The notes beneath the pieces were generated by a model. That model did not search any database. It saw nothing but the letters and a program-made list of their open reading frames with translations, and was not told the origin of the DNA. From assembly GCA_913054375.1 (NCBI GenBank), contig CAJXIQ010000002.1, positions 1 through 56,151 of the forward strand: a stretch of 56,151 bases of DNA, read 5' to 3'. The translations under genes were made by a program, and so were the position numbers. Numbering within the stretch: the first letter of the stretch is position 1; each line of letters opens with the position of its first letter. Below, in pieces: positions 1-56,151 of the stretch. The DNA comes from an uncultured Bacteroidota bacterium (GTDB taxonomy: Bacteria > Bacteroidota > Bacteroidia > NS11-12g > UBA9320).

Positions 1-86
1 TCTTTTTCTTTGGGATTACAGCTTACTAATGCAAGCATAGTAATGCATGGAAATATAAGGTGTCTTGTTCTTATATGTTTTTTCAT
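1..86 (-). CDS. Lipoprotein, N-terminal fragment (gene runs off the window start)
   Basis: Manual reverse translation from ATG at 84-86 gives MKKHIRTRHLIFPCITMLALVSCNPKEK: a basic n-region, a hydrophobic core and an LVSC lipobox. Too short for the ORF track. Confidence 0.4.
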   Translation of the reverse strand, partial: MKKHIRTRHLIFPCITMLALVSCNPKEK

Positions 87-171
87 TATGATAAGTTTTA
101 CGCAAGATATATTTTTTTTCTAGGTGAGATAACCAAAAATTATCAATAGTACGTTCTAATTGTGTTTACTA

Positions 172-843
172 TTATTTTTTTTGCAAAACCTTAGAGAAGC
201 TCAGATCTCCGTCTATGCGCACTACGTAAACCCCGCTTGCTAGATCGCTCACGTAAATAGCTTGACCTTTAGAAATGTTCTTAGACATCTTCAAATTACC
301 CAATATATCGTACACGTCTACAGTATAATTGGCGGCATCGTAATTTACATAAACCTTATCTGATGCAGGATTTGGGTAGACCGTAATAGAGGATTTATCT
401 AAATCATTCGTACTTACTAAATCCCTAGCCGTAATTGAAAGACTCAGTGTATCACTGTTAGAAGCGTCACTGAGCGAGTAGGCCGAAACATATGCATCTC
501 CTTCACCAGCTTTTCCGAAAAATGCAAAGCCCAATTTGAACTCTACGGAGTCACCTTGTTTCAATACAAAATTGTATGCAGTTGTTGGTTCTTCAATGCA
601 TAGGAATCCACTACATACTGTTGTTGACCAATCTGATGGCACATCTGTCTTATTAAGAACCCAAGCAAAAAGAGTATCTGCCGGATCTGTGGAACTGTTA
701 GTAAGGTATGCCTTTGCATTATAATCAAACTCATCTTTGCTGAAGTTTGGTTCCACAAACTCATTCTTGTCAAAAGAAATCTGAGCGAATGAATTCATTG
801 CAAAAGCAATGAGTGTTAAAAGTAAGGTACTGTTTCTTTTCAT
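172..843 (-). CDS. Small secreted protein with T9SS C-terminal sorting domain
   Basis: Signal peptide MKRNSTLLLTLIAFAMNSFAQ. C-terminus ITVYPNPASDKVYVNY...GVYVVRIDGD...KVLQKK is typical of the Por/T9SS CTD. Confidence 0.8.
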   Translation of the reverse strand: MKRNSTLLLTLIAFAMNSFAQISFDKNEFVEPNFSKDEFDYNAKAYLTNSSTDPADTLFAWVLNKTDVPSDWSTTVCSGFLCIEEPTTAYNFVLKQGDSVEFKLGFAFFGKAGEGDAYVSAYSLSDASNSDTLSLSITARDLVSTNDLDKSSITVYPNPASDKVYVNYDAANYTVDVYDILGNLKMSKNISKGQAIYVSDLASGVYVVRIDGDLSFSKVLQKK

Positions 844-855
844 AATCTTTTCAAT

Positions 856-1419
856 TTAAGCGGCTTCTGCTTCTACAGCATCTACCTCTGGTATCATTCT
901 TTTTAATAGATTTTCGATCCCTGCTTTGAGCGTAAGCGTGCTGCTTGGACACCCACTGCATGAACCCTTCATCGTAACGGTAACAATGCCTTCTTCAAAA
1001 CTCTTAAAGTCGATAGCTCCTCCATCCATTTCTACAGCTGGTCTCACGTGATCTTCCAATAGTTGTTTTATTTTAATCACTACTTCAGATTCTTCTTCGT
1101 CTGTCAATGTTTCTCTAAGAACAACAATTGGCTTTTCTGCCTCGAGGTAGGCTTGTACAAATGCCTTGAGCTCAGGTATGATATCAAACCACTCAAAGCC
1201 TGATTTTTTCGTGACAGACACGAAATTGTTCATGATGAATACACCTTTTACAAAATCAAACCCAAATAGCTCTTTTGCCATGGGGCACTCATCAACACCT
1301 TCGTTGGTTCTGAAATCAATGCTATCGTTGGGCAAAATCATTTTGTTTGCTACGAATTTCATTGATTCTGGATTGGGGGTCTTTTCTGAATAAACAGTGA
1401 TAAGGTCTTGTAATTCCAT
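856..1419 (-). CDS. NifU-like Fe-S cluster scaffold/carrier (Nfu_N plus NifU C-terminal domain)
   Basis: YSEKTPNPESMKFV (Nfu_N-like) and GSCSGCPSSTLTLKAGIE (CXXC of the NifU C-domain). The ORF extends to 1467, but MELQDLITVY at 1419 fits the family N-terminus better. Confidence 0.85.
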   Translation of the reverse strand: MELQDLITVYSEKTPNPESMKFVANKMILPNDSIDFRTNEGVDECPMAKELFGFDFVKGVFIMNNFVSVTKKSGFEWFDIIPELKAFVQAYLEAEKPIVVLRETLTDEEESEVVIKIKQLLEDHVRPAVEMDGGAIDFKSFEEGIVTVTMKGSCSGCPSSTLTLKAGIENLLKRMIPEVDAVEAEAA

Positions 1420-1484
1420 TGTTATTTGTAACGTTTCAAAGGTAGCTATAGTTTTCATAGAATTCAAACACTATTCTGTCATCT

Positions 1485-4400
1485 TTATCTCATATTGTCG
1501 GTCTCGTTTTGGAGGAGGTCCTTAGCGCTGTAGCTTTTATTATTTAAATAGTACTTATTGAAGGTGCACCATTGACATGTATCCTCCTCGCATCCTTTCT
1601 CAAATTCTAACTTCTGTATCTTTGCAAAGGTCTCCGCGATTTGTTTTTTAACGAAAGTGTACTCATCGTCATTTACCATGATTTTAACCTTTTTGTACGT
1701 CTCTCCTTCTGGTTCTATAAAGTCGATCTCTCCCGATATAACTCTGAGGTTTTTTGTAGTATCGCTTTCTATCAAAGCCTTATAAAATAAGACTTGCCTC
1801 CAATAGTCTCCACCGTACCGTTTTTCAAAATTATCCTCATATGGATTGTCCTCCAGTAGCACGGGAGGTTTTACCTTTTTGACGCCGTACTTTACCTGAC
1901 CTGTCTTGAAATCTACAACATGTGCGGTGCCTTCATTAATGACTACTTTATCTATCTGCCCGCGAATAGGAACTCCGTCTATTTCACCGTTCTTGAGAGA
2001 CAATTCGGTGTGTATTTCGCCTTCTTCGCTCCAAGTAGCAGCATATTTATCATAGTACTTATTCAGAATATCAATTCCATAATATGTTCTTCTCTCTAGC
2101 CCTTCCAGTGTAAAAGCCTCTTTACTGCTATTCATCTGTGCAGTAAAACGCTTTTTAAGAAAATCCTTGGCTTCTTCTGCATCTTGCAAATCATCTAGGT
2201 TTTTGTACAAACCATCAAGAGCATTATGCACTGCCGTACCAAACGAGGAGCTCTCTCCCTTTGCCGAGGGTACACGCAATATATTTTGGTAAAAAAAGGC
2301 AACAGGACATCTCAAATAGCTATTTAAGTTTGTAGCACTAAGTCTAAAATTCTCTACTTCTTTCACTACAAAGTCTTGTTTCACGAGGTCGATATATTCC
2401 TCATTATTATGTGTAAGCATGAAGTCAAAAAAGTGTAATAAGTCGTCTTCATTTGCTTCCTGCTGTTGAAAAACTGCGGCTCCGCTTTCCTCTAACTCCA
2501 CTACAAATAAGCTCTTTGTTGAAGCTTTATCTGATTCATCTCGTAGAGCATAGCTGATTTCTATTCCTTTTCTGGCTCTAGTAATTGCTACATAAAAGAG
2601 CCTCCGTGATTCCTCTATATATGCCTTTTGAGGTTCTCCAGGAAACAGTAAGTTAAGCTTGTAGGGGAGTGCTTTTTTATCTTTTTCCCATTTCTTTTCT
2701 GTACAACCAATAGCAAACACATAGTCGTATTCTAGCCCTTTAGATCCATGTACAGTCATCAGGTTTACACCATTAATACCGTGTACTATTTTGGTAAGTT
2801 TTAATCCTATGTTATTGGATTTTAAAAGTTCTATTTTACGTAAAAATGCATGGAGCGATATGTAGGGTTCGCGAGCCGTTTCCTCTTTTAAAAAATTATA
2901 GTACGTCTTTAGGCACTGTATTTGAAATGTGGCATCTTTTGCAGATAATGCCCGTGCTACAAACCCCACCTTTGACATAATTCTCTCTACTAAATTTTGT
3001 AGGGTCACATTATGCATTTCCGTAATCCAAAACTCAATATCTGCTACAAAAGCCCTCAACTCACTTTTTGCTTCTTTTTCAATTTCCAATCCCGCGGCAG
3101 CGATATTCAGATGCTCACGCCAACCAACTAACCTGTTCTTTGCAATAACGTTGCTTATTCGAGCAATATCAAATGCCGATATATGCTTAAAATTGTGGTA
3201 ATGCAGAATTTCGAATAATAAGTGCTGACCAGTATCAAGGTTTTTGCTTTCTAAACTTAAGTATATCAAAAAGGTATTGAGTTGATGCACTAGTGGCACC
3301 TCTAGCACATTTTGTGTTTTAGCGACATTGTAGCTTATCTCTTCTGCCTCAAGGTATTTAATTAGTTCCACACTCTGACTGTGATTACGGTACATTATAC
3401 CAACATCGCTAAGTGATACACCATCTGCCTTTAGTTTTTTTAATTTGGCTGTAACACTTACTATCTCCTGAAAACTATTGGGGTATTCCACTATTTTCAG
3501 TGCGTTTAGTATGCCTGCTACGGAGTCGTTAGAGGCCACAATCTTCTTGTTTAAATTGTCCACCCTACCAACTAAGCGTTCGTCATTATGCTCTATTATT
3601 GCGTTGCTTCCATCTAAAATATTCTGGCTCGAACGATAGTTTTGATCCAATACAACCAGTTCTATGTCCTCCTCATATCGCTTAAAAAATTCAAAAATAT
3701 TTTCTACGTTGGCTCCTTGGAATTTGTACACCGACTGGTCATCATCACCTACAACAAACACATTGGGGTTTTCCCAATAATTTATCAACGTATAGAGCAA
3801 TTCATTTTGAGCACCATTGGTATCTTGATACTCATCTACCAAAAAATATTGATATGTCTCTTGATACTTGAGTAGTAAATCATCATTGTCTTTTAACGCG
3901 GAAATTACCCAGGTGATCATGTCATTAAAATCATAGCGTTTTCTCGCAGCTAGCTTTGAATCATAGGAATCTAGAAGCAAGGCCGCCTCCACTAACTTCT
4001 CTAAAGATTCCTTATCTGCATTATATTTACGTAGGTTAATATCTCCCTTTTGGTTCTCTCCTGATTTACGTTGGTATAGGTAGCTTTCATCGGTAAGCAT
4101 ATCCTCTAGCTTGGCTATCACTTTGGAATGGATATTTGCCGCCGTCAGATGATCTTTTTTCATCAATCCGAACAGTTTTAGTAAGTTTTTTATATCATAA
4201 TAAACATCCCCAACATACCGCTTTATTTTGCTGCTGTTTGGAAGTTCATCTACAATCTCTTTCATGACTTCCAGTACTTCTAGTTCAGATACAGGATCTA
4301 AGTCTTGTATTCCAAAAAGGTCTTTGTTTTCTTGTATAACCGTATTGCAAAATCCGTGGTACGTATATACATTCACTTTATAGGACTGAGAACCCATAAA

Positions 4401-4628
4401 TTGGTTCAATCGCATTCTTAGTGCAGTAGTTGCAGCCTCTGTAAAAGTTAAACATAGTATGTTTTCTGGGCTAGTATCTGTATTTTTTACAATACTGGCA
4501 ACGCGAGCTCCTAGGACTTGTGTTTTGCCCGTTCCTGGGCCTGCTACTACCATTACACTGCCTTCTGTTGTATCTACCGCTTTTTGTTGATTTGGATTTA
4601 GTGTTGTGTATACTTCTTCGAATGTCAT
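1485..4628 (-). CDS. UvrD/PcrA-family ATP-dependent helicase fused to a C-terminal PD-(D/E)XK nuclease domain (AddA/AddB-like)
   Basis: Walker A AGPGTGKTQVL and motif II VDEYQDTN. C-terminal nuclease motifs GQIDKV...VVDFKTG and YWRQVLFYKAL. Four Cys (CPVAFF and CEEDTCQWC) resemble the AddB/Cas4 Fe-S staple. Confidence 0.85.
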   Translation of the reverse strand: MTFEEVYTTLNPNQQKAVDTTEGSVMVVAGPGTGKTQVLGARVASIVKNTDTSPENILCLTFTEAATTALRMRLNQFMGSQSYKVNVYTYHGFCNTVIQENKDLFGIQDLDPVSELEVLEVMKEIVDELPNSSKIKRYVGDVYYDIKNLLKLFGLMKKDHLTAANIHSKVIAKLEDMLTDESYLYQRKSGENQKGDINLRKYNADKESLEKLVEAALLLDSYDSKLAARKRYDFNDMITWVISALKDNDDLLLKYQETYQYFLVDEYQDTNGAQNELLYTLINYWENPNVFVVGDDDQSVYKFQGANVENIFEFFKRYEEDIELVVLDQNYRSSQNILDGSNAIIEHNDERLVGRVDNLNKKIVASNDSVAGILNALKIVEYPNSFQEIVSVTAKLKKLKADGVSLSDVGIMYRNHSQSVELIKYLEAEEISYNVAKTQNVLEVPLVHQLNTFLIYLSLESKNLDTGQHLLFEILHYHNFKHISAFDIARISNVIAKNRLVGWREHLNIAAAGLEIEKEAKSELRAFVADIEFWITEMHNVTLQNLVERIMSKVGFVARALSAKDATFQIQCLKTYYNFLKEETAREPYISLHAFLRKIELLKSNNIGLKLTKIVHGINGVNLMTVHGSKGLEYDYVFAIGCTEKKWEKDKKALPYKLNLLFPGEPQKAYIEESRRLFYVAITRARKGIEISYALRDESDKASTKSLFVVELEESGAAVFQQQEANEDDLLHFFDFMLTHNNEEYIDLVKQDFVVKEVENFRLSATNLNSYLRCPVAFFYQNILRVPSAKGESSSFGTAVHNALDGLYKNLDDLQDAEEAKDFLKKRFTAQMNSSKEAFTLEGLERRTYYGIDILNKYYDKYAATWSEEGEIHTELSLKNGEIDGVPIRGQIDKVVINEGTAHVVDFKTGQVKYGVKKVKPPVLLEDNPYEDNFEKRYGGDYWRQVLFYKALIESDTTKNLRVISGEIDFIEPEGETYKKVKIMVNDDEYTFVKKQIAETFAKIQKLEFEKGCEEDTCQWCTFNKYYLNNKSYSAKDLLQNETDNMR

Positions 4629-4738
4629 TGCAGGGGCAATATGAGTGTTTTTTTTTATTTGCTTGTAGTAAGGCCTTTAATTGTCAAAAAAAAATGACAG
4701 CGATAACCGGAACTCTTTAAGGATATTTGACTCTAATT

Positions 4739-7700
4739 ATGAAAACAAGAGTATTAATGAAAGTAAAGAATTATACCTTCAGGGGGGTTGTCTCAGTATT
4801 ACTCACGTTTGCTGCGGGTTTTTCGATGGCACAAACGCAATACTGTTCGTCACGATCATACAGCCCAGAGAACACCAAATGTGATCGTGTTGAATTAGTG
4901 GGAGAATCTGTGACTATTGATGTAAACTCGTCGCATCTTGGATGCGAATTGTACACGGATAACACAGCACTCCCTGCCGCAGATATGGCTGCAGGAAAGT
5001 CTTATACAGTTTCTATAGAAGCAGGTTCATGTTCTCGCGATCTTAGACTTAACGTTAGAACTAATGTGTGGATAGATTACAACAATGACGGCGACTTTAC
5101 AGATGCAGGTGAAATGCTCAGTGACGGCAGTTCCTTAAGAACGACAGTCAATATCAACTTTAAAGTCCCTTGTAGTGCAAAATCGGGAATGACTAGGATG
5201 AGAGTTATAGTCATAGAACAACCTGCAGCCTTAACCAACCCGTGTGGTTCTTTCCCCTTTGGTGAAACAGAAGACTATACAGTACTGATTACAAATCCTA
5301 AAAGAGTAACTAGCGCATTCTTTATACCAGACACTGCTTTTACTGGAACTTTGGTGAACATAACTAACTCCAATCAAAACGGTTATCTATCTCACGAATG
5401 GACTATCGACGGGACAAAAACTTCTACAGTTAATACAGGTTACGCATTTTCTCCTGCAGGCACATACGATGTAAAACTTAAAAGCACCAACTGTCTTGGA
5501 ACCGATTCTACTACGAAAAGTATTGTGATTGTCGATCCTACGGCACCTGCCGTTTCAGATTTTGTTTCAGATAAAAACGTTGTCGAACTATATGAACCTG
5601 TAAGTTTAATCGATTTAAGTACCAACGGCCCTACCTATTGGAATTGGGTTATTAGCAATGGTGTAGACACCATAGATGGTGACGATGACCCTTCTCTTAG
5701 AGGAGGTAATCCACGCATCAACCAAAACCCTATTATATACACTTCAAATGGGAATAGTACAGTAGGTCTAGGTGTATGGACTGTTACACTTACTGCATCT
5801 AACGCTATCAACGGTTCTGCACCAGAAACAAAGATTGGATACATAACTGTACAACGCTCCTCGTATAACATGGGTGCAGCTACTGCTCTTCCTGCAGGTG
5901 TCATCACTATACCAAGTGGTGAGCTATTTGACAAAGGTGGGCCGACTGGCAACTACAGCTCTCCAGATTACAACGAAGCTCTTATTGCTCCGTGTGGTGC
6001 TCAAAGCGTAACACTAGAGTTTACTCAATTTGAAGTTCGTGCAAATGCAACACTCAAAATATATGACGGCTTGAATGCTCTTGCTACTCCTTTACACACG
6101 GGTAACGGATACACACTGGGTAACGAACCTACTGGACCGATTACAGCTTCATCTGGAGCTATGTACCTTCTTTGGACGACAAGAGCAGGTGTTAATACCG
6201 TTGGGTTTGCTGCTAATTGGTCTTCTGTGGATGGTGTAGTAGGCGCTACTCCTGTAGCTGGTTTTACATTGCCTAATACGACTTTATATAACACTGTTCC
6301 TGTATCATTTAAAAACACTTCTTTAAATGCCGGTGGTAATACTGCCCTTGAGTGGACACTTACTGGACCAGAGAATTTCACATCTAACTTAACCGATTTT
6401 GATTATACATTCCTCTCCAATGGTAGCTACACACTCTCTCTTAAAGCAATTACTTGTGACAACCAAGTAAGTACATCAACACAGTCTTTTACTGTAGTTT
6501 CTCCTACGACGCCTACCAATCTTGATTTTGTCGCTGACAATCAAAGACCTAATATAGGTGATGCTGTTACGATAACAGCTACTAGCGATAAAGCAAATAA
6601 CTGGGAATGGTCTATTTTCCCTTTAACGGGATGGGAAGCAGATACACGTCCAAATACATCCAATGTACGATCATTTACATTTAACCAACCAGGGGTTTAT
6701 ACGGTACAGTGTAGAGCGTATAACTCTACGAACGAATTGGCCTCTGAAGCTACGGTTGTGAAAACGTCTTACATCCTTGTAGTTGAATATTGTACTCCTA
6801 TTATCGGGGTTACTACTTCCACTGATATAGGCATAAGCTACTTTAGTTTAACTGACCCTCTATCTGGTACGTCTTTCGAAAACAGCTCAGCTACAGGTGT
6901 AGAATATACAGACTACTCTGACCTTGGTGCTATTGACCTTAATTTTGGAGGTACGTATACCTTCGAAGTTAAAAGACCTAGTAACGTAAATGATATGTCT
7001 CGCAAAATGTGGATCGATTGGAACGTAGATGGTGACTTTGATGATGCCGGTGAAGAAGTAGCTGCTGAAGCTGTAGGTAACAACATGTCTTGGACCAGTT
7101 CTTTCACTGTTCCAGATGCTAATACTGCTTTTGAAGCAACTACCAGAGCTCGTATTGGAGTATCGTATGATACAGATCCTAACGAAGCGTGTGGGGCTTC
7201 TTCTAACCCAAATGCTAACCGTATTGGTGAGTTTGAGGACTACCTTATTCGTGTAGTAAACGATGGAGATGAGCCTGTAATCACTCTAATAGATGCAGAT
7301 ACTGTATTTATAGAGCAAAATGCCACTCCACCTTACGTAGCCCTAGGTGCTACAGCACTAGATCCTTCTCAAGGCGACATTTCGGGTAATATTACAATTA
7401 CTTCTGACCTGGATCAGTCTCTTGCTGGGGTATACTACGAGGTATACAATGTTATGGATGCATCAGGAAATCCTGCAGAACCCGTTACGCGTGTAATATA
7501 TGTTGTAGCTGACCAAACGGCTCCAGCAATTACAATCAATGGAGCAAACGATGTTACTATTGAAGTTGGTACTCCTTATGTAGATCTTGGAGCTACTGCT
7601 CTAGATAATACTGAAGGCGACCTTACAGCTGCTATTGTAATTTCAGGTAACGTAGATGAAAATTTGCTCGGTGTTTACACTATTACATACAGCATCCAAG

Positions 7701-8809
7701 ATAATCAAGGTAATGCATCTTCTGAAACACGTACTGTACGTGTAATAGATTCACAACTGCCTATCATTGACAATGCTAGTGCCGATAAATCAACTGCGTG
7801 CTGGACTGTAGAAGTTCAACTCCAAAATATATTTGCGGATATCACTTCGGCTTCTGATAACTACAACAGTATAGGTAGTGGTTTAACATTTACTGCTACT
7901 CCAGCTTCTCCACAAGGAGGTGCAGCTGTAGATACACGTTTCCAGGGTACCACCTCAGTTACGTATACGGCTACAGACGAAAGTGGTAACATCACCATAC
8001 AGTGTGTAGACTATGTAGTAAGAGACTACGTTGCTCCAGAAATAAGCCTACGTACACTAGATGTTGTAAACCACAGAGTGAACACTCCGTACACACCAAT
8101 AAGCGCAACTGCTTCTGATAACTTATACTCAAGTACTCAGATCAGTTTAACTTCGACATCTAACGTAGATGCTTATGTGCTTGGTACATACCAAGATACC
8201 TATACCGCTACAGATGCAGCGGGTAATACAACTACTAAAGTTAGAACAGTAAATGTAATTGACGACTTGAGCCCGGTAATAAGCGGTAAATCAGGCGGTG
8301 TACTTACAGTGGGTGTTGGTTCTAGTGTTGATGCACTTGACTATATTACTTTCACCGATAACTATGACGCTCCAGGTGATCTATTGACAAACCACACCCT
8401 AGTCTATAACAATATCAATTTACAAGAAGCTGGTTTATACTCAGCGGTATTTAGAACTGAAGATAACTCAGGTAACCGTTCTAATGAATTTACCTTGTAT
8501 GTTCATGTTAAATACAACTATGATGTAATCACGAATAGTGTAAATGACCTCAACTTGGAAGATTTACTAAGTGTTAATCCTAATCCAACTTCGGGTAATG
8601 TTAACATCAATGTAAACCTTCCTGAAAATGAAGTGATCAACCTTGCTATCTTTAACACTATGGGCCAGCAAGTGGCACTAGTTAAAAATGGTAAAGCTCA
8701 AAACGGAACCTTTAACGTTAGCCTAGCTAACCAAGCAGATGGTATATACTACGTTCAAATGAACGTTCAAAATAAAATCATCACGAAAAAAATCGTTTTG
8801 AATAAATAG
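4739..8809 (+). CDS. Giant T9SS-secreted multidomain adhesin-like protein, copy 1 (GEVED head, PKD, CUB-like, second GEVED, Ig-like/DUF5011-type repeats, T9SS CTD)
   Basis: The track ORF begins at TTG 4727; the first ATG (4739) gives MKTRVLMKVKNYTFRGVVSVLLTFAAGFSMAQ. GEVED-type motifs: VWIDYNNDGDFTDAGE...FGETEDY and MWIDWNVDGDFDDAGE...IGEFEDY. PKD-like WTIDGTK...YDVKLKSTNCLG. CTD SVNPNPTSGNVNINV...GIYYVQMNV...KKIVLNK. Confidence 0.85.
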   Translation: MKTRVLMKVKNYTFRGVVSVLLTFAAGFSMAQTQYCSSRSYSPENTKCDRVELVGESVTIDVNSSHLGCELYTDNTALPAADMAAGKSYTVSIEAGSCSRDLRLNVRTNVWIDYNNDGDFTDAGEMLSDGSSLRTTVNINFKVPCSAKSGMTRMRVIVIEQPAALTNPCGSFPFGETEDYTVLITNPKRVTSAFFIPDTAFTGTLVNITNSNQNGYLSHEWTIDGTKTSTVNTGYAFSPAGTYDVKLKSTNCLGTDSTTKSIVIVDPTAPAVSDFVSDKNVVELYEPVSLIDLSTNGPTYWNWVISNGVDTIDGDDDPSLRGGNPRINQNPIIYTSNGNSTVGLGVWTVTLTASNAINGSAPETKIGYITVQRSSYNMGAATALPAGVITIPSGELFDKGGPTGNYSSPDYNEALIAPCGAQSVTLEFTQFEVRANATLKIYDGLNALATPLHTGNGYTLGNEPTGPITASSGAMYLLWTTRAGVNTVGFAANWSSVDGVVGATPVAGFTLPNTTLYNTVPVSFKNTSLNAGGNTALEWTLTGPENFTSNLTDFDYTFLSNGSYTLSLKAITCDNQVSTSTQSFTVVSPTTPTNLDFVADNQRPNIGDAVTITATSDKANNWEWSIFPLTGWEADTRPNTSNVRSFTFNQPGVYTVQCRAYNSTNELASEATVVKTSYILVVEYCTPIIGVTTSTDIGISYFSLTDPLSGTSFENSSATGVEYTDYSDLGAIDLNFGGTYTFEVKRPSNVNDMSRKMWIDWNVDGDFDDAGEEVAAEAVGNNMSWTSSFTVPDANTAFEATTRARIGVSYDTDPNEACGASSNPNANRIGEFEDYLIRVVNDGDEPVITLIDADTVFIEQNATPPYVALGATALDPSQGDISGNITITSDLDQSLAGVYYEVYNVMDASGNPAEPVTRVIYVVADQTAPAITINGANDVTIEVGTPYVDLGATALDNTEGDLTAAIVISGNVDENLLGVYTITYSIQDNQGNASSETRTVRVIDSQLPIIDNASADKSTACWTVEVQLQNIFADITSASDNYNSIGSGLTFTATPASPQGGAAVDTRFQGTTSVTYTATDESGNITIQCVDYVVRDYVAPEISLRTLDVVNHRVNTPYTPISATASDNLYSSTQISLTSTSNVDAYVLGTYQDTYTATDAAGNTTTKVRTVNVIDDLSPVISGKSGGVLTVGVGSSVDALDYITFTDNYDAPGDLLTNHTLVYNNINLQEAGLYSAVFRTEDNSGNRSNEFTLYVHVKYNYDVITNSVNDLNLEDLLSVNPNPTSGNVNINVNLPENEVINLAIFNTMGQQVALVKNGKAQNGTFNVSLANQADGIYYVQMNVQNKIITKKIVLNK

Positions 8810-8875
8810 GAATATCCATTCTTGTACTAATAAAAAGGCCCAACTAATGTTGGGCCTTTTTATTTTCAGTTTTTT
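5305..8875 (+). repeat. Direct repeat copy A (3571 nt): adhesin body plus terminator
   Basis: Matches 9687-13258 at a constant offset of +4382 through the stop codon. The sense translation and four antisense ORFs are duplicated exactly. Spot-checked lines are base-identical. Confidence 0.95.
8837..8866 (+). terminator. Rho-independent terminator of adhesin copy 1
   Basis: ggcccaac-taat-gttgggcc hairpin followed by tttttatttt. Confidence 0.8.
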
Positions 8876-8951
8876 ACATCAGCTATATGTCATTCATATT
8901 CAAGTATTTACGCCTAAAACATGATATTTATAAAACGCCAAATGCATTTTT

Positions 8952-8979
8952 TTTGCAACCTTATAGCCACATTAGTGTC
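8952..8979 (+). promoter_or_regulatory. Candidate ECF-type promoter upstream of adhesin copy 2 (TTTGCAACC-N12-TAGTGTC)
   Basis: The same 9-mer and 7-mer with the same 12-nt spacing occur at 13257-13284 ahead of the ECF sigma gene. The spacer itself is mostly different. Confidence 0.45.
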
Positions 8980-8987
8980 AAATTATT

Positions 8988-8995
8988 TAGATTTG
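8988..8995 (+). promoter_or_regulatory. Bacteroidetes -7 box (TAGATTTG) upstream of adhesin copy 2
   Basis: Exact match to TAnnTTTG, 38 nt upstream of ATG 9034. Confidence 0.4.
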
Positions 8996-9033
8996 ACATA
9001 CATTTTTAGTCCTACACGTAAATAAATTAATAC

Positions 9034-12000
9034 ATGAAAAAAAACATTACAACACTTAAATTCAGCTTTAACGCCCTAACAAAGGGTATCATGCTGCTTG
9101 CAGGTTACATTCTGCTCTCTTTTGGTTCATACGCTCAGTACCCCGTAGCGATACATTCCAACCAGTTTGGTTATGTATCATGCGCCGAATCTGCGATAGC
9201 ATTGGTGCAAGTAGAAGATGACAAAGGGAATATTGTCTTTACAAAAACAGATGATTGTAATGGACCGACAACCGTATTTGGTACTACTGCTAATCCAGTA
9301 TTTACACTTTCTGCAGGATCCAGTTATACTATACGTATTAATACAGTGGGTAGAACACCAGTATCTTCTTTTTTTGATACAAGGTCAACTGGAGCCATTT
9401 ATCTTGATTATAATAACGATTTTGACTTTACTGATGCAGGAGAATATATAACTACAGGACAGACAGGACAGGATATTCCAGGAGCTATAGGCAATAATAC
9501 TTATCCTCCTGCCCCTGCAACTTCAAGAGCAAAAACCTTCACTGTACCATGTACCGCTGTTGGTGGAATCACACGTTTACGTGTCCGTACATCTGACTTT
9601 TCGGGTGTTAGTGCTGCCACTTCATCCAGTCGATTTACTGATGGCGAAACAGAAGATTTTGTAATAAACATTGCAAAACCAGCTTCAGTAACTAGCGCAT
9701 TCTTTATACCAGACACTGCTTTTACTGGAACTTTGGTGAACATAACTAACTCCAATCAAAACGGTTATCTATCTCACGAATGGACTATCGACGGGACAAA
9801 AACTTCTACAGTTAATACAGGTTACGCATTTTCTCCTGCAGGCACATACGATGTAAAACTTAAAAGCACCAACTGTCTTGGAACCGATTCTACTACGAAA
9901 AGTATTGTGATTGTCGATCCTACGGCACCTGCCGTTTCAGATTTTGTTTCAGATAAAAACGTTGTCGAACTATATGAACCTGTAAGTTTAATCGATTTAA
10001 GTACCAACGGCCCTACCTATTGGAATTGGGTTATTAGCAATGGTGTAGACACCATAGATGGTGACGATGACCCTTCTCTTAGAGGAGGTAATCCACGCAT
10101 CAACCAAAACCCTATTATATACACTTCAAATGGGAATAGTACAGTAGGTCTAGGTGTATGGACTGTTACACTTACTGCATCTAACGCTATCAACGGTTCT
10201 GCACCAGAAACAAAGATTGGATACATAACTGTACAACGCTCCTCGTATAACATGGGTGCAGCTACTGCTCTTCCTGCAGGTGTCATCACTATACCAAGTG
10301 GTGAGCTATTTGACAAAGGTGGGCCGACTGGCAACTACAGCTCTCCAGATTACAACGAAGCTCTTATTGCTCCGTGTGGTGCTCAAAGCGTAACACTAGA
10401 GTTTACTCAATTTGAAGTTCGTGCAAATGCAACACTCAAAATATATGACGGCTTGAATGCTCTTGCTACTCCTTTACACACGGGTAACGGATACACACTG
10501 GGTAACGAACCTACTGGACCGATTACAGCTTCATCTGGAGCTATGTACCTTCTTTGGACGACAAGAGCAGGTGTTAATACCGTTGGGTTTGCTGCTAATT
10601 GGTCTTCTGTGGATGGTGTAGTAGGCGCTACTCCTGTAGCTGGTTTTACATTGCCTAATACGACTTTATATAACACTGTTCCTGTATCATTTAAAAACAC
10701 TTCTTTAAATGCCGGTGGTAATACTGCCCTTGAGTGGACACTTACTGGACCAGAGAATTTCACATCTAACTTAACCGATTTTGATTATACATTCCTCTCC
10801 AATGGTAGCTACACACTCTCTCTTAAAGCAATTACTTGTGACAACCAAGTAAGTACATCAACACAGTCTTTTACTGTAGTTTCTCCTACGACGCCTACCA
10901 ATCTTGATTTTGTCGCTGACAATCAAAGACCTAATATAGGTGATGCTGTTACGATAACAGCTACTAGCGATAAAGCAAATAACTGGGAATGGTCTATTTT
11001 CCCTTTAACGGGATGGGAAGCAGATACACGTCCAAATACATCCAATGTACGATCATTTACATTTAACCAACCAGGGGTTTATACGGTACAGTGTAGAGCG
11101 TATAACTCTACGAACGAATTGGCCTCTGAAGCTACGGTTGTGAAAACGTCTTACATCCTTGTAGTTGAATATTGTACTCCTATTATCGGGGTTACTACTT
11201 CCACTGATATAGGCATAAGCTACTTTAGTTTAACTGACCCTCTATCTGGTACGTCTTTCGAAAACAGCTCAGCTACAGGTGTAGAATATACAGACTACTC
11301 TGACCTTGGTGCTATTGACCTTAATTTTGGAGGTACGTATACCTTCGAAGTTAAAAGACCTAGTAACGTAAATGATATGTCTCGCAAAATGTGGATCGAT
11401 TGGAACGTAGATGGTGACTTTGATGATGCCGGTGAAGAAGTAGCTGCTGAAGCTGTAGGTAACAACATGTCTTGGACCAGTTCTTTCACTGTTCCAGATG
11501 CTAATACTGCTTTTGAAGCAACTACCAGAGCTCGTATTGGAGTATCGTATGATACAGATCCTAACGAAGCGTGTGGGGCTTCTTCTAACCCAAATGCTAA
11601 CCGTATTGGTGAGTTTGAGGACTACCTTATTCGTGTAGTAAACGATGGAGATGAGCCTGTAATCACTCTAATAGATGCAGATACTGTATTTATAGAGCAA
11701 AATGCCACTCCACCTTACGTAGCCCTAGGTGCTACAGCACTAGATCCTTCTCAAGGCGACATTTCGGGTAATATTACAATTACTTCTGACCTGGATCAGT
11801 CTCTTGCTGGGGTATACTACGAGGTATACAATGTTATGGATGCATCAGGAAATCCTGCAGAACCCGTTACGCGTGTAATATATGTTGTAGCTGACCAAAC
11901 GGCTCCAGCAATTACAATCAATGGAGCAAACGATGTTACTATTGAAGTTGGTACTCCTTATGTAGATCTTGGAGCTACTGCTCTAGATAATACTGAAGGC

Positions 12001-13191
12001 GACCTTACAGCTGCTATTGTAATTTCAGGTAACGTAGATGAAAATTTGCTCGGTGTTTACACTATTACATACAGCATCCAAGATAATCAAGGTAATGCAT
12101 CTTCTGAAACACGTACTGTACGTGTAATAGATTCACAACTGCCTATCATTGACAATGCTAGTGCCGATAAATCAACTGCGTGCTGGACTGTAGAAGTTCA
12201 ACTCCAAAATATATTTGCGGATATCACTTCGGCTTCTGATAACTACAACAGTATAGGTAGTGGTTTAACATTTACTGCTACTCCAGCTTCTCCACAAGGA
12301 GGTGCAGCTGTAGATACACGTTTCCAGGGTACCACCTCAGTTACGTATACGGCTACAGACGAAAGTGGTAACATCACCATACAGTGTGTAGACTATGTAG
12401 TAAGAGACTACGTTGCTCCAGAAATAAGCCTACGTACACTAGATGTTGTAAACCACAGAGTGAACACTCCGTACACACCAATAAGCGCAACTGCTTCTGA
12501 TAACTTATACTCAAGTACTCAGATCAGTTTAACTTCGACATCTAACGTAGATGCTTATGTGCTTGGTACATACCAAGATACCTATACCGCTACAGATGCA
12601 GCGGGTAATACAACTACTAAAGTTAGAACAGTAAATGTAATTGACGACTTGAGCCCGGTAATAAGCGGTAAATCAGGCGGTGTACTTACAGTGGGTGTTG
12701 GTTCTAGTGTTGATGCACTTGACTATATTACTTTCACCGATAACTATGACGCTCCAGGTGATCTATTGACAAACCACACCCTAGTCTATAACAATATCAA
12801 TTTACAAGAAGCTGGTTTATACTCAGCGGTATTTAGAACTGAAGATAACTCAGGTAACCGTTCTAATGAATTTACCTTGTATGTTCATGTTAAATACAAC
12901 TATGATGTAATCACGAATAGTGTAAATGACCTCAACTTGGAAGATTTACTAAGTGTTAATCCTAATCCAACTTCGGGTAATGTTAACATCAATGTAAACC
13001 TTCCTGAAAATGAAGTGATCAACCTTGCTATCTTTAACACTATGGGCCAGCAAGTGGCACTAGTTAAAAATGGTAAAGCTCAAAACGGAACCTTTAACGT
13101 TAGCCTAGCTAACCAAGCAGATGGTATATACTACGTTCAAATGAACGTTCAAAATAAAATCATCACGAAAAAAATCGTTTTGAATAAATAG
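9034..13191 (+). CDS. Giant T9SS-secreted multidomain adhesin-like protein, copy 2 (different GEVED-type head, identical body)
   Basis: Signal/anchor LTKGIMLLAGYILLSFGSYAQ. Head has IYLDYNNDFDFTDAGE...DGETEDF. From VTSAFFIPDTAF to the stop it is identical to copy 1 (1167 aa). Confidence 0.85.
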   Translation: MKKNITTLKFSFNALTKGIMLLAGYILLSFGSYAQYPVAIHSNQFGYVSCAESAIALVQVEDDKGNIVFTKTDDCNGPTTVFGTTANPVFTLSAGSSYTIRINTVGRTPVSSFFDTRSTGAIYLDYNNDFDFTDAGEYITTGQTGQDIPGAIGNNTYPPAPATSRAKTFTVPCTAVGGITRLRVRTSDFSGVSAATSSSRFTDGETEDFVINIAKPASVTSAFFIPDTAFTGTLVNITNSNQNGYLSHEWTIDGTKTSTVNTGYAFSPAGTYDVKLKSTNCLGTDSTTKSIVIVDPTAPAVSDFVSDKNVVELYEPVSLIDLSTNGPTYWNWVISNGVDTIDGDDDPSLRGGNPRINQNPIIYTSNGNSTVGLGVWTVTLTASNAINGSAPETKIGYITVQRSSYNMGAATALPAGVITIPSGELFDKGGPTGNYSSPDYNEALIAPCGAQSVTLEFTQFEVRANATLKIYDGLNALATPLHTGNGYTLGNEPTGPITASSGAMYLLWTTRAGVNTVGFAANWSSVDGVVGATPVAGFTLPNTTLYNTVPVSFKNTSLNAGGNTALEWTLTGPENFTSNLTDFDYTFLSNGSYTLSLKAITCDNQVSTSTQSFTVVSPTTPTNLDFVADNQRPNIGDAVTITATSDKANNWEWSIFPLTGWEADTRPNTSNVRSFTFNQPGVYTVQCRAYNSTNELASEATVVKTSYILVVEYCTPIIGVTTSTDIGISYFSLTDPLSGTSFENSSATGVEYTDYSDLGAIDLNFGGTYTFEVKRPSNVNDMSRKMWIDWNVDGDFDDAGEEVAAEAVGNNMSWTSSFTVPDANTAFEATTRARIGVSYDTDPNEACGASSNPNANRIGEFEDYLIRVVNDGDEPVITLIDADTVFIEQNATPPYVALGATALDPSQGDISGNITITSDLDQSLAGVYYEVYNVMDASGNPAEPVTRVIYVVADQTAPAITINGANDVTIEVGTPYVDLGATALDNTEGDLTAAIVISGNVDENLLGVYTITYSIQDNQGNASSETRTVRVIDSQLPIIDNASADKSTACWTVEVQLQNIFADITSASDNYNSIGSGLTFTATPASPQGGAAVDTRFQGTTSVTYTATDESGNITIQCVDYVVRDYVAPEISLRTLDVVNHRVNTPYTPISATASDNLYSSTQISLTSTSNVDAYVLGTYQDTYTATDAAGNTTTKVRTVNVIDDLSPVISGKSGGVLTVGVGSSVDALDYITFTDNYDAPGDLLTNHTLVYNNINLQEAGLYSAVFRTEDNSGNRSNEFTLYVHVKYNYDVITNSVNDLNLEDLLSVNPNPTSGNVNINVNLPENEVINLAIFNTMGQQVALVKNGKAQNGTFNVSLANQADGIYYVQMNVQNKIITKKIVLNK

Positions 13192-13258
13192 GAATATCCA
13201 TTCTTATACTAATATTGAAGGCCCAACTAATGTTGGGCCTTTTTATTTTCAGTTTTTT
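9687..13258 (+). repeat. Direct repeat copy B (3572 nt)
   Basis: See copy A. The only differences seen lie in the about 30 nt after the stop codon (G/A at 8824/13206; aaaaa vs attgaa before the terminator stem). Confidence 0.95.
13220..13249 (+). terminator. Rho-independent terminator of adhesin copy 2
   Basis: Same ggcccaac-taat-gttgggcc hairpin plus T-run as at 8837-8866. Confidence 0.8.
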
Positions 13259-13284
13259 TGCAACCATTCTATGACAATAGTGTC
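13257..13284 (+). promoter_or_regulatory. Candidate autoregulated ECF-type promoter (TTTGCAACC-N12-TAGTGTC)
   Basis: AAC-type -35 and GTC-type -10 elements at ECF-like spacing, 20 nt upstream of the sigma start codon. The motif is duplicated at 8952-8979. Confidence 0.5.
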
Positions 13285-13304
13285 TAACCTAATACAAGAG
13301 CAAA

Positions 13305-13838
13305 TTGATTAGTGACCAAGAACTTATACAACGATGTAAGAACAACGATCAGTCTGCTCAAAAAATGCTCTTTGAAAAGTATGCCAATAGAATGATGGCA
13401 GTTTGCATGAGGTACTGTAAAAACCAAGATGACGCAAAAGACTTGCTTCAAGACGGGTTTTACAAAGTCTTTGTAAATATCAAGACGTTTAAAGGTAATA
13501 GTACCATTTCCACTTGGATGACTCGTGTTTTTATAAACCTAGCACTAAACAAACAACGCTTAGGTAGAAATAAATACGACCACTATGAGTTTGATCCTGC
13601 AAAGGAAAAAGCTACCGAGGACCCATACCAAGAGGAACCGCCAGCCATTGCACCAGAAAAGGTGCTAGCTGCACTAAACCAACTTCCCGATATTTATAAG
13701 ATTGTATTAAACATGTACGCTGTAGACAGTATGTCTCACAAAGAAATAGCCAAAAAACTTGGCATTTCTGTAGGATCATCTAAAAGCAGGCTTTCCAGAG
13801 GACGTGTATTGCTGAATACTTTGTTACAAAACAAATAG
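13305..13838 (+). CDS. ECF-subfamily RNA polymerase sigma-70 factor
   Basis: Region 2 DLLQDGFYKVF and region 4 HTH MSHKEIAKKLGISVGSSKSRLSRGR. 177 aa, TTG start. Confidence 0.9.
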   Translation: MISDQELIQRCKNNDQSAQKMLFEKYANRMMAVCMRYCKNQDDAKDLLQDGFYKVFVNIKTFKGNSTISTWMTRVFINLALNKQRLGRNKYDHYEFDPAKEKATEDPYQEEPPAIAPEKVLAALNQLPDIYKIVLNMYAVDSMSHKEIAKKLGISVGSSKSRLSRGRVLLNTLLQNK

Positions 13839-13848
13839 AGGCTTTAGA

Positions 13849-15162
13849 TTGGATAATTTACAACATATCGACGACCTGCTCAGACAAGCATCCCAAGTGC
13901 CCGCCAATGCCTTGGTGAATGCCTCTGACTGGGCAGTAGTTGAGAAGAGATTGAAGCGACGGAAGAACCGTATATACACTGTATGGTTTTTTCTAGCTTT
14001 AATTTCTGTATCTAGTCTTGGAGTACTCATTCACCACGAAAACTCCAACGCGCCTATTGAACATATTGCAAAGGCTCCACGCTCAATAGCAGATACGCAT
14101 AATAACCTTCTGAATTCCCAAGATACACAACACGTTAAGATTGTAGAATCTACTCATAAAAGCCACCTAAGGCCAATAGCACCGGAGACCCGCGTAAACC
14201 ATACTCAAACAGTTCACATCCCTGCTACACCAGCGCACACCCGTACAACTAACGCTGTAAGCACACCGACACGATCCACTGAACATGTTCCGTATACGCC
14301 TTCGAAGGCCTTTACCTTGCTACCTATTCGTAGCCAGCTACCATCGCCATCCACAGAAACTGTTCCTCCAAATACACTGCACCTGATCCCACTCACTAAA
14401 ATAGTACGCACCGCAACTGTCGCAAAAACGATCAGTACGCATGAAAACACCTTACCTGACCACGAAACACACTGGGAAATAGGTATATCCTTTACACCTA
14501 GCCTATCCAGCAAAATCACTTCTGAAAACGCACGATTAAATGGACTAATAAACCGATCTTACTATGACAAAGTAGCGAACAGCGAAACCTCAGCGTTTTC
14601 GAATACTTTTGGCTTTAACACGCAGTACCATGCCAAAAAGTGGTTTATTTCCTCTGGCTTATTTATGACACAACGCACAGAACAGCTGGACTACAACTAC
14701 CAAATCACTGAAGGCCCTAACCATAATGCTACGGTAATTTATGGATATGTACCACTAGACCCACAATCATACGAATCTGTTGTTTATTCCGGGGCAAATT
14801 CATATCATTTCCTTGAAATCCCGCTAAACATTGGGTATAAGACAAGTATTTCACCTAACTTTGAGATAAGAACTCAATTGGGAGCATCCTATATGGCACT
14901 CCTAAGTAGAGAAGGGAAGAAAGGTAACTTCACCACTCTGGAGTTAGAAGATTTAAAGGATTTGCAATTTGCACAACACAATATCGCTGCTAATATAAAG
15001 ACAGGTGTCTACTTGAATAAGCAACGCTTTGTTCTCGGTGTAGAGCCGTTATTTGGCATTAACCTTAACTCACTAAGACCAGCAGAAACGTCAGCTATCA
15101 AAACAAAACCGTATGGATACGGGCTCAATATCACTAGTGCTATTAAACTCTTTAAACTATGA
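13849..15162 (+). CDS. Putative membrane-anchored anti-sigma-like protein with His/Thr/Pro-rich linker and C-terminal OM beta-barrel (PorT/OMP_b-brl_2-like) domain
   Basis: Starts 10 nt after the sigma stop. About 45-aa N-terminal soluble segment, then TM IYTVWFFLALISVSSLGVLI, then an about 150-aa H/T/P-rich segment. The C-terminal alternating-strand region has YHFLEIPLNIGYK and ends in IKLFKL. Confidence 0.55.
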   Translation: MDNLQHIDDLLRQASQVPANALVNASDWAVVEKRLKRRKNRIYTVWFFLALISVSSLGVLIHHENSNAPIEHIAKAPRSIADTHNNLLNSQDTQHVKIVESTHKSHLRPIAPETRVNHTQTVHIPATPAHTRTTNAVSTPTRSTEHVPYTPSKAFTLLPIRSQLPSPSTETVPPNTLHLIPLTKIVRTATVAKTISTHENTLPDHETHWEIGISFTPSLSSKITSENARLNGLINRSYYDKVANSETSAFSNTFGFNTQYHAKKWFISSGLFMTQRTEQLDYNYQITEGPNHNATVIYGYVPLDPQSYESVVYSGANSYHFLEIPLNIGYKTSISPNFEIRTQLGASYMALLSREGKKGNFTTLELEDLKDLQFAQHNIAANIKTGVYLNKQRFVLGVEPLFGINLNSLRPAETSAIKTKPYGYGLNITSAIKLFKL

Positions 15163-17594
15163 GAAGAATAGTATTACATATCGCTGCTCTACTCATCGTA
15201 TGTGCCATGCAAGCACAGATCCTTGCCCCTATGGGTAAAGGATTACCTGCTGCGCCCGACAAGATCGCAAACCATAAAGGTGGCGTAGTTGCTGCTTATG
15301 GTGATAGAGATAATGTCATTAATCTGCAAGTCTGGAATGGCGATTTCTGGTATACATTACCCACCCCAACTTTACCAAAAACAGGTGTTTCCTCTTTGGG
15401 TACCTACAAAATACTTGATTTAATCAGTTTTGAGAATGATATATACCTCATGACTGGATATGACCAAAGCCTTCAGGACGAGGCTACGAATAGCATTTTG
15501 AAATGGAACGGTCTTAGTTGGAGTAATATCAGTGACAATAAGATTTCCAAAAGTTTAGGGTTAAACACCCTTGTAATTGAAGATCAAGCTCTCAAGTGCA
15601 TTGGAAAATTTAAAGAAGGGAATACTGAAGCAAATATTGCGCGTTTTACGGGTTCAAGCTGGTCCTTGGAAGGTAACCTCATCACCAGCAATATAGAAAG
15701 TGATAATTTTACTAGTGTAGTCAAAAAAGGTGAAAATGTTTTTGCCACAGGAAGATTCACAAATCCGCTAGATAACAATCTTTCATTGGTAATGTGGAAC
15801 GGACTAGCGTGGTCATTAACTGATTTTCCGCCTTTTCTAGATAAAAACATTGCCCTTGGAACATACCAAGACAAGATTGTCGTTTTCGGTAAATCGAACT
15901 TTACCACAGCCCCTATTAAGATAAGTCAAGGAAATAACTGGACAGATCTAGCAAATGGACTAGAAAACTACACCGTACAAAATATTTCTCAATTTGCTGA
16001 ATTGGACGGACAACTCATGGCTCTTGGTTCATTTGTCAATAACCAGACAGCGGAACAAACTAAGCTTATGCTTTATGACGGTGAGCAATGGAATCCTTCT
16101 AATGTTGTCCTAAACCAAATTGACCAGATTCATTCATTTGGGAACGTAGTAGCCATAAGCGGCGACTACGATGACAATGGTATACTACGCGGCATTGGCC
16201 AGATTTATGCGGATAAAGCACAGGTAATTACGCGTGTGTTTAATGATAAAAATGGCGACTGTAAAAAAGACGAAGACGAGGATTGGCTGAGGCATTATCC
16301 GGTAAGTATAAATGAAGCACGCCTAGCCCCAACAGGAGATAATGGCGTTCTTTACGCTCAAATAGAAAAAAATAAGCGTTACACTATCAATGCTGCTAAC
16401 TACAGACATTTTGTTCCAACGTGTGACGATATACAGCTAGAGACAACAACGTATAAAACGTACTTTGAAAGTGCCCTTGGTGCAAGACAAGTATTAGGCA
16501 TTAGTGATGCTCAAATATATCTTACTGATAATCAAGGAAATAAGTATTTGTCTGGCGAAGAAAGAGAAGCCATACTCTGTGTATCTAATCTAGGAAGTCA
16601 GCCCATAACAGATGCGACAGTCTCATTAAGCCTGCCACAAGGCTTAGGGAATTTTACATCAGATATAGCTCCAGATGCGGTCACAGATAATATTGCTACA
16701 TGGACAATCAGCCTATCCTCTTCTACTCAAAAGTGCATTGTATTAAACTACAATCTGGGTGGTATTGATGACCAAACGTTGACTGCAGAGGTAGTGCTAG
16801 CTGATGGTGTAGCAGACGAAGACATAACAAATAATCAGTCTGACTTCACCTACTATACAGGAGAATCCTTGTCCAACAACAAGCAGTGCTTAAGCGGCGA
16901 GAATATTAGCCCTTCTGAACACCAACTGCGGTATAAAATAAATATTAAGAATGATAATGCAGCTACCGTCAAAGCCATCAAAATAGTAGACATCCTAGAT
17001 GATGATATTATTAGAAGTGTAAAAGGTATTTATATCACTACAAGTCATCCAGACGCTACAAATTACACCGACTACGAGTTTGTAACCAATGAGAACGGCA
17101 AGCAAGCATTAAAATTGATTACTACCATAGAAGGTGTTTCCATTCCACGTGCTAGTGAAAATGACGTTCTTTCTAGGGCCTTTATAGACTATCAGATTGG
17201 GATTCGTGGCGACCTTATGATCGAGGATGCAGAAATTTGTAATACGGCTAAGATTTACCTTTCATTTGATAATGGCGTATACGGAGAGGCACTTGTCACC
17301 AACACCGTATGTAGCTACATGAGTGAAACGCTTGGTATTACAAACAGCATTGACCTACCCCCTTCTATTGACGATTTAGACATAGGACCAAATCCGGTTT
17401 CTGATAAGGTTGTAATATCAAATAGCAGACACAATTCAGTGCGTATATCTGTGCTAAATAGTCTGGGTCAAAAGCTTACGCAGATAGATGTAAAGGAACA
17501 CTCGAACGTACGACTAGATGTGTCGCAATACCGCCCAGGTATATATTTCCTATATGCTAATGGACTATTTGCCAAGAAAATTGTTATCCATTAA
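15159..17594 (+). CDS. T9SS-secreted protein: six-bladed propeller-like repeats, SdrD-B/DUF11-like repeats, T9SS CTD
   Basis: ATGA overlap with the upstream gene. Six WNGxxW-type repeats: VWNGDFW, KWNGLSW, FTGSSW, MWNGLAW, SQGNNW, YDGEQW. VFNDKNGDCKKDEDED. CTD IGPNPVSDKVVISN...GIYFLYANGLFAKKIVIH. Confidence 0.75.
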   Translation: MRRIVLHIAALLIVCAMQAQILAPMGKGLPAAPDKIANHKGGVVAAYGDRDNVINLQVWNGDFWYTLPTPTLPKTGVSSLGTYKILDLISFENDIYLMTGYDQSLQDEATNSILKWNGLSWSNISDNKISKSLGLNTLVIEDQALKCIGKFKEGNTEANIARFTGSSWSLEGNLITSNIESDNFTSVVKKGENVFATGRFTNPLDNNLSLVMWNGLAWSLTDFPPFLDKNIALGTYQDKIVVFGKSNFTTAPIKISQGNNWTDLANGLENYTVQNISQFAELDGQLMALGSFVNNQTAEQTKLMLYDGEQWNPSNVVLNQIDQIHSFGNVVAISGDYDDNGILRGIGQIYADKAQVITRVFNDKNGDCKKDEDEDWLRHYPVSINEARLAPTGDNGVLYAQIEKNKRYTINAANYRHFVPTCDDIQLETTTYKTYFESALGARQVLGISDAQIYLTDNQGNKYLSGEEREAILCVSNLGSQPITDATVSLSLPQGLGNFTSDIAPDAVTDNIATWTISLSSSTQKCIVLNYNLGGIDDQTLTAEVVLADGVADEDITNNQSDFTYYTGESLSNNKQCLSGENISPSEHQLRYKINIKNDNAATVKAIKIVDILDDDIIRSVKGIYITTSHPDATNYTDYEFVTNENGKQALKLITTIEGVSIPRASENDVLSRAFIDYQIGIRGDLMIEDAEICNTAKIYLSFDNGVYGEALVTNTVCSYMSETLGITNSIDLPPSIDDLDIGPNPVSDKVVISNSRHNSVRISVLNSLGQKLTQIDVKEHSNVRLDVSQYRPGIYFLYANGLFAKKIVIH

Positions 17595-18280
17595 ATAGCT
17601 ACTGCTAAAGAAGCTAAGCTGAGCTTCAAACCTTCTACATCTAAGAGGACAGATCCACATGATTCCATTGTTGAGCCAGTGGTAATCACATCGTCTATAA
17701 GTAAAACATTCTTGCCTTGTATCCGTGATGGATCTATAACCCTGAATAATTCTTTAGAATTAACATACCGATCATACCGCTTTTTTTTGGTTTGAGTACT
17801 GTTGTGCCTTTCTCTTACGACCACGTCTGAGATCATCGGTATTTTCATTGCCTCACACAGCCCATGACCAAGCAAATCACACTGATTATATCCCCTTAGC
17901 ATTTGTCTTTTAGGATGCAACGGAATGGGTATCACGCAGTCAATAGTGCTAAAATTACCTGTTCTAATAAGGGCATCGCCGAGCCATTTACCCATTTCTA
18001 TGCCAAGATGAGTATCCCCTTTGTATTTTAACGCATGCATTAATTTTTTTACATCATTTGTGCCCTTATACGACAAATACGCTGTAGCAGCCTCCAACTT
18101 TAGCCGGCCCCAAAATTTCTTGGCCAATGGGTTGTCAAGCGCTGCAATTAACTCAAACTTGGAAAGCGTATATAAACATAAGTCACAAACAGACACCTCT
18201 TGCTTACTTAGGTACCCATCGCAACAAACACATAAGTTTGGGAAAAGCATTTGACCTACCGATGCCAACAAATTCTTCAT
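17591..18280 (-). CDS. comF: ComF-family phosphoribosyltransferase-like protein
   Basis: N-terminal Cys pairs (CVCCDG, CDLC) and PRTase motif VLLIDDVITTGST. Confidence 0.8.
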   Translation of the reverse strand: MKNLLASVGQMLFPNLCVCCDGYLSKQEVSVCDLCLYTLSKFELIAALDNPLAKKFWGRLKLEAATAYLSYKGTNDVKKLMHALKYKGDTHLGIEMGKWLGDALIRTGNFSTIDCVIPIPLHPKRQMLRGYNQCDLLGHGLCEAMKIPMISDVVVRERHNSTQTKKKRYDRYVNSKELFRVIDPSRIQGKNVLLIDDVITTGSTMESCGSVLLDVEGLKLSLASLAVAI

Positions 18281-18324
18281 TTAATGCTCAAATTAGGTGA
18301 AATACAAGACCTTTGCAACTATCT

Positions 18325-19398
18325 ATGTTTGAAAACAAAGAAACTACCAACATTAGTGAACTCGGAGAGTTCGGACTTATTGAGCATCTAACGAAGCAAT
18401 TTGTTATTACCAAACCTGAGACTAAACTGAGTGTAGGAGATGACGCAGCAGTCATTCAAATCACTGGCAAACAGCAAGTTGTAAGCACAGATATGCTCGT
18501 TGAGAACATTCACTTTGATATGATGTACTCTCCTCTTGTCCATATCGGGTATAAATCCATATCCTCCAGCATCAGTGATATATGTGCAATGAATGCCAAG
18601 GCGAGTCAAGTGTTGGTGTCTGTAGCCATGTCTAGTAAGTACACGCTACAAGCAGCAGAAGAACTGTATACTGGCATTCGTGCGGCTTGCGAAAAATATG
18701 ACGTAGAGCTGATAGGCGGCGATACTAGCAGCTCAGTGATTGGAATGTGCATTAGTGTTACCGTGATTGGTTATGCAGATGAAGAAAAGATAGTGACTCG
18801 CAGTGGCGCGCAAGAAGGAGATCTATTATGCGTAAGTGGTGACCTAGGCGGTGCCTACATGGGCTTACAAATACTAGAGCGTGAAAAGCAGGTTTTTTTA
18901 ACAAATAAGGAAATGAAACCAGATCTTGATGGCAAAGACTACATCGTAGGTAGGCAGCTGCGTCCAGAGGCTAGAAAAGACATTGTAGACCTTTTTGAGG
19001 AGCTTGGCATTCAGCCATCTTCCATGATCGATGTAAGTGATGGGTTAAGCAGCGAGATTTTTCATCTCTGCAAGCAATCAAACATAGGAATGAAGGTATA
19101 CGAAGATAAATTACCTATAGACCAGCAAACCTATGATACAGCCATAGAATTCAACCTAGCCCCTACCACCTGTGCTATGAATGGAGGTGAAGACTATGAA
19201 CTTCTTTTCACCCTACCACAAGGAGATTTTGACAAGATAAAAAACTCAATGGACATAAGTATCGTAGGTTATTGCACTGCTCCACACGAGGGCAAAGAGC
19301 TAATTACCAAGTCGGGCAATGTAATGCCACTAGAAGCCCAAGGTTGGGAAAACTTTAATCTATCTGTTTCCAAAGAGGAAGAATCGGAAGAGAGCTAG
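18325..19398 (+). CDS. thiL: Thiamine-monophosphate kinase
   Basis: ISELGEFGLIEHL, GDDAAVI, STDMLVENIHF; AIR-synthase-like architecture. The track ORF starts at TTG 18313; the first ATG is 18325. Confidence 0.85.
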   Translation: MFENKETTNISELGEFGLIEHLTKQFVITKPETKLSVGDDAAVIQITGKQQVVSTDMLVENIHFDMMYSPLVHIGYKSISSSISDICAMNAKASQVLVSVAMSSKYTLQAAEELYTGIRAACEKYDVELIGGDTSSSVIGMCISVTVIGYADEEKIVTRSGAQEGDLLCVSGDLGGAYMGLQILEREKQVFLTNKEMKPDLDGKDYIVGRQLRPEARKDIVDLFEELGIQPSSMIDVSDGLSSEIFHLCKQSNIGMKVYEDKLPIDQQTYDTAIEFNLAPTTCAMNGGEDYELLFTLPQGDFDKIKNSMDISIVGYCTAPHEGKELITKSGNVMPLEAQGWENFNLSVSKEEESEES

Positions 19399-20108
19399 AT
19401 ATATTTCCCTAACAAACTAGCTAACTCTTCTTCTGAGTGATAACCCGTTTTATCATACACTTCTTTGCCGTTCTTATATATTTTAATCAACGGTATTGCA
19501 TTGATTTTAAAATGCTCAGAGACTTCAAGACTCTTATCCGTATCCACTTTTAGTACCACTAGCTCGTCTCCGTATTTTTTCTTCATGGTCTCTACATGCG
19601 GAGCCATTGCTTTGCACGGACCGCACCAAGTAGCATAGAAATCTACCAGTACAACTTTACCGGAGGATACCGCTTCATTGTACCTTGTTAACGAGTAGCC
19701 TGATGAGTTTGATTTTTTGGCGCCTACAATTATCTTGTATCCTTCAGCTTTCCACCTAAGTATGCCACCCCCAAGTTCATATACGTTATACCCCATTGCT
19801 TTTATTTGTGCTGCTGCCATAGTACTTCTACCACCTGATTTGCAGTACACGAGTACGTCCTTACTTTTGTCTAGCAGCGCTGCTTTTTGCGCAAAATCAG
19901 AACTATTTACATCGATATTACTAGCATTTTCTAAATGATTCATGGCGAACTCCTCGGGAGACCTTACATCCACAAGGGTATACTTTGTGTTGACCATTTT
20001 ATTTGCAAATGTTTTTACATCTACGCTTGAATTTTCTATTTTACTTGTCCCACAGGCCGCAATAAGCGTAACTATCATTGCTATCATACTCCATTTTGTG
20101 CTCTTCAT
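19395..20108 (-). CDS. Rhodanese-thioredoxin fusion lipoprotein
   Basis: Lipobox LIAAC, rhodanese loop YCKSGGRS and thioredoxin WCGPC. Confidence 0.85.
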   Translation of the reverse strand: MKSTKWSMIAMIVTLIAACGTSKIENSSVDVKTFANKMVNTKYTLVDVRSPEEFAMNHLENASNIDVNSSDFAQKAALLDKSKDVLVYCKSGGRSTMAAAQIKAMGYNVYELGGGILRWKAEGYKIIVGAKKSNSSGYSLTRYNEAVSSGKVVLVDFYATWCGPCKAMAPHVETMKKKYGDELVVLKVDTDKSLEVSEHFKINAIPLIKIYKNGKEVYDKTGYHSEEELASLLGKYI

Positions 20109-21640
20109 TTAGTGTTTATTTTTATAATTTCTTCTACGATTTTTCTGTCGTTACAAAGTTTAGGAATCTTATGCTGACCTCCTAATTTTTGTTTATGCTT
20201 CAACCATTTATAAAAAGTTCTCGGCTTACACACGACTACCTCTAACCTTTCCAACACCATACTTCCTTGTCGTTTAGCCTCGTAATCTGAATTTGCAGTG
20301 CACAACTCTTGATCTAGCACATCCGCAAAATGCTCCAGACTCTCAGGTATTACATTGAACTCAATCATCCACTGATGTCTTCCCTTTGTTTTGTCTTTTA
20401 AGTAAACGGGTCCTACTGTAAATTCTGAAACCATTGCCCCAGTTTTTCGTTGGGCTATTGCCAAAGCTTTCTCGGCATTTTCTACCATTAACTCTTCACC
20501 AAAGGCATTAATAAAGCTTTTTGTACGTCCTGTTACCCTTATTCTAAATGGGTTTTTACTCGTAAATTCAATTGTATCTCCCAACTGATAACGCCAAAGG
20601 CCTGCATTCGTATTCACTACTACCGCATAGTTTTTCCCGATTTCTACTTCATCTATCCACAGTGACCTGGGATTATCTGTACCGCACAATTCTATTGGAA
20701 TAAACTCATAAAAAATTCCGTAGTCTAGCATAAGAGCCATGTCTTCATTGGCATTATCCTGTACGCCAAAAAAACCCTCAGATGCATTGTACGTTTCCCT
20801 GTATGCTATATCGCCCCCTATAAGACTTGCAAACTGCTCTCTGTAGGGTAAAAAATTTACCCCTCCGTGTACGTAAAGTTCTAAATTGGGCCATATTTCT
20901 AAGATACAACTTGCGTGTGTTTTTTCGAGTATTCCACGTAGCAAAAGCATGGTCCATGAGGGAACTCCAGAGATATTGGTCACATTTTCCGCATAGGTGC
21001 TCTCTATCATTTTCTGCATCTTGTTTTCCCAGTTTGGTAGTAGCGCAATATCCATACTTGGTGTGGCCAAAAAATTAGCGATAAAGGGCATGTTATTCAT
21101 CATTACTGCGCTCAAGTCTCCATAGTACGAATTTTCTGCAAGTGCATTAATTTGATGACTACCTCCTATAATCAGTCCTTTTCCTTGAAAAATTTTGGCA
21201 CCTGCGTGGTGGTGATAATACCAAGCTAATACATCCCGACTTCCCCTGAATTGGCACTCTTCTAGCGCCTCATAACTTACAGGTATATACTTACTTTTAT
21301 CTGAAGTAGTACCGCTAGATTGGGCAAACCATGTGATATCTCCGGGCCAGAGCACCCTTTGTTCGCCATGCATTACACGTTGGATATAGTGTTTTAGATC
21401 GTCATACTCAAAGAGCGGTACACGTTTTCTATACTGGTCTATGGTCTTTATCTCATTAAGCTTAAAGTCTCTTCCAAACGATGTTTTTCGAGCTTCTCCA
21501 AGTAACTCAGTAAACATTTGGTGCTGAACCTCAGCTCCATTCCTAAAGCTGCGCTCAATGAGGGGTATCCTCTTCTTTAGATACCAAGACATGAATGAGT
21601 TTACAAAACCGAGCATACTACCCGTTACTGAAAGACTCAA
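20105..21640 (-). CDS. GH3-family (acyl-acid amido synthetase-like) protein
   Basis: FAQSSGTTSDKSKYIPVS and overall GH3-like layout, about 500 aa. The likely real start is MLGFVN at 21616, which removes the overlap with the upstream gene. Confidence 0.75.
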   Translation of the reverse strand: MSLSVTGSMLGFVNSFMSWYLKKRIPLIERSFRNGAEVQHQMFTELLGEARKTSFGRDFKLNEIKTIDQYRKRVPLFEYDDLKHYIQRVMHGEQRVLWPGDITWFAQSSGTTSDKSKYIPVSYEALEECQFRGSRDVLAWYYHHHAGAKIFQGKGLIIGGSHQINALAENSYYGDLSAVMMNNMPFIANFLATPSMDIALLPNWENKMQKMIESTYAENVTNISGVPSWTMLLLRGILEKTHASCILEIWPNLELYVHGGVNFLPYREQFASLIGGDIAYRETYNASEGFFGVQDNANEDMALMLDYGIFYEFIPIELCGTDNPRSLWIDEVEIGKNYAVVVNTNAGLWRYQLGDTIEFTSKNPFRIRVTGRTKSFINAFGEELMVENAEKALAIAQRKTGAMVSEFTVGPVYLKDKTKGRHQWMIEFNVIPESLEHFADVLDQELCTANSDYEAKRQGSMVLERLEVVVCKPRTFYKWLKHKQKLGGQHKIPKLCNDRKIVEEIIKINTK

Positions 21641-22877
21641 TAAAGTCTCTTATAAGAAGGAAAGACCTATCATAATACTTTCCTAAGCGAAGATTATTTG
21701 GACTATCTGCTGGCAAATGATAATGCTTATAATCGCCCATGAGATAAATAAAAAAGGAGGGTATTCCCATCTCTGAGAAGAAATAGTGATCACTATTTGC
21801 TGCTTTCCCTCGTGGTCTTATTTTAGGCAGATATCTATTCTGCATATTAATGGTTGTAAGTCTTTTGAATGCCCCAGGGTAAACGGTAGCATTCACAATG
21901 GTAGCGCCGCCCTCACCGCTTCCCATTAAGTCCATATTGAAGACAAATTTGGTTTGAGCTAAAGGCACTAAAGGACTATTGACATAATAATGTGACCCAA
22001 CCAATCCTGCTTCTTCAGCTCCAAATGCTATAAATGCTATGGTATACTTCTGAGGATTTTGGGCAAAATACGCTGCCATATCAATCAGCATGCTTATACC
22101 GCTTGCATTGTCATTTGCTCCATAAAAAATAGCATTTCCCATTTTCCCGAGGTGATCATAGTGTCCGCAGAAAATGATGATACTGTCTGGATATACTGTA
22201 CCTTCTACATATCCATATACATTTTGTGTTGTGTAGTCATTGATAAATTTGCTTTCAATTTCTATGCTCATCATCTTCGTCATTCTATCAAAAGACGAGG
22301 TCAACAACCAAATTTCACCGTTTCGGGTTCTCTCGCGGCCTACGCTCCATGTCAGACTCTCTTTTAAAAATACCAAAGTGCCCGAACCACAATATTCCTG
22401 TATTTTGGCTATGTTTTTTACTGCAATTGCGTCCTTGGTATTGTATCCACTTATCACAGGTACATATCCCTTCTTAATTGCTCGCATCACCTTTTTAGCC
22501 ACTTTTGGAGATGTTAATAGACGTTGGGATACATAAAATATGGGACCACTTAACTTTACAGAACCGCATTCTGGTGACACCAAGTAATCTACTCCAGGCA
22601 CTAGCTCTTTTGTATCTAGTTCTACTGTGCTTCTGGTGATGGTATTCACTCCCAAGCTGAACGGCTGCATGTAGTTGGCTGTTTTGGCTTTTAAACCCAA
22701 CGCGCTAAATTTTGCTGCAATATATTCTGCCGCTTTTTTCTCCCCCTGATTTATGTAACCCCTACCCGCCATTTCTTCTGAGCACAAGTCTTTAATAATC
22801 TGTTGTGCAGCTAATCTATTTTGGGAAAATACAGTATTAGCGGTTATGAAAAGTAGAAGAACAGGTATAAATCTCAT
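21618..22877 (-). CDS. M28-family aminopeptidase
   Basis: Signal peptide; GHYDHLG, GANDNASGISMLIDMA and AEEAGLVGS metal-ligand motifs. Confidence 0.85.
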   Translation of the reverse strand: MRFIPVLLLFITANTVFSQNRLAAQQIIKDLCSEEMAGRGYINQGEKKAAEYIAAKFSALGLKAKTANYMQPFSLGVNTITRSTVELDTKELVPGVDYLVSPECGSVKLSGPIFYVSQRLLTSPKVAKKVMRAIKKGYVPVISGYNTKDAIAVKNIAKIQEYCGSGTLVFLKESLTWSVGRERTRNGEIWLLTSSFDRMTKMMSIEIESKFINDYTTQNVYGYVEGTVYPDSIIIFCGHYDHLGKMGNAIFYGANDNASGISMLIDMAAYFAQNPQKYTIAFIAFGAEEAGLVGSHYYVNSPLVPLAQTKFVFNMDLMGSGEGGATIVNATVYPGAFKRLTTINMQNRYLPKIRPRGKAANSDHYFFSEMGIPSFFIYLMGDYKHYHLPADSPNNLRLGKYYDRSFLLIRDFIESFSNG

Positions 22878-22895
22878 TTGTACTTAGATAAGCGT

Positions 22896-22903
22896 TAGCT
22901 TTG
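22896..22903 (+). promoter_or_regulatory. Bacteroidetes -7 box (TAGCTTTG), possibly for pnuC
   Basis: Exact TAnnTTTG, 134 nt upstream of pnuC ATG. Confidence 0.3.
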
Positions 22904-23037
22904 CGAAGCTAATAATTAAAACACACAATGGGAATAGGAATTTTTTTTGAAAACCTTCTTAGCAAGGCAAAATATACCTCTTGCCTTGCTGAAAAAACAC
23001 TAGACAGCATATCGCTGAATGTTTCTGCCCTACGCAC

Positions 23038-23598
23038 ATGAAGACATTGCTACTCGTTGAAGTCATTAGTGTTCTATGTAACATCATTTTTCTTGTCTTA
23101 CTGACAAAAGAAAAAAAGCAATGTTGGATATATGGGATACTCGGATCGCTCACAGGAGCCTATGTTTTTTATGAAAATACTTATTATTCTGAAACTCTTC
23201 TGTATGGTTTTTACGCTTTTGTAGGTGTCTACGGATACTATTACTGGGGTCACAATGAGCCTGCAGACTTTGGCATAAAGCGTACATCCATCCGCTCTAT
23301 TTTGGCTATGATACTAGGTGGAACCTTAGCTGGTTTAGGATTGGGATACTTGATGAGCACCACAGATGCGGCCAATCCATATTACGATGCAATGAGCACA
23401 TCATTTGGCATACTAGCTACCTTCTTAGAACTCTACAAATACTTTGTGGCTTGGGGGTTTTGGATACTCATCAATGCCTATACAATTTGGTTGTACGGCA
23501 TTAAAGACCTCAATTTTTTTGCGTTTCAAATGGTTATTTATACTTCACTCTCAATCTATGGAATGGTTACTTGGCATAAAAAGATGGTCTCGCAGTAA
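23038..23598 (+). CDS. pnuC: Nicotinamide riboside transporter PnuC family
   Basis: 186 aa, multi-TM, aromatic-rich YGFYAFVGVYGYYYWG and C-terminal VTWHKK, typical of PnuC. Confidence 0.75.
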   Translation: MKTLLLVEVISVLCNIIFLVLLTKEKKQCWIYGILGSLTGAYVFYENTYYSETLLYGFYAFVGVYGYYYWGHNEPADFGIKRTSIRSILAMILGGTLAGLGLGYLMSTTDAANPYYDAMSTSFGILATFLELYKYFVAWGFWILINAYTIWLYGIKDLNFFAFQMVIYTSLSIYGMVTWHKKMVSQ

Positions 23599-23655
23599 TT
23601 GCTAATAAAAGAATTGAGGGATGCCTACTAAAATGACAATTTGTTCAGCATTATT

Positions 23656-24210
23656 TTATCCCTGAATTTCACCTTCCAAAGCTATTGGCATATTCTCGGA
23701 GACAGTTTTTAAGTTTTTCAGCCCTTCTTCAAAATCTGGACCTACCATGGGGTCTATAAAGTAATTGAGTATTTTAAATGGATAGTCGAGGTCTGAATAC
23801 ATTTGCCAGACTACCTTGGTTTTATCCGCTAAAGCCCTCAAAGAAAAGGAGCCTTTGTTGGGTCTATCCTCAAAATAAAAGGTATAGGACAACTGATCCA
23901 TCCCCGTTACGGCATTCATCTCAAGTTTACCCGCGCCTACATCCTTGTTTTCGGATGACCAGGTATACCCGTAGACCTTATCATTTATTGTACCATAATA
24001 GGTCCGTATTTGCAACGTGTCTTTGGTAAACCAGGCGTCCCAGTTCTTCCAATTTTCAAAATTGGCAATTTGATTGAAAACGATTTTTTGTGAGGCATTG
24101 ATTTCAATATGACGTGAAACCGTTTTTTGAGCAGGAGCAAAAACAGCAGCTAGTAAGGCCGAGGCTACCATTATTAGGACGAAGTAAATAAATCCTTTTA
24201 GTATTTTCAT
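23656..24210 (-). CDS. SRPBCC-fold (polyketide cyclase/dehydrase-like) membrane-anchored protein
   Basis: N-terminal anchor FIYFVLIMVASALLAAVF, then the typical SRPBCC opening RHIEINASQKIVFNQIANFENWKNWDAW. Confidence 0.6.
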   Translation of the reverse strand: MKILKGFIYFVLIMVASALLAAVFAPAQKTVSRHIEINASQKIVFNQIANFENWKNWDAWFTKDTLQIRTYYGTINDKVYGYTWSSENKDVGAGKLEMNAVTGMDQLSYTFYFEDRPNKGSFSLRALADKTKVVWQMYSDLDYPFKILNYFIDPMVGPDFEEGLKNLKTVSENMPIALEGEIQG

Positions 24211-24319
24211 TGGTTGTTTACAAAGTAAAGCATCTATTGCGGTAGTCCTATGTGATGCGTTGATTTTTATCTGCCAACCAAAGCTTTAGCCCAACACTTC
24301 TATTAGTAATAGATAATCC

Positions 24320-24327
24320 TAAATTTG
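24320..24327 (+). promoter_or_regulatory. Bacteroidetes -7 box (TAAATTTG)
   Basis: Exact TAnnTTTG, 12 nt upstream of ATG 24340. Confidence 0.5.
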
Positions 24328-24339
24328 CATCAAATTAGT

Positions 24340-25029
24340 ATGAAGAAAATTAGTATGAAAAGCATCATCTTAAGTCTTTTTGCTGTGTTACTGTTCACAG
24401 CTTGCACACCTACCAAAAACAAACAAACAACAGAAGCAGAGAAAGAAATAACTACGCCTATACACGATACATTAGAAACAATAACTCAAAAAAATAATAC
24501 AAAAATGGAAAACGGAATTTACGCAAAAATGAATACTTCGAAGGGAGAGATCACTTTGAAACTAGAAATGGAAAAAACACCTCTTACAGTAGCCAATTTT
24601 GTTGGCCTTGCTGAAGGAAACATACCGAACAAAGCACAAGATGCTGGCGTTCCCTATTACGATGGATTGGTATTTCACAGAGTGATTCCTAATTTTATGA
24701 TACAAGGTGGAGATCCAGATGGCATTGGTTCTGGCGGACCAGGTTACAGTTTTAGAGATGAGTTTCATCCAGATCTAAGACATACAGGACCAGGTATCCT
24801 CTCTATGGCAAATGCAGGCCCTGGAACCAACGGTAGCCAGTTTTTTATTACCCACGTAGAAACTTCATGGCTTGACGGAAAGCACAGTGTATTTGGTCAT
24901 GTAGTAGAGGGTATGGATGTCGTAAACACTATAGAAGGTGGAGATCTAATAGGTAGTGTAGAAATTGTACGCGTGGGTGATGCTGCAGAAGCTTTTGACG
25001 CTGCGAAGACATTTGCAGAATTGAAATAA
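24340..25029 (+). CDS. Cyclophilin-type peptidyl-prolyl cis-trans isomerase, lipoprotein
   Basis: Lipobox LLFTAC; [15 protein letters not shown]; [17 protein letters not shown]. The track start at 24325 is a TTG inside the -7 box. Confidence 0.9.
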
Positions 25030-26216
25030 TGAAGACCATAGATTCTTACAATTTCAACGGCAAGAGGGCACTCATACGCGTAGACTTTAATGTACCGCTC
25101 AATAGTGCATTTGAAATAACCGATGATAGCCGTATGACGGCTGCCTTACCTACTATCCAAAAAATAATAGCCGATGGCGGCTCCGTTGTACTTATGTCTC
25201 ACTTGGGCAGACCAAAAAGTGGCCCAGAGAATAAATATTCACTGAAACACTTGTTACCACACTTAGAAAAACTTACCGGAGCACCGGTTGCTTTTTCGGA
25301 TGACTGTATCAGTGAAGGTGCAGTGAATACAAGTAAAAACTTGCCCGCCGGACATATCCACTTACTGGAAAACTTGCGATTTTATTCGGAAGAAACTGCT
25401 GGAAATACTGCCTTTGCAGCGTCACTAGCCAATCACGGTGATATCTATGTGAATGATGCGTTTGGCACTGCACATAGAGCACATGCTAGTACAGCTATAG
25501 TAGCAAGTTCTTTTGCAGACAAGTGCTTTGGTTTCTTGATGGCTAATGAAGTGGCCAATGCTAAGAAACTAATGAGCAATCCAGATAGACCATTTACTAG
25601 CATAGTAGGCGGAGCTAAGGTTAGCGACAAGATTCTTATCATAGAGAATCTGCTCAACATAGCAGACCATATCATCATAGGTGGTGGAATGGCCTATACT
25701 TTTTCTGTAGCTAAAGGGGGTACAATAGGTGACTCACTATTTGAAGCGGATAGGGTAGAGAAGTGTGCAGAGATACTGAAAAAAGCTGCTGCCAAAGGTG
25801 TAGAAATACACTTACCAGCAGATAATGTGATAGCAGATGCTTTTAGCAACGAAGCCAACCAGAAGCAATGTAATAGCGGATCTATTCCTGATGGGTGGAT
25901 GGGGCTCGATATAGGGGAAAAGGCAGTAGCGGCATTCTCTGACGTACTCATGAAATCTAAAACCATATTGTGGAATGGACCAATGGGGGTATTTGAAATG
26001 CCTAGCTACGAAAATGGAACCAAATCTATAGCAGATGCTGTGGCTGAATCTACGCGTGCGGGAGCATTCTCCCTTATCGGCGGAGGAGATAGCAGTGCGG
26101 CTGTGAAAAAATTTGGCTACACCAATGACGTAAGTTACGTATCTACAGGTGGCGGTGCTTTACTCGAGTTTTTTGAAGGTAAAGAACTTCCGGGGATAGC
26201 AGCTGTAGAAGGATAG
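25029..26216 (+). CDS. pgk: Phosphoglycerate kinase
   Basis: RVDFNVPL, MSHLGRPK and GGGDS motifs; 395 aa. The start overlaps the PPIase stop (TAATG). Confidence 0.95.
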   Translation: MKTIDSYNFNGKRALIRVDFNVPLNSAFEITDDSRMTAALPTIQKIIADGGSVVLMSHLGRPKSGPENKYSLKHLLPHLEKLTGAPVAFSDDCISEGAVNTSKNLPAGHIHLLENLRFYSEETAGNTAFAASLANHGDIYVNDAFGTAHRAHASTAIVASSFADKCFGFLMANEVANAKKLMSNPDRPFTSIVGGAKVSDKILIIENLLNIADHIIIGGGMAYTFSVAKGGTIGDSLFEADRVEKCAEILKKAAAKGVEIHLPADNVIADAFSNEANQKQCNSGSIPDGWMGLDIGEKAVAAFSDVLMKSKTILWNGPMGVFEMPSYENGTKSIADAVAESTRAGAFSLIGGGDSSAAVKKFGYTNDVSYVSTGGGALLEFFEGKELPGIAAVEG

Positions 26217-26242
26217 ACAATTCTTCTTTTAACACGAATATG

Positions 26243-26275
26243 AAACGGAATCTTTTGCGAGATTCCGTTTTTTTA
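26243..26275 (+). terminator. Rho-independent terminator after pgk
   Basis: aaacggaatc / gattccgttt 10-bp stem followed by a T-run. Confidence 0.8.
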
Positions 26276-26506
26276 TAGTCTACGAGTCATACATTTCTTT
26301 AACTACTTTCTCTATTCCGAATATTTCTTTTAGATCATTTTGAATAAGAAACCAATGCTTTGAAAGGATAAGGGGTGTTAAATAAGAAAAATGGTTCAGA
26401 TTTTTTTTGGTTTTATCTGTCAAAACATAAATTTAATTGCGAGCTAAATGACAGATTGTGTTACAAATGTGCTACTGCGTGAAAAAGTAAGAAAGCTAAG
26501 GCTATT

Positions 26507-27034
26507 ATGCATAAACCCTTTGATGATATTGCTACTATATTAGAGGATGTTAAAACCTTTAATAAACACCTTCACCTTTGTTGTTTATTAACTTATGGCT
26601 GCTTACTCAGGCCTCACAGAGAGGTGAGGGAATTGACTTGGGGTGATTTCTCAAAGGACTTAAGCTTTATTACACTTTCAGGGTTTAGAAATAAGTCAGG
26701 AAGAAATAGAATTGTACCAGTTCCAGGCTTTATCAAGCCCTATTTAAATCCAAAAGGTTTAAATGATAATATCTTTACTGAGGAGCAGTGTAGTAGGAAT
26801 CCAGACTATTTCAGTACCCTTTGGAGCAGATATAAGAATCAAAGTAATATTTTGAAGGAGGGACAAACCTTGTACTCATTCAGACACTCTGGTGCCATTG
26901 ATATCTTTAAGAGAACGGGCTCTATTACCAAGCTACAAAAAGCTATGGGGCATTCATCTATAAATGTAAGTCTAACCTACTTAAGGGGTTTAGAATTAGC
27001 TGAATTAAGTGAAGAGGATATGCCTATGGTTTAA
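26507..27034 (+). pseudogene. Tyrosine recombinase/integrase, catalytic domain only (N-terminal domains missing)
   Basis: Catalytic-type residues visible: LLRPHRE (R), FRHSGA (H-x-x-R region), GHSS (H), LTYLRG (Y). Only 175 aa, with in-frame stops directly upstream. Confidence 0.7.
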
Positions 27035-27115
27035 GAGTTTTAGAAAGGTAGTTTCCAACCCTCCCACCCTAGTGAGCCCAGAACAAATTTGGAATTGCTT
27101 CTCCATTCCCGTCAA

Positions 27116-27505
27116 CTACAGGTTGGGTTTTTTTAAAGCTGTATAGAATGCAAGAATACTAATTAAAGCAATTAATCCAATTGCTGGCACAGGAACATTA
27201 ACAGGGGTTGTAAAGTGTTGTAAAAGACCGTTAATCAGAAAAAACAAATAAGCTATCCCAATGCTTAATAATACCTTTTTTGCATCTTTCATTTCTAAAC
27301 TTCTTGTTGATAGAATTATAATACCAATAACAATGCAAGCAACTGATAAAGGCCAATGCATAGCCGTTCCAACAACTAATCCTCCTCCTTCTAATAATTC
27401 AGTAGGAAAAGACTGTTCTGTTAATGTTTCAGCTCCTATGAAGAAACCTATACCCTGAAGAATATTTAAAACTCCTATTGCTGTAAGTGTATTTTTAGGA
27501 TTCAT
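27116..27505 (-). CDS. Small 4-TM membrane protein, unknown function
   Basis: 129 aa with four hydrophobic segments. No recognisable motif. Confidence 0.5.
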   Translation of the reverse strand: MNPKNTLTAIGVLNILQGIGFFIGAETLTEQSFPTELLEGGGLVVGTAMHWPLSVACIVIGIIILSTRSLEMKDAKKVLLSIGIAYLFFLINGLLQHFTTPVNVPVPAIGLIALISILAFYTALKKPNL

Positions 27506-27523
27506 TTTTAATTGATTGAATTA

Positions 27524-27946
27524 TTAAGACTTTAGCTCTCCCTTCTGTGACACATAACTCAATGCAAGAACTGGAATTAAAGTTAGTATCATAATTATAA
27601 TAGGTGGATGGGCTGAACTACCGCTTAGTAAATTTACAAAATCTGGTAAAGTCCAAAATAAGTGGACAATAAATAACACAAAAGTTGCTGACTTTAATCC
27701 TTCAAGAGTTTTTAATCTAAGAGTGTATACAACAGAGAGTATAGTTCCTAAATAAATGAATCCAATGATATGAAACATAATATCAAAAACTTCTAAGGCT
27801 GGTGCACTATTAGCTAATCCTTCGATATTAAAGTCGCTTATCATTTGGCTTTTCATTTCACCTCCCATTTTTGCAATCACCAAAGGTATAAATTGAATGA
27901 TATCAAGAATTAATGTCAATATTAGAATAGTTTTAAAGTTTTTCAT
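27524..27946 (-). CDS. Small 4-TM membrane protein, unknown function
   Basis: 140 aa with the same predicted topology as its neighbour. Confidence 0.5.
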   Translation of the reverse strand: MKNFKTILILTLILDIIQFIPLVIAKMGGEMKSQMISDFNIEGLANSAPALEVFDIMFHIIGFIYLGTILSVVYTLRLKTLEGLKSATFVLFIVHLFWTLPDFVNLLSGSSAHPPIIIMILTLIPVLALSYVSQKGELKS

Positions 27947-28034
27947 TTCAACTGGATTTTGAATTGTGTTGAGCGAATATATTGAAATTAGTTGAGTTAT
28001 GTTTTATTTTAAATTCAAACGAACGTATTCAGTT

Positions 28035-28100
28035 AGTTTAGCCTACTTAAGAGGCCTTGAAATAGCAGAGCTAGAGGAAAGAGATATGCCTACGGTATAG
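28035..28100 (+). pseudogene. Integrase 3-prime-end remnant
   Basis: Translates to SLAYLRGLEIAELEERDMPTV*, matching the C-terminus SLTYLRGLELAELSEEDMPMV* of the 26507-27034 ORF. No upstream ORF. Confidence 0.7.
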
Positions 28101-28218
28101 TTGTGCGCAAGATTATGAATTTCTTCAATCATGGCAGCGTCTATTACTGGATTTAGTTCTTACAAAAAAGACTTAAAAAGGGTATATTTGGAATTGTGTA
28201 AAACACAGGTAGTTGAAA

Positions 28219-28253
28219 TAAAAAAACCCTAAACTATTACTAGTAAAGGGTTT
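28219..28253 (-). terminator. Terminator downstream of the tRNA
   Basis: On the minus strand, an aaaccct...agggttt stem is followed by ttttttattt. Confidence 0.5.
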
Positions 28254-28259
28254 GTTAAG

Positions 28260-28333
28260 TGGGCCCACCTGGACTCGAACCAGGGACCACCTGATTATGA
28301 GTCAGGTGCTCTAACCAGCTGAGCTATAGGCCC
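28260..28333 (-). tRNA. tRNA with anticodon CAT (elongator Met or Ile2/lysidine type); no encoded CCA
   Basis: Minus strand reads GGGCCTATAGCTCAGCTGGTTAGAGCACCTGACTCATAATCAGGTGGTCCCTGGTTCGAGTCCAGGTGGGCCCA. It folds by eye into a cloverleaf with a 7-bp acceptor stem, a CCTGA/TCAGG anticodon stem and a GGTTCGAGTCC T-arm. Confidence 0.9.
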
Positions 28334-28366
28334 GGTTAGAATTTGTCCTTTGTTTCAAAAGGAATG

Positions 28367-28374
28367 CAAAAATA
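28367..28374 (-). promoter_or_regulatory. Bacteroidetes -7 box (TATTTTTG) for the tRNA
   Basis: Exact TAnnTTTG on the minus strand, 33 nt upstream of the mature tRNA 5-prime end. Confidence 0.45.
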
Positions 28375-28448
28375 GCTGCCTTATTCGATTGCACAAATAA
28401 AAAAAGATGACCAAAGCCATCTTTTTTTATTTCTCACTTTCGTACGAT

Positions 28449-28748
28449 CTATGTGCTGCTTGTAAGCTCTAACCAATCTGTATGGCAATACCCCAAAATC
28501 TCAGCATTTTTTACCTTGTGCCACTTTTCACTATGCTCTTCCACCAAGCTTACTTCAGATCCATTGGCAAATTTACCTACGATCTCACTTTTGATATCTG
28601 GACCTTTGCGGCAATTAAGGTTTGTACCTCGTGTAACTACCTTATACGTAACTCCAGATGAGGGCGCCTTTGCTGCTTTTGCAGTACCCTGAATTGGATT
28701 TACATCCGTAATTTCTTCTTTCTTTTTAAATAAATCAAATAATCCCAT
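28449..28748 (-). CDS. Bacterial SH3-domain protein
   Basis: LNCRKGPDIKSEIVGKFANGSEVSLVEEHSEKWHKV resembles SH3b (SH3_3). Confidence 0.6.
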   Translation of the reverse strand: MGLFDLFKKKEEITDVNPIQGTAKAAKAPSSGVTYKVVTRGTNLNCRKGPDIKSEIVGKFANGSEVSLVEEHSEKWHKVKNAEILGYCHTDWLELTSST

Positions 28749-28752
28749 AATT

Positions 28753-29142
28753 TTATTTTTTAACGGTAAACATCATTTTTTCTGAACCCTTGCTGAGTAT
28801 AAGACTCGTATCAGACAGCACAGAATGTATTGTTTCTGTTTGCCCATTTTCTGTCATTGTTAGCAGCGTACCTTCTTCATTAATGCTGAAAGCACCAGTA
28901 CCCGTAGTTCCTTGTATATCATAAATGTAACTGCTGTCATTTTTAAATGTATACATCACATCAGCAGCATTTATCTGGGCTAGTGCAAGGCTATCCGCTT
29001 CCGGCATTTCGACATTTGTCAGTTTCCACGAGTTACAGATAGTTGCAGAGGGAACCCTAGTAGTTGGATTTGTGCTACAAGCAGCGATAAATAAAAGTAT
29101 GCAAGCAAAAACAACAAAGCCCAAAGGAGCAAATTTTTTCAT
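28753..29142 (-). CDS. Lipocalin-like lipoprotein
   Basis: MKKFAPLGFVVFACILLFIAAC lipobox, then CNSWKLTNVEM... as in lipocalin-like domains. The ORF extends to 29160. Confidence 0.5.
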   Translation of the reverse strand: MKKFAPLGFVVFACILLFIAACSTNPTTRVPSATICNSWKLTNVEMPEADSLALAQINAADVMYTFKNDSSYIYDIQGTTGTGAFSINEEGTLLTMTENGQTETIHSVLSDTSLILSKGSEKMMFTVKK

Positions 29143-29175
29143 GTTGGTGTAGTGCATCATATTTATGTTGGGCTA

Positions 29176-29183
29176 CAAAGGTA
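29176..29183 (-). promoter_or_regulatory. Bacteroidetes -7 box (TACCTTTG)
   Basis: Exact TAnnTTTG on the minus strand, in the 35-nt gap above the lipoprotein gene. Confidence 0.4.
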
Positions 29184-29195
29184 CGTATTCACTTT

Positions 29196-31070
29196 TTATT
29201 TCAATATATTGTCTATTGTATTATATGCAACAGAATGGTAACCTGATCTGGCATCTTGATACACTGACTTGGCCCATTGCTTATTTTGATCCGTTGCTGC
29301 AAGTCTTGTGTACAGTGGAGTCAGGAACTTACGTCTGCCTACGTTAATGAGGAATTCTTTCATTGCCGGAAAAGCAAGCGTATAATTTTGCTCTATACTA
29401 TGCTTAAACCAATCGCAAGCAATCTCACTATTCCCTGTTTTTGTGAACTGAAAGGATGCATCCAAGTCTTTCATTTTTTCAAGATTCACATCTTTTAATC
29501 CACGCAAGAAATACAACCAGTGATGAGTAGTATATCCTTCTGTATTTATATCAGCTGCTTTTATTCTGTTATTATTGAATTTTGCAATTGCTGTTTCTAC
29601 CCTATCAAGTTCTGTAGAATTAGGAGTAGGAGCATTGTCTGGCAATCCTGGTCCATAAATCCAATCATTCGCATTGAGTCGGTTCTGCTCATCAGTAGAC
29701 AATAAGTGTGTATTTAGGTAATTAATAAACCCTTCAGTGTCCATTGTCTTAAACTTGTTTTCAGTAAAGTATTTCTTCAAAAACGCATCAAATCGTTCTC
29801 GTCCTACAATGGCTTCCGCCGTTTGTAAAAAGAAGCGGCCCTTTTCGTACGCTACATCCGTAAGCCCGTCATCTGGGTCTCTCCCATCCAAATTTAAATA
29901 CAAATGTGTGTCCTCTGCTTTGCCTTCCGCTTGCAGCTCTGCTAGTGTTCTTTCCAAATCACCCATCCCTAGTTTTGTAAGCATATCTTCATATGGCTTT
30001 CCAAAAATCTTCTCCATAATACGTTGCTCAAAATAGACAGTAAAGCCCTCGTTTAGCCAAAAATCATTCCACGTCTCATTGGTCACCAGGTTGCCACTCC
30101 AGCTATGTGCTAGTTCATGAGCAATCAATGCTACTAAACTTCTATCACCGGCTATTATAGTAGGTGTTGCAAAGGTTAGTCGTGGATTTTCCATTCCGCC
30201 AAATGGGAAACTTGGAGGCAAAATGACTACATCGTACCTACCCCATGCATATGGACCATAAAGAGTCTCAGCACTATCAATCATACTCTGCATTGCATTG
30301 AGCTCCCAAACTGCTTTGTCTAACATTGCAGGTTCTGCATATACCCCGGAATTTCTTCCTGTAGAAGCAAACGAAAGATCCCCTACCGTTAGTGCTAACA
30401 AGTAAGAGCTTATGGGCTGTTCCATTTTAAAGGTGTAAACACCGTCTGCCCGTTTTGTCGTACCATTTTCTGCACTCATCAAGGCAATCAATGATGGGTC
30501 TGTTTTTATAGTAGCGTCGTAGGTGAATTTTATACCAGGACCATCCTGACAAGGTACCCACGTACGAGCGAGTATAGCTTGTGATTGGCTAAACAGAAAT
30601 GGATGCTTCTTGCCAAGTGTCTGCATTGGGTCTAGCCATTGCAAAGCATCGGCATCTGAGCTTGTGGTGTAATATACTTTGACATTTTTTGTTTCGGGTT
30701 GTATCGTAATATTCAATGGGCTACCAAAGACAGGACTCTCGTCACCAAGAGCAAAAGCAACCGAATCTCCATTGTCATCAATTACCCCATGTATGTCCAA
30801 TTTCCGCGCATCTAGAACCAGTAAACTCCCATTGTTCAAATTATTAATCTCTAATGTGGCACTGCCCTTCAACATCTTTTTGTCAAAATCCACCTCTAAA
30901 TCCAATGAAATATGCTTCACACGAACGTCATTAAAATTAGCGTAAGTATGTGCATCTGCACTTAAGCTATCTGCATCGTTTTCTCCGCCAAGGTCTATAC
31001 TAGAACACCCCATAGCAAGGAAAATAAAGGCAATAGCTACTGTTTCAAATTGTACTAATCGATTCCACAT
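29196..31070 (-). CDS. M1-family zinc aminopeptidase (leukotriene A4 hydrolase/aminopeptidase N-like), lipoprotein
   Basis: FGGMENP and HELAHSWSGN...WLNEGFTVY (HEXXH-18-E). Lipobox LAMGCSS after MWNRL at 31070. The track start at 31142 is a GTG. Confidence 0.9.
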   Translation of the reverse strand: MWNRLVQFETVAIAFIFLAMGCSSIDLGGENDADSLSADAHTYANFNDVRVKHISLDLEVDFDKKMLKGSATLEINNLNNGSLLVLDARKLDIHGVIDDNGDSVAFALGDESPVFGSPLNITIQPETKNVKVYYTTSSDADALQWLDPMQTLGKKHPFLFSQSQAILARTWVPCQDGPGIKFTYDATIKTDPSLIALMSAENGTTKRADGVYTFKMEQPISSYLLALTVGDLSFASTGRNSGVYAEPAMLDKAVWELNAMQSMIDSAETLYGPYAWGRYDVVILPPSFPFGGMENPRLTFATPTIIAGDRSLVALIAHELAHSWSGNLVTNETWNDFWLNEGFTVYFEQRIMEKIFGKPYEDMLTKLGMGDLERTLAELQAEGKAEDTHLYLNLDGRDPDDGLTDVAYEKGRFFLQTAEAIVGRERFDAFLKKYFTENKFKTMDTEGFINYLNTHLLSTDEQNRLNANDWIYGPGLPDNAPTPNSTELDRVETAIAKFNNNRIKAADINTEGYTTHHWLYFLRGLKDVNLEKMKDLDASFQFTKTGNSEIACDWFKHSIEQNYTLAFPAMKEFLINVGRRKFLTPLYTRLAATDQNKQWAKSVYQDARSGYHSVAYNTIDNILK

Positions 31071-31241
31071 ATGAATGCAAAGTAACAATGCTAAAGCATT
31101 GAACTGTGCATAATGTGTCACATTTATTGTATTAATCCACACTACGTCAATTTGTTTAAAATAAAAAAAAGGTATTTTCGTTGTCTTCTAAATAGTGAAT
31201 CAGCTAGTCGGCTGGTGTACTTTAGACCAAAAAATTAACGC

Positions 31242-32120
31242 ATGAACAAATTACTTTTTACCCTACTATTTTTTAGTGCTTTTAGTCTAACTACCAATGC
31301 CCAGACTTGGGACGATTCTGGTGATAGTTGGGACGATTCCGGAGATAGTTGGGATGATTCTGGATCTGATGACAAATCAGCTGGAGATTATGACTATGAT
31401 CAAGGTTCTGGCGGTACAACTAGTGACTACGCAGATACTTCTGGCGGTGACGATTGGGGTAATGACGATTGGGGCGATGATGATGGTGGATTCGACTTCG
31501 GAGGAGGAGGAGGAGACTATGTTCGTTCCACTCGACCAAAGACAGAGGCTAGGCCTTATGAGCGCTTCACTGGAATGCCTTACGATAGCGCTTCACAATT
31601 GGTTACCTATTTAGAAATCGTAGACGTAATTGTGCCAGAAAAATTTTTAGACCTAGGAGGTGACGACTACTCTGTATATGATTCGCTCTACACAAGAGCG
31701 CTGACGTGGATGCAAACCGAGTTTGGTAAACGAGAAGCGAAGCAAATGATAGATGCTGCAGGAGAAGACACAGAAGGAAAAGAGGGGTCTACTATAAAGG
31801 CATACGTTACTATACCGCTAAAAGTGCAAGAAAGTAAGTACCAAACAAAAGATGCTGGAACCCTTGAGTTTGATATGGAACTTCGTTTCAAAGACGAGCG
31901 TTACAGATATAAATTTGAAAACTTCGTACATGTGCAATCCAATACATCAGGAGAAAAAGATATGGATGTAACCTACATGGAATACTACTTAAGCGCTAAA
32001 AAGAACATTCGTGGCAACGACAAAATTCTAATCGCTTGCAATACTCAAGTAACTAAATTAATTGAAGGTCTGAAGGCAACGTGTCAAGCTACTCCTTTCA
32101 TCGATGATGACGACTGGTAG
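31242..32120 (+). CDS. Secreted protein with acidic W/D/G-rich repeat region and DUF4468-like C-terminal domain
   Basis: Signal peptide ending TNAQ; WDDSGDS x3; DDWGNDDWGDDDGGFDFGGGGGD. The C-terminal globular part ends in FIDDDDW. Confidence 0.55.
   Translation: MNKLLFTLLFFSAFSLTTNAQTWDDSGDSWDDSGDSWDDSGSDDKSAGDYDYDQGSGGTTSDYADTSGGDDWGNDDWGDDDGGFDFGGGGGDYVRSTRPKTEARPYERFTGMPYDSASQLVTYLEIVDVIVPEKFLDLGGDDYSVYDSLYTRALTWMQTEFGKREAKQMIDAAGEDTEGKEGSTIKAYVTIPLKVQESKYQTKDAGTLEFDMELRFKDERYRYKFENFVHVQSNTSGEKDMDVTYMEYYLSAKKNIRGNDKILIACNTQVTKLIEGLKATCQATPFIDDDDW
31308..31370 (+). repeat. Three tandem 21-bp units encoding WDDSGDS/WDDSGDS/WDDSGSD
   Basis: tgggacgattctggtgatagt / tgggacgattccggagatagt / tgggatgattctggatctgat. 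Confidence 0.9.
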
Positions 32121-32142
32121 CACTTGATAAAAAACAAAACTT

Positions 32143-32176
32143 AAAAATCCTTTGCGCTTTGCGTAAGGGATTTTTT
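32143..32176 (+). terminator. Rho-independent terminator
   Basis: The A-run plus cctttgcg ... cgtaaggg stem is followed by tttttt. Confidence 0.7.
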
Positions 32177-32371
32177 GTTATACGTACATTTGAAGAATCA
32201 ATGCTTTCGGCACTTTGTATATTTTGTACACTCCTCTTTACTTTGCGCTGTACACCGCATCGTTTGCTAATGCTGCATCTTACCTGCATCAACAGCCTTG
32301 TGCCAGAACAACCCATACGTGACAAGTGGAGCAAGTTTGGCAAATCAACACCCACAAAAAGATACGTATAA

Positions 32372-33259
32372 ATGGCAAGCTATAAACAAGAGTGGATTGA
32401 TGCTCTGAAACATTTGCGATTGCACTTTTCTTTGCTACTAATGCCAGTATTCTTGTTTGCTGTATCTCAGTTGCCTGAGGTAAACTACACGATTGCTGCC
32501 CTTGTTTTCATTATTCTTCATGTACTCACCTACCCCGCCAGTAATATTTTTAATAGTTACTACGACCGAGATATTGGCAGTGTTGGAGGATTGAAAAATC
32601 CACCTCCCCCAAATAAGAAAATGCTTTGGTTAGCAAACACCCTTGATATCTCAGCTCTACTATTTTCACTCAGCATAAGCAATACATTTGCCTTGTTAAT
32701 CTCTGTATACATTTCCGCTTCAAGGCTCTATAGCTATAGACCTATCCGACTAAAACAATATCCAATTATCGGATTTTTCGTAATTTTTATCTTTCAAGGT
32801 GCTTTTACTTTTTACCTTTCTAGTTATGGCTGTCTACATCGAGATGTATCTCCATCACGCCTATTTGGACTCCACTTAAGTGAAATCTTGCCCATGGTAG
32901 CTTCATCATTCCAAATAGGAGCCATATACCCACTTACCCAGATTTACCAACATAAAAGTGACTTAGCAGATGGCGTAACTACCTTGAGTTGCAAACTAGG
33001 CTACAGAGGTACATTTATATTCGCAGGAATTATGTTTAGCATTGCTGCGCTATTCTACTACCTCCACTTTTCCAAAACAGATATTACTTCCTTTTATCTC
33101 TTCACCGCAATACAAGTACCCATCATAGGGTATTTCGTTTATTGGGCGAGTAAGGTTTGGAAAGATATCACGTATGCGGACTATAAGCACACGATGTATA
33201 TGAATGTAATTGCTGCCGTAGTATTCAATTTATTCTTCCTTTACTTAATTTTAACATAG
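32372..33259 (+). CDS. UbiA-superfamily aromatic prenyltransferase
   Basis: Polytopic membrane protein with Asp-rich motifs NSYYDRDIG and KSDLADG. Confidence 0.8.
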   Translation: MASYKQEWIDALKHLRLHFSLLLMPVFLFAVSQLPEVNYTIAALVFIILHVLTYPASNIFNSYYDRDIGSVGGLKNPPPPNKKMLWLANTLDISALLFSLSISNTFALLISVYISASRLYSYRPIRLKQYPIIGFFVIFIFQGAFTFYLSSYGCLHRDVSPSRLFGLHLSEILPMVASSFQIGAIYPLTQIYQHKSDLADGVTTLSCKLGYRGTFIFAGIMFSIAALFYYLHFSKTDITSFYLFTAIQVPIIGYFVYWASKVWKDITYADYKHTMYMNVIAAVVFNLFFLYLILT

Positions 33260-33262
33260 GTC

Positions 33263-34282
33263 TTGAGCTACATACAACATATAGGTACAGCTGCACCCAA
33301 AAACTCGCTTACTCAAGATGAGTTTGCTGAAATTTATTCTTCTCTGACGAATGACTCCGACATTAAGCGTAAAATAAAATTCTTGACTGCCCGCAGCGAG
33401 ATAGAGAAAAGGCATTGTGTTGAACCTCATATTAAAAAACTTATCCCGTTATCGCTGGAGGAAAAGCTAGCAACATACCACACCAACGCTATAGCACTTG
33501 CAGAGGAAGCGGTACGGGACAATCCTGCGTTCCAAAAACACAAAGACAATATCACTGATGTCATATTCATAAGCTGCACAGGTATGCAAGCTCCAGGGGT
33601 GGAAATAGATCTGATACATAAGTTAGGTCTTTCTTCTACTACACACAGATACAACATAAATTTCATGGGTTGCTATGCTGCACTTACTGGATTGCGTATA
33701 GCCAAGGATATAACTGCCACAGCTGGAAGGACTGTGTTGATGATTTCTGTGGAACTGTGTACGCTCCACTTTCAGCACCAGTTTGCAGACGACTACTTAC
33801 TGTCCAATTCCTTGTTTGCAGATGGAGCAGCCGCCGTAATTATAACGTCAGAGAAACACAACGCTACATATCAGTTAATCGACTTTGAATCTCGCCTATT
33901 GCCTACATCCAAAGATGAAATGAGTTGGAAAATATCTCCATCTGGATTTCTGATGACGCTTTCTGGTACCGTTCCCAATACGATCAGCAAATCATTAAAC
34001 CAAAAACGATTGTTTGACAAAAATCCGCAGCAAGTTGGGTGGGCCATACACCCCGGAGGTAAGCAAATTATCGATGGCATTAAGACCACTTTGAATATAG
34101 ATGAATCCGAAGTAACAGCTTCTAGAAAAATACTATCCGAACAGGGGAATATGTCTTCTGCTACTATCCTTTTTGTGCTTAAAGAAATGCTCAATAACAG
34201 GCCGTCTGCCAAGAAAGAGTTCATTGCGTGTGCTTTTGGACCTGGGCTTACTTTAGAATCTGCCCTACTCGCATATGTTTAA
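33263..34282 (+). CDS. Type III polyketide synthase (chalcone/stilbene synthase family)
   Basis: Catalytic Cys (FISCTGMQAPG), His (WAIHPGGKQI) and Asn (GNMSSATILF), plus AFGPGLT. TTG start 3 nt after the UbiA stop. Confidence 0.9.
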   Translation: MSYIQHIGTAAPKNSLTQDEFAEIYSSLTNDSDIKRKIKFLTARSEIEKRHCVEPHIKKLIPLSLEEKLATYHTNAIALAEEAVRDNPAFQKHKDNITDVIFISCTGMQAPGVEIDLIHKLGLSSTTHRYNINFMGCYAALTGLRIAKDITATAGRTVLMISVELCTLHFQHQFADDYLLSNSLFADGAAAVIITSEKHNATYQLIDFESRLLPTSKDEMSWKISPSGFLMTLSGTVPNTISKSLNQKRLFDKNPQQVGWAIHPGGKQIIDGIKTTLNIDESEVTASRKILSEQGNMSSATILFVLKEMLNNRPSAKKEFIACAFGPGLTLESALLAYV

Positions 34283-34949
34283 CCACCGCTCCCATACCAA
34301 AGAGTTTTTAGACGGTGCAGTAGGCCAAAAAGACTTGGAGCTTAACTTGAAAGAGCTCCACACAATAAACACGTTATTGGGCGGCTATGCCATATCCACC
34401 AATGCATTAAAAACACTTGATTTAGAAAATAAAACGCTAGTAGATATAGGTTCTGGTGGTGGCGATATGCTCGACGTTATTCGTCAATGGACCCAAAAAA
34501 AAGGCATTAACTTGAATCTATACGGTGTGGACCTCAAAGAAGAGTGTAGCCAGTATGCCCAATCTCACTTGCCCAATACACTTACTTTCATACATGACGA
34601 CTACCGCAATATAGAAAACCACATAAAGCAAATCGACTACCTACACGCATGCCTATTTACACACCACCTGTCCGATGACCAAATCATAGATTTAATCCGC
34701 TTTGCCATTGAACGAAAAATAACGTTAATCATTAATGACCTAGAACGTAATTTTATCGCTTATTACGCCATTATGCTATTGACTCGTCTTTTCTCCAAGT
34801 CGTATCTGGTAAAAAATGACGCACCTTTGAGTGTGCTTCGTGGGTTTAAGAAAAAAGAATGGCTTACTTACCTAAAAAAAGCAGGTGCTACCCATTACAC
34901 TGTTAAATGGAAATGGGCATTTCGCCATCAAATAATTGTATATGGATAA
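34275..34949 (+). CDS. SAM-dependent methyltransferase
   Basis: Motif I LVDIGSGGGDM. 8-nt overlap with the PKS gene. Confidence 0.8.
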   Translation: MFNHRSHTKEFLDGAVGQKDLELNLKELHTINTLLGGYAISTNALKTLDLENKTLVDIGSGGGDMLDVIRQWTQKKGINLNLYGVDLKEECSQYAQSHLPNTLTFIHDDYRNIENHIKQIDYLHACLFTHHLSDDQIIDLIRFAIERKITLIINDLERNFIAYYAIMLLTRLFSKSYLVKNDAPLSVLRGFKKKEWLTYLKKAGATHYTVKWKWAFRHQIIVYG

Positions 34950-36054
34950 GTACGATGTAGGCATAATCGGTGCAGGAATAGCCGGCAGTTGCTTGGCTAT
35001 TCTACTAGCAGAAGAGGGGAAATCGGTAGTGGTCTTTGAGAAAGAGGATTATCCAAGCCATAAAGTATGCGGCGAGTTTATCTCTTTGGAATCTTACGCA
35101 TTTTTTAAAAGTCTAGGCTTGCCACTCGATGATTGGAACCTTCCAATTATTAAAAACCTACAACTCACTTCTCAAAAGGGGGGAGAGCTTAATACCTCCT
35201 TAAAAACAGGTGGGTTTGGGTTGAGCAGGTACAAACTAGACCACGCACTTGCTGAGCAAATGAAAAAATCTGGAGTACATTTTCATCCTAAAACTAAGGT
35301 AACCGAAGTGCAAAACGAAATGATCTCCACTGCCAATGGAACATATAAAACGGACTTAATTATAGGCTCACACGGCAAGTACTCCCCAGGGTACTTAAAA
35401 AGACCCAAAACTGCCGCCAAGAGGAAATACATCGGCGTAAAGTATCATATCAAAGGAGATTTCAAAGAGAACCTCATCTCTCTCCACTCATTTGACGGTG
35501 GATACTGCGGAATAAGTAAAATAGAAGACAATCAATATTGTTTGTGCTACTTGGCAGACGCCTCAAAACTCAAATATCACAACAACAATATCCGTGCATT
35601 CGAAAAAAACGTACTATTCAAAAATAAAAAATTGAAGGAAGTATACTCCAAAGCTGAATTTATGTGGGCCAAACCATTGGTAATTAGCAACATAAAATTC
35701 AACAAGCAGCAGCTATACAATGAACACATGCTTTTTGTAGGAGATGCTGCTGGGAGCATAAGTCCGCTTAGTGGCAACGGCATGAGCATAGCTGCCCGAA
35801 GCGCACTAGTCTTGTCTCAACTAATTCTTGAGGAAGAAAACTTTGCTCAACTCAGAACGCGATACAACAAAGAATGGGACCTCCACTTTGGTGGACGAGT
35901 GAATAAAGCCGAACTACTAAACAAACTAATGCTTAATCCTACTGCCCATCATTTAGTATTAAAAGCATTAAATGCTTTCTCTCCGTTACGTCATAAAGTG
36001 GTCAATGATATGCAAGGTGATTCTTTTGTAAGGAATTTTCGTGTAATTCGTTAA
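34936..36054 (+). CDS. FAD-dependent oxidoreductase/monooxygenase (geranylgeranyl-reductase-like fold)
   Basis: GIIGAGIAGSCLA dinucleotide fold and GDAAGSISPLSGNGM. Overlaps the methyltransferase stop. Confidence 0.8.
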   Translation: MYMDKYDVGIIGAGIAGSCLAILLAEEGKSVVVFEKEDYPSHKVCGEFISLESYAFFKSLGLPLDDWNLPIIKNLQLTSQKGGELNTSLKTGGFGLSRYKLDHALAEQMKKSGVHFHPKTKVTEVQNEMISTANGTYKTDLIIGSHGKYSPGYLKRPKTAAKRKYIGVKYHIKGDFKENLISLHSFDGGYCGISKIEDNQYCLCYLADASKLKYHNNNIRAFEKNVLFKNKKLKEVYSKAEFMWAKPLVISNIKFNKQQLYNEHMLFVGDAAGSISPLSGNGMSIAARSALVLSQLILEEENFAQLRTRYNKEWDLHFGGRVNKAELLNKLMLNPTAHHLVLKALNAFSPLRHKVVNDMQGDSFVRNFRVIR

Positions 36055-36224
36055 CTCCGACTGGTGTAACACTTAAATATAAAGATGTGAGTATTCCTTC
36101 ATTCCCTCTCCAGCATTATTGTATGCGTAGAGGGAATGATAGTATCAAATCTATTCGATTTCGATGACACACTCCCCTACTAGGTTGGTATAGAATGCTT
36201 TTAAAACCACTGATGACAATACAT

Positions 36225-36956
36225 ATGAACAAACTAATCCTAATAACACTGCTATCCATTCCAAGCTTATTCGGCTACGGACAATCCAATTTCAAACAAA
36301 AGCACGATTTTGGACTAGCATTGAGTTATGCTCCAAATGAATTTGCTGGAGCTCTTTCGTGGAAACAAATGCATGGCATTACTTCCAAAGCTAAATTTAA
36401 ACTTGGATACGGCCTCAGGTTTAACGCTTACGCTGCTAGTAATCGCACGTATATAACGGCTCCAGCCTATCTTACAAGCGGTGAAAAAGGACCCCAGGTA
36501 CTGTTTATCGAGAATATAGAAGAAAATATTGACACCTTTAGTGTAGCAAAAGCACAACACAATTCGCTCAATGCAGTCATCTATTTGGAGTATGATATCT
36601 CTGATAAATGGGGTGTTGGATTCAATATAGATGCTGCTGGCATAGCTTTTGGTAAAGAGGTGTTAGGCACACCTATAAGCAGCAATAAACCAGTGAACAC
36701 CGTAAATCAACTCTCTGCAAAACCCACGGCATATAATGTGCTGCTCATAAGCGATAATGATATCGGAATGCTCAACAGTGAACTATACGTAAAATATAAT
36801 GTGACCACAAAGCTGACTGTTAATGCAGGTTTTACCTTTTTGTTTACCGAATACACCACCACTGAAAAAATAACCTACAATGACAATAACGATCGTTTCA
36901 GAAATAAATCACTCCTTGGAATGATCAGCATCAATTACAAACCATTTAAAAAGTAA
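36225..36956 (+). CDS. Putative outer-membrane beta-barrel protein
   Basis: Signal peptide MNKLILITLLSIPSLFGYGQ, alternating beta-strand pattern, and C-terminal ISINYKPFKK. Confidence 0.5.
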   Translation: MNKLILITLLSIPSLFGYGQSNFKQKHDFGLALSYAPNEFAGALSWKQMHGITSKAKFKLGYGLRFNAYAASNRTYITAPAYLTSGEKGPQVLFIENIEENIDTFSVAKAQHNSLNAVIYLEYDISDKWGVGFNIDAAGIAFGKEVLGTPISSNKPVNTVNQLSAKPTAYNVLLISDNDIGMLNSELYVKYNVTTKLTVNAGFTFLFTEYTTTEKITYNDNNDRFRNKSLLGMISINYKPFKK

Positions 36957-36960
36957 CACA

Positions 36961-37491
36961 ATGAATAAAATCAACATACTCATTGCATTCTCATTAATGA
37001 CCATCGCTGCGATTGCCTCAACAAATTGGTCTCCTACTACCGGTTCAGTAAAGTTTCACATCAAAAATGCCGGCATCACCGTAGATGGTAAATTCTCTGG
37101 TATTAAGGCATCCATCCAGTTTGACAGAAATGACCTTGCCAATTCTCGCATCTATGCCTCTGTGAAAGCAACTACTGTAAATACCGGTATTGATAAACGA
37201 GATGAGCACCTGCGTAAAGCAGAATACTTTGACGTTGCTAAATACCCAAAGATAGAAATGCGTTCTACTTCTATTGCCAAATCTAAAGACGAATTTGTCG
37301 GGCAATTTGATGTAACGATAAAGGACAAGACCAAAAACATTGAAGTTCCATTTTCATTCACAAACCACGGAGAAACCGGAACTTTCAACGGTAAAATAAA
37401 ACTAGATAGACTCGATTTTAATGTTGGAGAAAGCGGATTTATCCTGAGTGATGACGTCCGAATAGACATCGTCCTCAATGTTAAGAAATAA
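36961..37491 (+). CDS. YceI-like (polyisoprenoid-binding family) periplasmic protein
   Basis: Signal peptide; VKFHIKNAGITVDGKF and TVNTGIDKRDEHLRKAEYFDVAKYP are typical of YceI. Confidence 0.8.
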   Translation: MNKINILIAFSLMTIAAIASTNWSPTTGSVKFHIKNAGITVDGKFSGIKASIQFDRNDLANSRIYASVKATTVNTGIDKRDEHLRKAEYFDVAKYPKIEMRSTSIAKSKDEFVGQFDVTIKDKTKNIEVPFSFTNHGETGTFNGKIKLDRLDFNVGESGFILSDDVRIDIVLNVKK

Positions 37492-37581
37492 GACTTTATA
37501 TGAATTGGTTAGGTAAAGCAGTTTAGTTTAGGAGGGCAACTCTTACATAGTTGCCTTTTTTGTTTCAATCTTATCGTATCT

Positions 37582-38010
37582 CTACTCCTCAAATAGCTCA
37601 ACATTTTTTTTCTGCATCACTAAGTCTGTAAACTTTCCTTTATATTTTGTAGCTCGTACAATATGGTTGTCAATCCAGTGATAGTTACCACCACGTGGTT
37701 TACCGTAGAGCACCCCATGGTGCTTGAAACCGTGCTTTCTGAGCCAATTGTCCGTGACTTCTTTGTGTTCAACCGTTCTAGATGTAAAAAAAGTAATTAT
37801 ATGTCCTTGGTCGTACCAGCGATTTAGTGTTTCTAAAGCATCTGGAAAAGGCTCACAGGTAGCCATTCTCTCGGGCTCTTCATTGGGCACGTCTTCAGTT
37901 ACAGTTCCATCTATATCGATCATATAGTTTTTAATATGAATGGGTAGTTGTGGACTTATCAGATTTCCATTTTTGTCAAAAAGTTCATCCAGTTTTTTTT
38001 CATCTTTCAT
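37582..38010 (-). CDS. HAD-superfamily hydrolase/phosphatase (small)
   Basis: MIDIDGTVTED (DxDGT motif I) and FFTSR (motif II). Confidence 0.6.
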   Translation of the reverse strand: MKDEKKLDELFDKNGNLISPQLPIHIKNYMIDIDGTVTEDVPNEEPERMATCEPFPDALETLNRWYDQGHIITFFTSRTVEHKEVTDNWLRKHGFKHHGVLYGKPRGGNYHWIDNHIVRATKYKGKFTDLVMQKKNVELFEE

Positions 38011-38405
38011 ATGGACTACGAAATTACCTCAACGGAATCTAATTAAGATTCATTTCTAAATCTTTCTAATTCACTAGTTATCCTCGGTATATAGAAACAC
38101 GCAATACCGTACCGATCCCTATACCTATGGAACCAAAACAAGAGTCAAAATATCGAGCCTGGCAAAATCAGAGGTAAAACCTAAAAAGTAAAGTCAACGC
38201 AGGATTAACCGCATAATTTTTTTTCGTTTTAATGTATGTAAGAATACTGCTAAAATCATTTTTTGCACATCAGCAAAGTTGTGCACCTATGAAGTTGGAG
38301 AATCTGCTATCTTCTCTGATCAGAATTCACTTCTGCAAAGTGCTATTACGCGCTAGACTTTTTTTTCATTTTGATTTGTATTTTTAAATTAATATTGTCG
38401 CCAAC

Positions 38406-39317
38406 GTGGCACTACCCAATACTAAACAAAAAGCATATCTACAGCTACACCTAGCTGTATTTCTCTTTGGATTTACTGCTATTCTTGGTAAGTTGATAAC
38501 CCTAGAACAGACCGCCTTGGTATGGAATCGCTTATGGATAGCCGTAGTAGGATTGGTATTTATTCCTGGCGTACTCCAGGGTATCCGATCCATCAAAAAA
38601 ACCAATTTCTTCATCTTTATGGGTATAGGTGTGTTGGTCGCTCTACACTGGCTTACATTTTACGGTAGCATAAAGGTGGGCAATAGTGCGTCAGTGACCT
38701 TATCTTGTCTTGCAACCACCTCGTTATTTACATCCATACTAGAACCCCTTATCACAAAATCTAAGTTCAAGTGGATTGAATTACTTCTTGGCCTCCTGGT
38801 AATAGTGGGCATATATTTCCTGAGTGGTGTAGGTGAAGCATATTACTGGGCCATCGTCATTGGCATCATTTCTGCCTTTCTAGCTTCTTTGTTTTCTACA
38901 CTCAACAAAAAGTATATCACCGGGCAAAATACCTTGTCTGTTAGCACTATAGAGCTAGGTGCGGGATTCGTTTTTATCACCATATGTTATCCTTTACTTC
39001 AATCTCTCTTCCCACAACCTCAGTGGATCCCTACCGGAGATGACTGGTGGTGGCTCATTGTTCTAGGACTATTGTGCACAAGTCTGGCATTTGCTCTTGC
39101 TCTGGATGCTCTCAAAGTAATTTCTGCATTCATATCTAACCTGAGTATTAACTTAGAGCCAGTATACGGCATACTGCTGGCTATCTGGATTTTAAATGAA
39201 GATGCACAACTCAATATTTATTTTTACATGGGTACGTCCATCATTTTATTAGCTGTGCTCCTGCATCCTATTCTCACTCGAATTCAAAATAGAAAGTCCA
39301 AAGCCCAAAATTCTTAG
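38406..39317 (+). CDS. EamA/DMT-family transporter
   Basis: About ten hydrophobic helices arranged in two halves. GTG start. Confidence 0.7.
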   Translation: MALPNTKQKAYLQLHLAVFLFGFTAILGKLITLEQTALVWNRLWIAVVGLVFIPGVLQGIRSIKKTNFFIFMGIGVLVALHWLTFYGSIKVGNSASVTLSCLATTSLFTSILEPLITKSKFKWIELLLGLLVIVGIYFLSGVGEAYYWAIVIGIISAFLASLFSTLNKKYITGQNTLSVSTIELGAGFVFITICYPLLQSLFPQPQWIPTGDDWWWLIVLGLLCTSLAFALALDALKVISAFISNLSINLEPVYGILLAIWILNEDAQLNIYFYMGTSIILLAVLLHPILTRIQNRKSKAQNS

Positions 39318-39325
39318 GCATACCT

Positions 39326-39333
39326 TACCTTTG
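39326..39333 (+). promoter_or_regulatory. Bacteroidetes -7 box (TACCTTTG) for metG
   Basis: Exact TAnnTTTG, only 5 nt upstream of the ATG. Confidence 0.5.
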
Positions 39334-39338
39334 CCCCA

Positions 39339-41351
39339 ATGGCAAAAAGACATCTTATCACCTGCGCGCTTCCATATGCAAACGGCCCTGTTCATATAGG
39401 ACACCTTGCCGGTTGTTTCTTACCTTCAGATATCTACAACAGATACCTTAGAATGCAGGGCAAAGAAGTGCTTTTTATTTGTGGTACAGACGAACACGGA
39501 GTCCCCATTACCCTAAAAGCCAAAAAAGAAAATAAAACGCCCCAGCAAGTAGTAGATGAGAATTATTCAGTAATATCTGCAGGTCTAAAAAATTTCGGAA
39601 TCCACTTTGATACCTTTAGCCGAACTACCAACACACTCCATCATGAAACTGCTCAAGCATTTTTCAAAACGTTGTATGACAAAGGGGTTTTTATAGAAGA
39701 GGTAACAGAACAACTGTATGACGCAGAAGCCAATCAGTTTTTAGCTGACCGATACATAGTAGGCACGTGTCCTAACTGCAGCTACGAGAGTGCATATGGA
39801 GACCAGTGTGAGAGCTGCGGCAGAACCAGTAGTCCACAAGAATTGATTAATGCAAAATCTGCACTTACAGGCAATACTCCAGTATTAAAAGAGACCAAAA
39901 ATTGGTATTTGCCACTGGACAGCATTCAATCTGAATTTTTGGACAAATGGGTTGCATCAAAAAAAGATAATTGGAAATCAAATGTTTATGGCCAGTGCAA
40001 TAGCTGGCTGCAAGAAGGTCTGAAACCACGTGCTATGACACGCGACCTAGACTGGGGAGTGAATGTGCCGGTTGAAGGAGCAGATGGTAAAGTAATGTAT
40101 GTATGGTTTGATGCCCCTATAGGATATATCACCGCTACCAAAGAAGCTGCCGGCGAGGATTGGACCAAATGGTGGAAAGACTCCAATACAGAGATGACTC
40201 ATTTTTTAGGCAAGGACAATATTGTATTTCACACCGTCATATTTCCCGCTATGCTTCATGCACATGGAGCGTATAATCTGCCTACCAATGTGCCAGCCAA
40301 TGAGTTCCTAAACCTAGAAGGAGATAAAATATCTACCAGTAGAAACCATGCCATCTGGTTGCATGAGTATCTTACTGACTTGCCGGGAAAGACAGATGAG
40401 CTACGGTATGCACTTACCTCTATACTGCCCGAAAGTAAGGACGCGGATTTTACATGGGTCGATTATCAAGCAAGAGTGAACAATGAGCTCGTTGCTATTC
40501 TCGGTAACTTCGTGAATAGAGTAATCGTACTTACGCACAACTACTATGATGGCAAGGTGCCTAGTGGTACACTCCATAGCGCCTTGCCAGATGTAACCGG
40601 TAAGATTAATGATGCTTTATCAAACTTTAACCAACGTTCTGGATTAGAGGCCTTTATGGAGATCGCTAGAAACGGAAACAAGTACTTGCAAGACACCGAA
40701 CCTTGGAAACTCATAAAAGACGAAGCCAATGCACAGACGGTGGCAGACTGTTTGTTTACCTGTATTCAAATCGTAAAAGAAATTGGAAACTACGCGCAAA
40801 TATTCTTGCCTGTAACATCAGACAAGTTGCTCAACATTCTGAATATTAATTCATACGATGATGCTATTACAGAGGGACATAAGATAAACAAGCCCGTTCT
40901 TTTATTTGAAAAAATAGAGGACGAACTAATAAAAGTACAAAGAGAAAAACTTCAAAAGGCCAAAGAGATCAATGCTAAAAGTGCAGCATCACCAACAGAA
41001 GAAAAAACCGAAATACCAATAAAACCAATGATACAGTACGACGATTTTACCAAACTTGATATACGTGTAGCTACTATAACTGCAGCTGAAAAAATAAAGA
41101 AGGCAGACAGACTTCTCCACATAACTCTAGACATAGGTTCTGAAACACGTGAAGTAGTAAGTGGTATCGCAGAACACTATGCTCCAGAAGACATTATTGG
41201 TAAGCAAGTAACGTATTTGGCCAATTTAGCTCCGAGAACACTCAAAAAAATAGAAAGCACAGGCATGATACTAATGGAGGAAGATACAGACGGCAAACTC
41301 AAGTTTGTAGCTCCGAGTGAAGCAACCGCTGCTGGAAGTATCGTTGCGTAA
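39339..41351 (+). CDS. metG: Methionyl-tRNA synthetase with C-terminal tRNA-binding domain
   Basis: PVHIGHLAG; zinc knuckles CPNCSY...CESCG; KISTSRN; C-terminal LDIRVATI...GKQV EMAP/Trbp111-like domain. Confidence 0.95.
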   Translation: MAKRHLITCALPYANGPVHIGHLAGCFLPSDIYNRYLRMQGKEVLFICGTDEHGVPITLKAKKENKTPQQVVDENYSVISAGLKNFGIHFDTFSRTTNTLHHETAQAFFKTLYDKGVFIEEVTEQLYDAEANQFLADRYIVGTCPNCSYESAYGDQCESCGRTSSPQELINAKSALTGNTPVLKETKNWYLPLDSIQSEFLDKWVASKKDNWKSNVYGQCNSWLQEGLKPRAMTRDLDWGVNVPVEGADGKVMYVWFDAPIGYITATKEAAGEDWTKWWKDSNTEMTHFLGKDNIVFHTVIFPAMLHAHGAYNLPTNVPANEFLNLEGDKISTSRNHAIWLHEYLTDLPGKTDELRYALTSILPESKDADFTWVDYQARVNNELVAILGNFVNRVIVLTHNYYDGKVPSGTLHSALPDVTGKINDALSNFNQRSGLEAFMEIARNGNKYLQDTEPWKLIKDEANAQTVADCLFTCIQIVKEIGNYAQIFLPVTSDKLLNILNINSYDDAITEGHKINKPVLLFEKIEDELIKVQREKLQKAKEINAKSAASPTEEKTEIPIKPMIQYDDFTKLDIRVATITAAEKIKKADRLLHITLDIGSETREVVSGIAEHYAPEDIIGKQVTYLANLAPRTLKKIESTGMILMEEDTDGKLKFVAPSEATAAGSIVA

Positions 41352-41393
41352 CACGAATCGCTCCTGTAGCCCTCTGCCTTAACACTCACTGCT

Positions 41394-41855
41394 TCAATTG
41401 CTCACAAAAAGTGAGTTACCGCTCTTAGCTACTCGATATGTTTTCAGATTACAACGGGTAGGACCACTAATAAATCCACTATTAAAATCATAAACAGAGC
41501 CGCAACACGGCGAGAAAGTGGTGTCTTGCAACGTGCCGCATCGCAGTTGTAAAATATCATTGTCTAGTGTCACTCTTGCACAATCCATTTCACTCTGGTA
41601 CGTGCATGTACGCTCTATAGCATAATACATATCATCATAATTATGTATCACATACACACCTCTATGTCCTTGGCTTTCAAAGGAAGCAAACTCTCCAAGG
41701 TTTCTTAAGTTAAAATACTCTGGCAAATCCATATTAATGGTGATATTTACGGCCGCATCTTGAATAAAGCAATCGCCTGTAAACTGATTATCCGGTTTAC
41801 ATGACTGATTAAATAACAGCAGTGTACATACTATGGAAAGTGCTATTTTCTTCAT
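41394..41855 (-). CDS. Lipoprotein with degenerate Rieske-like fold
   Basis: Lipobox FNQSC. YAIERTCTYQ ... CCGSVYDF..GPTRCNLKTYRV parallels the Rieske CxH...CxxH layout, but the His positions are Y and G. Confidence 0.4.
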   Translation of the reverse strand: MKKIALSIVCTLLLFNQSCKPDNQFTGDCFIQDAAVNITINMDLPEYFNLRNLGEFASFESQGHRGVYVIHNYDDMYYAIERTCTYQSEMDCARVTLDNDILQLRCGTLQDTTFSPCCGSVYDFNSGFISGPTRCNLKTYRVAKSGNSLFVSN

Positions 41856-42694
41856 TTATCGTAGTTGTAAAAACCTTTCCCAGACTTTCTACCATAATAA
41901 CCTGCTTGTACCTTCTTTTGTTGTATTCTGCTGGGTCTAAACTTCTGATCGTAGTTGAATAACGTGTACATTGACTCTGTCACCGACAAGTTTGTCTCTA
42001 CGCCTATGAGATCCATCAATTGAAAGGGCCCCATCTTAAAGCCACTGGCTCTTACTAGGTCATCTATCACGTCATGCGTTGCAACATTTTCTTCCAGTAT
42101 CTTGAGACCTTCTACATAGAAGTGCCGTGCTACTCTATTCACTATAAAACCGGGAGCATCTTTGGCAACTATGCACGTTTTATTTACGCTTTTCACATAT
42201 TCTTTGGCTTGATCTAAAACCAAAGGGTCCGTTTGTTCTGCACTTATCACCTCTACCAGTTTCATGATGTGAGCGGGGTTAAAATAGTGGATACCCACCA
42301 CTTGCTTTGGGAACACAAAAGAAGCTGCTATCTGCGTAAGCGGAATGGATGAAGTGTTGGAAGCGTATATAGTACTCTCACCATTGATCTCTGCAAGGTC
42401 AGCCAACACCTTAGTTTTTATATCCAGGCGTTCTACGATGGCCTCTATAATCATATCTACCCTCACGTCTGCTATACTGTTAGAATAGTGTAGGTTAGAT
42501 AGTGTTTTGGCCTTGCCAACTTCATCTGTTTTCCCAAGCTCTATAGCTTTGTCTAGGTTCTTGTCTATACCTATCCGAGCTGTTTCGAGTGTGTCATGAT
42601 TTATATCAAACAACACTACAGTATGGCCAGCCATAGCACTCACTTGAGCTATTCCTCTACCCATTACACCTGCTCCTATTACCCCTATTTTCAT
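41852..42694 (-). CDS. 3-hydroxyacyl-CoA (3-hydroxybutyryl-CoA) dehydrogenase
   Basis: MKIGVIGAGVMGRGIAQV Rossmann N-terminus; 280 aa, Hbd/PaaH-like. Confidence 0.85.
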   Translation of the reverse strand: MKIGVIGAGVMGRGIAQVSAMAGHTVVLFDINHDTLETARIGIDKNLDKAIELGKTDEVGKAKTLSNLHYSNSIADVRVDMIIEAIVERLDIKTKVLADLAEINGESTIYASNTSSIPLTQIAASFVFPKQVVGIHYFNPAHIMKLVEVISAEQTDPLVLDQAKEYVKSVNKTCIVAKDAPGFIVNRVARHFYVEGLKILEENVATHDVIDDLVRASGFKMGPFQLMDLIGVETNLSVTESMYTLFNYDQKFRPSRIQQKKVQAGYYGRKSGKGFYNYDK

Positions 42695-42877
42695 TGGGGC
42701 TAATATCTCTATTTAACGTTGTAAAAAAAAGTGAATCAACTTATTCGAAAAAACCTCTGAGAGAGCATACAGGAATTTGCTTTTCTGCACCTTGCAATAG
42801 GTTAGCATGTCGCCGATATTTGTACAATCATCACTATGCAAACCTCCAGCCATACTGCTGTTACGAGAATGTGTGAC

Positions 42878-43612
42878 CTACCTACGCTGATATCCGTATG
42901 GTATTTTAAACGGAAAAGTGAGGTTAGGATTTGAATTCACGTTCTGGTAATTGAGCACGGCTTTTATGATATTATCACCTTTTTGCACATCAATATTTAC
43001 CGTTTTTGGCATGAGACTTTGCTCGTATATCTCATACTTATCATACTGAATATGTGCCGTTTGCGTAGTATCAGGAGTTTCTATTTTTGAGACTAACGTT
43101 CTAAAAAGCTCGTTAAAATCTAACGTGTTAGTTGCAATACCTTCATTAGCAACCATAGCTGTATTTTCTGGGTTAAGCCGATAGAGATTTTGTCTCAGTA
43201 CAGCATTGCCAAGCAAAAGGTTTTGTACTTGACCTACCTCAGCTTTGAAACCCAGAAACTGGTCAAGGTAAGTGTTCTCGTATGCCATGTATTGTTGGTT
43301 TATATTATCCAGCATAAAGAAGCTATCTTGTGTAATTAATACTGTTGCTCCGAACCCAAATAGGCTAAATTTAGCCCAAACTACACTATCCTTATGCATT
43401 TTTAGGTGCATAGAAAGCGTATGGGTCTTTGCATTCATTGTAACCGTTGCCTTGCCTCTAGCCTCTAGAGAAGAATACTCCATTTGATTAGACCAGAATT
43501 TAGCAACTGTGGCGGCATTCACCTCAGCAGAAATTACCTTTTTCCTATATTTACATCCACTCAAAATTGAAAATATGGCTACAGTAAGGAGTATTTTTAT
43601 TCCGCTATTCAT
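42878..43612 (-). CDS. DUF4292-like (LolB-fold) lipoprotein
   Basis: Lipobox ILSGC. Size and position downstream of a TPR lipoprotein are as commonly seen in Bacteroidota. Confidence 0.55.
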   Translation of the reverse strand: MNSGIKILLTVAIFSILSGCKYRKKVISAEVNAATVAKFWSNQMEYSSLEARGKATVTMNAKTHTLSMHLKMHKDSVVWAKFSLFGFGATVLITQDSFFMLDNINQQYMAYENTYLDQFLGFKAEVGQVQNLLLGNAVLRQNLYRLNPENTAMVANEGIATNTLDFNELFRTLVSKIETPDTTQTAHIQYDKYEIYEQSLMPKTVNIDVQKGDNIIKAVLNYQNVNSNPNLTFPFKIPYGYQRR

Positions 43613-45281
43613 TTTTCAATTTATCCAGTTTCTGTTGCATTTCATTCGCCATATTGGTGTTTTCTAAGGCTACATAGCAAGCAATTGCGTGTATGTAGTA
43701 GTCTTCGCCCATCGGGTCTAGCTGTATACATTTATTTAGTATTCTTAATGCTCGCTCAAATTCTCCTTTGCCATATAGAATCCAGGCTTTCGTATCAAGG
43801 TAAAAAGGATTAGCCGGTTCTAATTTTAACGCGGTGGTAATCATACTATCTGCCATTCCCAACTTGATCTTTCGATTGGCCAAACTAAACGCATAATTAT
43901 TGAGAACCGTGCCATTAAAAGGGTTCATTTTAAGGACTTTATCGAAGTTTTTATCGGCCATCTCAAACATATTTTGTTTGTCGTATGCTGATGCCTTGCA
44001 AAGTAACAATTGAATTTTGTCTCTTTTGTCCATGGCAACTTCTAGCCCTTCTTCAGCTGTTTTTATACCTTTAGAGTAATTCTTCTTCTCTATGTATGCA
44101 TAGCTTAGAGAAATGTACAACGCAATAACATTAGGAAATAACACTAGGGCTTTCTCCGTATCTATAATTTGTTGGTCTACATCGTTCAATAGTGCATTTG
44201 CTCCAAGTAATTTACTCCACAACTGAAATTTTGAAGGGTCTATGTCAAGTGCCTTCTGAATATAGTACCTTGCACTATCATATTGACCTGTGGTGCCATA
44301 TATGTCTGATTTAAAGATATATGGCTCAATAAAATTTGGATAATTCGCAGTTAAAATTTCGCTAAAATCGAATAAATCAGCTTTTACTGTAGTGTCTTTG
44401 TCTAAGGCATGCAAGAATACCGTAACCGCTTGCATTTTTTGAATTAAGCTCAGATCGTCGTACTTAAACGCTTCCTTAAGATGTTTCATTGCCTCCGCAT
44501 CGTTGCCGGCCTCGTGTTTTATGCCATATAAAGCATAATGTGCTTTCCCTACACTTGGATACTCTTTGACGAGACGCTCCAGTAAAGCCACAGCCTTTTC
44601 TTTTTTTCCTGCCTTCACATAAGTCTCAGAAAGGTATCCTTTGAACTGAATATCGTCTGGATAGGCCTCTACCAGTTTCTCCATTTCTAACACGGCTTTG
44701 TCGTTATCGCCTAGTGCAGAGTAAACAAAATCCAATCGAGTACTCGATACTTTCTCTATCCCAAAGTATGATTGCATCTTTTTGAGCACCTCAATAGACT
44801 TAGCCAACTGTTTTGCGTTGTAGTACTGATTGGCAGATTCAGTATAATTTTCTTTTACATCCGGCTCATATTCAATCATTTGAATGAATACTTCTGCACT
44901 CTTTTGGTATTTGCCAAACTTGCTATAATACTGAGCCAATAAACCCGAATACCAGTGATTGTAAGTAGGAGACGTACTTACCGCTTTCTCAGCAAATACT
45001 AACGCCTCTGAATATCTTTCTAACTGGTAGTTTAGCTTGGCAAGCTGATACATCGTTGCGTGGCTTTGGGGATGCAGCATGAGAGATTGACTATAGAGTT
45101 CACGTGCCTTCTCTGAATTGTTTAGCACTTTTTGCTTATTCGCTTCAAAAAAAGATTTTTCGAATGCCTTTCGGGTCTTATAATCCAAGTCATTAACTTG
45201 GGCTACCCCAACCGATGAACTTTTGCAGCCAAAGGCAAAGAGAACCACAACCAATGACGCTATATGAGTGAGTCTAGCCAA
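43605..45281 (-). CDS. Tetratricopeptide-repeat lipoprotein
   Basis: Lipobox FAFGC, followed by many 34-aa A/Y/L-patterned repeats. Confidence 0.8.
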   Translation of the reverse strand: MARLTHIASLVVVLFAFGCKSSSVGVAQVNDLDYKTRKAFEKSFFEANKQKVLNNSEKARELYSQSLMLHPQSHATMYQLAKLNYQLERYSEALVFAEKAVSTSPTYNHWYSGLLAQYYSKFGKYQKSAEVFIQMIEYEPDVKENYTESANQYYNAKQLAKSIEVLKKMQSYFGIEKVSSTRLDFVYSALGDNDKAVLEMEKLVEAYPDDIQFKGYLSETYVKAGKKEKAVALLERLVKEYPSVGKAHYALYGIKHEAGNDAEAMKHLKEAFKYDDLSLIQKMQAVTVFLHALDKDTTVKADLFDFSEILTANYPNFIEPYIFKSDIYGTTGQYDSARYYIQKALDIDPSKFQLWSKLLGANALLNDVDQQIIDTEKALVLFPNVIALYISLSYAYIEKKNYSKGIKTAEEGLEVAMDKRDKIQLLLCKASAYDKQNMFEMADKNFDKVLKMNPFNGTVLNNYAFSLANRKIKLGMADSMITTALKLEPANPFYLDTKAWILYGKGEFERALRILNKCIQLDPMGEDYYIHAIACYVALENTNMANEMQQKLDKLKNE

Positions 45282-46290
45282 TCTTTTGGGTACTGTAATC
45301 TCCTATGCTAATCTCATTTGCTGAACCATCATAATATACCTTATTGCCTATCATAGAATTGGTAATGTTTGCATTTAAAATATGAGACTCTGTCTGAATA
45401 ATGGTATTTTCAATAACGCTGTCTTCTATTACCGTATTGTCACCAATACTCACATAAGGACCAACTTTAGCATTTATTAGCTGAACATTTTTTCCAATGT
45501 AGCACGGTTCTATTATTTGCGAATTGGTGCTTTTCATGCTGCTTGATACTAGTATCTCTGTGGCATTGGCTAACACACGTTGATTGGTGTTAACCGTAGC
45601 GTTTTTATTGCCACAATCCCACCACTCGATTACCTTACCGGGGGTAAATTTAGCTCCTTTGTCTTTCAAGCTATCTAACACGTTGGTGAGTTGGTACTCT
45701 CCCTTTTCCATAATCTTGTTATCCAGTAGGTGCTTAATCTCACACTTTACAGCATCGCCGTCTTTAAAATAGTAGATACCGATTATCGCCAAATTTGACT
45801 TGGGGTTTTCCGGTTTCTCAACAAAATCCTCAATGATACCGTCCGCATCTAGTTGTACTACACCAAAAGCTCTGGGGTCCTCTACCTCCTTTACCCAAAC
45901 AGTTCCATCTGCACTTGCGTCTAGCTTAAAATCTGCTCTAAATAAAGTATCGGCAAATGCTATAATTACGTTGCCTGAAAGCAACTGCTCTGCTTGGTAT
46001 ATAGCATGGGCTGTGCCCAACGCTTCACTCTGTACGTGTATAGATCCCGTAGCACCAAGCTTCTTCGCTACTGCTAACAGATGCTCCTGCACTTGTGGAC
46101 CGAAAAACTGCTGGCTCGGTCCCACAATAAAAGCGATGTTTTCCAGTGGGCCATCTACAATACTTGCAATATCCTCTGCGAGTCTTTGTACAATTGGCTT
46201 TCCTGCTACTGGCACTAACGGTTTTGGAACCGTAAGAGTATGTGGACGCAATCTGCTTCCTATTCCTGCCATTGGTATGATTAAATTCAT
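45274..46290 (-). CDS. Sugar-phosphate nucleotidyltransferase with C-terminal left-handed beta-helix
   Basis: IIPMAGIGSRLRPHTLTVPKPLVPVAGKPI and C-terminal hexapeptide repeats. Confidence 0.8.
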   Translation of the reverse strand: MNLIIPMAGIGSRLRPHTLTVPKPLVPVAGKPIVQRLAEDIASIVDGPLENIAFIVGPSQQFFGPQVQEHLLAVAKKLGATGSIHVQSEALGTAHAIYQAEQLLSGNVIIAFADTLFRADFKLDASADGTVWVKEVEDPRAFGVVQLDADGIIEDFVEKPENPKSNLAIIGIYYFKDGDAVKCEIKHLLDNKIMEKGEYQLTNVLDSLKDKGAKFTPGKVIEWWDCGNKNATVNTNQRVLANATEILVSSSMKSTNSQIIEPCYIGKNVQLINAKVGPYVSIGDNTVIEDSVIENTIIQTESHILNANITNSMIGNKVYYDGSANEISIGDYSTQKIG

Positions 46291-46310
46291 CTTGTATCTT
46301 CTGCTAATTA

Positions 46311-46745
46311 TTAAATTCCTGTGTGACCATAGCCACCCGATCCTCGTTCTGTTTCGTCCAGACTATCGGTCAAATTAAACCTTATTTGCTCATATTTATT
46401 TATGACCATCTGAGCAACCCGGTCACCGTTTTTTATTGTGAACACCTCTTTTGACAGGTTCACTAATGCTATTTTTATTTCTCCGCGATAATCAGCGTCA
46501 ATAGTCCCAGGACTATTAATCACTGTAATTCCATACTTAAAAGCCATTCCACTGCGAGGTCGTATCATTGCTTCGTACCCTTCTGGCAAAGCCATATATA
46601 TACCTGTGCCCACAAGTTTTCTATCCATTGGTTCCAAAACCACGTCTTCTTCTAAAAAGGCAGACAGGTCTAATCCTGCAGACTGCTCAGTCTGATACAC
46701 AGGGAGCGAATTATTGCTCTTATTTATGACGAAAACATTCAACAT
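46311..46745 (-). CDS. dut: dUTP diphosphatase
   Basis: [16 protein letters not shown] and [10 protein letters not shown] motifs. Confidence 0.95.
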
Positions 46746-48190
46746 TACGCGGCAAATTTAGGTTTTTTAATGCTTAATAGAAATCTAAAACCCAATGACA
46801 CGTAAACAGTAACATACACGCTATTAGCTATATAAGCTGCCAAATTATTCAATCCGTCCTGTTCTGAAACTACGTATAAAAAAACACATAGTGCTATTAG
46901 ACCCATTACCAACTTAACGTTGTAATTCACCGGATAATATTTCTGGCCAAGGGTATAACTTAAAACAGTCATCACACAATAAGCAATAAGCGTTGTAATT
47001 GCTGCTGCTTTGAATCCGTAAATAGGAACATAAACATACAATAGAACAACCGTAATTATTGCTCCAACAGCAGATACCAAAGCCCCTAACTTTGTTTTAT
47101 CATTCAGTTTGTACCAAATGCTCAAGTTAAAAAAAATGCCAAGGAATAGGTTGGCCATTAACAATATAGGTACGATGAAAAGTGCGTCTGAATGTGAGTG
47201 ATACTCTGGCAAGCGGATGAATAAATGGGCTATTTCACTTTTGAATAATGATACGATTAAGAAAATTCCCCCACAAGCAAATACAAACCAGTTCATAATA
47301 AGAACGTAGGAGCTTTTAGCATCGTCCTTGTCTGCCTGAGCAAAGAAAAAAGGTTCTACTGCATAACGAAATGCTTGTATGAATATGGTCATTAGCATAC
47401 TGAGTTTGTAGAAAGTACCATATACTCCAATTTCATAATCTACGGATTGCTGTGGTAATAGCTTCCGCATTGCTAGTCTGTCAAAAGCCTCATTGATCAT
47501 GCCTGCAAATCCAAGAATAATTAACGGCCAGGAGTACCTAAACATTTTTTTCCAAAGGGTCCAGTCTGGCTTACCAAAATGCTTTATAGAATCGCCTAGA
47601 AGTAGGGAAAACTCCACACTGCTGGCAATTAAGTTTGCAATAAATACATTTTCAATACTCAAAGAACCTCCAGTCATTTTTGGATAAAACACAACAAAAA
47701 ATACATTGAGCGCTACGTTAAGTACTATCCCGAAACTTTTTATGAACGCAAATTTTTTCGGTCTTCCCAGGTACCTCAAAAGAGCATACGGGACAGACTT
47801 TAACACATCCAATGATAAGAGTGCTGTAAACCAAACGACGTAGGACAATTGTTCTGGGTAACCCACAAATGACCCCACACCCTGCTTGTTTAGCAGCATC
47901 AGAAAGACAAAAACACAGACCATTACGGCTAACGATGTCATTGATGTGGCAAAAACATCCTTGTAAGCCTCCTTTTTCCTGCTGAAGTTAAAAAAAGCTG
48001 TTTCCATTCCGTGAGGTAAGACCACAAAGAAGAATGCCGCATACGCGTAAAACTCTATTTGGGGCGCAATAAGATCTGGAGTAAAAAACCCTGCGTAGAA
48101 GAAAATCAACAAGAAACCTACAGAACGCCCTACAATACTGGGTATTCCATATATAGCCGTATCGCCCGCTAACTTTTTGATTATACTCAT
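46745..48190 (-). CDS. Polysaccharide/oligosaccharide flippase (MOP/Wzx-like)
   Basis: 481 aa with about 12-14 TM helices and a typical MOP-family length. Confidence 0.7.
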
Positions 48191-48198
48191 TTACTATG

Positions 48199-48206
48199 CA
48201 AAGCTA
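48199..48206 (-). promoter_or_regulatory. Bacteroidetes -7 box (TAGCTTTG)
   Basis: Exact TAnnTTTG on the minus strand, 8 nt upstream of the flippase ATG. Confidence 0.5.
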
Positions 48207-48234
48207 CATTTACCCTACGTATCCTATACACAGA

Positions 48235-50526
48235 TTATTTTGCCTTGTCTATTGTGTAGGTTACTTGCAATCGAACTGTACGTGGACTGCCTAAATCAGC
48301 GGGCCGAATGGCATACTCAAAATTGAAAAGATTTGCTACCAATAGATTTGTTTGCCATGTCTTAGAAAACGCATAACCCATGCGAGCATTATATATAGTA
48401 TATGCCGTAATTTCCTTGTCTATAGACTCTTGTATTCCCGGAACGAAGGCACTAATGGGGAAATTCACAAAAGCCATATCTATGTTTTGCACAGCTGACT
48501 GATACGTAGCACCTAAACCAAATGTCCACTTTTTGTACTTGACCATAACATCTGCTTTTGCTAAGTGCTTTGGCCTATACTTTAGAACATCTCCTGTTGT
48601 ATCTGAGCTTGTATTGCGGTAGGTTTGCTGAGTATTGATATTATCTACACCTATTGTCTTAGCGGGTTCTAAGGCTTTAGAATCCGCATACGTGTATCCC
48701 ACAAATCCCTGAATTTTTATGTTTTTTGATTTTCGCTGGAAGCTCAAATTGATTTCTGAACCCGTGACACTCGTTTTACCCGTATTCAGTGTTATAAACC
48801 CAGCTCCATACAAGGGTGGAACTACAGAACCCCATTGGCCAAAGGTAAACTCCATCATATTCTCAAAAGTCATTTGAAATACTGCCACATCTGCAAGGAA
48901 TTGAATTTTACCAATTTTAAAACCTTGTTTAATACCTATTTCTACATTGGTCCCGGTTTCGGATTCTAATTCTGGATTTGGGTATATACTCACCGGTCCT
49001 ACTGTAGTTGTGATATACGACTCCGCTATACTTGGGAATCGATACCCTTGACCATAACTTGCCCGAAGAAAAGTAAATTGAGCCGCGGCATAATTTAAGC
49101 CCGCTCGGAATACAGGCTTGCCTTCTGACCTGTCATTGAGCATAAACTGCTCATAGCGTGCGCCTCCACTTACAGATAGTCTATTCCACCGTTTTTCCAA
49201 TTGAAGGTACGCAGCATAATTACTCGCATTCTGAGTGCCGTTGTAGAGTGGCGATTGGGTTTCTGTGTTGATAGCTACTAGGCCACCAATTGCATTAAAA
49301 TTTTTCTTTGGCAAGCTAAAATTAGACTGATAATCAGCATATATCAACTTTGAACTATTGGATTGATCCATTGCAGGATCTCCATTGTCTACATCATTAT
49401 TTATTCCCAAATATCGTGTATTTAGCGAATGGCTAAATTTACCTGTGACCCACTTTATATAGGGATCTACACTCAACCGATTCACATTATTGTCGGTATC
49501 TCCACTGTCCAATGCAGTATACCCCAAGTCATATGATTCCCACAATAGAAAACTGCCTGATTTACCTTGCTGGTAGGTGGTATTCACGCCATAAATTAAA
49601 TTTTTATCTGCCACAACCTTACGTAATCCTAAGGTGCCGCGAATACGATTATCATAATCGCTCATTTTATAGCTCTCATCCCTCAGAGCGTTTAACCCTA
49701 GTGTGACTCCTAAACCACCATATACTCCCGTATGATATGCCGTGATATTAGAAACTGAACTTCTTTTGTTTCCTCTGTAACGCAGCGATTTTCGTTTTGG
49801 TAAATCATAGAAGCCAACAGATGTATTTAATTCCGTAAAAGGCTTATTTGTCGGCCTTCTGGTTTTGATATTGATCACACCATTTAATGCTGAACTGCCA
49901 TATATTACAGAGCTTGCTCCTTTGATAATTTCTACACCACCTACTCCCTCTGTAGGTATGAAATTCCACAAGGGTTGACCTGCGTCTCCGCTAAGTATGG
50001 GTACCCCATCTACTAACACCTGCACTCGTGAACCCGCACCGTAACTCCATCCACTACCGCTACGTATAGTAGGCTGATTGTCTACCACTTGCACTCCATT
50101 TATCCTACCAATACTCTCTTCCAGGTTAGTAGGAGCGGTATTTGATATAAGGTCAGGACGTATAATTTCTATGGATATTGTAGCATTTTTTAATTCAGAA
50201 GCATGTTTGTTTTCTGATACTACAATGGCATTTAATAAGTTCGATTTTTCAACCAGTACGAGTAAAGAATCCTCTGGTGTAATCTGCACTTCTTGATAGC
50301 CTATTTGAACCACTCTCAGCAAAGGCTCTTCCGTTTCTAAATAGAACTCTCCCGCTACGTTGGTAATACTTAAAACTCTATTTGCTACCAATAACTTTAA
50401 CTGAGCACCTACAATAGCTTCGTTGCTTTTATTTATAAGTTTTCCAGAATAAGTATATAGCGTTTGTCCAAAGCTCTGAATTGTCAAAAGACACAAAACC
50501 GCTTGTATGAATAGTTGCTTCCGCAT
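48235..50526 (-). CDS. TonB-dependent receptor with N-terminal carboxypeptidase-regulatory-like domain
   Basis: Signal peptide MRKQLFIQAVLCLLTIQSFGQ, plug-like segment and long beta-barrel. The start at 50526 avoids overlap with the divergent gene and sits 14 nt from a -7 box. Confidence 0.85.
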   Translation of the reverse strand: MRKQLFIQAVLCLLTIQSFGQTLYTYSGKLINKSNEAIVGAQLKLLVANRVLSITNVAGEFYLETEEPLLRVVQIGYQEVQITPEDSLLVLVEKSNLLNAIVVSENKHASELKNATISIEIIRPDLISNTAPTNLEESIGRINGVQVVDNQPTIRSGSGWSYGAGSRVQVLVDGVPILSGDAGQPLWNFIPTEGVGGVEIIKGASSVIYGSSALNGVINIKTRRPTNKPFTELNTSVGFYDLPKRKSLRYRGNKRSSVSNITAYHTGVYGGLGVTLGLNALRDESYKMSDYDNRIRGTLGLRKVVADKNLIYGVNTTYQQGKSGSFLLWESYDLGYTALDSGDTDNNVNRLSVDPYIKWVTGKFSHSLNTRYLGINNDVDNGDPAMDQSNSSKLIYADYQSNFSLPKKNFNAIGGLVAINTETQSPLYNGTQNASNYAAYLQLEKRWNRLSVSGGARYEQFMLNDRSEGKPVFRAGLNYAAAQFTFLRASYGQGYRFPSIAESYITTTVGPVSIYPNPELESETGTNVEIGIKQGFKIGKIQFLADVAVFQMTFENMMEFTFGQWGSVVPPLYGAGFITLNTGKTSVTGSEINLSFQRKSKNIKIQGFVGYTYADSKALEPAKTIGVDNINTQQTYRNTSSDTTGDVLKYRPKHLAKADVMVKYKKWTFGLGATYQSAVQNIDMAFVNFPISAFVPGIQESIDKEITAYTIYNARMGYAFSKTWQTNLLVANLFNFEYAIRPADLGSPRTVRLQVTYTIDKAK

Positions 50527-50540
50527 ATCTTCGTTTTTCA

Positions 50541-50548
50541 CAAATGTA
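50541..50548 (-). promoter_or_regulatory. Bacteroidetes -7 box (TACATTTG)
   Basis: Exact TAnnTTTG on the minus strand, upstream of the receptor ATG at 50526. Confidence 0.5.
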
Positions 50549-50563
50549 TAAAACCAATCTGTT

Positions 50564-51283
50564 ATGAAAAGATTTTTACTTATTGCCACACTTACAGCAA
50601 CTGCAGTATACGTACAAGCTCAGAACTGCAATCCTGACAACACCATAACGCAAGCCGGCGTATATCCCGAGCAGCCAGATACTGCGTTTGCAGATGAAGC
50701 CTATGACTTCAGTTTTCAAGTATTGGCCTTAAAAGATACAGCCGTTATTTTTGGCGGGCAAAACTTAAACGCAACCATTGACTCTATAAAAGTGAATAAT
50801 GTGATAGGACTCCCTTCTGGTTTTGAATATACATGCAATCCCATGAATTGTGTTTTCAACTGGAGAGCGGTAGGTTGTGTAAATGTAAAGGGAAATCCTA
50901 CCCAATCACAAGTTGGAGTCTATGACCTGAAAATAGCAACGACAGTATATGCCAAAGCGGGAATCCTAGCCTTACCTGTACCAGACACTACAGATGGCTA
51001 CGAACTTGTCATTAATGGTGATGGCTCAGCTTCCATTTTTGACATAGCATCAACTCAAATTAGCATTTATCCAAACCCCTCTAACAATGGGGTCTACATG
51101 CTCTCTTCAACTGATCAATTGCTTCTTTTGAGTATTGTTGATATTCAAGGTAAAGAAATTGATTTTAAGTCAGTTACAGAAAAAAATAGCACCACCATAA
51201 ACCTAGAAGAAGCCCCAAAAGGAGTTTACTTTCTGAGCGTAAAACTTGGCAATAAGATTATAAGCAAGAAATTGGTACGATAG
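50564..51283 (+). CDS. Small secreted protein with T9SS C-terminal sorting domain
   Basis: Signal peptide ending VQAQ. CTD ISIYPNPSNNGVYMLS...GVYFLSVKLGNKIISKKLVR. Confidence 0.8.
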   Translation: MKRFLLIATLTATAVYVQAQNCNPDNTITQAGVYPEQPDTAFADEAYDFSFQVLALKDTAVIFGGQNLNATIDSIKVNNVIGLPSGFEYTCNPMNCVFNWRAVGCVNVKGNPTQSQVGVYDLKIATTVYAKAGILALPVPDTTDGYELVINGDGSASIFDIASTQISIYPNPSNNGVYMLSSTDQLLLLSIVDIQGKEIDFKSVTEKNSTTINLEEAPKGVYFLSVKLGNKIISKKLVR

Positions 51284-51312
51284 TCTACATCAGGAGAGTG
51301 GTATAATAAACG

Positions 51313-51320
51313 TACTTTTG
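51313..51320 (+). promoter_or_regulatory. Bacteroidetes -7 box (TACTTTTG)
   Basis: Exact TAnnTTTG, 13 nt upstream of ATG 51334. Confidence 0.5.
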
Positions 51321-51333
51321 CACTACTCAAATT

Positions 51334-53718
51334 ATGGCATTAGACGTGGCAAAGCAAACTTCGACATCTATATCAAAGCAAGAATTTATCGATCAAGTTA
51401 AGAGTGATTACATTACTGCTTACAGGAGCAGACAAACCTCACTTATTGGTCGCAAAGAAGTCCTTACCGGAAAGGCAAAGTTTGGAATTTTTGGGGATGG
51501 TAAAGAGGTTGCACAGGTCGCTATGGCTCGTTACATGAGCAATGGAGATTTTCGTGCAGGCTACTACCGCGATCAAACGATCATGTTTGCCCTGGGACTG
51601 AGCGATGTACAGAAATTTTTTGCTCAATTATATGCTCACCCAAGTGTTGACCATGAGCCTAGTAGTGCCGGCAGAAGTATGAATGGTCATTTTGGGACAC
51701 GCTTGCTAGACAACGAAGGAAACTGGTTACCACAAACGGATCGCATTAATATTTCATCCGACATCTCCCCTACCGCTGGGCAAATGCCTAGAGCACTTGG
51801 TCTTGCGTTTGCATCCAAGGTATACAAGTCCAACAAAGATCTTCACCAAAATACAACATTTTCTAAAAAAGGAACCGAAATATCTTGGGCTACAATAGGT
51901 AATGCGAGTACTTCTGAAGGTCACTTTTGGGAAACAATAAACGCAGCTGGTGTAATGCAGGTGCCGCTACTGGTAAGCATTTGGGATGACGAGTATGGCA
52001 TTTCTGTCCATGCAAAACATCAGACTACTAAGCAAAACTTAAGTGCAATCCTTTCCGGTTTCAAAACCGACAAGTTCGGTACTGGAATAGAGCTTATTAC
52101 GGTAAATGGCTGGGACTATCCTGCACTTATAAATGCTTATAAAAAAGCAGCTGAAATATGCCGTAAAAAGCATACTCCAGTCGTGGTGCACGTAAAGGAG
52201 CTTACTCAACCTCAAGGACACTCTACCTCTGGCTCTCACGAGAGATACAAATCTAAAGAAAGACTAGCTTGGGAATTGGACCACGATTGCGTAAGTAAAA
52301 TGCGTAGTTGGTTGATTGAAAACAAGATAGCAGAAGATAGTGAAATAGCTTCTCTCGAAAAATTGGCTGAAAATGAAGTAAAAGAATCTAAAAGAGCAGC
52401 TTGGACAGCCTTTAGCAACGAAATAAAAACAGAGGTAACAGAAACAGTAGCTCTTCTGAAAAATATAGATAGTAATGCCGCGGCCACGCTAAAAGAAACG
52501 ATGGATCCCGGCAGAAAAGACATTCTGAAAGCAATGCATACGGTTCTGCGCGAAAACATTGGTAATCCGAAGGCCAACGAATTACGTACGTATCACATCG
52601 ACTACTTAGCCAGGTATCAAGACATTTATAGCAGCCACCTACATAGTCAGTCTCCGCAGCGTGCACGCAGTGTCGTTGAAATAAAACCAACGTATGCAGA
52701 CGATGCTGAAGAACTCAATGGATTCGAAATCCTCAATAAGACTTTTGATCACCTGCTAAGCACTCACCCAGAAGTCATTGCATTTGGCGAAGATGTAGGT
52801 AAAATTGGAGATGTAAATCAAGGATTCGCTGGACTACAAGACAAGCATGGGGACCACCGCGTGATGGACATGGGTATTCGCGAGAACACCATTGTGGGAC
52901 AAGCAGTAGGCGCATCGCTACGTGGACTAAGACCGATTGCTGAAATACAGTATCTCGACTATCTGCTCTATGGGGTGCAGATGATGAGTGATGATATTGC
53001 TACCATTCAGTACAGAACCAAAGGAGGGCAGAAGTACCCGCTCATAATAAGAACTAGGGGCCACCGCCTAGAGGGAATATGGCACAGTGGCTCACCTATG
53101 GGAATGATACTAAACGCCGTACGCGGAATAAATGTGCTTGTACCTAGGGACATGACACGTGCTGCCGGATTTTATAACACCATCATAAAATCTGACGAAC
53201 CAGCATTGATTGTAGAATGCTTGAATGGCTATCGACTAAAGGAGAAATTACCTAGTAATCTTACCTCTTTTACTGTGCCTGTAGGAGTGCCCGAAACACT
53301 ACAGTATGGTGAAGATATAACCGTAGTTACCTACGGAAGCTGCATACGAATAGCACAAGAAGGAATTAAGTTACTCCAAGAAAAGGGGATCTCTGTAGAA
53401 CTAATAGATATACAATCTTTACTCCCATTTGATATAAATCACACCATTGTAGAATCACTGATGAAAACCAACAAAGTGGTATTTATGGATGAAGACGTAA
53501 AAGGAGGAGCCACTGGTTTTATGATGCAGAAAGTACTCGAAGAGCAAGAAGGATACAAGTATCTCGATGCAGCTCCACGAACACTTACCTCACAAGACCA
53601 CAGACCGGCTTATGGTACAGATGGCGATTATTTCTCCAAATCCAATGCAGAAGAACTGTTTGAATTAGTTTATGGAATGATGCATGAGTATGAGCCCACT
53701 CAGTTTCCCAAATTTTAG
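51334..53718 (+). CDS. Fused alpha/beta E1 component of a 2-oxoacid dehydrogenase (TPP-dependent)
   Basis: N-terminal E1-alpha-like TPP domain and C-terminal transketolase-like Pyr and C domains (FGEDVGKIGDVNQGF, MGIRENTIVGQAVG). 794 aa. Confidence 0.85.
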   Translation: MALDVAKQTSTSISKQEFIDQVKSDYITAYRSRQTSLIGRKEVLTGKAKFGIFGDGKEVAQVAMARYMSNGDFRAGYYRDQTIMFALGLSDVQKFFAQLYAHPSVDHEPSSAGRSMNGHFGTRLLDNEGNWLPQTDRINISSDISPTAGQMPRALGLAFASKVYKSNKDLHQNTTFSKKGTEISWATIGNASTSEGHFWETINAAGVMQVPLLVSIWDDEYGISVHAKHQTTKQNLSAILSGFKTDKFGTGIELITVNGWDYPALINAYKKAAEICRKKHTPVVVHVKELTQPQGHSTSGSHERYKSKERLAWELDHDCVSKMRSWLIENKIAEDSEIASLEKLAENEVKESKRAAWTAFSNEIKTEVTETVALLKNIDSNAAATLKETMDPGRKDILKAMHTVLRENIGNPKANELRTYHIDYLARYQDIYSSHLHSQSPQRARSVVEIKPTYADDAEELNGFEILNKTFDHLLSTHPEVIAFGEDVGKIGDVNQGFAGLQDKHGDHRVMDMGIRENTIVGQAVGASLRGLRPIAEIQYLDYLLYGVQMMSDDIATIQYRTKGGQKYPLIIRTRGHRLEGIWHSGSPMGMILNAVRGINVLVPRDMTRAAGFYNTIIKSDEPALIVECLNGYRLKEKLPSNLTSFTVPVGVPETLQYGEDITVVTYGSCIRIAQEGIKLLQEKGISVELIDIQSLLPFDINHTIVESLMKTNKVVFMDEDVKGGATGFMMQKVLEEQEGYKYLDAAPRTLTSQDHRPAYGTDGDYFSKSNAEELFELVYGMMHEYEPTQFPKF

Positions 53719-53895
53719 ATGCCAAAAAAAGGTTCACCCGCTGAAATATGCCGAACGTATTGTTTCCTTGCCGGCACTACTATAAACTAATCGGCATTAA
53801 GATACCACCCGTTTTCTTTAATTGCCACTGTATGCTTTTCCTTGCAAATCCAGTAAAGTACTGAATCCAACGGTTGTTCTATGCCTTACACCAGC

Positions 53896-54495
53896 TCACT
53901 CACATACCTGCACTAATGCAGCTTTATTGATCGTATATTTTCTATTGTTGGAGAGGTTCAAACACATCACTCTAGATCGACGATTTTCTAGTTTTTCATA
54001 CCGATGTGGACCAAACTCAAATAGATCACCAACCGTCAATTCCTCTAAATATGTTCCTTGTTTTTCGTCGTACATAGAAAAGGCTTTTTCTACGCGTATA
54101 TTGACTCCGCTACACGCTTTTGGATTAACTAGCTCGTCAGAAACCACCGCAAATAGTTGCTCATCTTTCTTAAACTCATCAGCGATGTCAAGAGAGGTAA
54201 ATAGCGCTCTAAAATTCGCTTTCCACTCATCTCCGTGTGGTTTCACCTTATGTCGATACTCCAAAAATGTTTTAAGATGTGCTATCTCGTGAACAAGCGT
54301 AAATAAGAAACGAAAAGAATTGGTATCATGATTGACAGAAATACTTAATCTAGCGCCATTTTGCTTAAAATCTCCTCGTTTTGTCTTTCGTTGCTTGGTT
54401 ACTTTCAGCACACACTTACGTTCTTCCAAAAAGGATAAAATGTAGTGTGCTTTGTTAGAAGGTAAGTGCTTTTCTAAGTATTCGAGGATACTCAT
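53896..54495 (-). CDS. SprT-like zinc metalloprotease-domain protein
   Basis: LVHEIAHL (HExxH). Confidence 0.65.
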   Translation of the reverse strand: MSILEYLEKHLPSNKAHYILSFLEERKCVLKVTKQRKTKRGDFKQNGARLSISVNHDTNSFRFLFTLVHEIAHLKTFLEYRHKVKPHGDEWKANFRALFTSLDIADEFKKDEQLFAVVSDELVNPKACSGVNIRVEKAFSMYDEKQGTYLEELTVGDLFEFGPHRYEKLENRRSRVMCLNLSNNRKYTINKAALVQVCE

Positions 54496-54499
54496 CTCA

Positions 54500-55156
54500 C
54501 TATTTTAAGACGGCGATTAGTGTTTCTGCAGCAGAAACTTTTTGATCTAATGCTACTTTAATCTCTGTACCTAGAGGTACATATACATCTACTCTTGATC
54601 CGAATTTAATAAAGCCCATCTCTTCTCCTTTGGCGGCTTTGTCTCCTGGTTTTATGTACCATCTAATTCTGCGGGCTACTGCTCCTGCTATTTGCCTAAA
54701 GAGCACTTCAGCTCCGGCATCTGTCTTAATTACTGAAGTGGTGCGTTCGTTTTCTGTACTACTTTTAGGATGCCAAGCTACCAAGTACTTGCCCGGATGA
54801 TATTTGAAATAACTAAAAATGCCCGAAACCGGATTTCGATTAACATGCACATTGAGAGGTGACATGAAAATAGAAATTTGAATCCGCTTATCTTTAAAGT
54901 ATTCTGTTTCTTCCACCTCCTCTATTACCACTACTTTACCATCACAAGGGCTAACTACGCCATTTTCTGTTTTGTCTGAATACCGTGGTGGGTTTCTAAA
55001 AAAACGAACTATCAAAATGAACAGTATTACCAGCGGTATACCTACCAATACTGTAAGCCATTGAGGCGCCCCAAATTCTGATATTAGGAATAATATGCCA
55101 CCTAAAAGTAAGGTGGATATAAGTACTATTTTATAACCTTCTCTATGTAGTTTCAT
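54500..55156 (-). CDS. psd: Phosphatidylserine decarboxylase (short, membrane-anchored type)
   Basis: Two N-terminal TM helices and FIKFGSRVDVY with the G-S self-cleavage site. Confidence 0.85.
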   Translation of the reverse strand: MKLHREGYKIVLISTLLLGGILFLISEFGAPQWLTVLVGIPLVILFILIVRFFRNPPRYSDKTENGVVSPCDGKVVVIEEVEETEYFKDKRIQISIFMSPLNVHVNRNPVSGIFSYFKYHPGKYLVAWHPKSSTENERTTSVIKTDAGAEVLFRQIAGAVARRIRWYIKPGDKAAKGEEMGFIKFGSRVDVYVPLGTEIKVALDQKVSAAETLIAVLK

Positions 55157-56151
55157 TAAAAACTTCCTCTTAATTTAGATGTGCTTGCTACTTTATCTAT
55201 TGCCACAATATACGCTGCAGTTCTTAGGCTACACTTGTGTTTACGTGCTGCTTTATACACGCTGTCAAAAGCTTGCTTCATTATTCTATCTGCTCTACGA
55301 TTTACTCGCTCTTCCGTCCAGAAATATCCAAGTCTATTTTGTACCCACTCAAAGTAAGAAACCGAAACTCCTCCTGCATTTGCAAGAATATCTGGTACTA
55401 CCATAACGCCATTTTTATCCAATATAGCATCTGCATTAGAAGCGGTTGGTCCGTTTGCGCCTTCTACTATAAGCTTTGCTTTAATTCTGTTTGCATTCTC
55501 TTCTGTAATCTGATCTTCGAGTGCGGCAGGCACCAAAATGTCTACATCGAGCTCTAGTATTTCATCATTGCTAATTATCTTACCGCCCTTGTAGCCTTCT
55601 AAACTCTTTTTTCGAGCTACGTAATTTATTGCTTCTTCAATGTCTAGCCCATCTGGATTATAATATGCTCCTGAAATATCCGAAATAGCGACTATAGTCA
55701 CTCCTTGTTGCTCTATTAGCTTAGCAGATATACTACCTACGTTGCCAAATCCTTGCACTGCGCAAGTAGACTCCGTTGGATTCATTTTTAATTTCGCCAT
55801 TGCACTACGAGTAGATACCATGACACCGCGGCCTGTTGCTTCTACTCTACCAAGTGATCCACCCAATACTAACGGCTTACCCGTTACTACTGCCGGAGAC
55901 GCCTGACCTGCGAGCTTTGAATATTCGTCCATAATCCAAGCCATTGTCTGTGGGTTTGTACCCATATCTGGAGCAGGAATATCTCTCTCTGGACCAAATA
56001 CATCACGCATAGCACCTGTAAATGCTCTCGTCAAACGTTCAAGCTCTCCTTGAGACATTTTGCGAGGATCACATTGAATACCACCCTTTCCGCCGCCATA
56101 AGGAATCCCTACAACCGCACATTTCCAAGTCATCCAAGCTGCTAATGCCTT
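55156..56151 (-). CDS. Glu/Leu/Phe/Val dehydrogenase family (glutamate dehydrogenase-like), N-terminus outside the window
   Basis: PYGGGKGG active-site region and GFGNVG NAD(P) fold. The reading frame stays open to the window edge. Confidence 0.9.

Follow-up and report, generated by a model that had tools for sequence, protein, structure and literature searches.

How do two neighbouring genes come to share a 3.5-kb body and to begin with strongly diverged N-terminal modules? The question is raised by a locus on a metagenome/MAG contig of an uncultured marine Bacteroidia bacterium; the analysed window is this entire contig, 56,151 nt long. A preliminary description read the locus either as a constant stalk with exchangeable tips or as a very recent duplication followed by the replacement of one head.

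Two tandem genes and their shared body

Direct self-comparison of the window confirmed the equality of 5305-8809 and 9687-13191 at an offset of 4382 nt and extended the exact run to 8823/13205, 14 nt beyond both stop codons. The 3519 nt contain 0 mismatches, a figure that may be inflated because an assembler walking a collapsed repeat twice outputs identical copies by construction, so that the true identity is possibly ~99-100%. An exact repeat of 3.5 kb within 56 kb is far beyond chance. As had been proposed, the identity is found at the DNA level, the full-length comparison being free of scattered substitutions, and both bodies have the same translation of 1167 aa; the antisense ORFs said to recur at +4382 are present as well, as a trivial consequence of this identity. 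The abrupt stop at a domain border was also borne out. Indeed, same-offset identity drops to about 20-45%, i.e. the random level, upstream of 5305. On the 3' side, ~58 nt are still alignable through the terminator hairpin with ~5 substitutions/indels, and the two copies are unrelated beyond this edge. The 5' border of identity sits just after the head domain. The main features are as follows, with terminators located by a terminator scan and an inverted-repeat search.

4757..8809, + strand: gene 1, 1350 aa, multidomain surface protein, T9SS-secreted by prediction (ORF, translation, Pfam, NCBIfam)
4832..5304, + strand: head 1 (type h1), mature N-terminal GEVED-type beta-sandwich module, outside the identical tract
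5305..8823, + strand: body copy 1, 3505 nt coding (1167 aa and stop) plus 14 nt of 3' UTR, equal to 9687-13205
8824..8880, + strand: diverged 3' edge of copy 1, aligning to 13206-13262 with ~5 differences and including the terminator hairpin 8829-8864
9034..13191, + strand: gene 2, 1385 aa, paralogue of gene 1 with another putative signal peptide and head and the same body
9034..9686, + strand: putative signal peptide and head 2 (allele h2a), outside the identical tract
9687..13205, + strand: body copy 2, exact repeat of body copy 1
13206..13262, + strand: diverged 3' edge of copy 2, including the terminator hairpin 13217-13242
13305..13838, + strand: ECF sigma factor gene, conserved downstream neighbour (Pfam Sigma70_r2 and r4_2)

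Gene 1 has alternative in-frame starts at 4739 and 4727; the start at 4757 agrees with the database protein P0002 and aligns with the MRKNNYLIK... start of its orthologues. Its product comprises a putative signal peptide, the GEVED head 1, a PKD domain, a CUB-like domain, two further PKD domains and an internal GEVED domain, followed by three Bact_surface_Ig-like (DUF5011) domains, a HYR-like domain and a type A C-terminal sorting domain. Both products are predicted T9SS cargo with such a sorting domain, as had been suspected, since their matches to TIGR04183 of NCBIfam (40.3 and 40.2 bits, cut-off 23) and PF18962 of Pfam (43.4 and 43.7 bits, cut-off 27) exceed the curated cut-offs. Read from the translations, both N-termini display a basic stretch, a hydrophobic stretch and A-Q (MKVKNYTFRGVVSVLLTFAAGFSMA and MKKNIT...LLSFGSYA, each before Q). 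With 1350-1385 aa, the proteins hardly deserve the epithet giant given to them earlier, and adhesin is a label that their domain content suggests.

The two heads are homologous GEVED-type modules that have diverged, as first described: PF20009 is found in both genes (gene 1, 118.1 bits over two stretches, the best at 108-182; gene 2, 80.4 bits over two stretches; cut-off 24.4), and the heads share ~29% amino acid identity with saturated dS. An AF2 model of head 1 is all-beta with a pLDDT of 88. Its best PDB match is the accessory domain of the endo-beta-N-acetylglucosaminidase HS of family GH85 (9x1i_A, TMq 0.75, E 7e-9), and the remaining matches are generic Ig-like folds. The modelled fold suggests at most the binding of a glycan or ligand, and the heads may serve in adhesion or ligand binding.

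A separate terminator follows each gene, and gene 2 is in addition preceded by an ECF-type promoter motif that recurs before the sigma factor gene:

8953..8982, + strand: ECF-type promoter motif TTGCAACC-N14-GTGTCAAA, lying 52 nt ahead of gene 2
13258..13287, + strand: ECF-type promoter motif TTGCAACC-N14-GTGTCTAA, immediately ahead of the ECF sigma factor gene

The 56-kb window has no matches besides these two, versus 0.01 expected. The motif before the sigma gene is kept in 12 related contigs (L001, L003, L004, L005, L006, L007, L008, L080, L081, L084, L086 and L087), and in relatives the same motif precedes the sigma gene as well as family genes. The sigma factor itself (TIGR02937, 87 bits, cut-off 42.9) is a candidate regulator of gene 2, and both genes are presumably expressed. 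The GC content of both genes matches that of their flanks. As the preliminary description had noted for IS elements and transposases, a scan of nine neighbouring ORFs within 172-19398 brought up no transposase or integrase. The pair consists of native, independent genes, since it combines flank-like GC and a terminator for each gene with the lack of mobile-element genes and of an invertible-repeat layout.

An old pair with probably homogenised bodies

The comparison with relatives, which the preliminary description had called for with regard to copy number and head repertoire, revealed the same syntenic pair in at least five other lineages, including a single-cell genome and a 2.4-Mb contig, and head types h1, h2a, h2b and h2c. 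The order is conserved: helicase gene on the minus strand, gene with h1, gene with h2, ECF sigma factor gene. Within each of these genomes, the two bodies share 95.8-100% DNA identity, for instance:

MAG M30B35, 2.4-Mb contig: 99.1% over 3556 nt
Single-cell genome AH-578-I02: 99.8% over 3594 nt
ENA contig L080: 100% over ~3.1 kb
L012: 95.8%
L006: 92.2% over the entire duplicated unit (4417 nt, heads included); 64 differences in 3365 nt for the body alone

At the protein level, paralogous bodies of the same genome are 97-100% identical, whereas bodies of different genomes are 61-84% identical. Body dS is 0-0.10 between paralogues in one genome. Between orthologues it is 0.35-0.74 for the most closely related lineages and nears saturation, at 1.6-3.2, for L005, L006 and L012. 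In the body tree, sequences group by genome (91-100% bootstrap), unlike in the head tree, where they group by type and where h1, h2a and h2b each form a cross-genome clade with 100% bootstrap. Head 1 has its orthologues in the heads of the first gene of L080, L004 and L005 (55-57% amino acid identity), and an h1-type head that occupies the second position in L003 is 49% identical to it. Orthologues of head 1 differ by a dN of 0.09-0.47, versus ~0.9 between h1 and h2. Since head types are orthologous across genomes and synteny is conserved, the duplication is, judging from these sequence comparisons, older than the divergence of the compared genomes.

The ends of the homogenised tract vary. The border lies at ~aa 193-194 in the window contig and L004, and ~270 nt further 3' in L080. 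In L005, differences are graded near the border, with one additional clustered patch, and the copies of L012 and L019 are mosaic, patches of 78-90% identity being interspersed in sequence of 98-100%. Such patches and shifted borders point to repeated conversion and not to a single event. As paralogues are more alike than orthologues despite an old duplication, and as tract ends vary and mosaics occur, we consider that the bodies have undergone long-term concerted evolution by gene conversion, with a probability of about 80%. Homogenisation is not universal in the family, since the tandem copies of more distant relatives (L013, L020, L045, L047 and L052) are just 74-82% identical.

At least three highly dissimilar alleles of head 2 occur, all combined with a conserved putative signal peptide and body, which agrees with the exchangeable tips on a constant stalk proposed at the outset. 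The allele of the window, h2a, is 92% identical to that of L001 and ~70% identical to the head region of L080; identity is just 29-32% to the heads of the second gene in L004 and L005 (h2b) and ~35% to those of L091 and L092 (h2c). L080 is closer to L004 in its body and head 1, yet its head 2 is of the h2a type. This discordance between head-2 alleles and the relationships of bodies and flanks indicates that head exchange or differential loss also occurred.

Strain variants and rival explanations

Among strains of the same species (96-99% nucleotide identity), contigs carry gene 1 only, gene 2 only or a different head-2 allele, so the population heterogeneity anticipated earlier is real. In L091, the third allele h2c (~35% identical) replaces h2a. 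The accompanying prediction that the repeat would generate deletion variants holds in part: the gene-1-only contigs L081 and L093 have the layout that a body-by-body crossover should produce, while the most frequent deletion variant, the loss of gene 1 (L001, L091 and L094), arose through a microhomology of 12-13 nt. For this loss, recombination between the 3.5-kb repeats was considered and rejected on the basis of the junctions, whose two arms are:

4708..4720, + strand: upstream arm of the microhomology, CGGAACTCTTTAA (junction sequences of L001, L091 and L094)
8704..8715, + strand: downstream arm of the microhomology, CGGAACCTTTAA, lying 105 nt ahead of the stop of body copy 1

The gene-1-less strains retain a 105-nt remnant of the gene 1 body that differs at 5-6 positions from the tail of their intact gene. 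That it stays unhomogenised suggests that homogenisation requires long homology and hints, indirectly, at a dependence on homologous recombination.

Could the pair be a product of assembly, either as a chimeric walk over co-occurring gene-1-only and gene-2-only strains or as a duplicated collapse? The contig is metagenome-derived, the two kinds of single-gene contigs together give the window layout, and related assemblies often end precisely at the repeat borders (L003 and L082). We nevertheless hold this to be improbable. The pair was assembled independently in the single-cell genome and the 2.4-Mb contig, both with a few copy-specific SNPs, and the 105-nt remnant is proof that the species' recent ancestor had a full gene 1 ahead of gene 2. 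Moreover, the tail of copy 1 in the window is that of an intact body and not the remnant variant, the 3' UTR that follows it (G...AAAA) occurs in none of the single-gene strains, and a two-strain chimera would be unlikely to yield 0 differences when bodies diverge by 1-4% among strains of the species. Slightly less probable again is the very recent tandem duplication with one head replaced that the preliminary description had offered as its alternative, which would have to apply independently to each lineage with near-identical bodies. Although it would account for 0 substitutions in 3519 nt, and although near-identical tandem duplicates of entire genes occur in other members of the family (L018, 100% over 4286 nt; L056, 99.1% over 4260 nt) and head alleles are replaceable as in L091, it requires at least five independent recent events, each rebuilding the h1-h2 arrangement. 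It is at odds with the orthology of h1 and of h2 types across long-diverged genomes (100% bootstrap each), with the conservation of gene order and flanks in lineages whose orthologous bodies differ by a dS of 0.35 to >2, and with mosaics and shifted borders that suit repeated conversion.

A programmed device, in which silent cassettes or a site-specific or invertible switch would put different heads on one expressed stalk, as known from pilE/pilS, MgPa or shufflons, is very unlikely and the least probable of the three. A constant body with variable heads and the several head alleles in the population do recall such systems, but both genes are complete, with start codon, putative signal peptide, sorting domain and terminator, and there are no promoterless partial cassettes. 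Besides, the nine ORFs scanned within 172-19398 include no recombinase, invertase or reverse transcriptase, and no inverted repeats flank heads or promoters, the sole ones being the terminator hairpin and chance matches.

Proposed mechanism and known parallels

Under concerted evolution by gene conversion, the locus would consist of two old tandem paralogues encoding T9SS-exported multidomain cell-surface proteins, in which recurrent intrachromosomal conversion maintains the identity or near-identity of the 3.5-kb bodies in each genome. This would proceed by homologous recombination between the direct repeats and, as far as enzymology can be guessed, depend on RecA. Conversion tracts would stop at the N-terminal GEVED heads, which are probably too diverged to pair (~29% amino acid identity, saturated dS), and the sharp 5' edge would follow from this; at the 3' end, the border would fall where homology runs out, shortly past the terminator. 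The outcome would be one homogenised stalk for two heads, with a separate putative signal peptide, promoter region and terminator for each. The direct repeats may additionally give rise to single-gene deletion derivatives, and the conserved head flanks may allow the replacement of head alleles between strains.

A more speculative and, in our opinion, rather doubtful extension is that the bodies act as a recombination scaffold by which displayed tips change often under frequency-dependent selection, with head 2 controlled by an envelope-stress (ECF sigma) promoter of its own. If so, cells could switch among two-head, head-1-only and head-2-only states and import foreign head alleles via the conserved signal-peptide and body flanks, so that one stalk would carry interchangeable and differently regulated tips in response to selective pressures such as phage, grazers or substrate specificity. 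Partial homogenisation with differing tips is real, but it is an already-known kind of gene-family evolution.

Old duplicates such as tufA/tufB and rRNA operons stay near-identical within a genome through RecA-dependent gene conversion, and their concerted evolution in bacteria was reportedly treated by Abdulkarim and Hughes in 1996, Liao in 2000, and Santoyo and Romero in 2005. In those cases, the whole functional unit is homogenised, whereas homogenisation is partial here and a functionally distinct, diverged module lies outside the tract.

The closest known parallel is babA/babB of Helicobacter pylori. An article on babA/babB and homA/homB describes a segment that is alike within a strain, indicating intragenomic gene conversion that is most likely RecA-dependent, another segment that is similar between strains and diverges between paralogues, and a copy number and locus occupancy that vary among strains (PMC3960876, citing Pride and Blaser 2002). 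The bab/hom genes occupy dispersed loci and encode autotransporter-like Hop proteins of a pathogen, whereas the present genes are adjacent in tandem and encode predicted T9SS cargo of an uncultured marine member of the Bacteroidia. The homogenised tract is also much longer here (3.5 kb, 84% of the gene, including the C-terminal T9SS sorting signal), and no phase-variable repeats were seen at the present locus. Gene conversion between repeated surface-protein sequences is likewise common to Neisseria pilE/pilS and to Mycoplasma genitalium MgPa/MgPar (PMC2169797), where it yields or maintains variation. Those systems comprise one expression site and promoterless partial donors that diversify the expressed gene; here, unlike there, both copies are complete and conversion homogenises.

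Regarding domain architecture, Streptococcus CshA/CshB combine GEVED (PF20009) with repeated stalk-type domains and a surface-anchoring signal, and domain shuffling has been proposed as a route to new adhesins (PMC10952558). The GEVED domain of CshA comes after the NR2 ligand-binding domain and enters the stalk-domain counts as 'the GEVED stalk domain' (PMC10952558). In contrast, the GEVED-type beta-sandwich is here the N-terminal variable module itself, with a possible role in ligand binding, a second GEVED lies inside the body, and the anchor is a T9SS C-terminal domain in place of LPXTG.

Finally, rgpA, kgp and hagA of Porphyromonas gingivalis are Bacteroidota T9SS cargo genes that, like the present ones, contain identical shared sequence. 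Their adhesin-domain repeats are identical within and between genes and defeat automated assembly, and homologous recombination, gene conversion and allelic exchange are discussed as sources of surface diversity (PMC5266723). The gingipain/HagA genes are dispersed, with protease domains and internally reiterated adhesin modules, unlike the two tandem genes described here, which have a single long, unique body in common and diverge solely in their N-terminal module. Other T9SS C-terminal-domain proteins are encoded close by in the window, at 172-843 and 15159-17594, and the relatives belong to the Bacteroidia.

The repeat and the encoded proteins

The two genes of the locus share an exact run of 3519 nt (5305-8823 = 9687-13205), found by direct comparison of the two copies at an offset of 4382 and containing no mismatch; the preliminary description, which had 5305-8809 equal to 9687-13191, is thereby upheld at the DNA level. 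Upstream of 5305, the identity of the copies at this offset is at random level. On the 3' side, about 58 nt can still be aligned with about five differences through a terminator, and the sequences are unrelated beyond it. The identical stretch amounts to 84% of a gene and the last 1167 residues are common to both ORFs (hereafter the body, or stalk, as opposed to the diverged N-terminal head).

4757-8809 (+), gene 1, ORF of 1350 aa (other in-frame starts at 4739 and 4727)
8829-8864, GC-rich terminator hairpin, 3' of the first body copy
9034-13191 (+), gene 2, ORF of 1385 aa
13217-13242, GC-rich terminator hairpin, 3' of the second body copy

Both proteins display the same set of domains, consisting of a signal-peptide-like N-terminus, a GEVED-type module, PKD, CUB-like and again PKD domains and a second GEVED module, followed by a C-terminal part with three Bact_surface_Ig-like (DUF5011) domains, an HYR-like region and a T9SS type A sorting domain. 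The latter scores 43 bits against PF18962 and 40 bits against TIGR04183 (cut-off 23), which supports the prediction that both products are T9SS cargo and probably surface proteins. The initial label of "giant T9SS adhesin" is consequently sound for the secretion route, while adhesion is a role that we infer and "giant" is overstated for proteins of 1350 and 1385 aa. The definition of the GEVED domain goes back to the streptococcal fibrillar adhesin CshA (PMC10952558). The two heads are only ∼29% identical at the protein level. An AlphaFold model of head 1 (19 homologues, pLDDT 88) is an all-beta sandwich, whose best solved match is an accessory domain of the endo-beta-N-acetylglucosaminidase HS (9x1i_A, TMq 0.75, E 7e-9), the remaining structural matches being generic Ig-like folds. 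A sequence search of solved structures returned matches for the Ig-like (DUF5011) and C-terminal domains and none for the heads.

Concerted evolution of the bodies

Relatives were collected by a protein search and one scan each of genome and metagenome collections, and all those returned are uncultured Bacteroidia. The gene order helicase (-), gene with a first-type head (h1), gene with a second-type head (h2) and ECF sigma factor recurs in several other genomes, in which the two bodies resemble each other closely.

Within-genome DNA identity of paired bodies in relatives of the window
L002 (identical to L005), MAG M30B35, 2.4-Mb contig: 99.1% over 3556 nt
L004, single-cell genome AH-578-I02: 99.8% over 3594 nt, the body itself differing at one position
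L080, ENA contig: 100% over ∼3.1 kb
L012, 1.3-Mb contig: 95.8%
L006, complete MAG chromosome: 92.2% over the whole 4417-nt unit including heads; body, 64 differences in 3365 nt

Between genomes, the body proteins are much further apart, the window being 84% identical to L004, 76% to L005 and 61% to L012. Synonymous divergence of the body follows the same division, with 0-0.10 between paralogues versus 0.35-0.74 or saturation between orthologues. The heads behave in the opposite way: the h1 heads of the window, L080, L004 and L005 are 55-71% identical to one another (49-71% when the h1-type head of L003 is added) versus only ∼20-30% to head 2 of the same genome. Neighbour-joining trees place the heads together by type (100% bootstrap) and the bodies by genome (91-100% bootstrap). 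The 5' end of the homogenised tract also varies, lying at the same site in the window and L004 (around aa 193-194), ∼270 nt further in for L080 and within a gradient of differences in L005, and the bodies of L012 and L019 are mosaics. Taken together, the conflict between head and body trees, the contrast of within- and between-genome divergence and the variable tract ends give the bodies, at the level of sequence comparison, the classical signature of concerted evolution by gene conversion. Conversion tracts would be expected to extend until homology ends, producing a sharp border at the heads, which are too diverged to pair and so stop the tract. As conversion halts at a domain border, two different N-terminal modules are kept on one stalk.

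The alternative of a very recent duplication, raised in the preliminary description, is excluded by bodies that are 61-84% identical between genomes, heads that are orthologous by type and the kept synteny. The duplication is older than the split of lineages that are now ∼61% identical in the same protein. A single copy as the ancestral state, as suggested by the one gene of the L007/L008/L086 clade, was dropped because h1-type heads are present in very distant members of the family too. Homogenisation is not uniform across the gene family as a whole: it is complete in some pairs, while others have escaped it. Among its other arrangements, L018 (1-8747) holds whole-gene tandem duplicates with 100% identity over 4286 nt, which may be an artefact because they lie at the start of a contig, and L056 (6989-15618) holds tandem duplicates of 99.1% identity with the signal peptide as sole difference. 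Three-gene arrays of 76-92% identity are found in L019 (2431-15854) and L013 (1-10253), and pairs in L013, L020, L045, L047 and L052 reach only 74-82% DNA identity.

The closest analogue of this gene pair is found in Helicobacter pylori with babA/babB and homA/homB, whose 3' segments are alike within a strain while other segments diverge, a concerted evolution by intragenomic gene conversion reported to be most likely RecA-dependent (PMC3960876). For T9SS cargo, the closest parallel is rgpA/kgp/hagA of P. gingivalis, which have identical adhesin repeats in common and undergo allelic exchange (PMC5266723). A literature search combining type IX secretion, gene conversion and paralogs returned the P. 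gingivalis paper only and no description of concerted evolution in the present family. A silent-cassette system was also tested as a model and did not fit the gene pair. The identical bodies are well explained by a known mechanism, of which the locus provides an unusually clean and deep bacterial example acting on part of a gene.

Strain variants and the standing of the assembly

Contigs of the same species, with flanks 98.6-99.1% identical to the window at the nucleotide level, differ in gene content. Three independent assemblies (L001, L091 and L094) carry gene 2 only, L091 in the middle of a 190-kb contig at 20x coverage. Their layout is helicase, a CGGAAC/CTTTAAC junction, the last ∼105 nt of a body, the intergenic region, gene 2 and the sigma factor gene. 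Gene 1 was lost between microhomologies of 12-13 nt, equivalent to 4708-4720 and 8704-8715 of the window.

L001 1-480; L091 9560-10010; L094 ∼9610-10000: gene 1 deletion junction, lying between the microhomologies CGGAAC[T]CTTTAA

The ∼105-nt remnant departs from the tail of the intact gene at 5-6 positions, indicating that such a short remnant is no longer homogenised. The reciprocal content, gene 1 only, is found in L081 (whole, 5891 nt) and L093 (1-5300), which are 98.6-99.3% identical to the window and read helicase, gene 1, the 3' UTR variant of gene 2 and sigma factor gene. A crossover from one body to the other should yield just this layout; both contigs may conceivably, however, reflect an assembler path that skipped the loop. 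L081 departs from the window at 28 positions, which cluster at 5656-5821 and 6159-6186, and has no difference over 6187-8823.

Head 2 itself is variable. Allele h2a is present in the window, L001 and L080, and h2b in L004 and L005, a distribution that does not follow the relationships of bodies or head 1. A third allele, h2c (L091 10110-10817, L092 146-850), starts with a signal peptide almost identical to that of gene 2 in the window; residues ∼38-270 are then only ∼35% identical, a divergent stretch of ∼230 residues that takes in the head together with the first PKD domain, at the end of which identity resumes. The closest heads to h2c belong to distant lineages (49% with L089 and 45% with L010), and the three alleles, all behind a nearly identical signal peptide, share ∼30-35% identity. 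At the scale of populations and evolution, these strain variants and alleles bear out the proposals of a constant stalk with exchangeable tips and of population heterogeneity, and single the locus out as a hotspot of microdiversity at the cell surface of this uncultured marine lineage. A separate combination, seen nowhere else among the loci compared, occurs in L003, whose scaffold begins precisely within the 3' UTR and terminator behind a body copy (1-300). There, the second-position gene, followed by the sigma factor gene, carries an h1-like head of 49-62% identity, preceded by a signal peptide almost identical to those of the L004 and L080 genes with head 1.

It is important to recall that the window is a complete 56,151-nt metagenome/MAG contig, in which an assembler walking twice through a collapsed repeat could output exact identity. 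Related assemblies indeed break at repeat borders, L003 starting in the 3' UTR after the preceding body and L082 ending 45 nt into the second one. That the tandem pair is itself an assembly artefact is nevertheless very unlikely. A single-cell genome and a 2.4-Mb contig both contain the pair, with SNPs that tell the copies apart, and the same-species strains devoid of gene 1 keep a 105-nt remnant of its body before the intergenic region. Moreover, the tail of copy 1 in the window matches an intact body and not the remnant variant, and the 3' UTR after copy 1 is a variant absent from all single-gene strains. Since bodies of different strains differ by 1-4%, a two-strain chimera should not give zero differences either. 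Even with a genuine pair, the 100% body identity of the window may in reality be 99-100%. This calls for caution in practice, as short-read metagenome assemblies break or go astray at tandem T9SS genes that are nearly identical, and MAGs therefore probably under-count both the copies of such surface proteins and their range of heads.

Neighbourhood and regulation

Profile scans of nine neighbouring ORFs revealed ordinary chromosomal genes.

Neighbour gene, NifU-like protein
172-843 (-), small T9SS-domain protein
1485-4628 (-), fusion of a UvrD-type helicase and a PD-(D/E)XK nuclease, with weak AddA/RecB-like matches below cut-offs
Downstream neighbour, ECF sigma factor gene
13849-15162, 437-aa protein downstream of the ECF sigma gene, no Pfam or NCBIfam match
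15159-17594, DUF7619 protein of 811 aa with a T9SS sorting domain, downstream of the ECF sigma gene

The T9SS-domain proteins at 172-843 and 15159-17594 make the region around the locus rich in T9SS cargo, and the position of the 437-aa protein suggests a putative anti-sigma factor. All close relatives keep the helicase-nuclease gene as the upstream neighbour of the locus, in L080 as two separate ORFs of 758 and 262 aa; that it stands beside a site of recombination is probably a coincidence. The sole Rfam match in the window, a tRNA-Met (CAT) at 28259-28333 (-), is far from the locus and unrelated to the repeat.

As initially noted, no IS element or transposase accompanies the repeat: the nine neighbouring ORFs scanned include no mobile-element gene and no match to a reverse-transcriptase domain that could point to a diversity-generating retroelement, and the GC content of the locus matches its flanks, giving no signal of foreign DNA. 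A duplication mediated by a mobile element was rejected, as no transposase occurs among these neighbours. An invertible or shufflon-type switch was likewise rejected, no inverted repeats being found to flank the heads and no recombinase among the neighbours scanned. No dedicated switching machinery was evident from the neighbour scans and the inverted-repeat search.

A scan for sigma-70 consensus promoters, a consensus not suited to Bacteroidota, gave no enrichment (28 versus 24 expected). The motif TTGCAACC-N14-GTNTCWAA, on the other hand, occurs only twice in the 56-kb window, for 0.01 occurrences expected.

8953-8982, motif copy 52 nt upstream of gene 2
13258-13287, motif copy directly upstream of the ECF sigma gene

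The motif resembles ECF-type promoters, its -35 element containing AAC and its -10 element GTC. The upstream region of gene 1 differs from that of gene 2, and the motif content suggests that gene 2, but perhaps not gene 1, may belong to the regulon of the adjacent sigma factor. Across the clade, the motif is kept upstream of the sigma gene, and it also precedes family genes in several relatives.

Follow-up and report, generated by a model that had tools for sequence, protein, structure and literature searches.

ECF sigma factors of the ECF21 group have been reported to be confined to Bacteroidota and to be paired with Dma proteins; a Dma protein begins with a segment of ~40 aa that binds the sigma, this is followed by a transmembrane helix and a disordered tether, and the C-terminal part forms an outer-membrane barrel (PMC10927553, PMC13088901). 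These sigma factors and their Dma partners occur across Bacteroidota and have been studied only in a few gut species, in which a handful of lipoproteins are known as targets and vesicle formation has been described as the phenotype. The closest known systems to the locus described here are Das1/Dma1 (BT_4720/BT_4721) and Das2/Dma2 of Bacteroides thetaiotaomicron and EcfO/Reo of B. fragilis. At the level of promoters, the ECF boxes are canonically spaced as AAC-N17-GTC, and autoregulation is common to most ECF sigmas (PMC3817407). That an ECF promoter is autoregulated and has regulon members as neighbors is textbook knowledge, and the ECF21/Dma family has already been described; what is new is that the predicted regulon of the clade analyzed here consists of T9SS adhesins and T9SS cargo, rather than NigD-like lipoproteins. 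A literature search found no paper tying ECF21/Dma systems to T9SS adhesins.

The DNA analyzed (the window) is a stretch of 56,151 nucleotides from an uncultured member of the Bacteroidota, in which two large adhesin genes are followed by an ECF sigma gene and its operon (table 1). The sigma factor has the composition of the ECF (group 4) sigmas, with sigma-2 and sigma-4 domains only (PF04542, E = 1.5e-12; PF08281, E = 2.2e-16; TIGR02937, 87 bits against a cut-off of 42.9). For classification, it was compared with 56 ECF sigmas covering all 43 original groups, drawn from the supplementary tables of Rhodius et al. 2013, in which the reference ECF sigmas are given two per original group (PMC3817407). 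In this phmmer comparison, ECF21_2825 (108.3 bits) and ECF21_1280 (101.9 bits) ranked ahead of the next group, ECF02 (74.1 bits); thus, ECF21 is the best match of the sigma, as an assignment against reference members and not against group HMMs. The sigma is 38% identical to ECF21_1280 over the full length. In the same tables, ECF21_1280 is paired with the anti-sigma AS21_1280, annotated as "hypothetical protein BT_4721" (PMC3817407), and because BT_4721 is the partner, ECF21_1280 is Das1 (BT_4720) of B. thetaiotaomicron.

Both the taxonomic range and the neighborhood of the sigma agree with what has been described for ECF21 (PMC13088901): a gene with Dma architecture follows it, and none of the named loci lies outside Bacteroidota, a restriction that covers named loci, since some of the top matches (including L001 and L003) are labeled "uncultured bacterium" only. 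The 437-aa product of the following gene had no significant family match of its own, and its layout is that of a Dma protein: residues 1-42 are conserved, a single transmembrane helix spans residues 43-61 (Kyte-Doolittle 2.03), and a variable T/P/H-rich linker of ~140 aa leads to a C-terminal PF13568-like outer-membrane beta-barrel. PF13568 (OMP_b-brl_2) was above threshold in the orthologue of locus L008 (38 bits) and below threshold (18-22 bits) in the window protein and three further members of the family; Dma1 itself matches PF13568 at 33.6 bits. When the 437-aa protein was compared directly with Dma1 (399 aa compared), BLASTP gave no significant similarity, and hhalign gave a weak alignment (E = 0.013) over 29 N-terminal columns, in which the motif SDW..EK.L..RK..Y..W is collinear and lies just before the transmembrane helix. 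Because this direct similarity is weak, we call the protein Dma-like by architecture, that is, a candidate Dma-type anti-sigma and not a proven homologue. The third gene of the operon, which overlaps the second by 4 nt, is conserved in all orthologous loci. Its product and both adhesins carry PF18962 and TIGR04183 at their C-termini, as expected of T9SS type A cargo; the adhesins (1350-1385 aa) also contain GEVED, Ig-like, and HYR domains and end in a Por_Secre_tail.

Table 1. Features of the adhesin-sigma locus, with positions numbered from the first letter of the window.
Feature	Position	Strand	Remarks
Adhesin copy 1	4757-8809	+	Likely start ATG 4757; ATG 4739 and TTG 4727 also open
Adhesin copy 2 ECF-type promoter (predicted), -35 box TTTGCAACC	8952-8960	+	Core GCAACC 8955-8960
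Adhesin copy 2 ECF-type promoter (predicted), -10 box TAGTGTC	8973-8979	+	Core GTGTC 8975-8979
TAGATTTG, Bacteroidota sigma-A type -7 box (TAnnTTTG)	8988-8995	+	8 nt after GTGTC
Adhesin copy 2	9034-13191	+	N-terminus orthologous to relatives' sigma-adjacent adhesin
3572-nt tract, 99.9% identical to 5305-8875	9687-13258	+	Gene-conversion or duplication tract
Intrinsic terminator hairpin after adhesin copy 2	13217-13242	+	T-run to ~13259
Sigma gene promoter (predicted), -35 box TTTGCAACC	13257-13265	+	
Sigma gene promoter (predicted), -10 box TAGTGTCTAA (TAGTGTC 13278-13284)	13278-13287	+	Core GTGTC 13280-13284
ECF sigma factor, 177 aa, TTG start	13305-13838	+	Best match ECF21 group
Candidate Dma-type anti-sigma, 437 aa	13849-15162	+	Architecture as in PMC10927553, PMC13088901
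Third operon gene, 811-aa T9SS cargo protein	15159-17594	+	DUF11, DUF7619, Por_Secre_tail

The first-pass annotation of this DNA had reported the pattern TTTGCAACC-N12-TAGTGTC at 8952-8979 and 13257-13284, upstream of adhesin copy 2 and of the sigma gene. Both copies were confirmed, without a third exact copy in the 56-kb window, and the full 16-base pattern had no further match in the window when up to 2 mismatches were allowed. The distance from the last C of the first motif to the copy 2 ATG at 9034 is 54 nt, and 20 nt lie between 13284 and the sigma TTG at 13305. On both strands of the window, the core GCAAC-N15-GTGTC matched exactly twice against a shuffle expectation of 0.09, and two or more matches were obtained in none of 100 shuffles. 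The observation is therefore real and well above chance. Since the two sites flank a 99.9% identical repeat of 3572 nt, the shuffle test alone is no proof that they are independent. The boxes and their spacing had also been described as kept while the spacer diverged, and this holds: the two sites agree at 16 of 16 box positions and at 4 of 12 spacer positions, with 1 match in the first 8 and 3 in the last 4.

The sites were further scored with a two-box PWM, for which the sites upstream of the sigma gene in 11 orthologous loci (L001-L011) were the sole training data, the window sequence and the adhesin sites being left out. The sigma site scored 29.3 bits and the adhesin site 27.0 bits, 18.9 of which came from the -35 half; in 200 first-order Markov 56-kb windows, the maximum averaged 14.1 bits (sd 2.7) and never exceeded 22.4. 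The next-best match in the window, at 46926-46897 on the minus strand (15.0 bits), was dismissed because it lies within an ORF and its score is typical of the best matches in the simulated windows. A generic sigma-70 (TTGACA/TATAAT) scan was uninformative for Bacteroidota (30 observed vs. 37.9 expected).

Conservation of the motif in orthologous loci, which had been proposed as a check, was found at both the sigma and the adhesin genes. A one-genome-per-species scan gave 80 loci and a metagenome scan 72 more, among which the clear sigma orthologues amounted to 18 distinct loci with 51-92% protein identity. In all 18, TGCAACC-N13/14-GTGTCTA was present directly upstream of the sigma gene, ending 16-31 nt ahead of the start codon, a conserved TTG. 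Across these loci, the information content was 1.7-2.3 bits per position in the boxes, which is near maximal, and ~0-0.4 in the spacer, the length of which took two values only (9 or 10 nt between an 11-nt and a 10-nt box); the resulting clade promoter consensus is TTTGCAACCTT-N9/10-nnGTGTCTAA. Near-invariant boxes around a free spacer are the signature of a sigma-factor promoter and, since the motif precedes the sigma gene itself, that of autoregulation, as predicted from these alignments.

The type of promoter could be compared with one published ECF21 sequence, the native promoter Pecf21_up4014, GGCAACCC-N-TTCGTCTATA, also written AGGCAACCC-TTTTTCATCCGGC-TTCGTCTATA (PMC3817407, Suppl. Table 1). 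The -35 box GGCAACC is identical in both and the -10 box GTCTA is shared; the -10 reads CGTCTA there and TGTCTA in the window clade, and the distance from GCAACC to GTC is 17 nt there, whereas it is 16 nt here and 15 nt in some relatives, that is, 1-2 nt shorter. The layout read earlier as ECF-type resembles that of this one promoter, and its spacing is the canonical AAC-N17-GTC. Among more distant sigma relatives (33-44% identity), CAACC-N15-17-(C/G)GTC was found upstream in 20 of 69, and the GTGTCTA -10 was specific to the window clade, the distant relatives having GCGTC or CGTC.

In conjunction with the arrangement of the locus, these data make it likely that GCAACC-N14-GTGTC(T/A)A is the promoter of the ECF21-type sigma at 13305-13838 and that its two copies serve the sigma's own operon and adhesin copy 2. 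We infer that this sigma itself, rather than a paralogue, reads the motif. A functional motif with another reader, either a paralogous ECF21-type sigma encoded elsewhere or a two-box DNA-binding regulator, appears unlikely. The similar motif in 20 of the 69 distant relatives means that related sigmas could cross-read, Bacteroidota ECF sigmas average 22.5 per genome (PMC7826278), and the 56 kb covered here is the extent of the genome seen, so that other ECF21 paralogues may be encoded. However, every orthologue of this sigma gene has the motif in cis, with a short, fixed spacing between the two, and the clade-specific -10 travels with the sigma clade. Against a regulator of another kind, the two boxes lack the palindromic or direct-repeat structure of a typical site for a dimeric regulator, and their AAC/GTC content and spacing are those of an ECF promoter.

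The predicted link between the sigma and the adhesin was also seen in the relatives. The motif occurs upstream of the sigma-preceding adhesin or adhesins in L002, L006, L009, L082, L084, L088, and L091, and L008 has a weak version of it; wherever the DNA of a relative extends far enough in the upstream direction, these sites were the next-best match, or matches, after the sigma site. The adhesin sites scored 34.4 bits in L002, 31.2 in L006, 20.3 in L009, 32.2 in L091, and 14.9 in L008, where GAAAC replaces GCAAC and the score is at the simulated-null level; L082, L084, and L088 have two tandem adhesins each, with the motif at both (26-29 bits). No other match in the scored loci of the relatives exceeded ~16.5 bits. 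In 266.5 kb of orthologous DNA, scored on both strands, 34 matches reached at least 20 bits, all of them on the coding strand and directly upstream of a gene, which is a sigma gene in 23 cases and an adhesin gene in 11. An equal frequency of the motif inside genes had been named as an outcome that would speak against the promoter reading; no intragenic match of at least 20 bits was found in this DNA. In motif, strand, position, and conservation among orthologues, the 8952 site thus resembles a regulon member, with 27.0 bits compared with 14.9-34.4 bits at the eight loci. Taken together, the comparative evidence supports the earlier proposal that the sigma drives its own operon and adhesin copy 2; as a prediction, the sigma very probably activates its own gene as well as that of the adhesin, because the shared two-box signal is conserved in about a dozen uncultured relatives within Bacteroidota.

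The copy 2 promoter differs from the clade consensus at one base. Its -10 reads GTGTCAAA vs. GTGTCTAA, with a T to A change after GTC as the sole departure, so that AAA follows the GTGTC core where TAA is usual in the clade. The altered T is invariant in all 18 sigma sites, and the -10 half of the copy 2 site scored 8.1 bits compared with 13.4 at the sigma site; the copy 2 -10 may therefore be weaker than that of the sigma. This site also overlaps a second putative promoter. TAnnTTTG is the -7 box of the Bacteroidota primary sigma (PMC9723704), and at the copy-2-type promoters of the window and of L002, L006, L082, and L088 it is separated from GTGTC by the same 8 nt; copy-1-type and sigma promoters have no such box. 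In these four relatives, (T/C)TTG stands 20 nt upstream of TAnnTTTG, within the ECF spacer. A Bacteroidota sigma-A promoter combines TAnnTTTG with a TTTG -33 box ~19-21 nt upstream, and the window has the -7 box and lacks the -33 box, with TATAGC at that position. The putative interleaved housekeeping promoter is, as judged from the alignment, a conserved feature of the copy-2-type adhesin.

Alternatively, copy 2 might be driven here by the TAGATTTG promoter alone, with the ECF boxes decaying as they have at copy 1. The T to A change at an otherwise invariant position, the complete loss of the motif at copy 1, and the conservation of TAnnTTTG at copy-2-type promoters all fit this possibility, which we nevertheless consider quite improbable. 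With 27.0 bits, the 8952 site remains far beyond the null, and the missing -33 TTG, which these four relatives have, would make the housekeeping promoter, if anything, the weaker element in the window. In other families, GTCAAA serves as a good ECF-type -10. The first-pass annotation had proposed dual control of copy 2, and this proposal was sustained in part: because the position of TAGATTTG is conserved (in the window and four relatives), dual control is plausible, whereas the absence of the -33 TTG in the window counts against it.

The genomic setting of the two sites offers another explanation, namely that the 8952 motif is a functionless leftover of a tandem duplication or gene conversion that carried the adhesin and the start of the sigma promoter. 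The two adhesin copies are 99.9% identical over the long tract in table 1, and their 5' ends differ. The tract ends at the T-run of the terminator, exactly where the -35 box of the sigma begins. Intrinsic terminators graded strong follow both adhesins; the hairpin at 13217-13242 separates adhesin transcription from the sigma promoter, and a near-identical twin follows copy 1 at 8829-8864. An Rfam scan of 4400-18400 gave no match at the gathering score, and its sub-threshold matches sit on these two hairpins. Contigs with an identical sigma were searched for variants of the copy 2 promoter, and none reaches 8952; these contigs end at the repeat boundary or merge the two adhesins into one. In addition to the position of the sites on either side of the repeat, the leftover reading can draw on L002, where the conversion tract does enter the sigma promoter and leaves an orphan -35 box, TTTGCAACCTTT (1504-1515), after the terminator of the upstream adhesin and without a -10, and on the sequence after the -10, CTAATACA, which is partly common to the adhesin and sigma promoters and hints at an ancient shared origin.

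However, the orphan box of L002 is what real duplication residue looks like. The 8952 site lies 76 nt outside the repeat, and the intervening sequence (8876-8951, past the copy 1 terminator), considered as a decayed sigma promoter, was rejected, since it has no significant similarity to the sigma promoter region (local alignment score 14 vs. a shuffle mean of 13.6, p = 0.44). Its spacer matches that of the sigma site far less than the boxes do. Moreover, there is one adhesin each in L006 and L008, where the gene upstream is transcribed divergently and no trace of a terminator remains, and because the motif is present at these loci, it is not a by-product there of copying the 3' flank of an adhesin; it is also kept across adhesin orthologues that are only 43-63% identical. 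Duplication residue is therefore a very improbable explanation, largely refuted by the L006 and L008 loci, the orthologues, and the information content. On the basis of the PWM scores, the motifs at the adhesins of relatives including single-copy loci, and the contrast between near-invariant boxes and an unconserved spacer, the 8952 copy is better read as a maintained promoter, in agreement with the view in the first-pass annotation that it is selected.

The adhesin pair has a longer history than its near-identity suggests. Within each genome the paralogues are 90-93% identical, compared with ~60% between genomes, and two orthologous types can be distinguished by the first 200 residues and the promoters. 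From this pattern, the pair is read as old, with its 3' 3.5 kb undergoing homogenization by gene conversion in each lineage. Copy-1-type adhesin genes of the relatives carry the motif at 26-32 bits. In the window, the region upstream of copy 1 (4629-4770) has no ECF21-type motif, and its best PWM score is -4.8 bits; a degenerate site at ~4709-4736, GGAAC-N15-GACTCTAA, looked suggestive by eye and was rejected at this score. Thus, the motif at copy 1 has been lost in this genome, and the adhesin need not be coupled to the sigma. This is consistent with the earlier claim that copy 2 alone is a predicted target here (-4.8 bits upstream of copy 1 compared with 27.0 bits at copy 2).

We propose the following model for the predicted ECF21 promoter. 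The copy upstream of the sigma would make the three-gene operon (sigma, Dma-like anti-sigma, and 811-aa T9SS cargo) self-activating, and the 8952 copy would place adhesin copy 2 in the sigma regulon. In the resting state, the 437-aa membrane protein would hold the sigma through its short cytoplasmic N-terminus, and a cell-envelope signal, sensed through the outer-membrane barrel of the same protein, would lead to release of the sigma. RNA polymerase with the sigma would then initiate near 13291-13293 and 8985-8988, ~6-8 nt past GTC. Adhesin copy 2, with the overlapping TAGATTTG box at 8988, would probably have both basal and ECF-induced expression. These start positions, the sequestration of the sigma and its release on an envelope signal, and the co-induction of the adhesin and the operon are what we infer from the locus as a whole.

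A further step, to which we give only a slim chance, is that the Dma-like barrel monitors the state of the surface as set by the T9SS adhesins and 811-aa cargo that the sigma induces. If so, the locus would encode a feedback circuit, complete in itself, that senses the surface and adjusts the display of adhesins accordingly, and it would give the first defined input-output logic of a Dma/ECF21 system outside vesicle formation. Apart from this speculation, the locus provides a comparatively supported prediction of a small regulon in one clade of uncultured, apparently marine Bacteroidia, comprising the sigma's own operon with its T9SS cargo and one or two giant T9SS adhesins. The consensus is now defined for use in heterologous reporters, and the locus is an example of a promoter kept by selection beside a gene pair that gene conversion homogenizes. 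The general understanding of ECF regulation is unchanged; the kind of regulation is ordinary, in a little-studied sigma family.

This ordinary character is apparent when the locus is compared with well-described ECF systems. As in the autoregulated promoters of Escherichia coli rpoE and Bacillus subtilis sigW, an AAC -35 and a GTC -10 are spaced ~16-17 nt apart directly upstream of a sigma/anti-sigma operon, with positive feedback, which here is predicted; the specificity bases differ (GCAACC / GTGTCTA in the window clade), and the leader here is very short, with 16-31 nt from GTC to the conserved TTG. An ECF sigma tied to type IX secretion in Bacteroidota, and a "CGT"-type -10, are also known from SigP-PorXY of Porphyromonas gingivalis and the ECF-type promoters of the SM6 set in Flavobacterium psychrophilum (PMC4800418, PMC9723704). 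There, machinery genes (por/gld) are controlled, whereas cargo proteins are the predicted targets here, and the window sigma belongs to another family and has no PorXY link.

The Das/Dma systems are closer in several respects. They are likewise restricted to Bacteroidota; the partner gene of das1 directly follows the sigma gene, and Dma1 shows the same short cytoplasmic N-terminus, one helix, long disordered linker, and PF13568 barrel. A three-gene operon is found with dma2, and das1 has a small regulon that includes an adjacent gene (NigD2 beside das1), as is predicted for the window. The differences are that the candidate anti-sigma of the window shares its architecture with Dma1 and no significant sequence similarity, that the organism is uncultured and apparently marine, with the system predicted here from sequence, and that nothing ties the window targets to vesicle formation. 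More importantly, the predicted targets of this ECF21-type sigma are giant T9SS adhesins and a T9SS cargo protein, in contrast to the NigD-like lipoproteins of the Das/Dma systems.

The two tandem adhesin genes of the window shared 99.9% identity across 3572 nt, whereas their 5' ends were unrelated. In addition, the adhesin paralogues of relatives carrying two copies (L082, L084, and L088) showed 90-93% identity inside one genome and only ~60% across genomes. This combination of a nearly perfect repeat with unrelated 5' ends and of higher identity within than between genomes points to an old gene pair under ongoing gene conversion (concerted evolution).

The duplicated adhesin evidently disrupts short-read assemblies in many samples, as the contigs of ten related loci (L001, L003, L004, L010, L011, L083, L085, L154, L155, and L160) stopped on the 5' side of the sigma gene, at a distance of 50-250 nt, where the adhesin repeat ends; the contigs L156-L159 also broke at the repeat boundary. 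Contig L153 (ENA ERZ508553 NODE_1132), which encodes an identical sigma factor, matched window positions 3709-5305 plus 9687-23838. Its single adhesin consists of the copy 1 5' end fused to the shared 3' part, and L153 thus lacks both the 5' end and the promoter of copy 2; either the assembly collapsed the repeat, or the contig comes from a strain that truly recombined.

A genuine duplication residue was observed in the related locus L002, where an orphan -35 box (TTTGCAACCTTT) lies 3' of the upstream adhesin's terminator and lacks a -10, in contrast to the full promoter of this locus. The orphan box was copied from the sigma-proximal copy together with the adhesin 3' flank.

Coordinates of features at the adhesin and sigma loci
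Feature	Locus	Position
Shared repeat, adhesin copy 1	window	5305-8875
Shared repeat, adhesin copy 2	window	9687-13258
Adhesin copy 1 upstream region	window	4629-4757
Orphan -35 box	L002	1504-1515
Full promoter	L002	1595-1625
Candidate Dma-type anti-sigma gene	window	13849-15162
T9SS cargo protein of 811 aa with DUF11, DUF7619, and Por_Secre_tail domains; 4-nt overlap with the candidate anti-sigma gene	window	15159-17594

The upstream region of adhesin copy 1 contained no ECF21-type motif, and the motif was present at the copy 1 orthologues of L082, L084, L088, and L091 (26-32 bits with the matrix built from the sigma-upstream sites of L001-L011). In this lineage, copy 1 seems to have lost its original promoter, either by replacement or by decay. 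GGAAC-N15-GACTCTAA upstream of copy 1 was rejected as a mere look-alike (-4.8 bits); the same region also carries GATATTTG, which closely resembles the housekeeping -7 box. The start codon of copy 1 is likely ATG 4757 rather than TTG 4727 or ATG 4739, and the N-terminus reads MKVKNYTF... in the window and MIKDNYLIK in the relatives.

At the adhesins of L002, L006, L082, and L088, a complete housekeeping-type promoter, (T/C)TTG-N20-TAnnTTTG, was interleaved with the ECF promoter (compare window 8961-8995); the -33 element of the housekeeping promoter falls within the ECF spacer, and its -7 box follows the ECF -10 at a distance of 8 nt. The housekeeping and ECF forms of the polymerase would compete for overlapping DNA at this promoter.

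Both in the window (13305) and in all close orthologues (L001-L011 and L081-L088), TTG serves as the start codon of the sigma gene and follows a conserved AGCAA(A/G), and only 16-31 nt separate the -10 box from this codon. It follows that the leader is very short and the start codon weak, a pairing that perhaps keeps basal sigma levels low. The T9SS cargo gene was kept in every orthologous locus and forms the third, integral member of the predicted sigma operon.

Follow-up and report, generated by a model that had tools for sequence, protein, structure and literature searches.

The agqABCD gene cluster was reportedly described by Awakawa et al. in 2011, together with an assignment of roles to AgqB, AgqC and AgqD. 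Found in Actinoplanes missouriensis, the cluster encodes a type III polyketide synthase (PKS), an oxygenase, a methyltransferase and a UbiA-like prenyltransferase, and its products are 6-alkyl-4-O-dihydrogeranyl-2-methoxyhydroquinones (PMC3569393, PMC4044012, PMC7692728). Operons composed of a PKS, a methyltransferase and a hydroxylase, namely srsABC of Streptomyces griseus and pkqABC of Mycobacterium smegmatis and Streptomyces sp. MNU77, lead to alkylquinones, the alkylresorcinol being turned into an alkyl-benzoquinone (PMC9927152). The Mtr, Fdo and PKS proteins of the planctomycete G. maris yielded methylated alkylresorcinols in C. glutamicum, and a pentacistronic operon of 'Saltatorellus ferox' encodes a lipoprotein, a lipid/isoprenoid-binding protein, two methyltransferases and a type III PKS (PMC10896814). 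The initial annotation of the locus considered here regarded it as uncharacterised for this phylum, and our literature search indeed found no paper on a Bacteroidota operon of this type.

The window is the whole stretch of 56,151 nucleotides that was analysed, from an uncultured Bacteroidota bacterium. It contains, at 32372-37491 on the + strand, six genes in the same orientation, which are listed here with the sequence elements around them.

32143..32180, + strand: 5' hairpin and T-run, AAAAATCCTTTGCGC-TTT-GCGTAAGGGATTTTTTG (RNAfold of 32121-32371)
32185..32192, + strand: TACATTTG, match to the -7 promoter element (Bacteroidota consensus TAnnTTTG), 180 nt ahead of the UbiA gene
32372-33259, + strand: UbiA-superfamily prenyltransferase, 295 aa
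33263-34282, + strand: type III PKS, 339 aa, TTG start, N-terminus matching homologues
34275-34949, + strand: class I SAM-dependent methyltransferase, 224 aa
34936-36054, + strand: FAD-dependent oxidoreductase (flavoprotein), 372 aa
36099..36139, + strand: 11-bp perfect inverted repeat, TCATTCCCTCT...AGAGGGAATGA, in the gap between the flavoprotein and barrel genes
36195-36956, + strand: outer-membrane beta-barrel ORF, 253 aa, likely start 36225
36961-37491, + strand: YceI-family protein, 176 aa
37530..37562, + strand: 3' hairpin, GGAGGGCAACT-CTTACAT-AGTTGCCTTTTTTG (RNAfold of 37492-37581)

In gene order the spacing consists of a 3-nt gap, an 8-nt overlap, a 14-nt overlap, a 140-nt gap and a 4-nt gap, and the coordinates agree with the earlier description of the first four genes as translationally packed. 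The placement of the barrel gene 140 nt downstream holds for the opening of the ORF (36195); however, the barrel protein most likely begins at Met11 (36225), where all its homologues begin, which extends the gap to 170 nt. The 5' hairpin stands after an upstream DUF4468 gene and is likely an intrinsic terminator that sets the 5' boundary of the operon, although it was not among the results of the consensus scan. Similarly, the 3' hairpin, common to the operon and a convergent HAD-like gene, is likely an intrinsic terminator closing the six-gene unit. Terminator-like hairpins with a T-run were found on both sides of the six genes and none inside, and no Rfam element was found. The inverted repeat at 36099..36139 lacks a T-run and is not conserved in relatives, and the gap that contains it has no + strand match to the -7 promoter consensus. 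Motifs of the TAnnTTTG type are not enriched in the window (57 found versus 64 expected), and TACATTTG is consequently a weak candidate for the promoter.

The PKS carries the Chal_sti_synt_N (2e-30) and Chal_sti_synt_C (5e-23) domains. Its full Cys-His-Asn triad, pointed out initially, is invariant (Cys137/His263/Asn296) in an alignment of 14 sequences spanning 40-83% identity. Over readable stretches it shares 35-40% identity with the R. baltica and G. maris enzymes whose activity as alkylresorcinol synthases is experimentally proven, and Trp222, a cavity position, aligns with the Trp of these enzymes; this Trp (ArsB W281) is described as the resorcinol determinant and is also conserved in the srsABC and pkqABC systems (PMC9927152). 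The alignments suggest that the PKS is probably an alkylresorcinol synthase. The methyltransferase has class I methyltransferase domains, is PRK06202-like and, by analogy, represents a putative ring-methylation step. A profile of its 50 Bacteroidota orthologues matches G. maris Mtr colinearly over 2-87 and 108-230 (30 and 38 bits), and the flavoprotein is colinear with G. maris Fdo in a profile comparison. The latter contains FAD Rossmann/FAD_binding_3 domains and the motifs GxGxxG, HxVC45GE (invariant) and GDxAGxIxPLxGNGM, and the halogenase motif WxWxIP is absent from it.

The UbiA protein matches PF01040 at 54.7 bits (cut-off 34.2), and its AlphaFold2 model (pLDDT 93, pTM 0.90) retrieves only UbiA-fold structures as top Foldseek matches (TM 0.6-0.7), so that the predicted structure confirms the fold of a UbiA-superfamily intramembrane prenyltransferase. 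Twelve residues are invariant in 49 orthologues: N58, N61, D65, D67, S117, Y120, R126, K128, Q190, Q193, H194 and D197. They define the motifs N61xxxD65xD67 (NxxxDxD) and Q193xxxD197 in place of the canonical NxxxDxxxD and DxxxD, which the 49 sequences lack; D200 is kept in only 35 of them. Neither phmmer nor the family profile recovered a solved UbiA structure. With non-canonical motifs and no match of this kind, the prenyl donor and acceptor cannot be predicted.

Compared by family rather than by protein sequence, agqABCD resembles the locus most closely, all four enzyme families being present in a single compact cluster. Its host is a Gram-positive actinomycete, and neither an outer-membrane protein nor a YceI protein accompanies it; in the window the UbiA gene comes first, and its product falls in a subfamily whose Asp motifs are non-canonical. 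Because agqABCD already combines these families, the enzyme quartet and hence the biosynthetic core are of a known kind. The precedent named initially, srsABC, is sound in the light of the alkylquinone operon literature (PMC9927152) and of the colinearity with the planctomycete proteins, although agqABCD, the closest one, was missed. The srs, pkq and hid operons have three enzyme families in common with the locus. Genes 2-4 follow the PKS-methyltransferase-oxidoreductase order of srsABC and pkqABC (the last two likened by description), which lack a prenyltransferase and envelope genes. The hidABC genes of picocyanobacteria (hierridins) and the planctomycete mtr-fdo-t3pks operon include a homologous methyltransferase and flavoprotein but have the reverse order (methyltransferase-flavoprotein-PKS) and no UbiA. 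What is new here is the distribution in Bacteroidota, the divergent UbiA subfamily (NxxxDxD) and the link to the envelope; this widespread version with its envelope partners is unstudied, though the enzyme set is known from actinomycetes.

The four-gene order recurs across Bacteroidota, with a patchy distribution within families. Among neighbouring gene families, the PKS was counted at 76 loci, the methyltransferase at 50, UbiA at 49 and the flavoprotein at 44, and the next family at only 11. The synteny of UbiA and PKS that had been singled out for checking was found in relatives: UbiA directly adjoins the PKS in 47 of 65 testable loci, all four enzyme genes occur together in 39 of the 65, and PKS, methyltransferase and flavoprotein follow UbiA in all four subfamily members examined from the UbiA side. 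The loci counted are not phylogenetically independent; the association of the four families exceeds chance.

The barrel protein has no Pfam or NCBIfam match and 703 homologues. Its AlphaFold2 model (pLDDT 81, pTM 0.73) begins with a signal helix, continues with 10 antiparallel strands and ends in ...PF, with Foldseek matches to outer-membrane barrels only; the alignment contains the conserved motifs FKxGYGxRF, TAPAxLTS, GFNIDAxG, SDNDIGxLNSE, FTEYTT and NDRFRNK. As modelled, it is an outer-membrane beta-barrel with a signal peptide and 10 strands, and its Bacteroidota family is uncharacterised. The YceI protein (PF04264 at 3e-31) carries a signal peptide but lacks a lipobox Cys; among solved structures it is closest to E. 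coli YceI 1y0g (1e-12), HP1286-like 3hpe and TT1927b 1wub. Members of known structure accommodate polyisoprenoid or fatty ligands inside a lipocalin-like barrel, and by sequence the protein belongs to this secreted, lipocalin-like, polyisoprenoid-binding family. The two genes form a tight pair: at 44 of the 64 loci that could be tested, YceI comes directly after the barrel. Linkage of the pair to the PKS operon was also observed in relatives: of 24 barrel loci flanked by 5 kb or more on each side, 8 have genes of the operon in the flanks, the linkage takes at least six different architectures, and YceI alone follows the flavoprotein without the barrel in loci L007, L033, L046, L079 and L168. 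The recurrent linkage agrees with the initial view of the two as the operon's own handling proteins, but they are not private to it. Elsewhere the pair extends to a larger DoxX/Omp85/DinB/TANGO2 module, of which it is a reduced form, the module being separately distributed. Since YceI and barrel are absent within 8 kb in about 59 of 65 PKS loci, PKS genes are absent near 16 of the 24 long-flank barrel loci and the barrel has been lost from a close relative whose flanks are identical, the pathway can do without the envelope pair.

Tight coupling and flanking terminator-like hairpins are the basis for taking the six genes as one operon for a membrane phenolic lipid, an explanation that as a whole we consider slightly better than even. 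The type III PKS would condense a fatty-acyl starter and malonyl-CoA into a cyclised 5-alkylresorcinol, which hydroxylation by the flavoprotein and methylation by the methyltransferase would convert to an alkyl-methoxy-hydroquinone or benzoquinone, by analogy with srs, pkq, hid and agq. Ring hydroxylation and O-methylation are assumed here, because no activity of the homologous planctomycete flavoprotein was detected in the heterologous host and the planctomycete methylation resembled C-methylation (PMC10896814). The intramembrane UbiA-fold enzyme would add an isoprenoid chain, on C or O. The secreted YceI lipocalin may then bind the two-tailed redox-active lipid in the periplasm and hand it to the adjacent 10-strand barrel, or the lipid may be inserted through the barrel. 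The analysis establishes the anatomy of the genes, the folds, the catalytic residues, the conservation of the operon and the repeated linkage of barrel and YceI to the enzymes. We infer in this scheme the substrate, the order of steps, the prenylation site, the YceI ligand and the direction of transport, as well as the identity and physiological role of the product; on balance we lean narrowly towards a (hydro)quinone lipid derived from an alkylresorcinol by methylation, hydroxylation and prenylation and handled by periplasmic and outer-membrane proteins.

It is very improbable that UbiA is a MenA-like housekeeping prenyltransferase of quinone or lipid synthesis that is only positionally associated with the PKS. 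Some automatic annotations do name the family 1,4-dihydroxy-2-naphthoate octaprenyltransferase or 4-hydroxybenzoate polyprenyltransferase, but the protein reaches 17 bits where the MenA cut-off is 346 and falls far below the MenA and UbiA equivalog models, which together with its own invariant motif set places it, on profile scores, in a divergent subfamily apart from them; translational coupling to the PKS through the 3-nt gap and the adjacency in relatives described above also argue against a positional accident. The flavoprotein could instead be of the geranylgeranyl-reductase type and saturate the prenyl chain added by UbiA, leaving a prenylated, methylated alkylresorcinol and no quinone. 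The best NCBIfam score is to that family (TIGR02032, 104 bits), yet it lies under the cut-off of 158.8; an invariant KVC45GE resembles the reductase Cys motif, yet a YxWxFP-type motif is missing, with GYCGIS instead. A reduced geranyl group is present in the agq product (PMC3569393), but the same flavoprotein family occurs without UbiA, both in the FAD-PKS-methyltransferase operons of Hymenobacter and in the planctomycete/cyanobacterial hid-type operons (PMC10896814), and in Natronoflexus its slot is occupied by an unrelated, classical aromatic-ring hydroxylase (FAD_binding_3+Rng_hyd_C). In view of the UbiA-less operons and this replacement, the flavoprotein is most likely a ring hydroxylase, and a role as prenyl reductase appears quite improbable.

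The linkage of barrel and YceI to the enzymes, at one-third within 10 kb, far exceeds that of unrelated genes, and recurs in rearranged architectures and with YceI alone. A similar pairing exists in 'S. ferox', where one transcript covers the type III PKS and a secreted protein that is a putative isoprenoid binder (YceI-like), likened by description, in an unrelated lineage with no UbiA, no flavoprotein and other methyltransferase types (PMC10896814). These observations, and a flavoprotein-barrel gap free of a terminator-like T-run and of a promoter match, make it unlikely, though a serious contender, that the first four genes alone are the functional unit and the pair an independent envelope system, e.g., one that takes up or sequesters hydrophobic or isoprenoid compounds from outside. 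That alternative draws on the barrel loci without PKS genes and the barrel-less relative, on Aurantibacillus, which has the full envelope module and no PKS within 7 kb, on the hairpin in the 140-170 nt gap, and on some automated names and weak Foldseek matches that point to FadL/TodX-type importers. It is rather doubtful that the polyketide quinone remains in the cytoplasmic membrane and works there as an alternative respiratory carrier of higher potential, like the PkQ of mycobacteria and Streptomyces, with barrel and YceI not exporting the quinone but belonging to a redox or stress function of the periplasm that employs it or guards against it. The operon has no link to respiratory complexes within the window, a two-tailed quinone with prenyl and alkyl chains is without precedent as a respiratory carrier, and patchiness within families is unusual for a core respiratory cofactor; on the other side stand the description of Bacteroidota, to our knowledge, as menaquinone-only and the company of the pair in other genomes (DoxX, AhpC/redoxin, nitroreductase and DinB-like genes, all of redox or thiol type). 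Quinones from pkqABC-type operons, on the same side, can take the place of menaquinone in hypoxia and in spores (PMC9927152).

The YceI protein of the window is alike in domain and secreted location to E. coli YceI, T. thermophilus TT1927b and the Campylobacter/Helicobacter homologues, and differs from these members in its genetic linkage to one particular biosynthetic operon as well as to a barrel of the outer membrane.

Six consecutive ORFs on the + strand were found where the initial annotation had placed them. From one gene to the next there is a gap of 3 nt, an overlap of 8 and then of 14 nt, and gaps of 140 and then 4 nt. The first four genes (UbiA, PKS, MT and FAD; hereafter the quartet) are followed by a pair of putative envelope genes (barrel and YceI). 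The ORFs and the elements surrounding them are as follows, hairpins having been predicted with RNAfold:

32143-32180: strong hairpin with T-run, directly 3' of the upstream DUF4468 gene
32185: match to TAnnTTTG, weak promoter evidence as the window shows no enrichment of this motif
32372-33259, + strand: UbiA prenyltransferase ORF, 295 aa
33263-34282, + strand: type III polyketide synthase (PKS) ORF, 339 aa, TTG start
34275-34949, + strand: SAM methyltransferase (MT) ORF, 224 aa
34936-36054, + strand: flavoprotein (FAD) ORF, 372 aa
36099-36139: inverted repeat in the FAD-barrel gap, perfect over 11 bp, with a loop of 19 nt and no T-run
36195-36956, + strand: barrel ORF, 253 aa
36961-37491, + strand: YceI ORF, 176 aa
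37530-37562: strong hairpin with T-run, directly 3' of the YceI gene

The simplest reading of this layout is that a single six-gene transcript would extend from UbiA to YceI. All barrel homologues in the alignment begin at the position of Met11 of the window protein; therefore the real start is probably at 36225, which makes the FAD-barrel gap 170 nt long. This gap contains no + strand match to TAnnTTTG, and a blastn search with its inverted repeat found no counterpart in relatives. Scanning for sigma-70 promoter and terminator consensus sequences yielded counts no higher than expected from shuffled sequences, and no Rfam family matched in the segment 31800-37800. A MAG of a "Bacteroidia bacterium" carries near-identical UbiA (MDG2455300.1) and YceI (MDG2455305.1) proteins, and the span of their numbering fits six adjacent genes. 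Pfam searches of the window genes detected UbiA, chalcone/stilbene synthase N- and C-terminal, class I methyltransferase, FAD Rossmann/FAD_binding_3 and YceI domains. None of the six proteins reached an NCBIfam equivalog cut-off and, therefore, none belongs to a named, curated enzyme family.

Conservation of the quartet was investigated by a pattern scan in which each GTDB species was represented by one genome. At least 600 stretches matched, and 597 of those listed proved to be relatives of the PKS. The 80 best of these are almost all from Bacteroidota, including Dyadobacter, Spirosoma, Arcicella, Hymenobacter, Chitinophagaceae, Niastella, Saprospiraceae and Balneolaceae. Among the 65 PKS loci with enough flanking sequence, UbiA lies directly upstream of PKS on the same strand in 37 and divergently in 10, is located elsewhere in the locus in 2, and is absent from 16; the complete quartet is present in 39. 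Cultivable carriers of the four-gene operon are known in Dyadobacter and Niastella. The synteny on which the initial annotation had staked its interpretation is thus found in relatives, with UbiA adjoining PKS in 47 of the 65 loci and, viewed from the UbiA side, PKS-MT-FAD following all four subfamily members looked up. Unsupervised clustering of neighbouring ORFs recovered the same four families (PKS in 76 loci, MT in 50, UbiA in 49 and FAD in 44), the next family being found in 11. Additional candidate members in Chitinophagaceae loci were rejected as lineage synteny; the genes downstream in these loci encode CoA-binding, DUF458-like, EngB GTPase, UbiE/MenG, MarR/PadR-type regulator and TonB-like proteins. 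The same PKS family also occurs in FAD-PKS-MT arrangements without UbiA in Hymenobacter (loci L055, L056, L070 and L073; L-numbers denote the loci of other genomes and metagenomes compared with the window) and alone between unrelated conserved genes in Arcicella/Flectobacillus (L011, L013, L016, L031 and L040), and thus the quartet is modular within the phylum.

The PKS matches Chal_sti_synt_N with 106 bits and Chal_sti_synt_C with 82 bits (Pfam cut-off 27), and phmmer matched many type III PKSs in the PDB, down to 6e-45. The full Cys-His-Asn triad noted in the initial annotation is confirmed as C137, H263 and N296, which are invariant in a homologue alignment reaching down to 40% identity. 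Over the readable stretches only, the protein is 35-40% identical to the enzymes of R. baltica and G. maris, whose proven products are pentadecyl- and heptadecylresorcinols (PMC10896814). Trp281 of ArsB determines the choice between resorcinol and pyrone, that is, aldol rather than lactone closure (PMC9927152). The invariant W222 of the window PKS falls in the same alignment column as the Trp found in the proven enzymes from R. baltica, G. maris and "S. ferox", and may be the counterpart of ArsB W281, an assignment made by way of these three enzymes. Compared with L002-L080, the PKS clade of the window (339 aa) is missing a loop of approximately 17-20 residues (alignment columns 78-95). The window PKS is only ~40% identical to the mainstream Bacteroidota PKSs, whereas UbiA and MT of the window are 45-58% identical to their mainstream counterparts; divergence has thus been faster in the PKS than in these two proteins.

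UbiA scores 54.7 bits against PF01040 (gathering score 34.2), and neither its single sequence nor its family profile matched any PDB sequence. An AlphaFold2 model based on an orthologue alignment assembled from database hits has a pLDDT of 93 and a pTM of 0.90. The 14 best Foldseek matches of this model are all of the UbiA fold (TM 0.60-0.72), namely DGGGP synthase, UbiA homologues from A. fulgidus and A. pernix, and UBIAD1. The residues N58, N61, D65, D67, S117, Y120, R126, K128, Q190, Q193, H194 and D197 are invariant among 49 orthologues, in which the canonical NxxxDxxxD and DxxxD motifs are absent. The subfamily has instead the variants N61-S-Y-x-D65-x-D67 and Q193-H-x-x-D197-x-x-D200, the latter with D200 in 35 of the 49 sequences, and three invariant Asp residues are retained. 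Assignment as MenA was rejected (17 bits versus a cut-off of 346), and the best score against the MenA, UbiA and chlorophyll synthase NCBIfam equivalogs was 30 bits, with cut-offs of 212-346. Judged by its NxxxDxD and QHxxD motifs and by these scores, the protein is assigned to a distinct subfamily that is neither MenA nor UbiA; such a divergent subfamily would add to the catalytic repertoire known for intramembrane prenyltransferases.

The two remaining enzymes were compared with the methyltransferase Mtr and the flavoprotein Fdo of the planctomycete G. maris by searching family HMMs, built from 50 MT and 44 FAD Bacteroidota orthologues, against three-frame translations. The G. maris sequences, taken from a paper supplement, are OCR-damaged and contain frameshifts, and plain tblastn gave motif-level matches only. 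The MT profile matched Mtr colinearly with 30 + 38 bits and the FAD profile matched Fdo colinearly with 8 + 21 + 8 bits plus weaker pieces, the latter being modest evidence. Based on these colinear matches, MT and FAD belong to the tailoring families of the planctomycetes and of hid, the picocyanobacterial hierridin operon.

The FAD protein contains GxGxxG, an invariant HxVC45GE and GDxAGxIxPLxGNGM motifs, and, among solved structures, flavin halogenases come closest to it, with a flavin monooxygenase and a geranylgeranyl reductase from an archaeon also among the nearest. A function as flavin halogenase was rejected: WxWxIP is absent and its position is occupied by GYCGIS, invariant across the family. 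The score against the geranylgeranyl reductase family TIGR02032, 103.8 bits, is below the cut-off of 158.8. We favour a role as ring hydroxylase for this putative tailoring enzyme because FAD-PKS-MT operons lacking UbiA (the Hymenobacter loci and also hid-type operons) retain the FAD gene, and because the FAD slot of the UbiA-PKS-MT operon of Natronoflexus pectinivorans (L165, 12178-13776) holds an unrelated 532-aa FAD_binding_3 + Rng_hyd_C aromatic-ring hydroxylase, which is a non-orthologous replacement. The planctomycete homologue of the flavoprotein was silent in C. glutamicum (PMC10896814).

The nearest known system to the operon is agqABCD of Actinoplanes missouriensis, in which, as in the window, a PKS, a flavin oxidoreductase, a methyltransferase and a UbiA-like protein are co-located, the comparison being one of enzyme families. 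Its products are 6-alkyl-4-O-dihydrogeranyl-2-methoxyhydroquinones (PMC3569393, PMC4044012, PMC7692728). A comparable UbiA-MT-dehydrogenase-PKS neighbourhood is present in Micromonospora, srsABC and pkqABC have the same PKS-MT-oxidoreductase order as the operon, and hidABC shares tailoring families with it. Given the agq, srs, pkq and hid precedents, the biosynthetic logic of the operon is already known and the locus is less surprising than the initial annotation had suggested. Our literature search turned up no work on either the Bacteroidota operon or the envelope module presented below. As far as the searches show, the Bacteroidota operon itself, the divergent UbiA subfamily, and the coupling to barrel/YceI and the wider module are undescribed.

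The YceI protein matches PF04264 (109 bits, 3e-31) as well as YceI structures in the PDB, and has an N-terminal hydrophobic signal, MNKINILIAFSLMTIAAIAS. The barrel family comprises ~700 database clusters without a Pfam domain, and its polar motifs GFNIDAxG, SDNDIGxLNSE, FTEYTT and NDRFRNK are unusually conserved; the C-terminus ...PF(K/N/R) is conserved. The AlphaFold2 model (pLDDT 81) consists of a signal peptide and 10 antiparallel strands forming a closed barrel, for which Foldseek returned only outer-membrane barrels, at TM values of at most 0.4 and without singling out a family.

Linkage of these two genes was counted in 80 metagenome loci found via the barrel protein. YceI is directly 3' of barrel in 44 of 64 testable loci, and genes of the PKS operon occur in the flanks of 8 of the 24 barrel loci with at least 5 kb on both sides. 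Several architectures besides that of the window link the envelope genes to PKS: an Omp85-like gene between FAD and barrel (L087, L095, L096), the full module following the operon (L084, L100, L102), PKS-MT downstream of TANGO2 (L123, L141), PKS-MT-FAD-UbiA upstream of DoxX...barrel (L162), barrel-YceI upstream of PKS (L036, Spirosoma terrae), and YceI alone after FAD (L007, L033, L046, L079). The relative GCA_018402155.1 (L168) shares with the window the neighbourhood of M1 peptidase, DUF4468, operon, YceI, HAD-like, EamA and MetRS genes, but the 400-nt AT-rich gap at 9667-10068 contains neither a barrel gene nor a remnant of one; the barrel was therefore gained or lost between close relatives. 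The YceI-PKS linkage proposed in the initial annotation thus occurs in relatives in several arrangements, including YceI alone after FAD and L168. Considering the varied architectures and the missing barrel of L168, we conclude that the association of the envelope pair with PKS is real but facultative, YceI being the more constant partner. A lipoprotein and an isoprenoid-binding protein are independently coupled to a type III PKS in a planctomycete-like organism (PMC10896814).

A wider and apparently undescribed module is conserved in Bacteroidota (L081 5179-10547, L082 4558-10570, L084 342-10016 and many of L085-L164). Assigned by Pfam, its families are DoxX-like, AhpC/redoxin, short Omp85-like (~368 aa), M48-like HExxH (~231 aa), barrel, YceI, DinB-like (~170 aa), TANGO2 (~242 aa) and ATP-grasp-like (~343 aa). 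Among the 44 loci of at least 8 kb, YceI is found in 39, DinB-like in 24 and TANGO2 in 23. None of the additional module genes lies within the 56-kb window, where Omp85, TANGO2, DinB-like, ATP-grasp-like, AhpC, DoxX and nitroreductase genes were sought. In Aurantibacillus circumpalustris, the module is not adjacent to PKS.

Phenolic lipids made by type III PKSs stiffen membranes and alter antibiotic tolerance, and polyketide quinones from type III PKSs carry respiratory electrons in actinobacteria. To our knowledge, nothing is known of such phenolic lipids in Bacteroidota, though the PKS family occurs in at least ~600 species genomes, and the solution of YceI structures has left the physiological role of that family open. 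The analysis itself establishes the folds and catalytic residues, the structure of the operon and the linkage counts, and the mechanism outlined here borrows its steps from characterised systems. By analogy with srs, pkq, hid and agq, the PKS would turn a fatty-acyl starter into an alkylresorcinol, ring hydroxylation and methylation (on O or C) would convert it to an alkyl-methoxy-(hydro)quinone, and the UbiA-fold enzyme would prenylate the lipid in the membrane. The periplasmic YceI might then take up the predicted lipid and hand it to, or pass it through, the barrel.

In a further reading, the UbiA/PKS operon and barrel-YceI (elsewhere enlarged by the module) would together make up a single Bacteroidota envelope system, so far undescribed: a quinol synthesised at the inner membrane would be carried across the periplasm by YceI and then be placed in the outer membrane or leave the cell through it. 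We regard this as unlikely. A prenylated polyketide quinol at the outer membrane would be a redox-active lipid, namely an antioxidant, electron shuttle or defence compound, and the proposal, if true, would provide the first defined physiological ligand and pathway for YceI proteins and bacterial TANGO2 homologues. Alternatively, the envelope pair may import something or serve periplasmic redox chemistry instead of exporting the product. If the product is only a minor secondary metabolite, the finding shrinks to a well-conserved, ordinary biosynthetic cluster. A prenylated lipid genetically tied to a secreted YceI and a barrel would make a new class of envelope lipids of Gram-negative bacteria tractable, and the operon product gives the YceI family a concrete candidate for its ligand, the point on which the locus is above all a good, testable lead.

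Two neighbouring genes deserve mention. At 31242-32120 (+ strand), a secreted 292-aa protein has extremely acidic repeats (DSGDSWDD three times, then a GDD/W-rich segment) followed by a DUF4468 TBP-like domain. In all close relatives (L001, L085, L087, L089, L091, L092, L096, L104 and L168), the DUF4468 gene immediately precedes UbiA, from which the terminator-like hairpin of the window sets it apart; its product may be a member of the system or its position may reflect lineage synteny only. At 37582-38010 (- strand), convergent with YceI, lies a gene for a 142-aa HAD-type protein with lipin-type LNS2 as its best Pfam match (1e-8), which could act as a phosphatase on lipid or prenyl phosphates; the gene is kept at the same position in L168.
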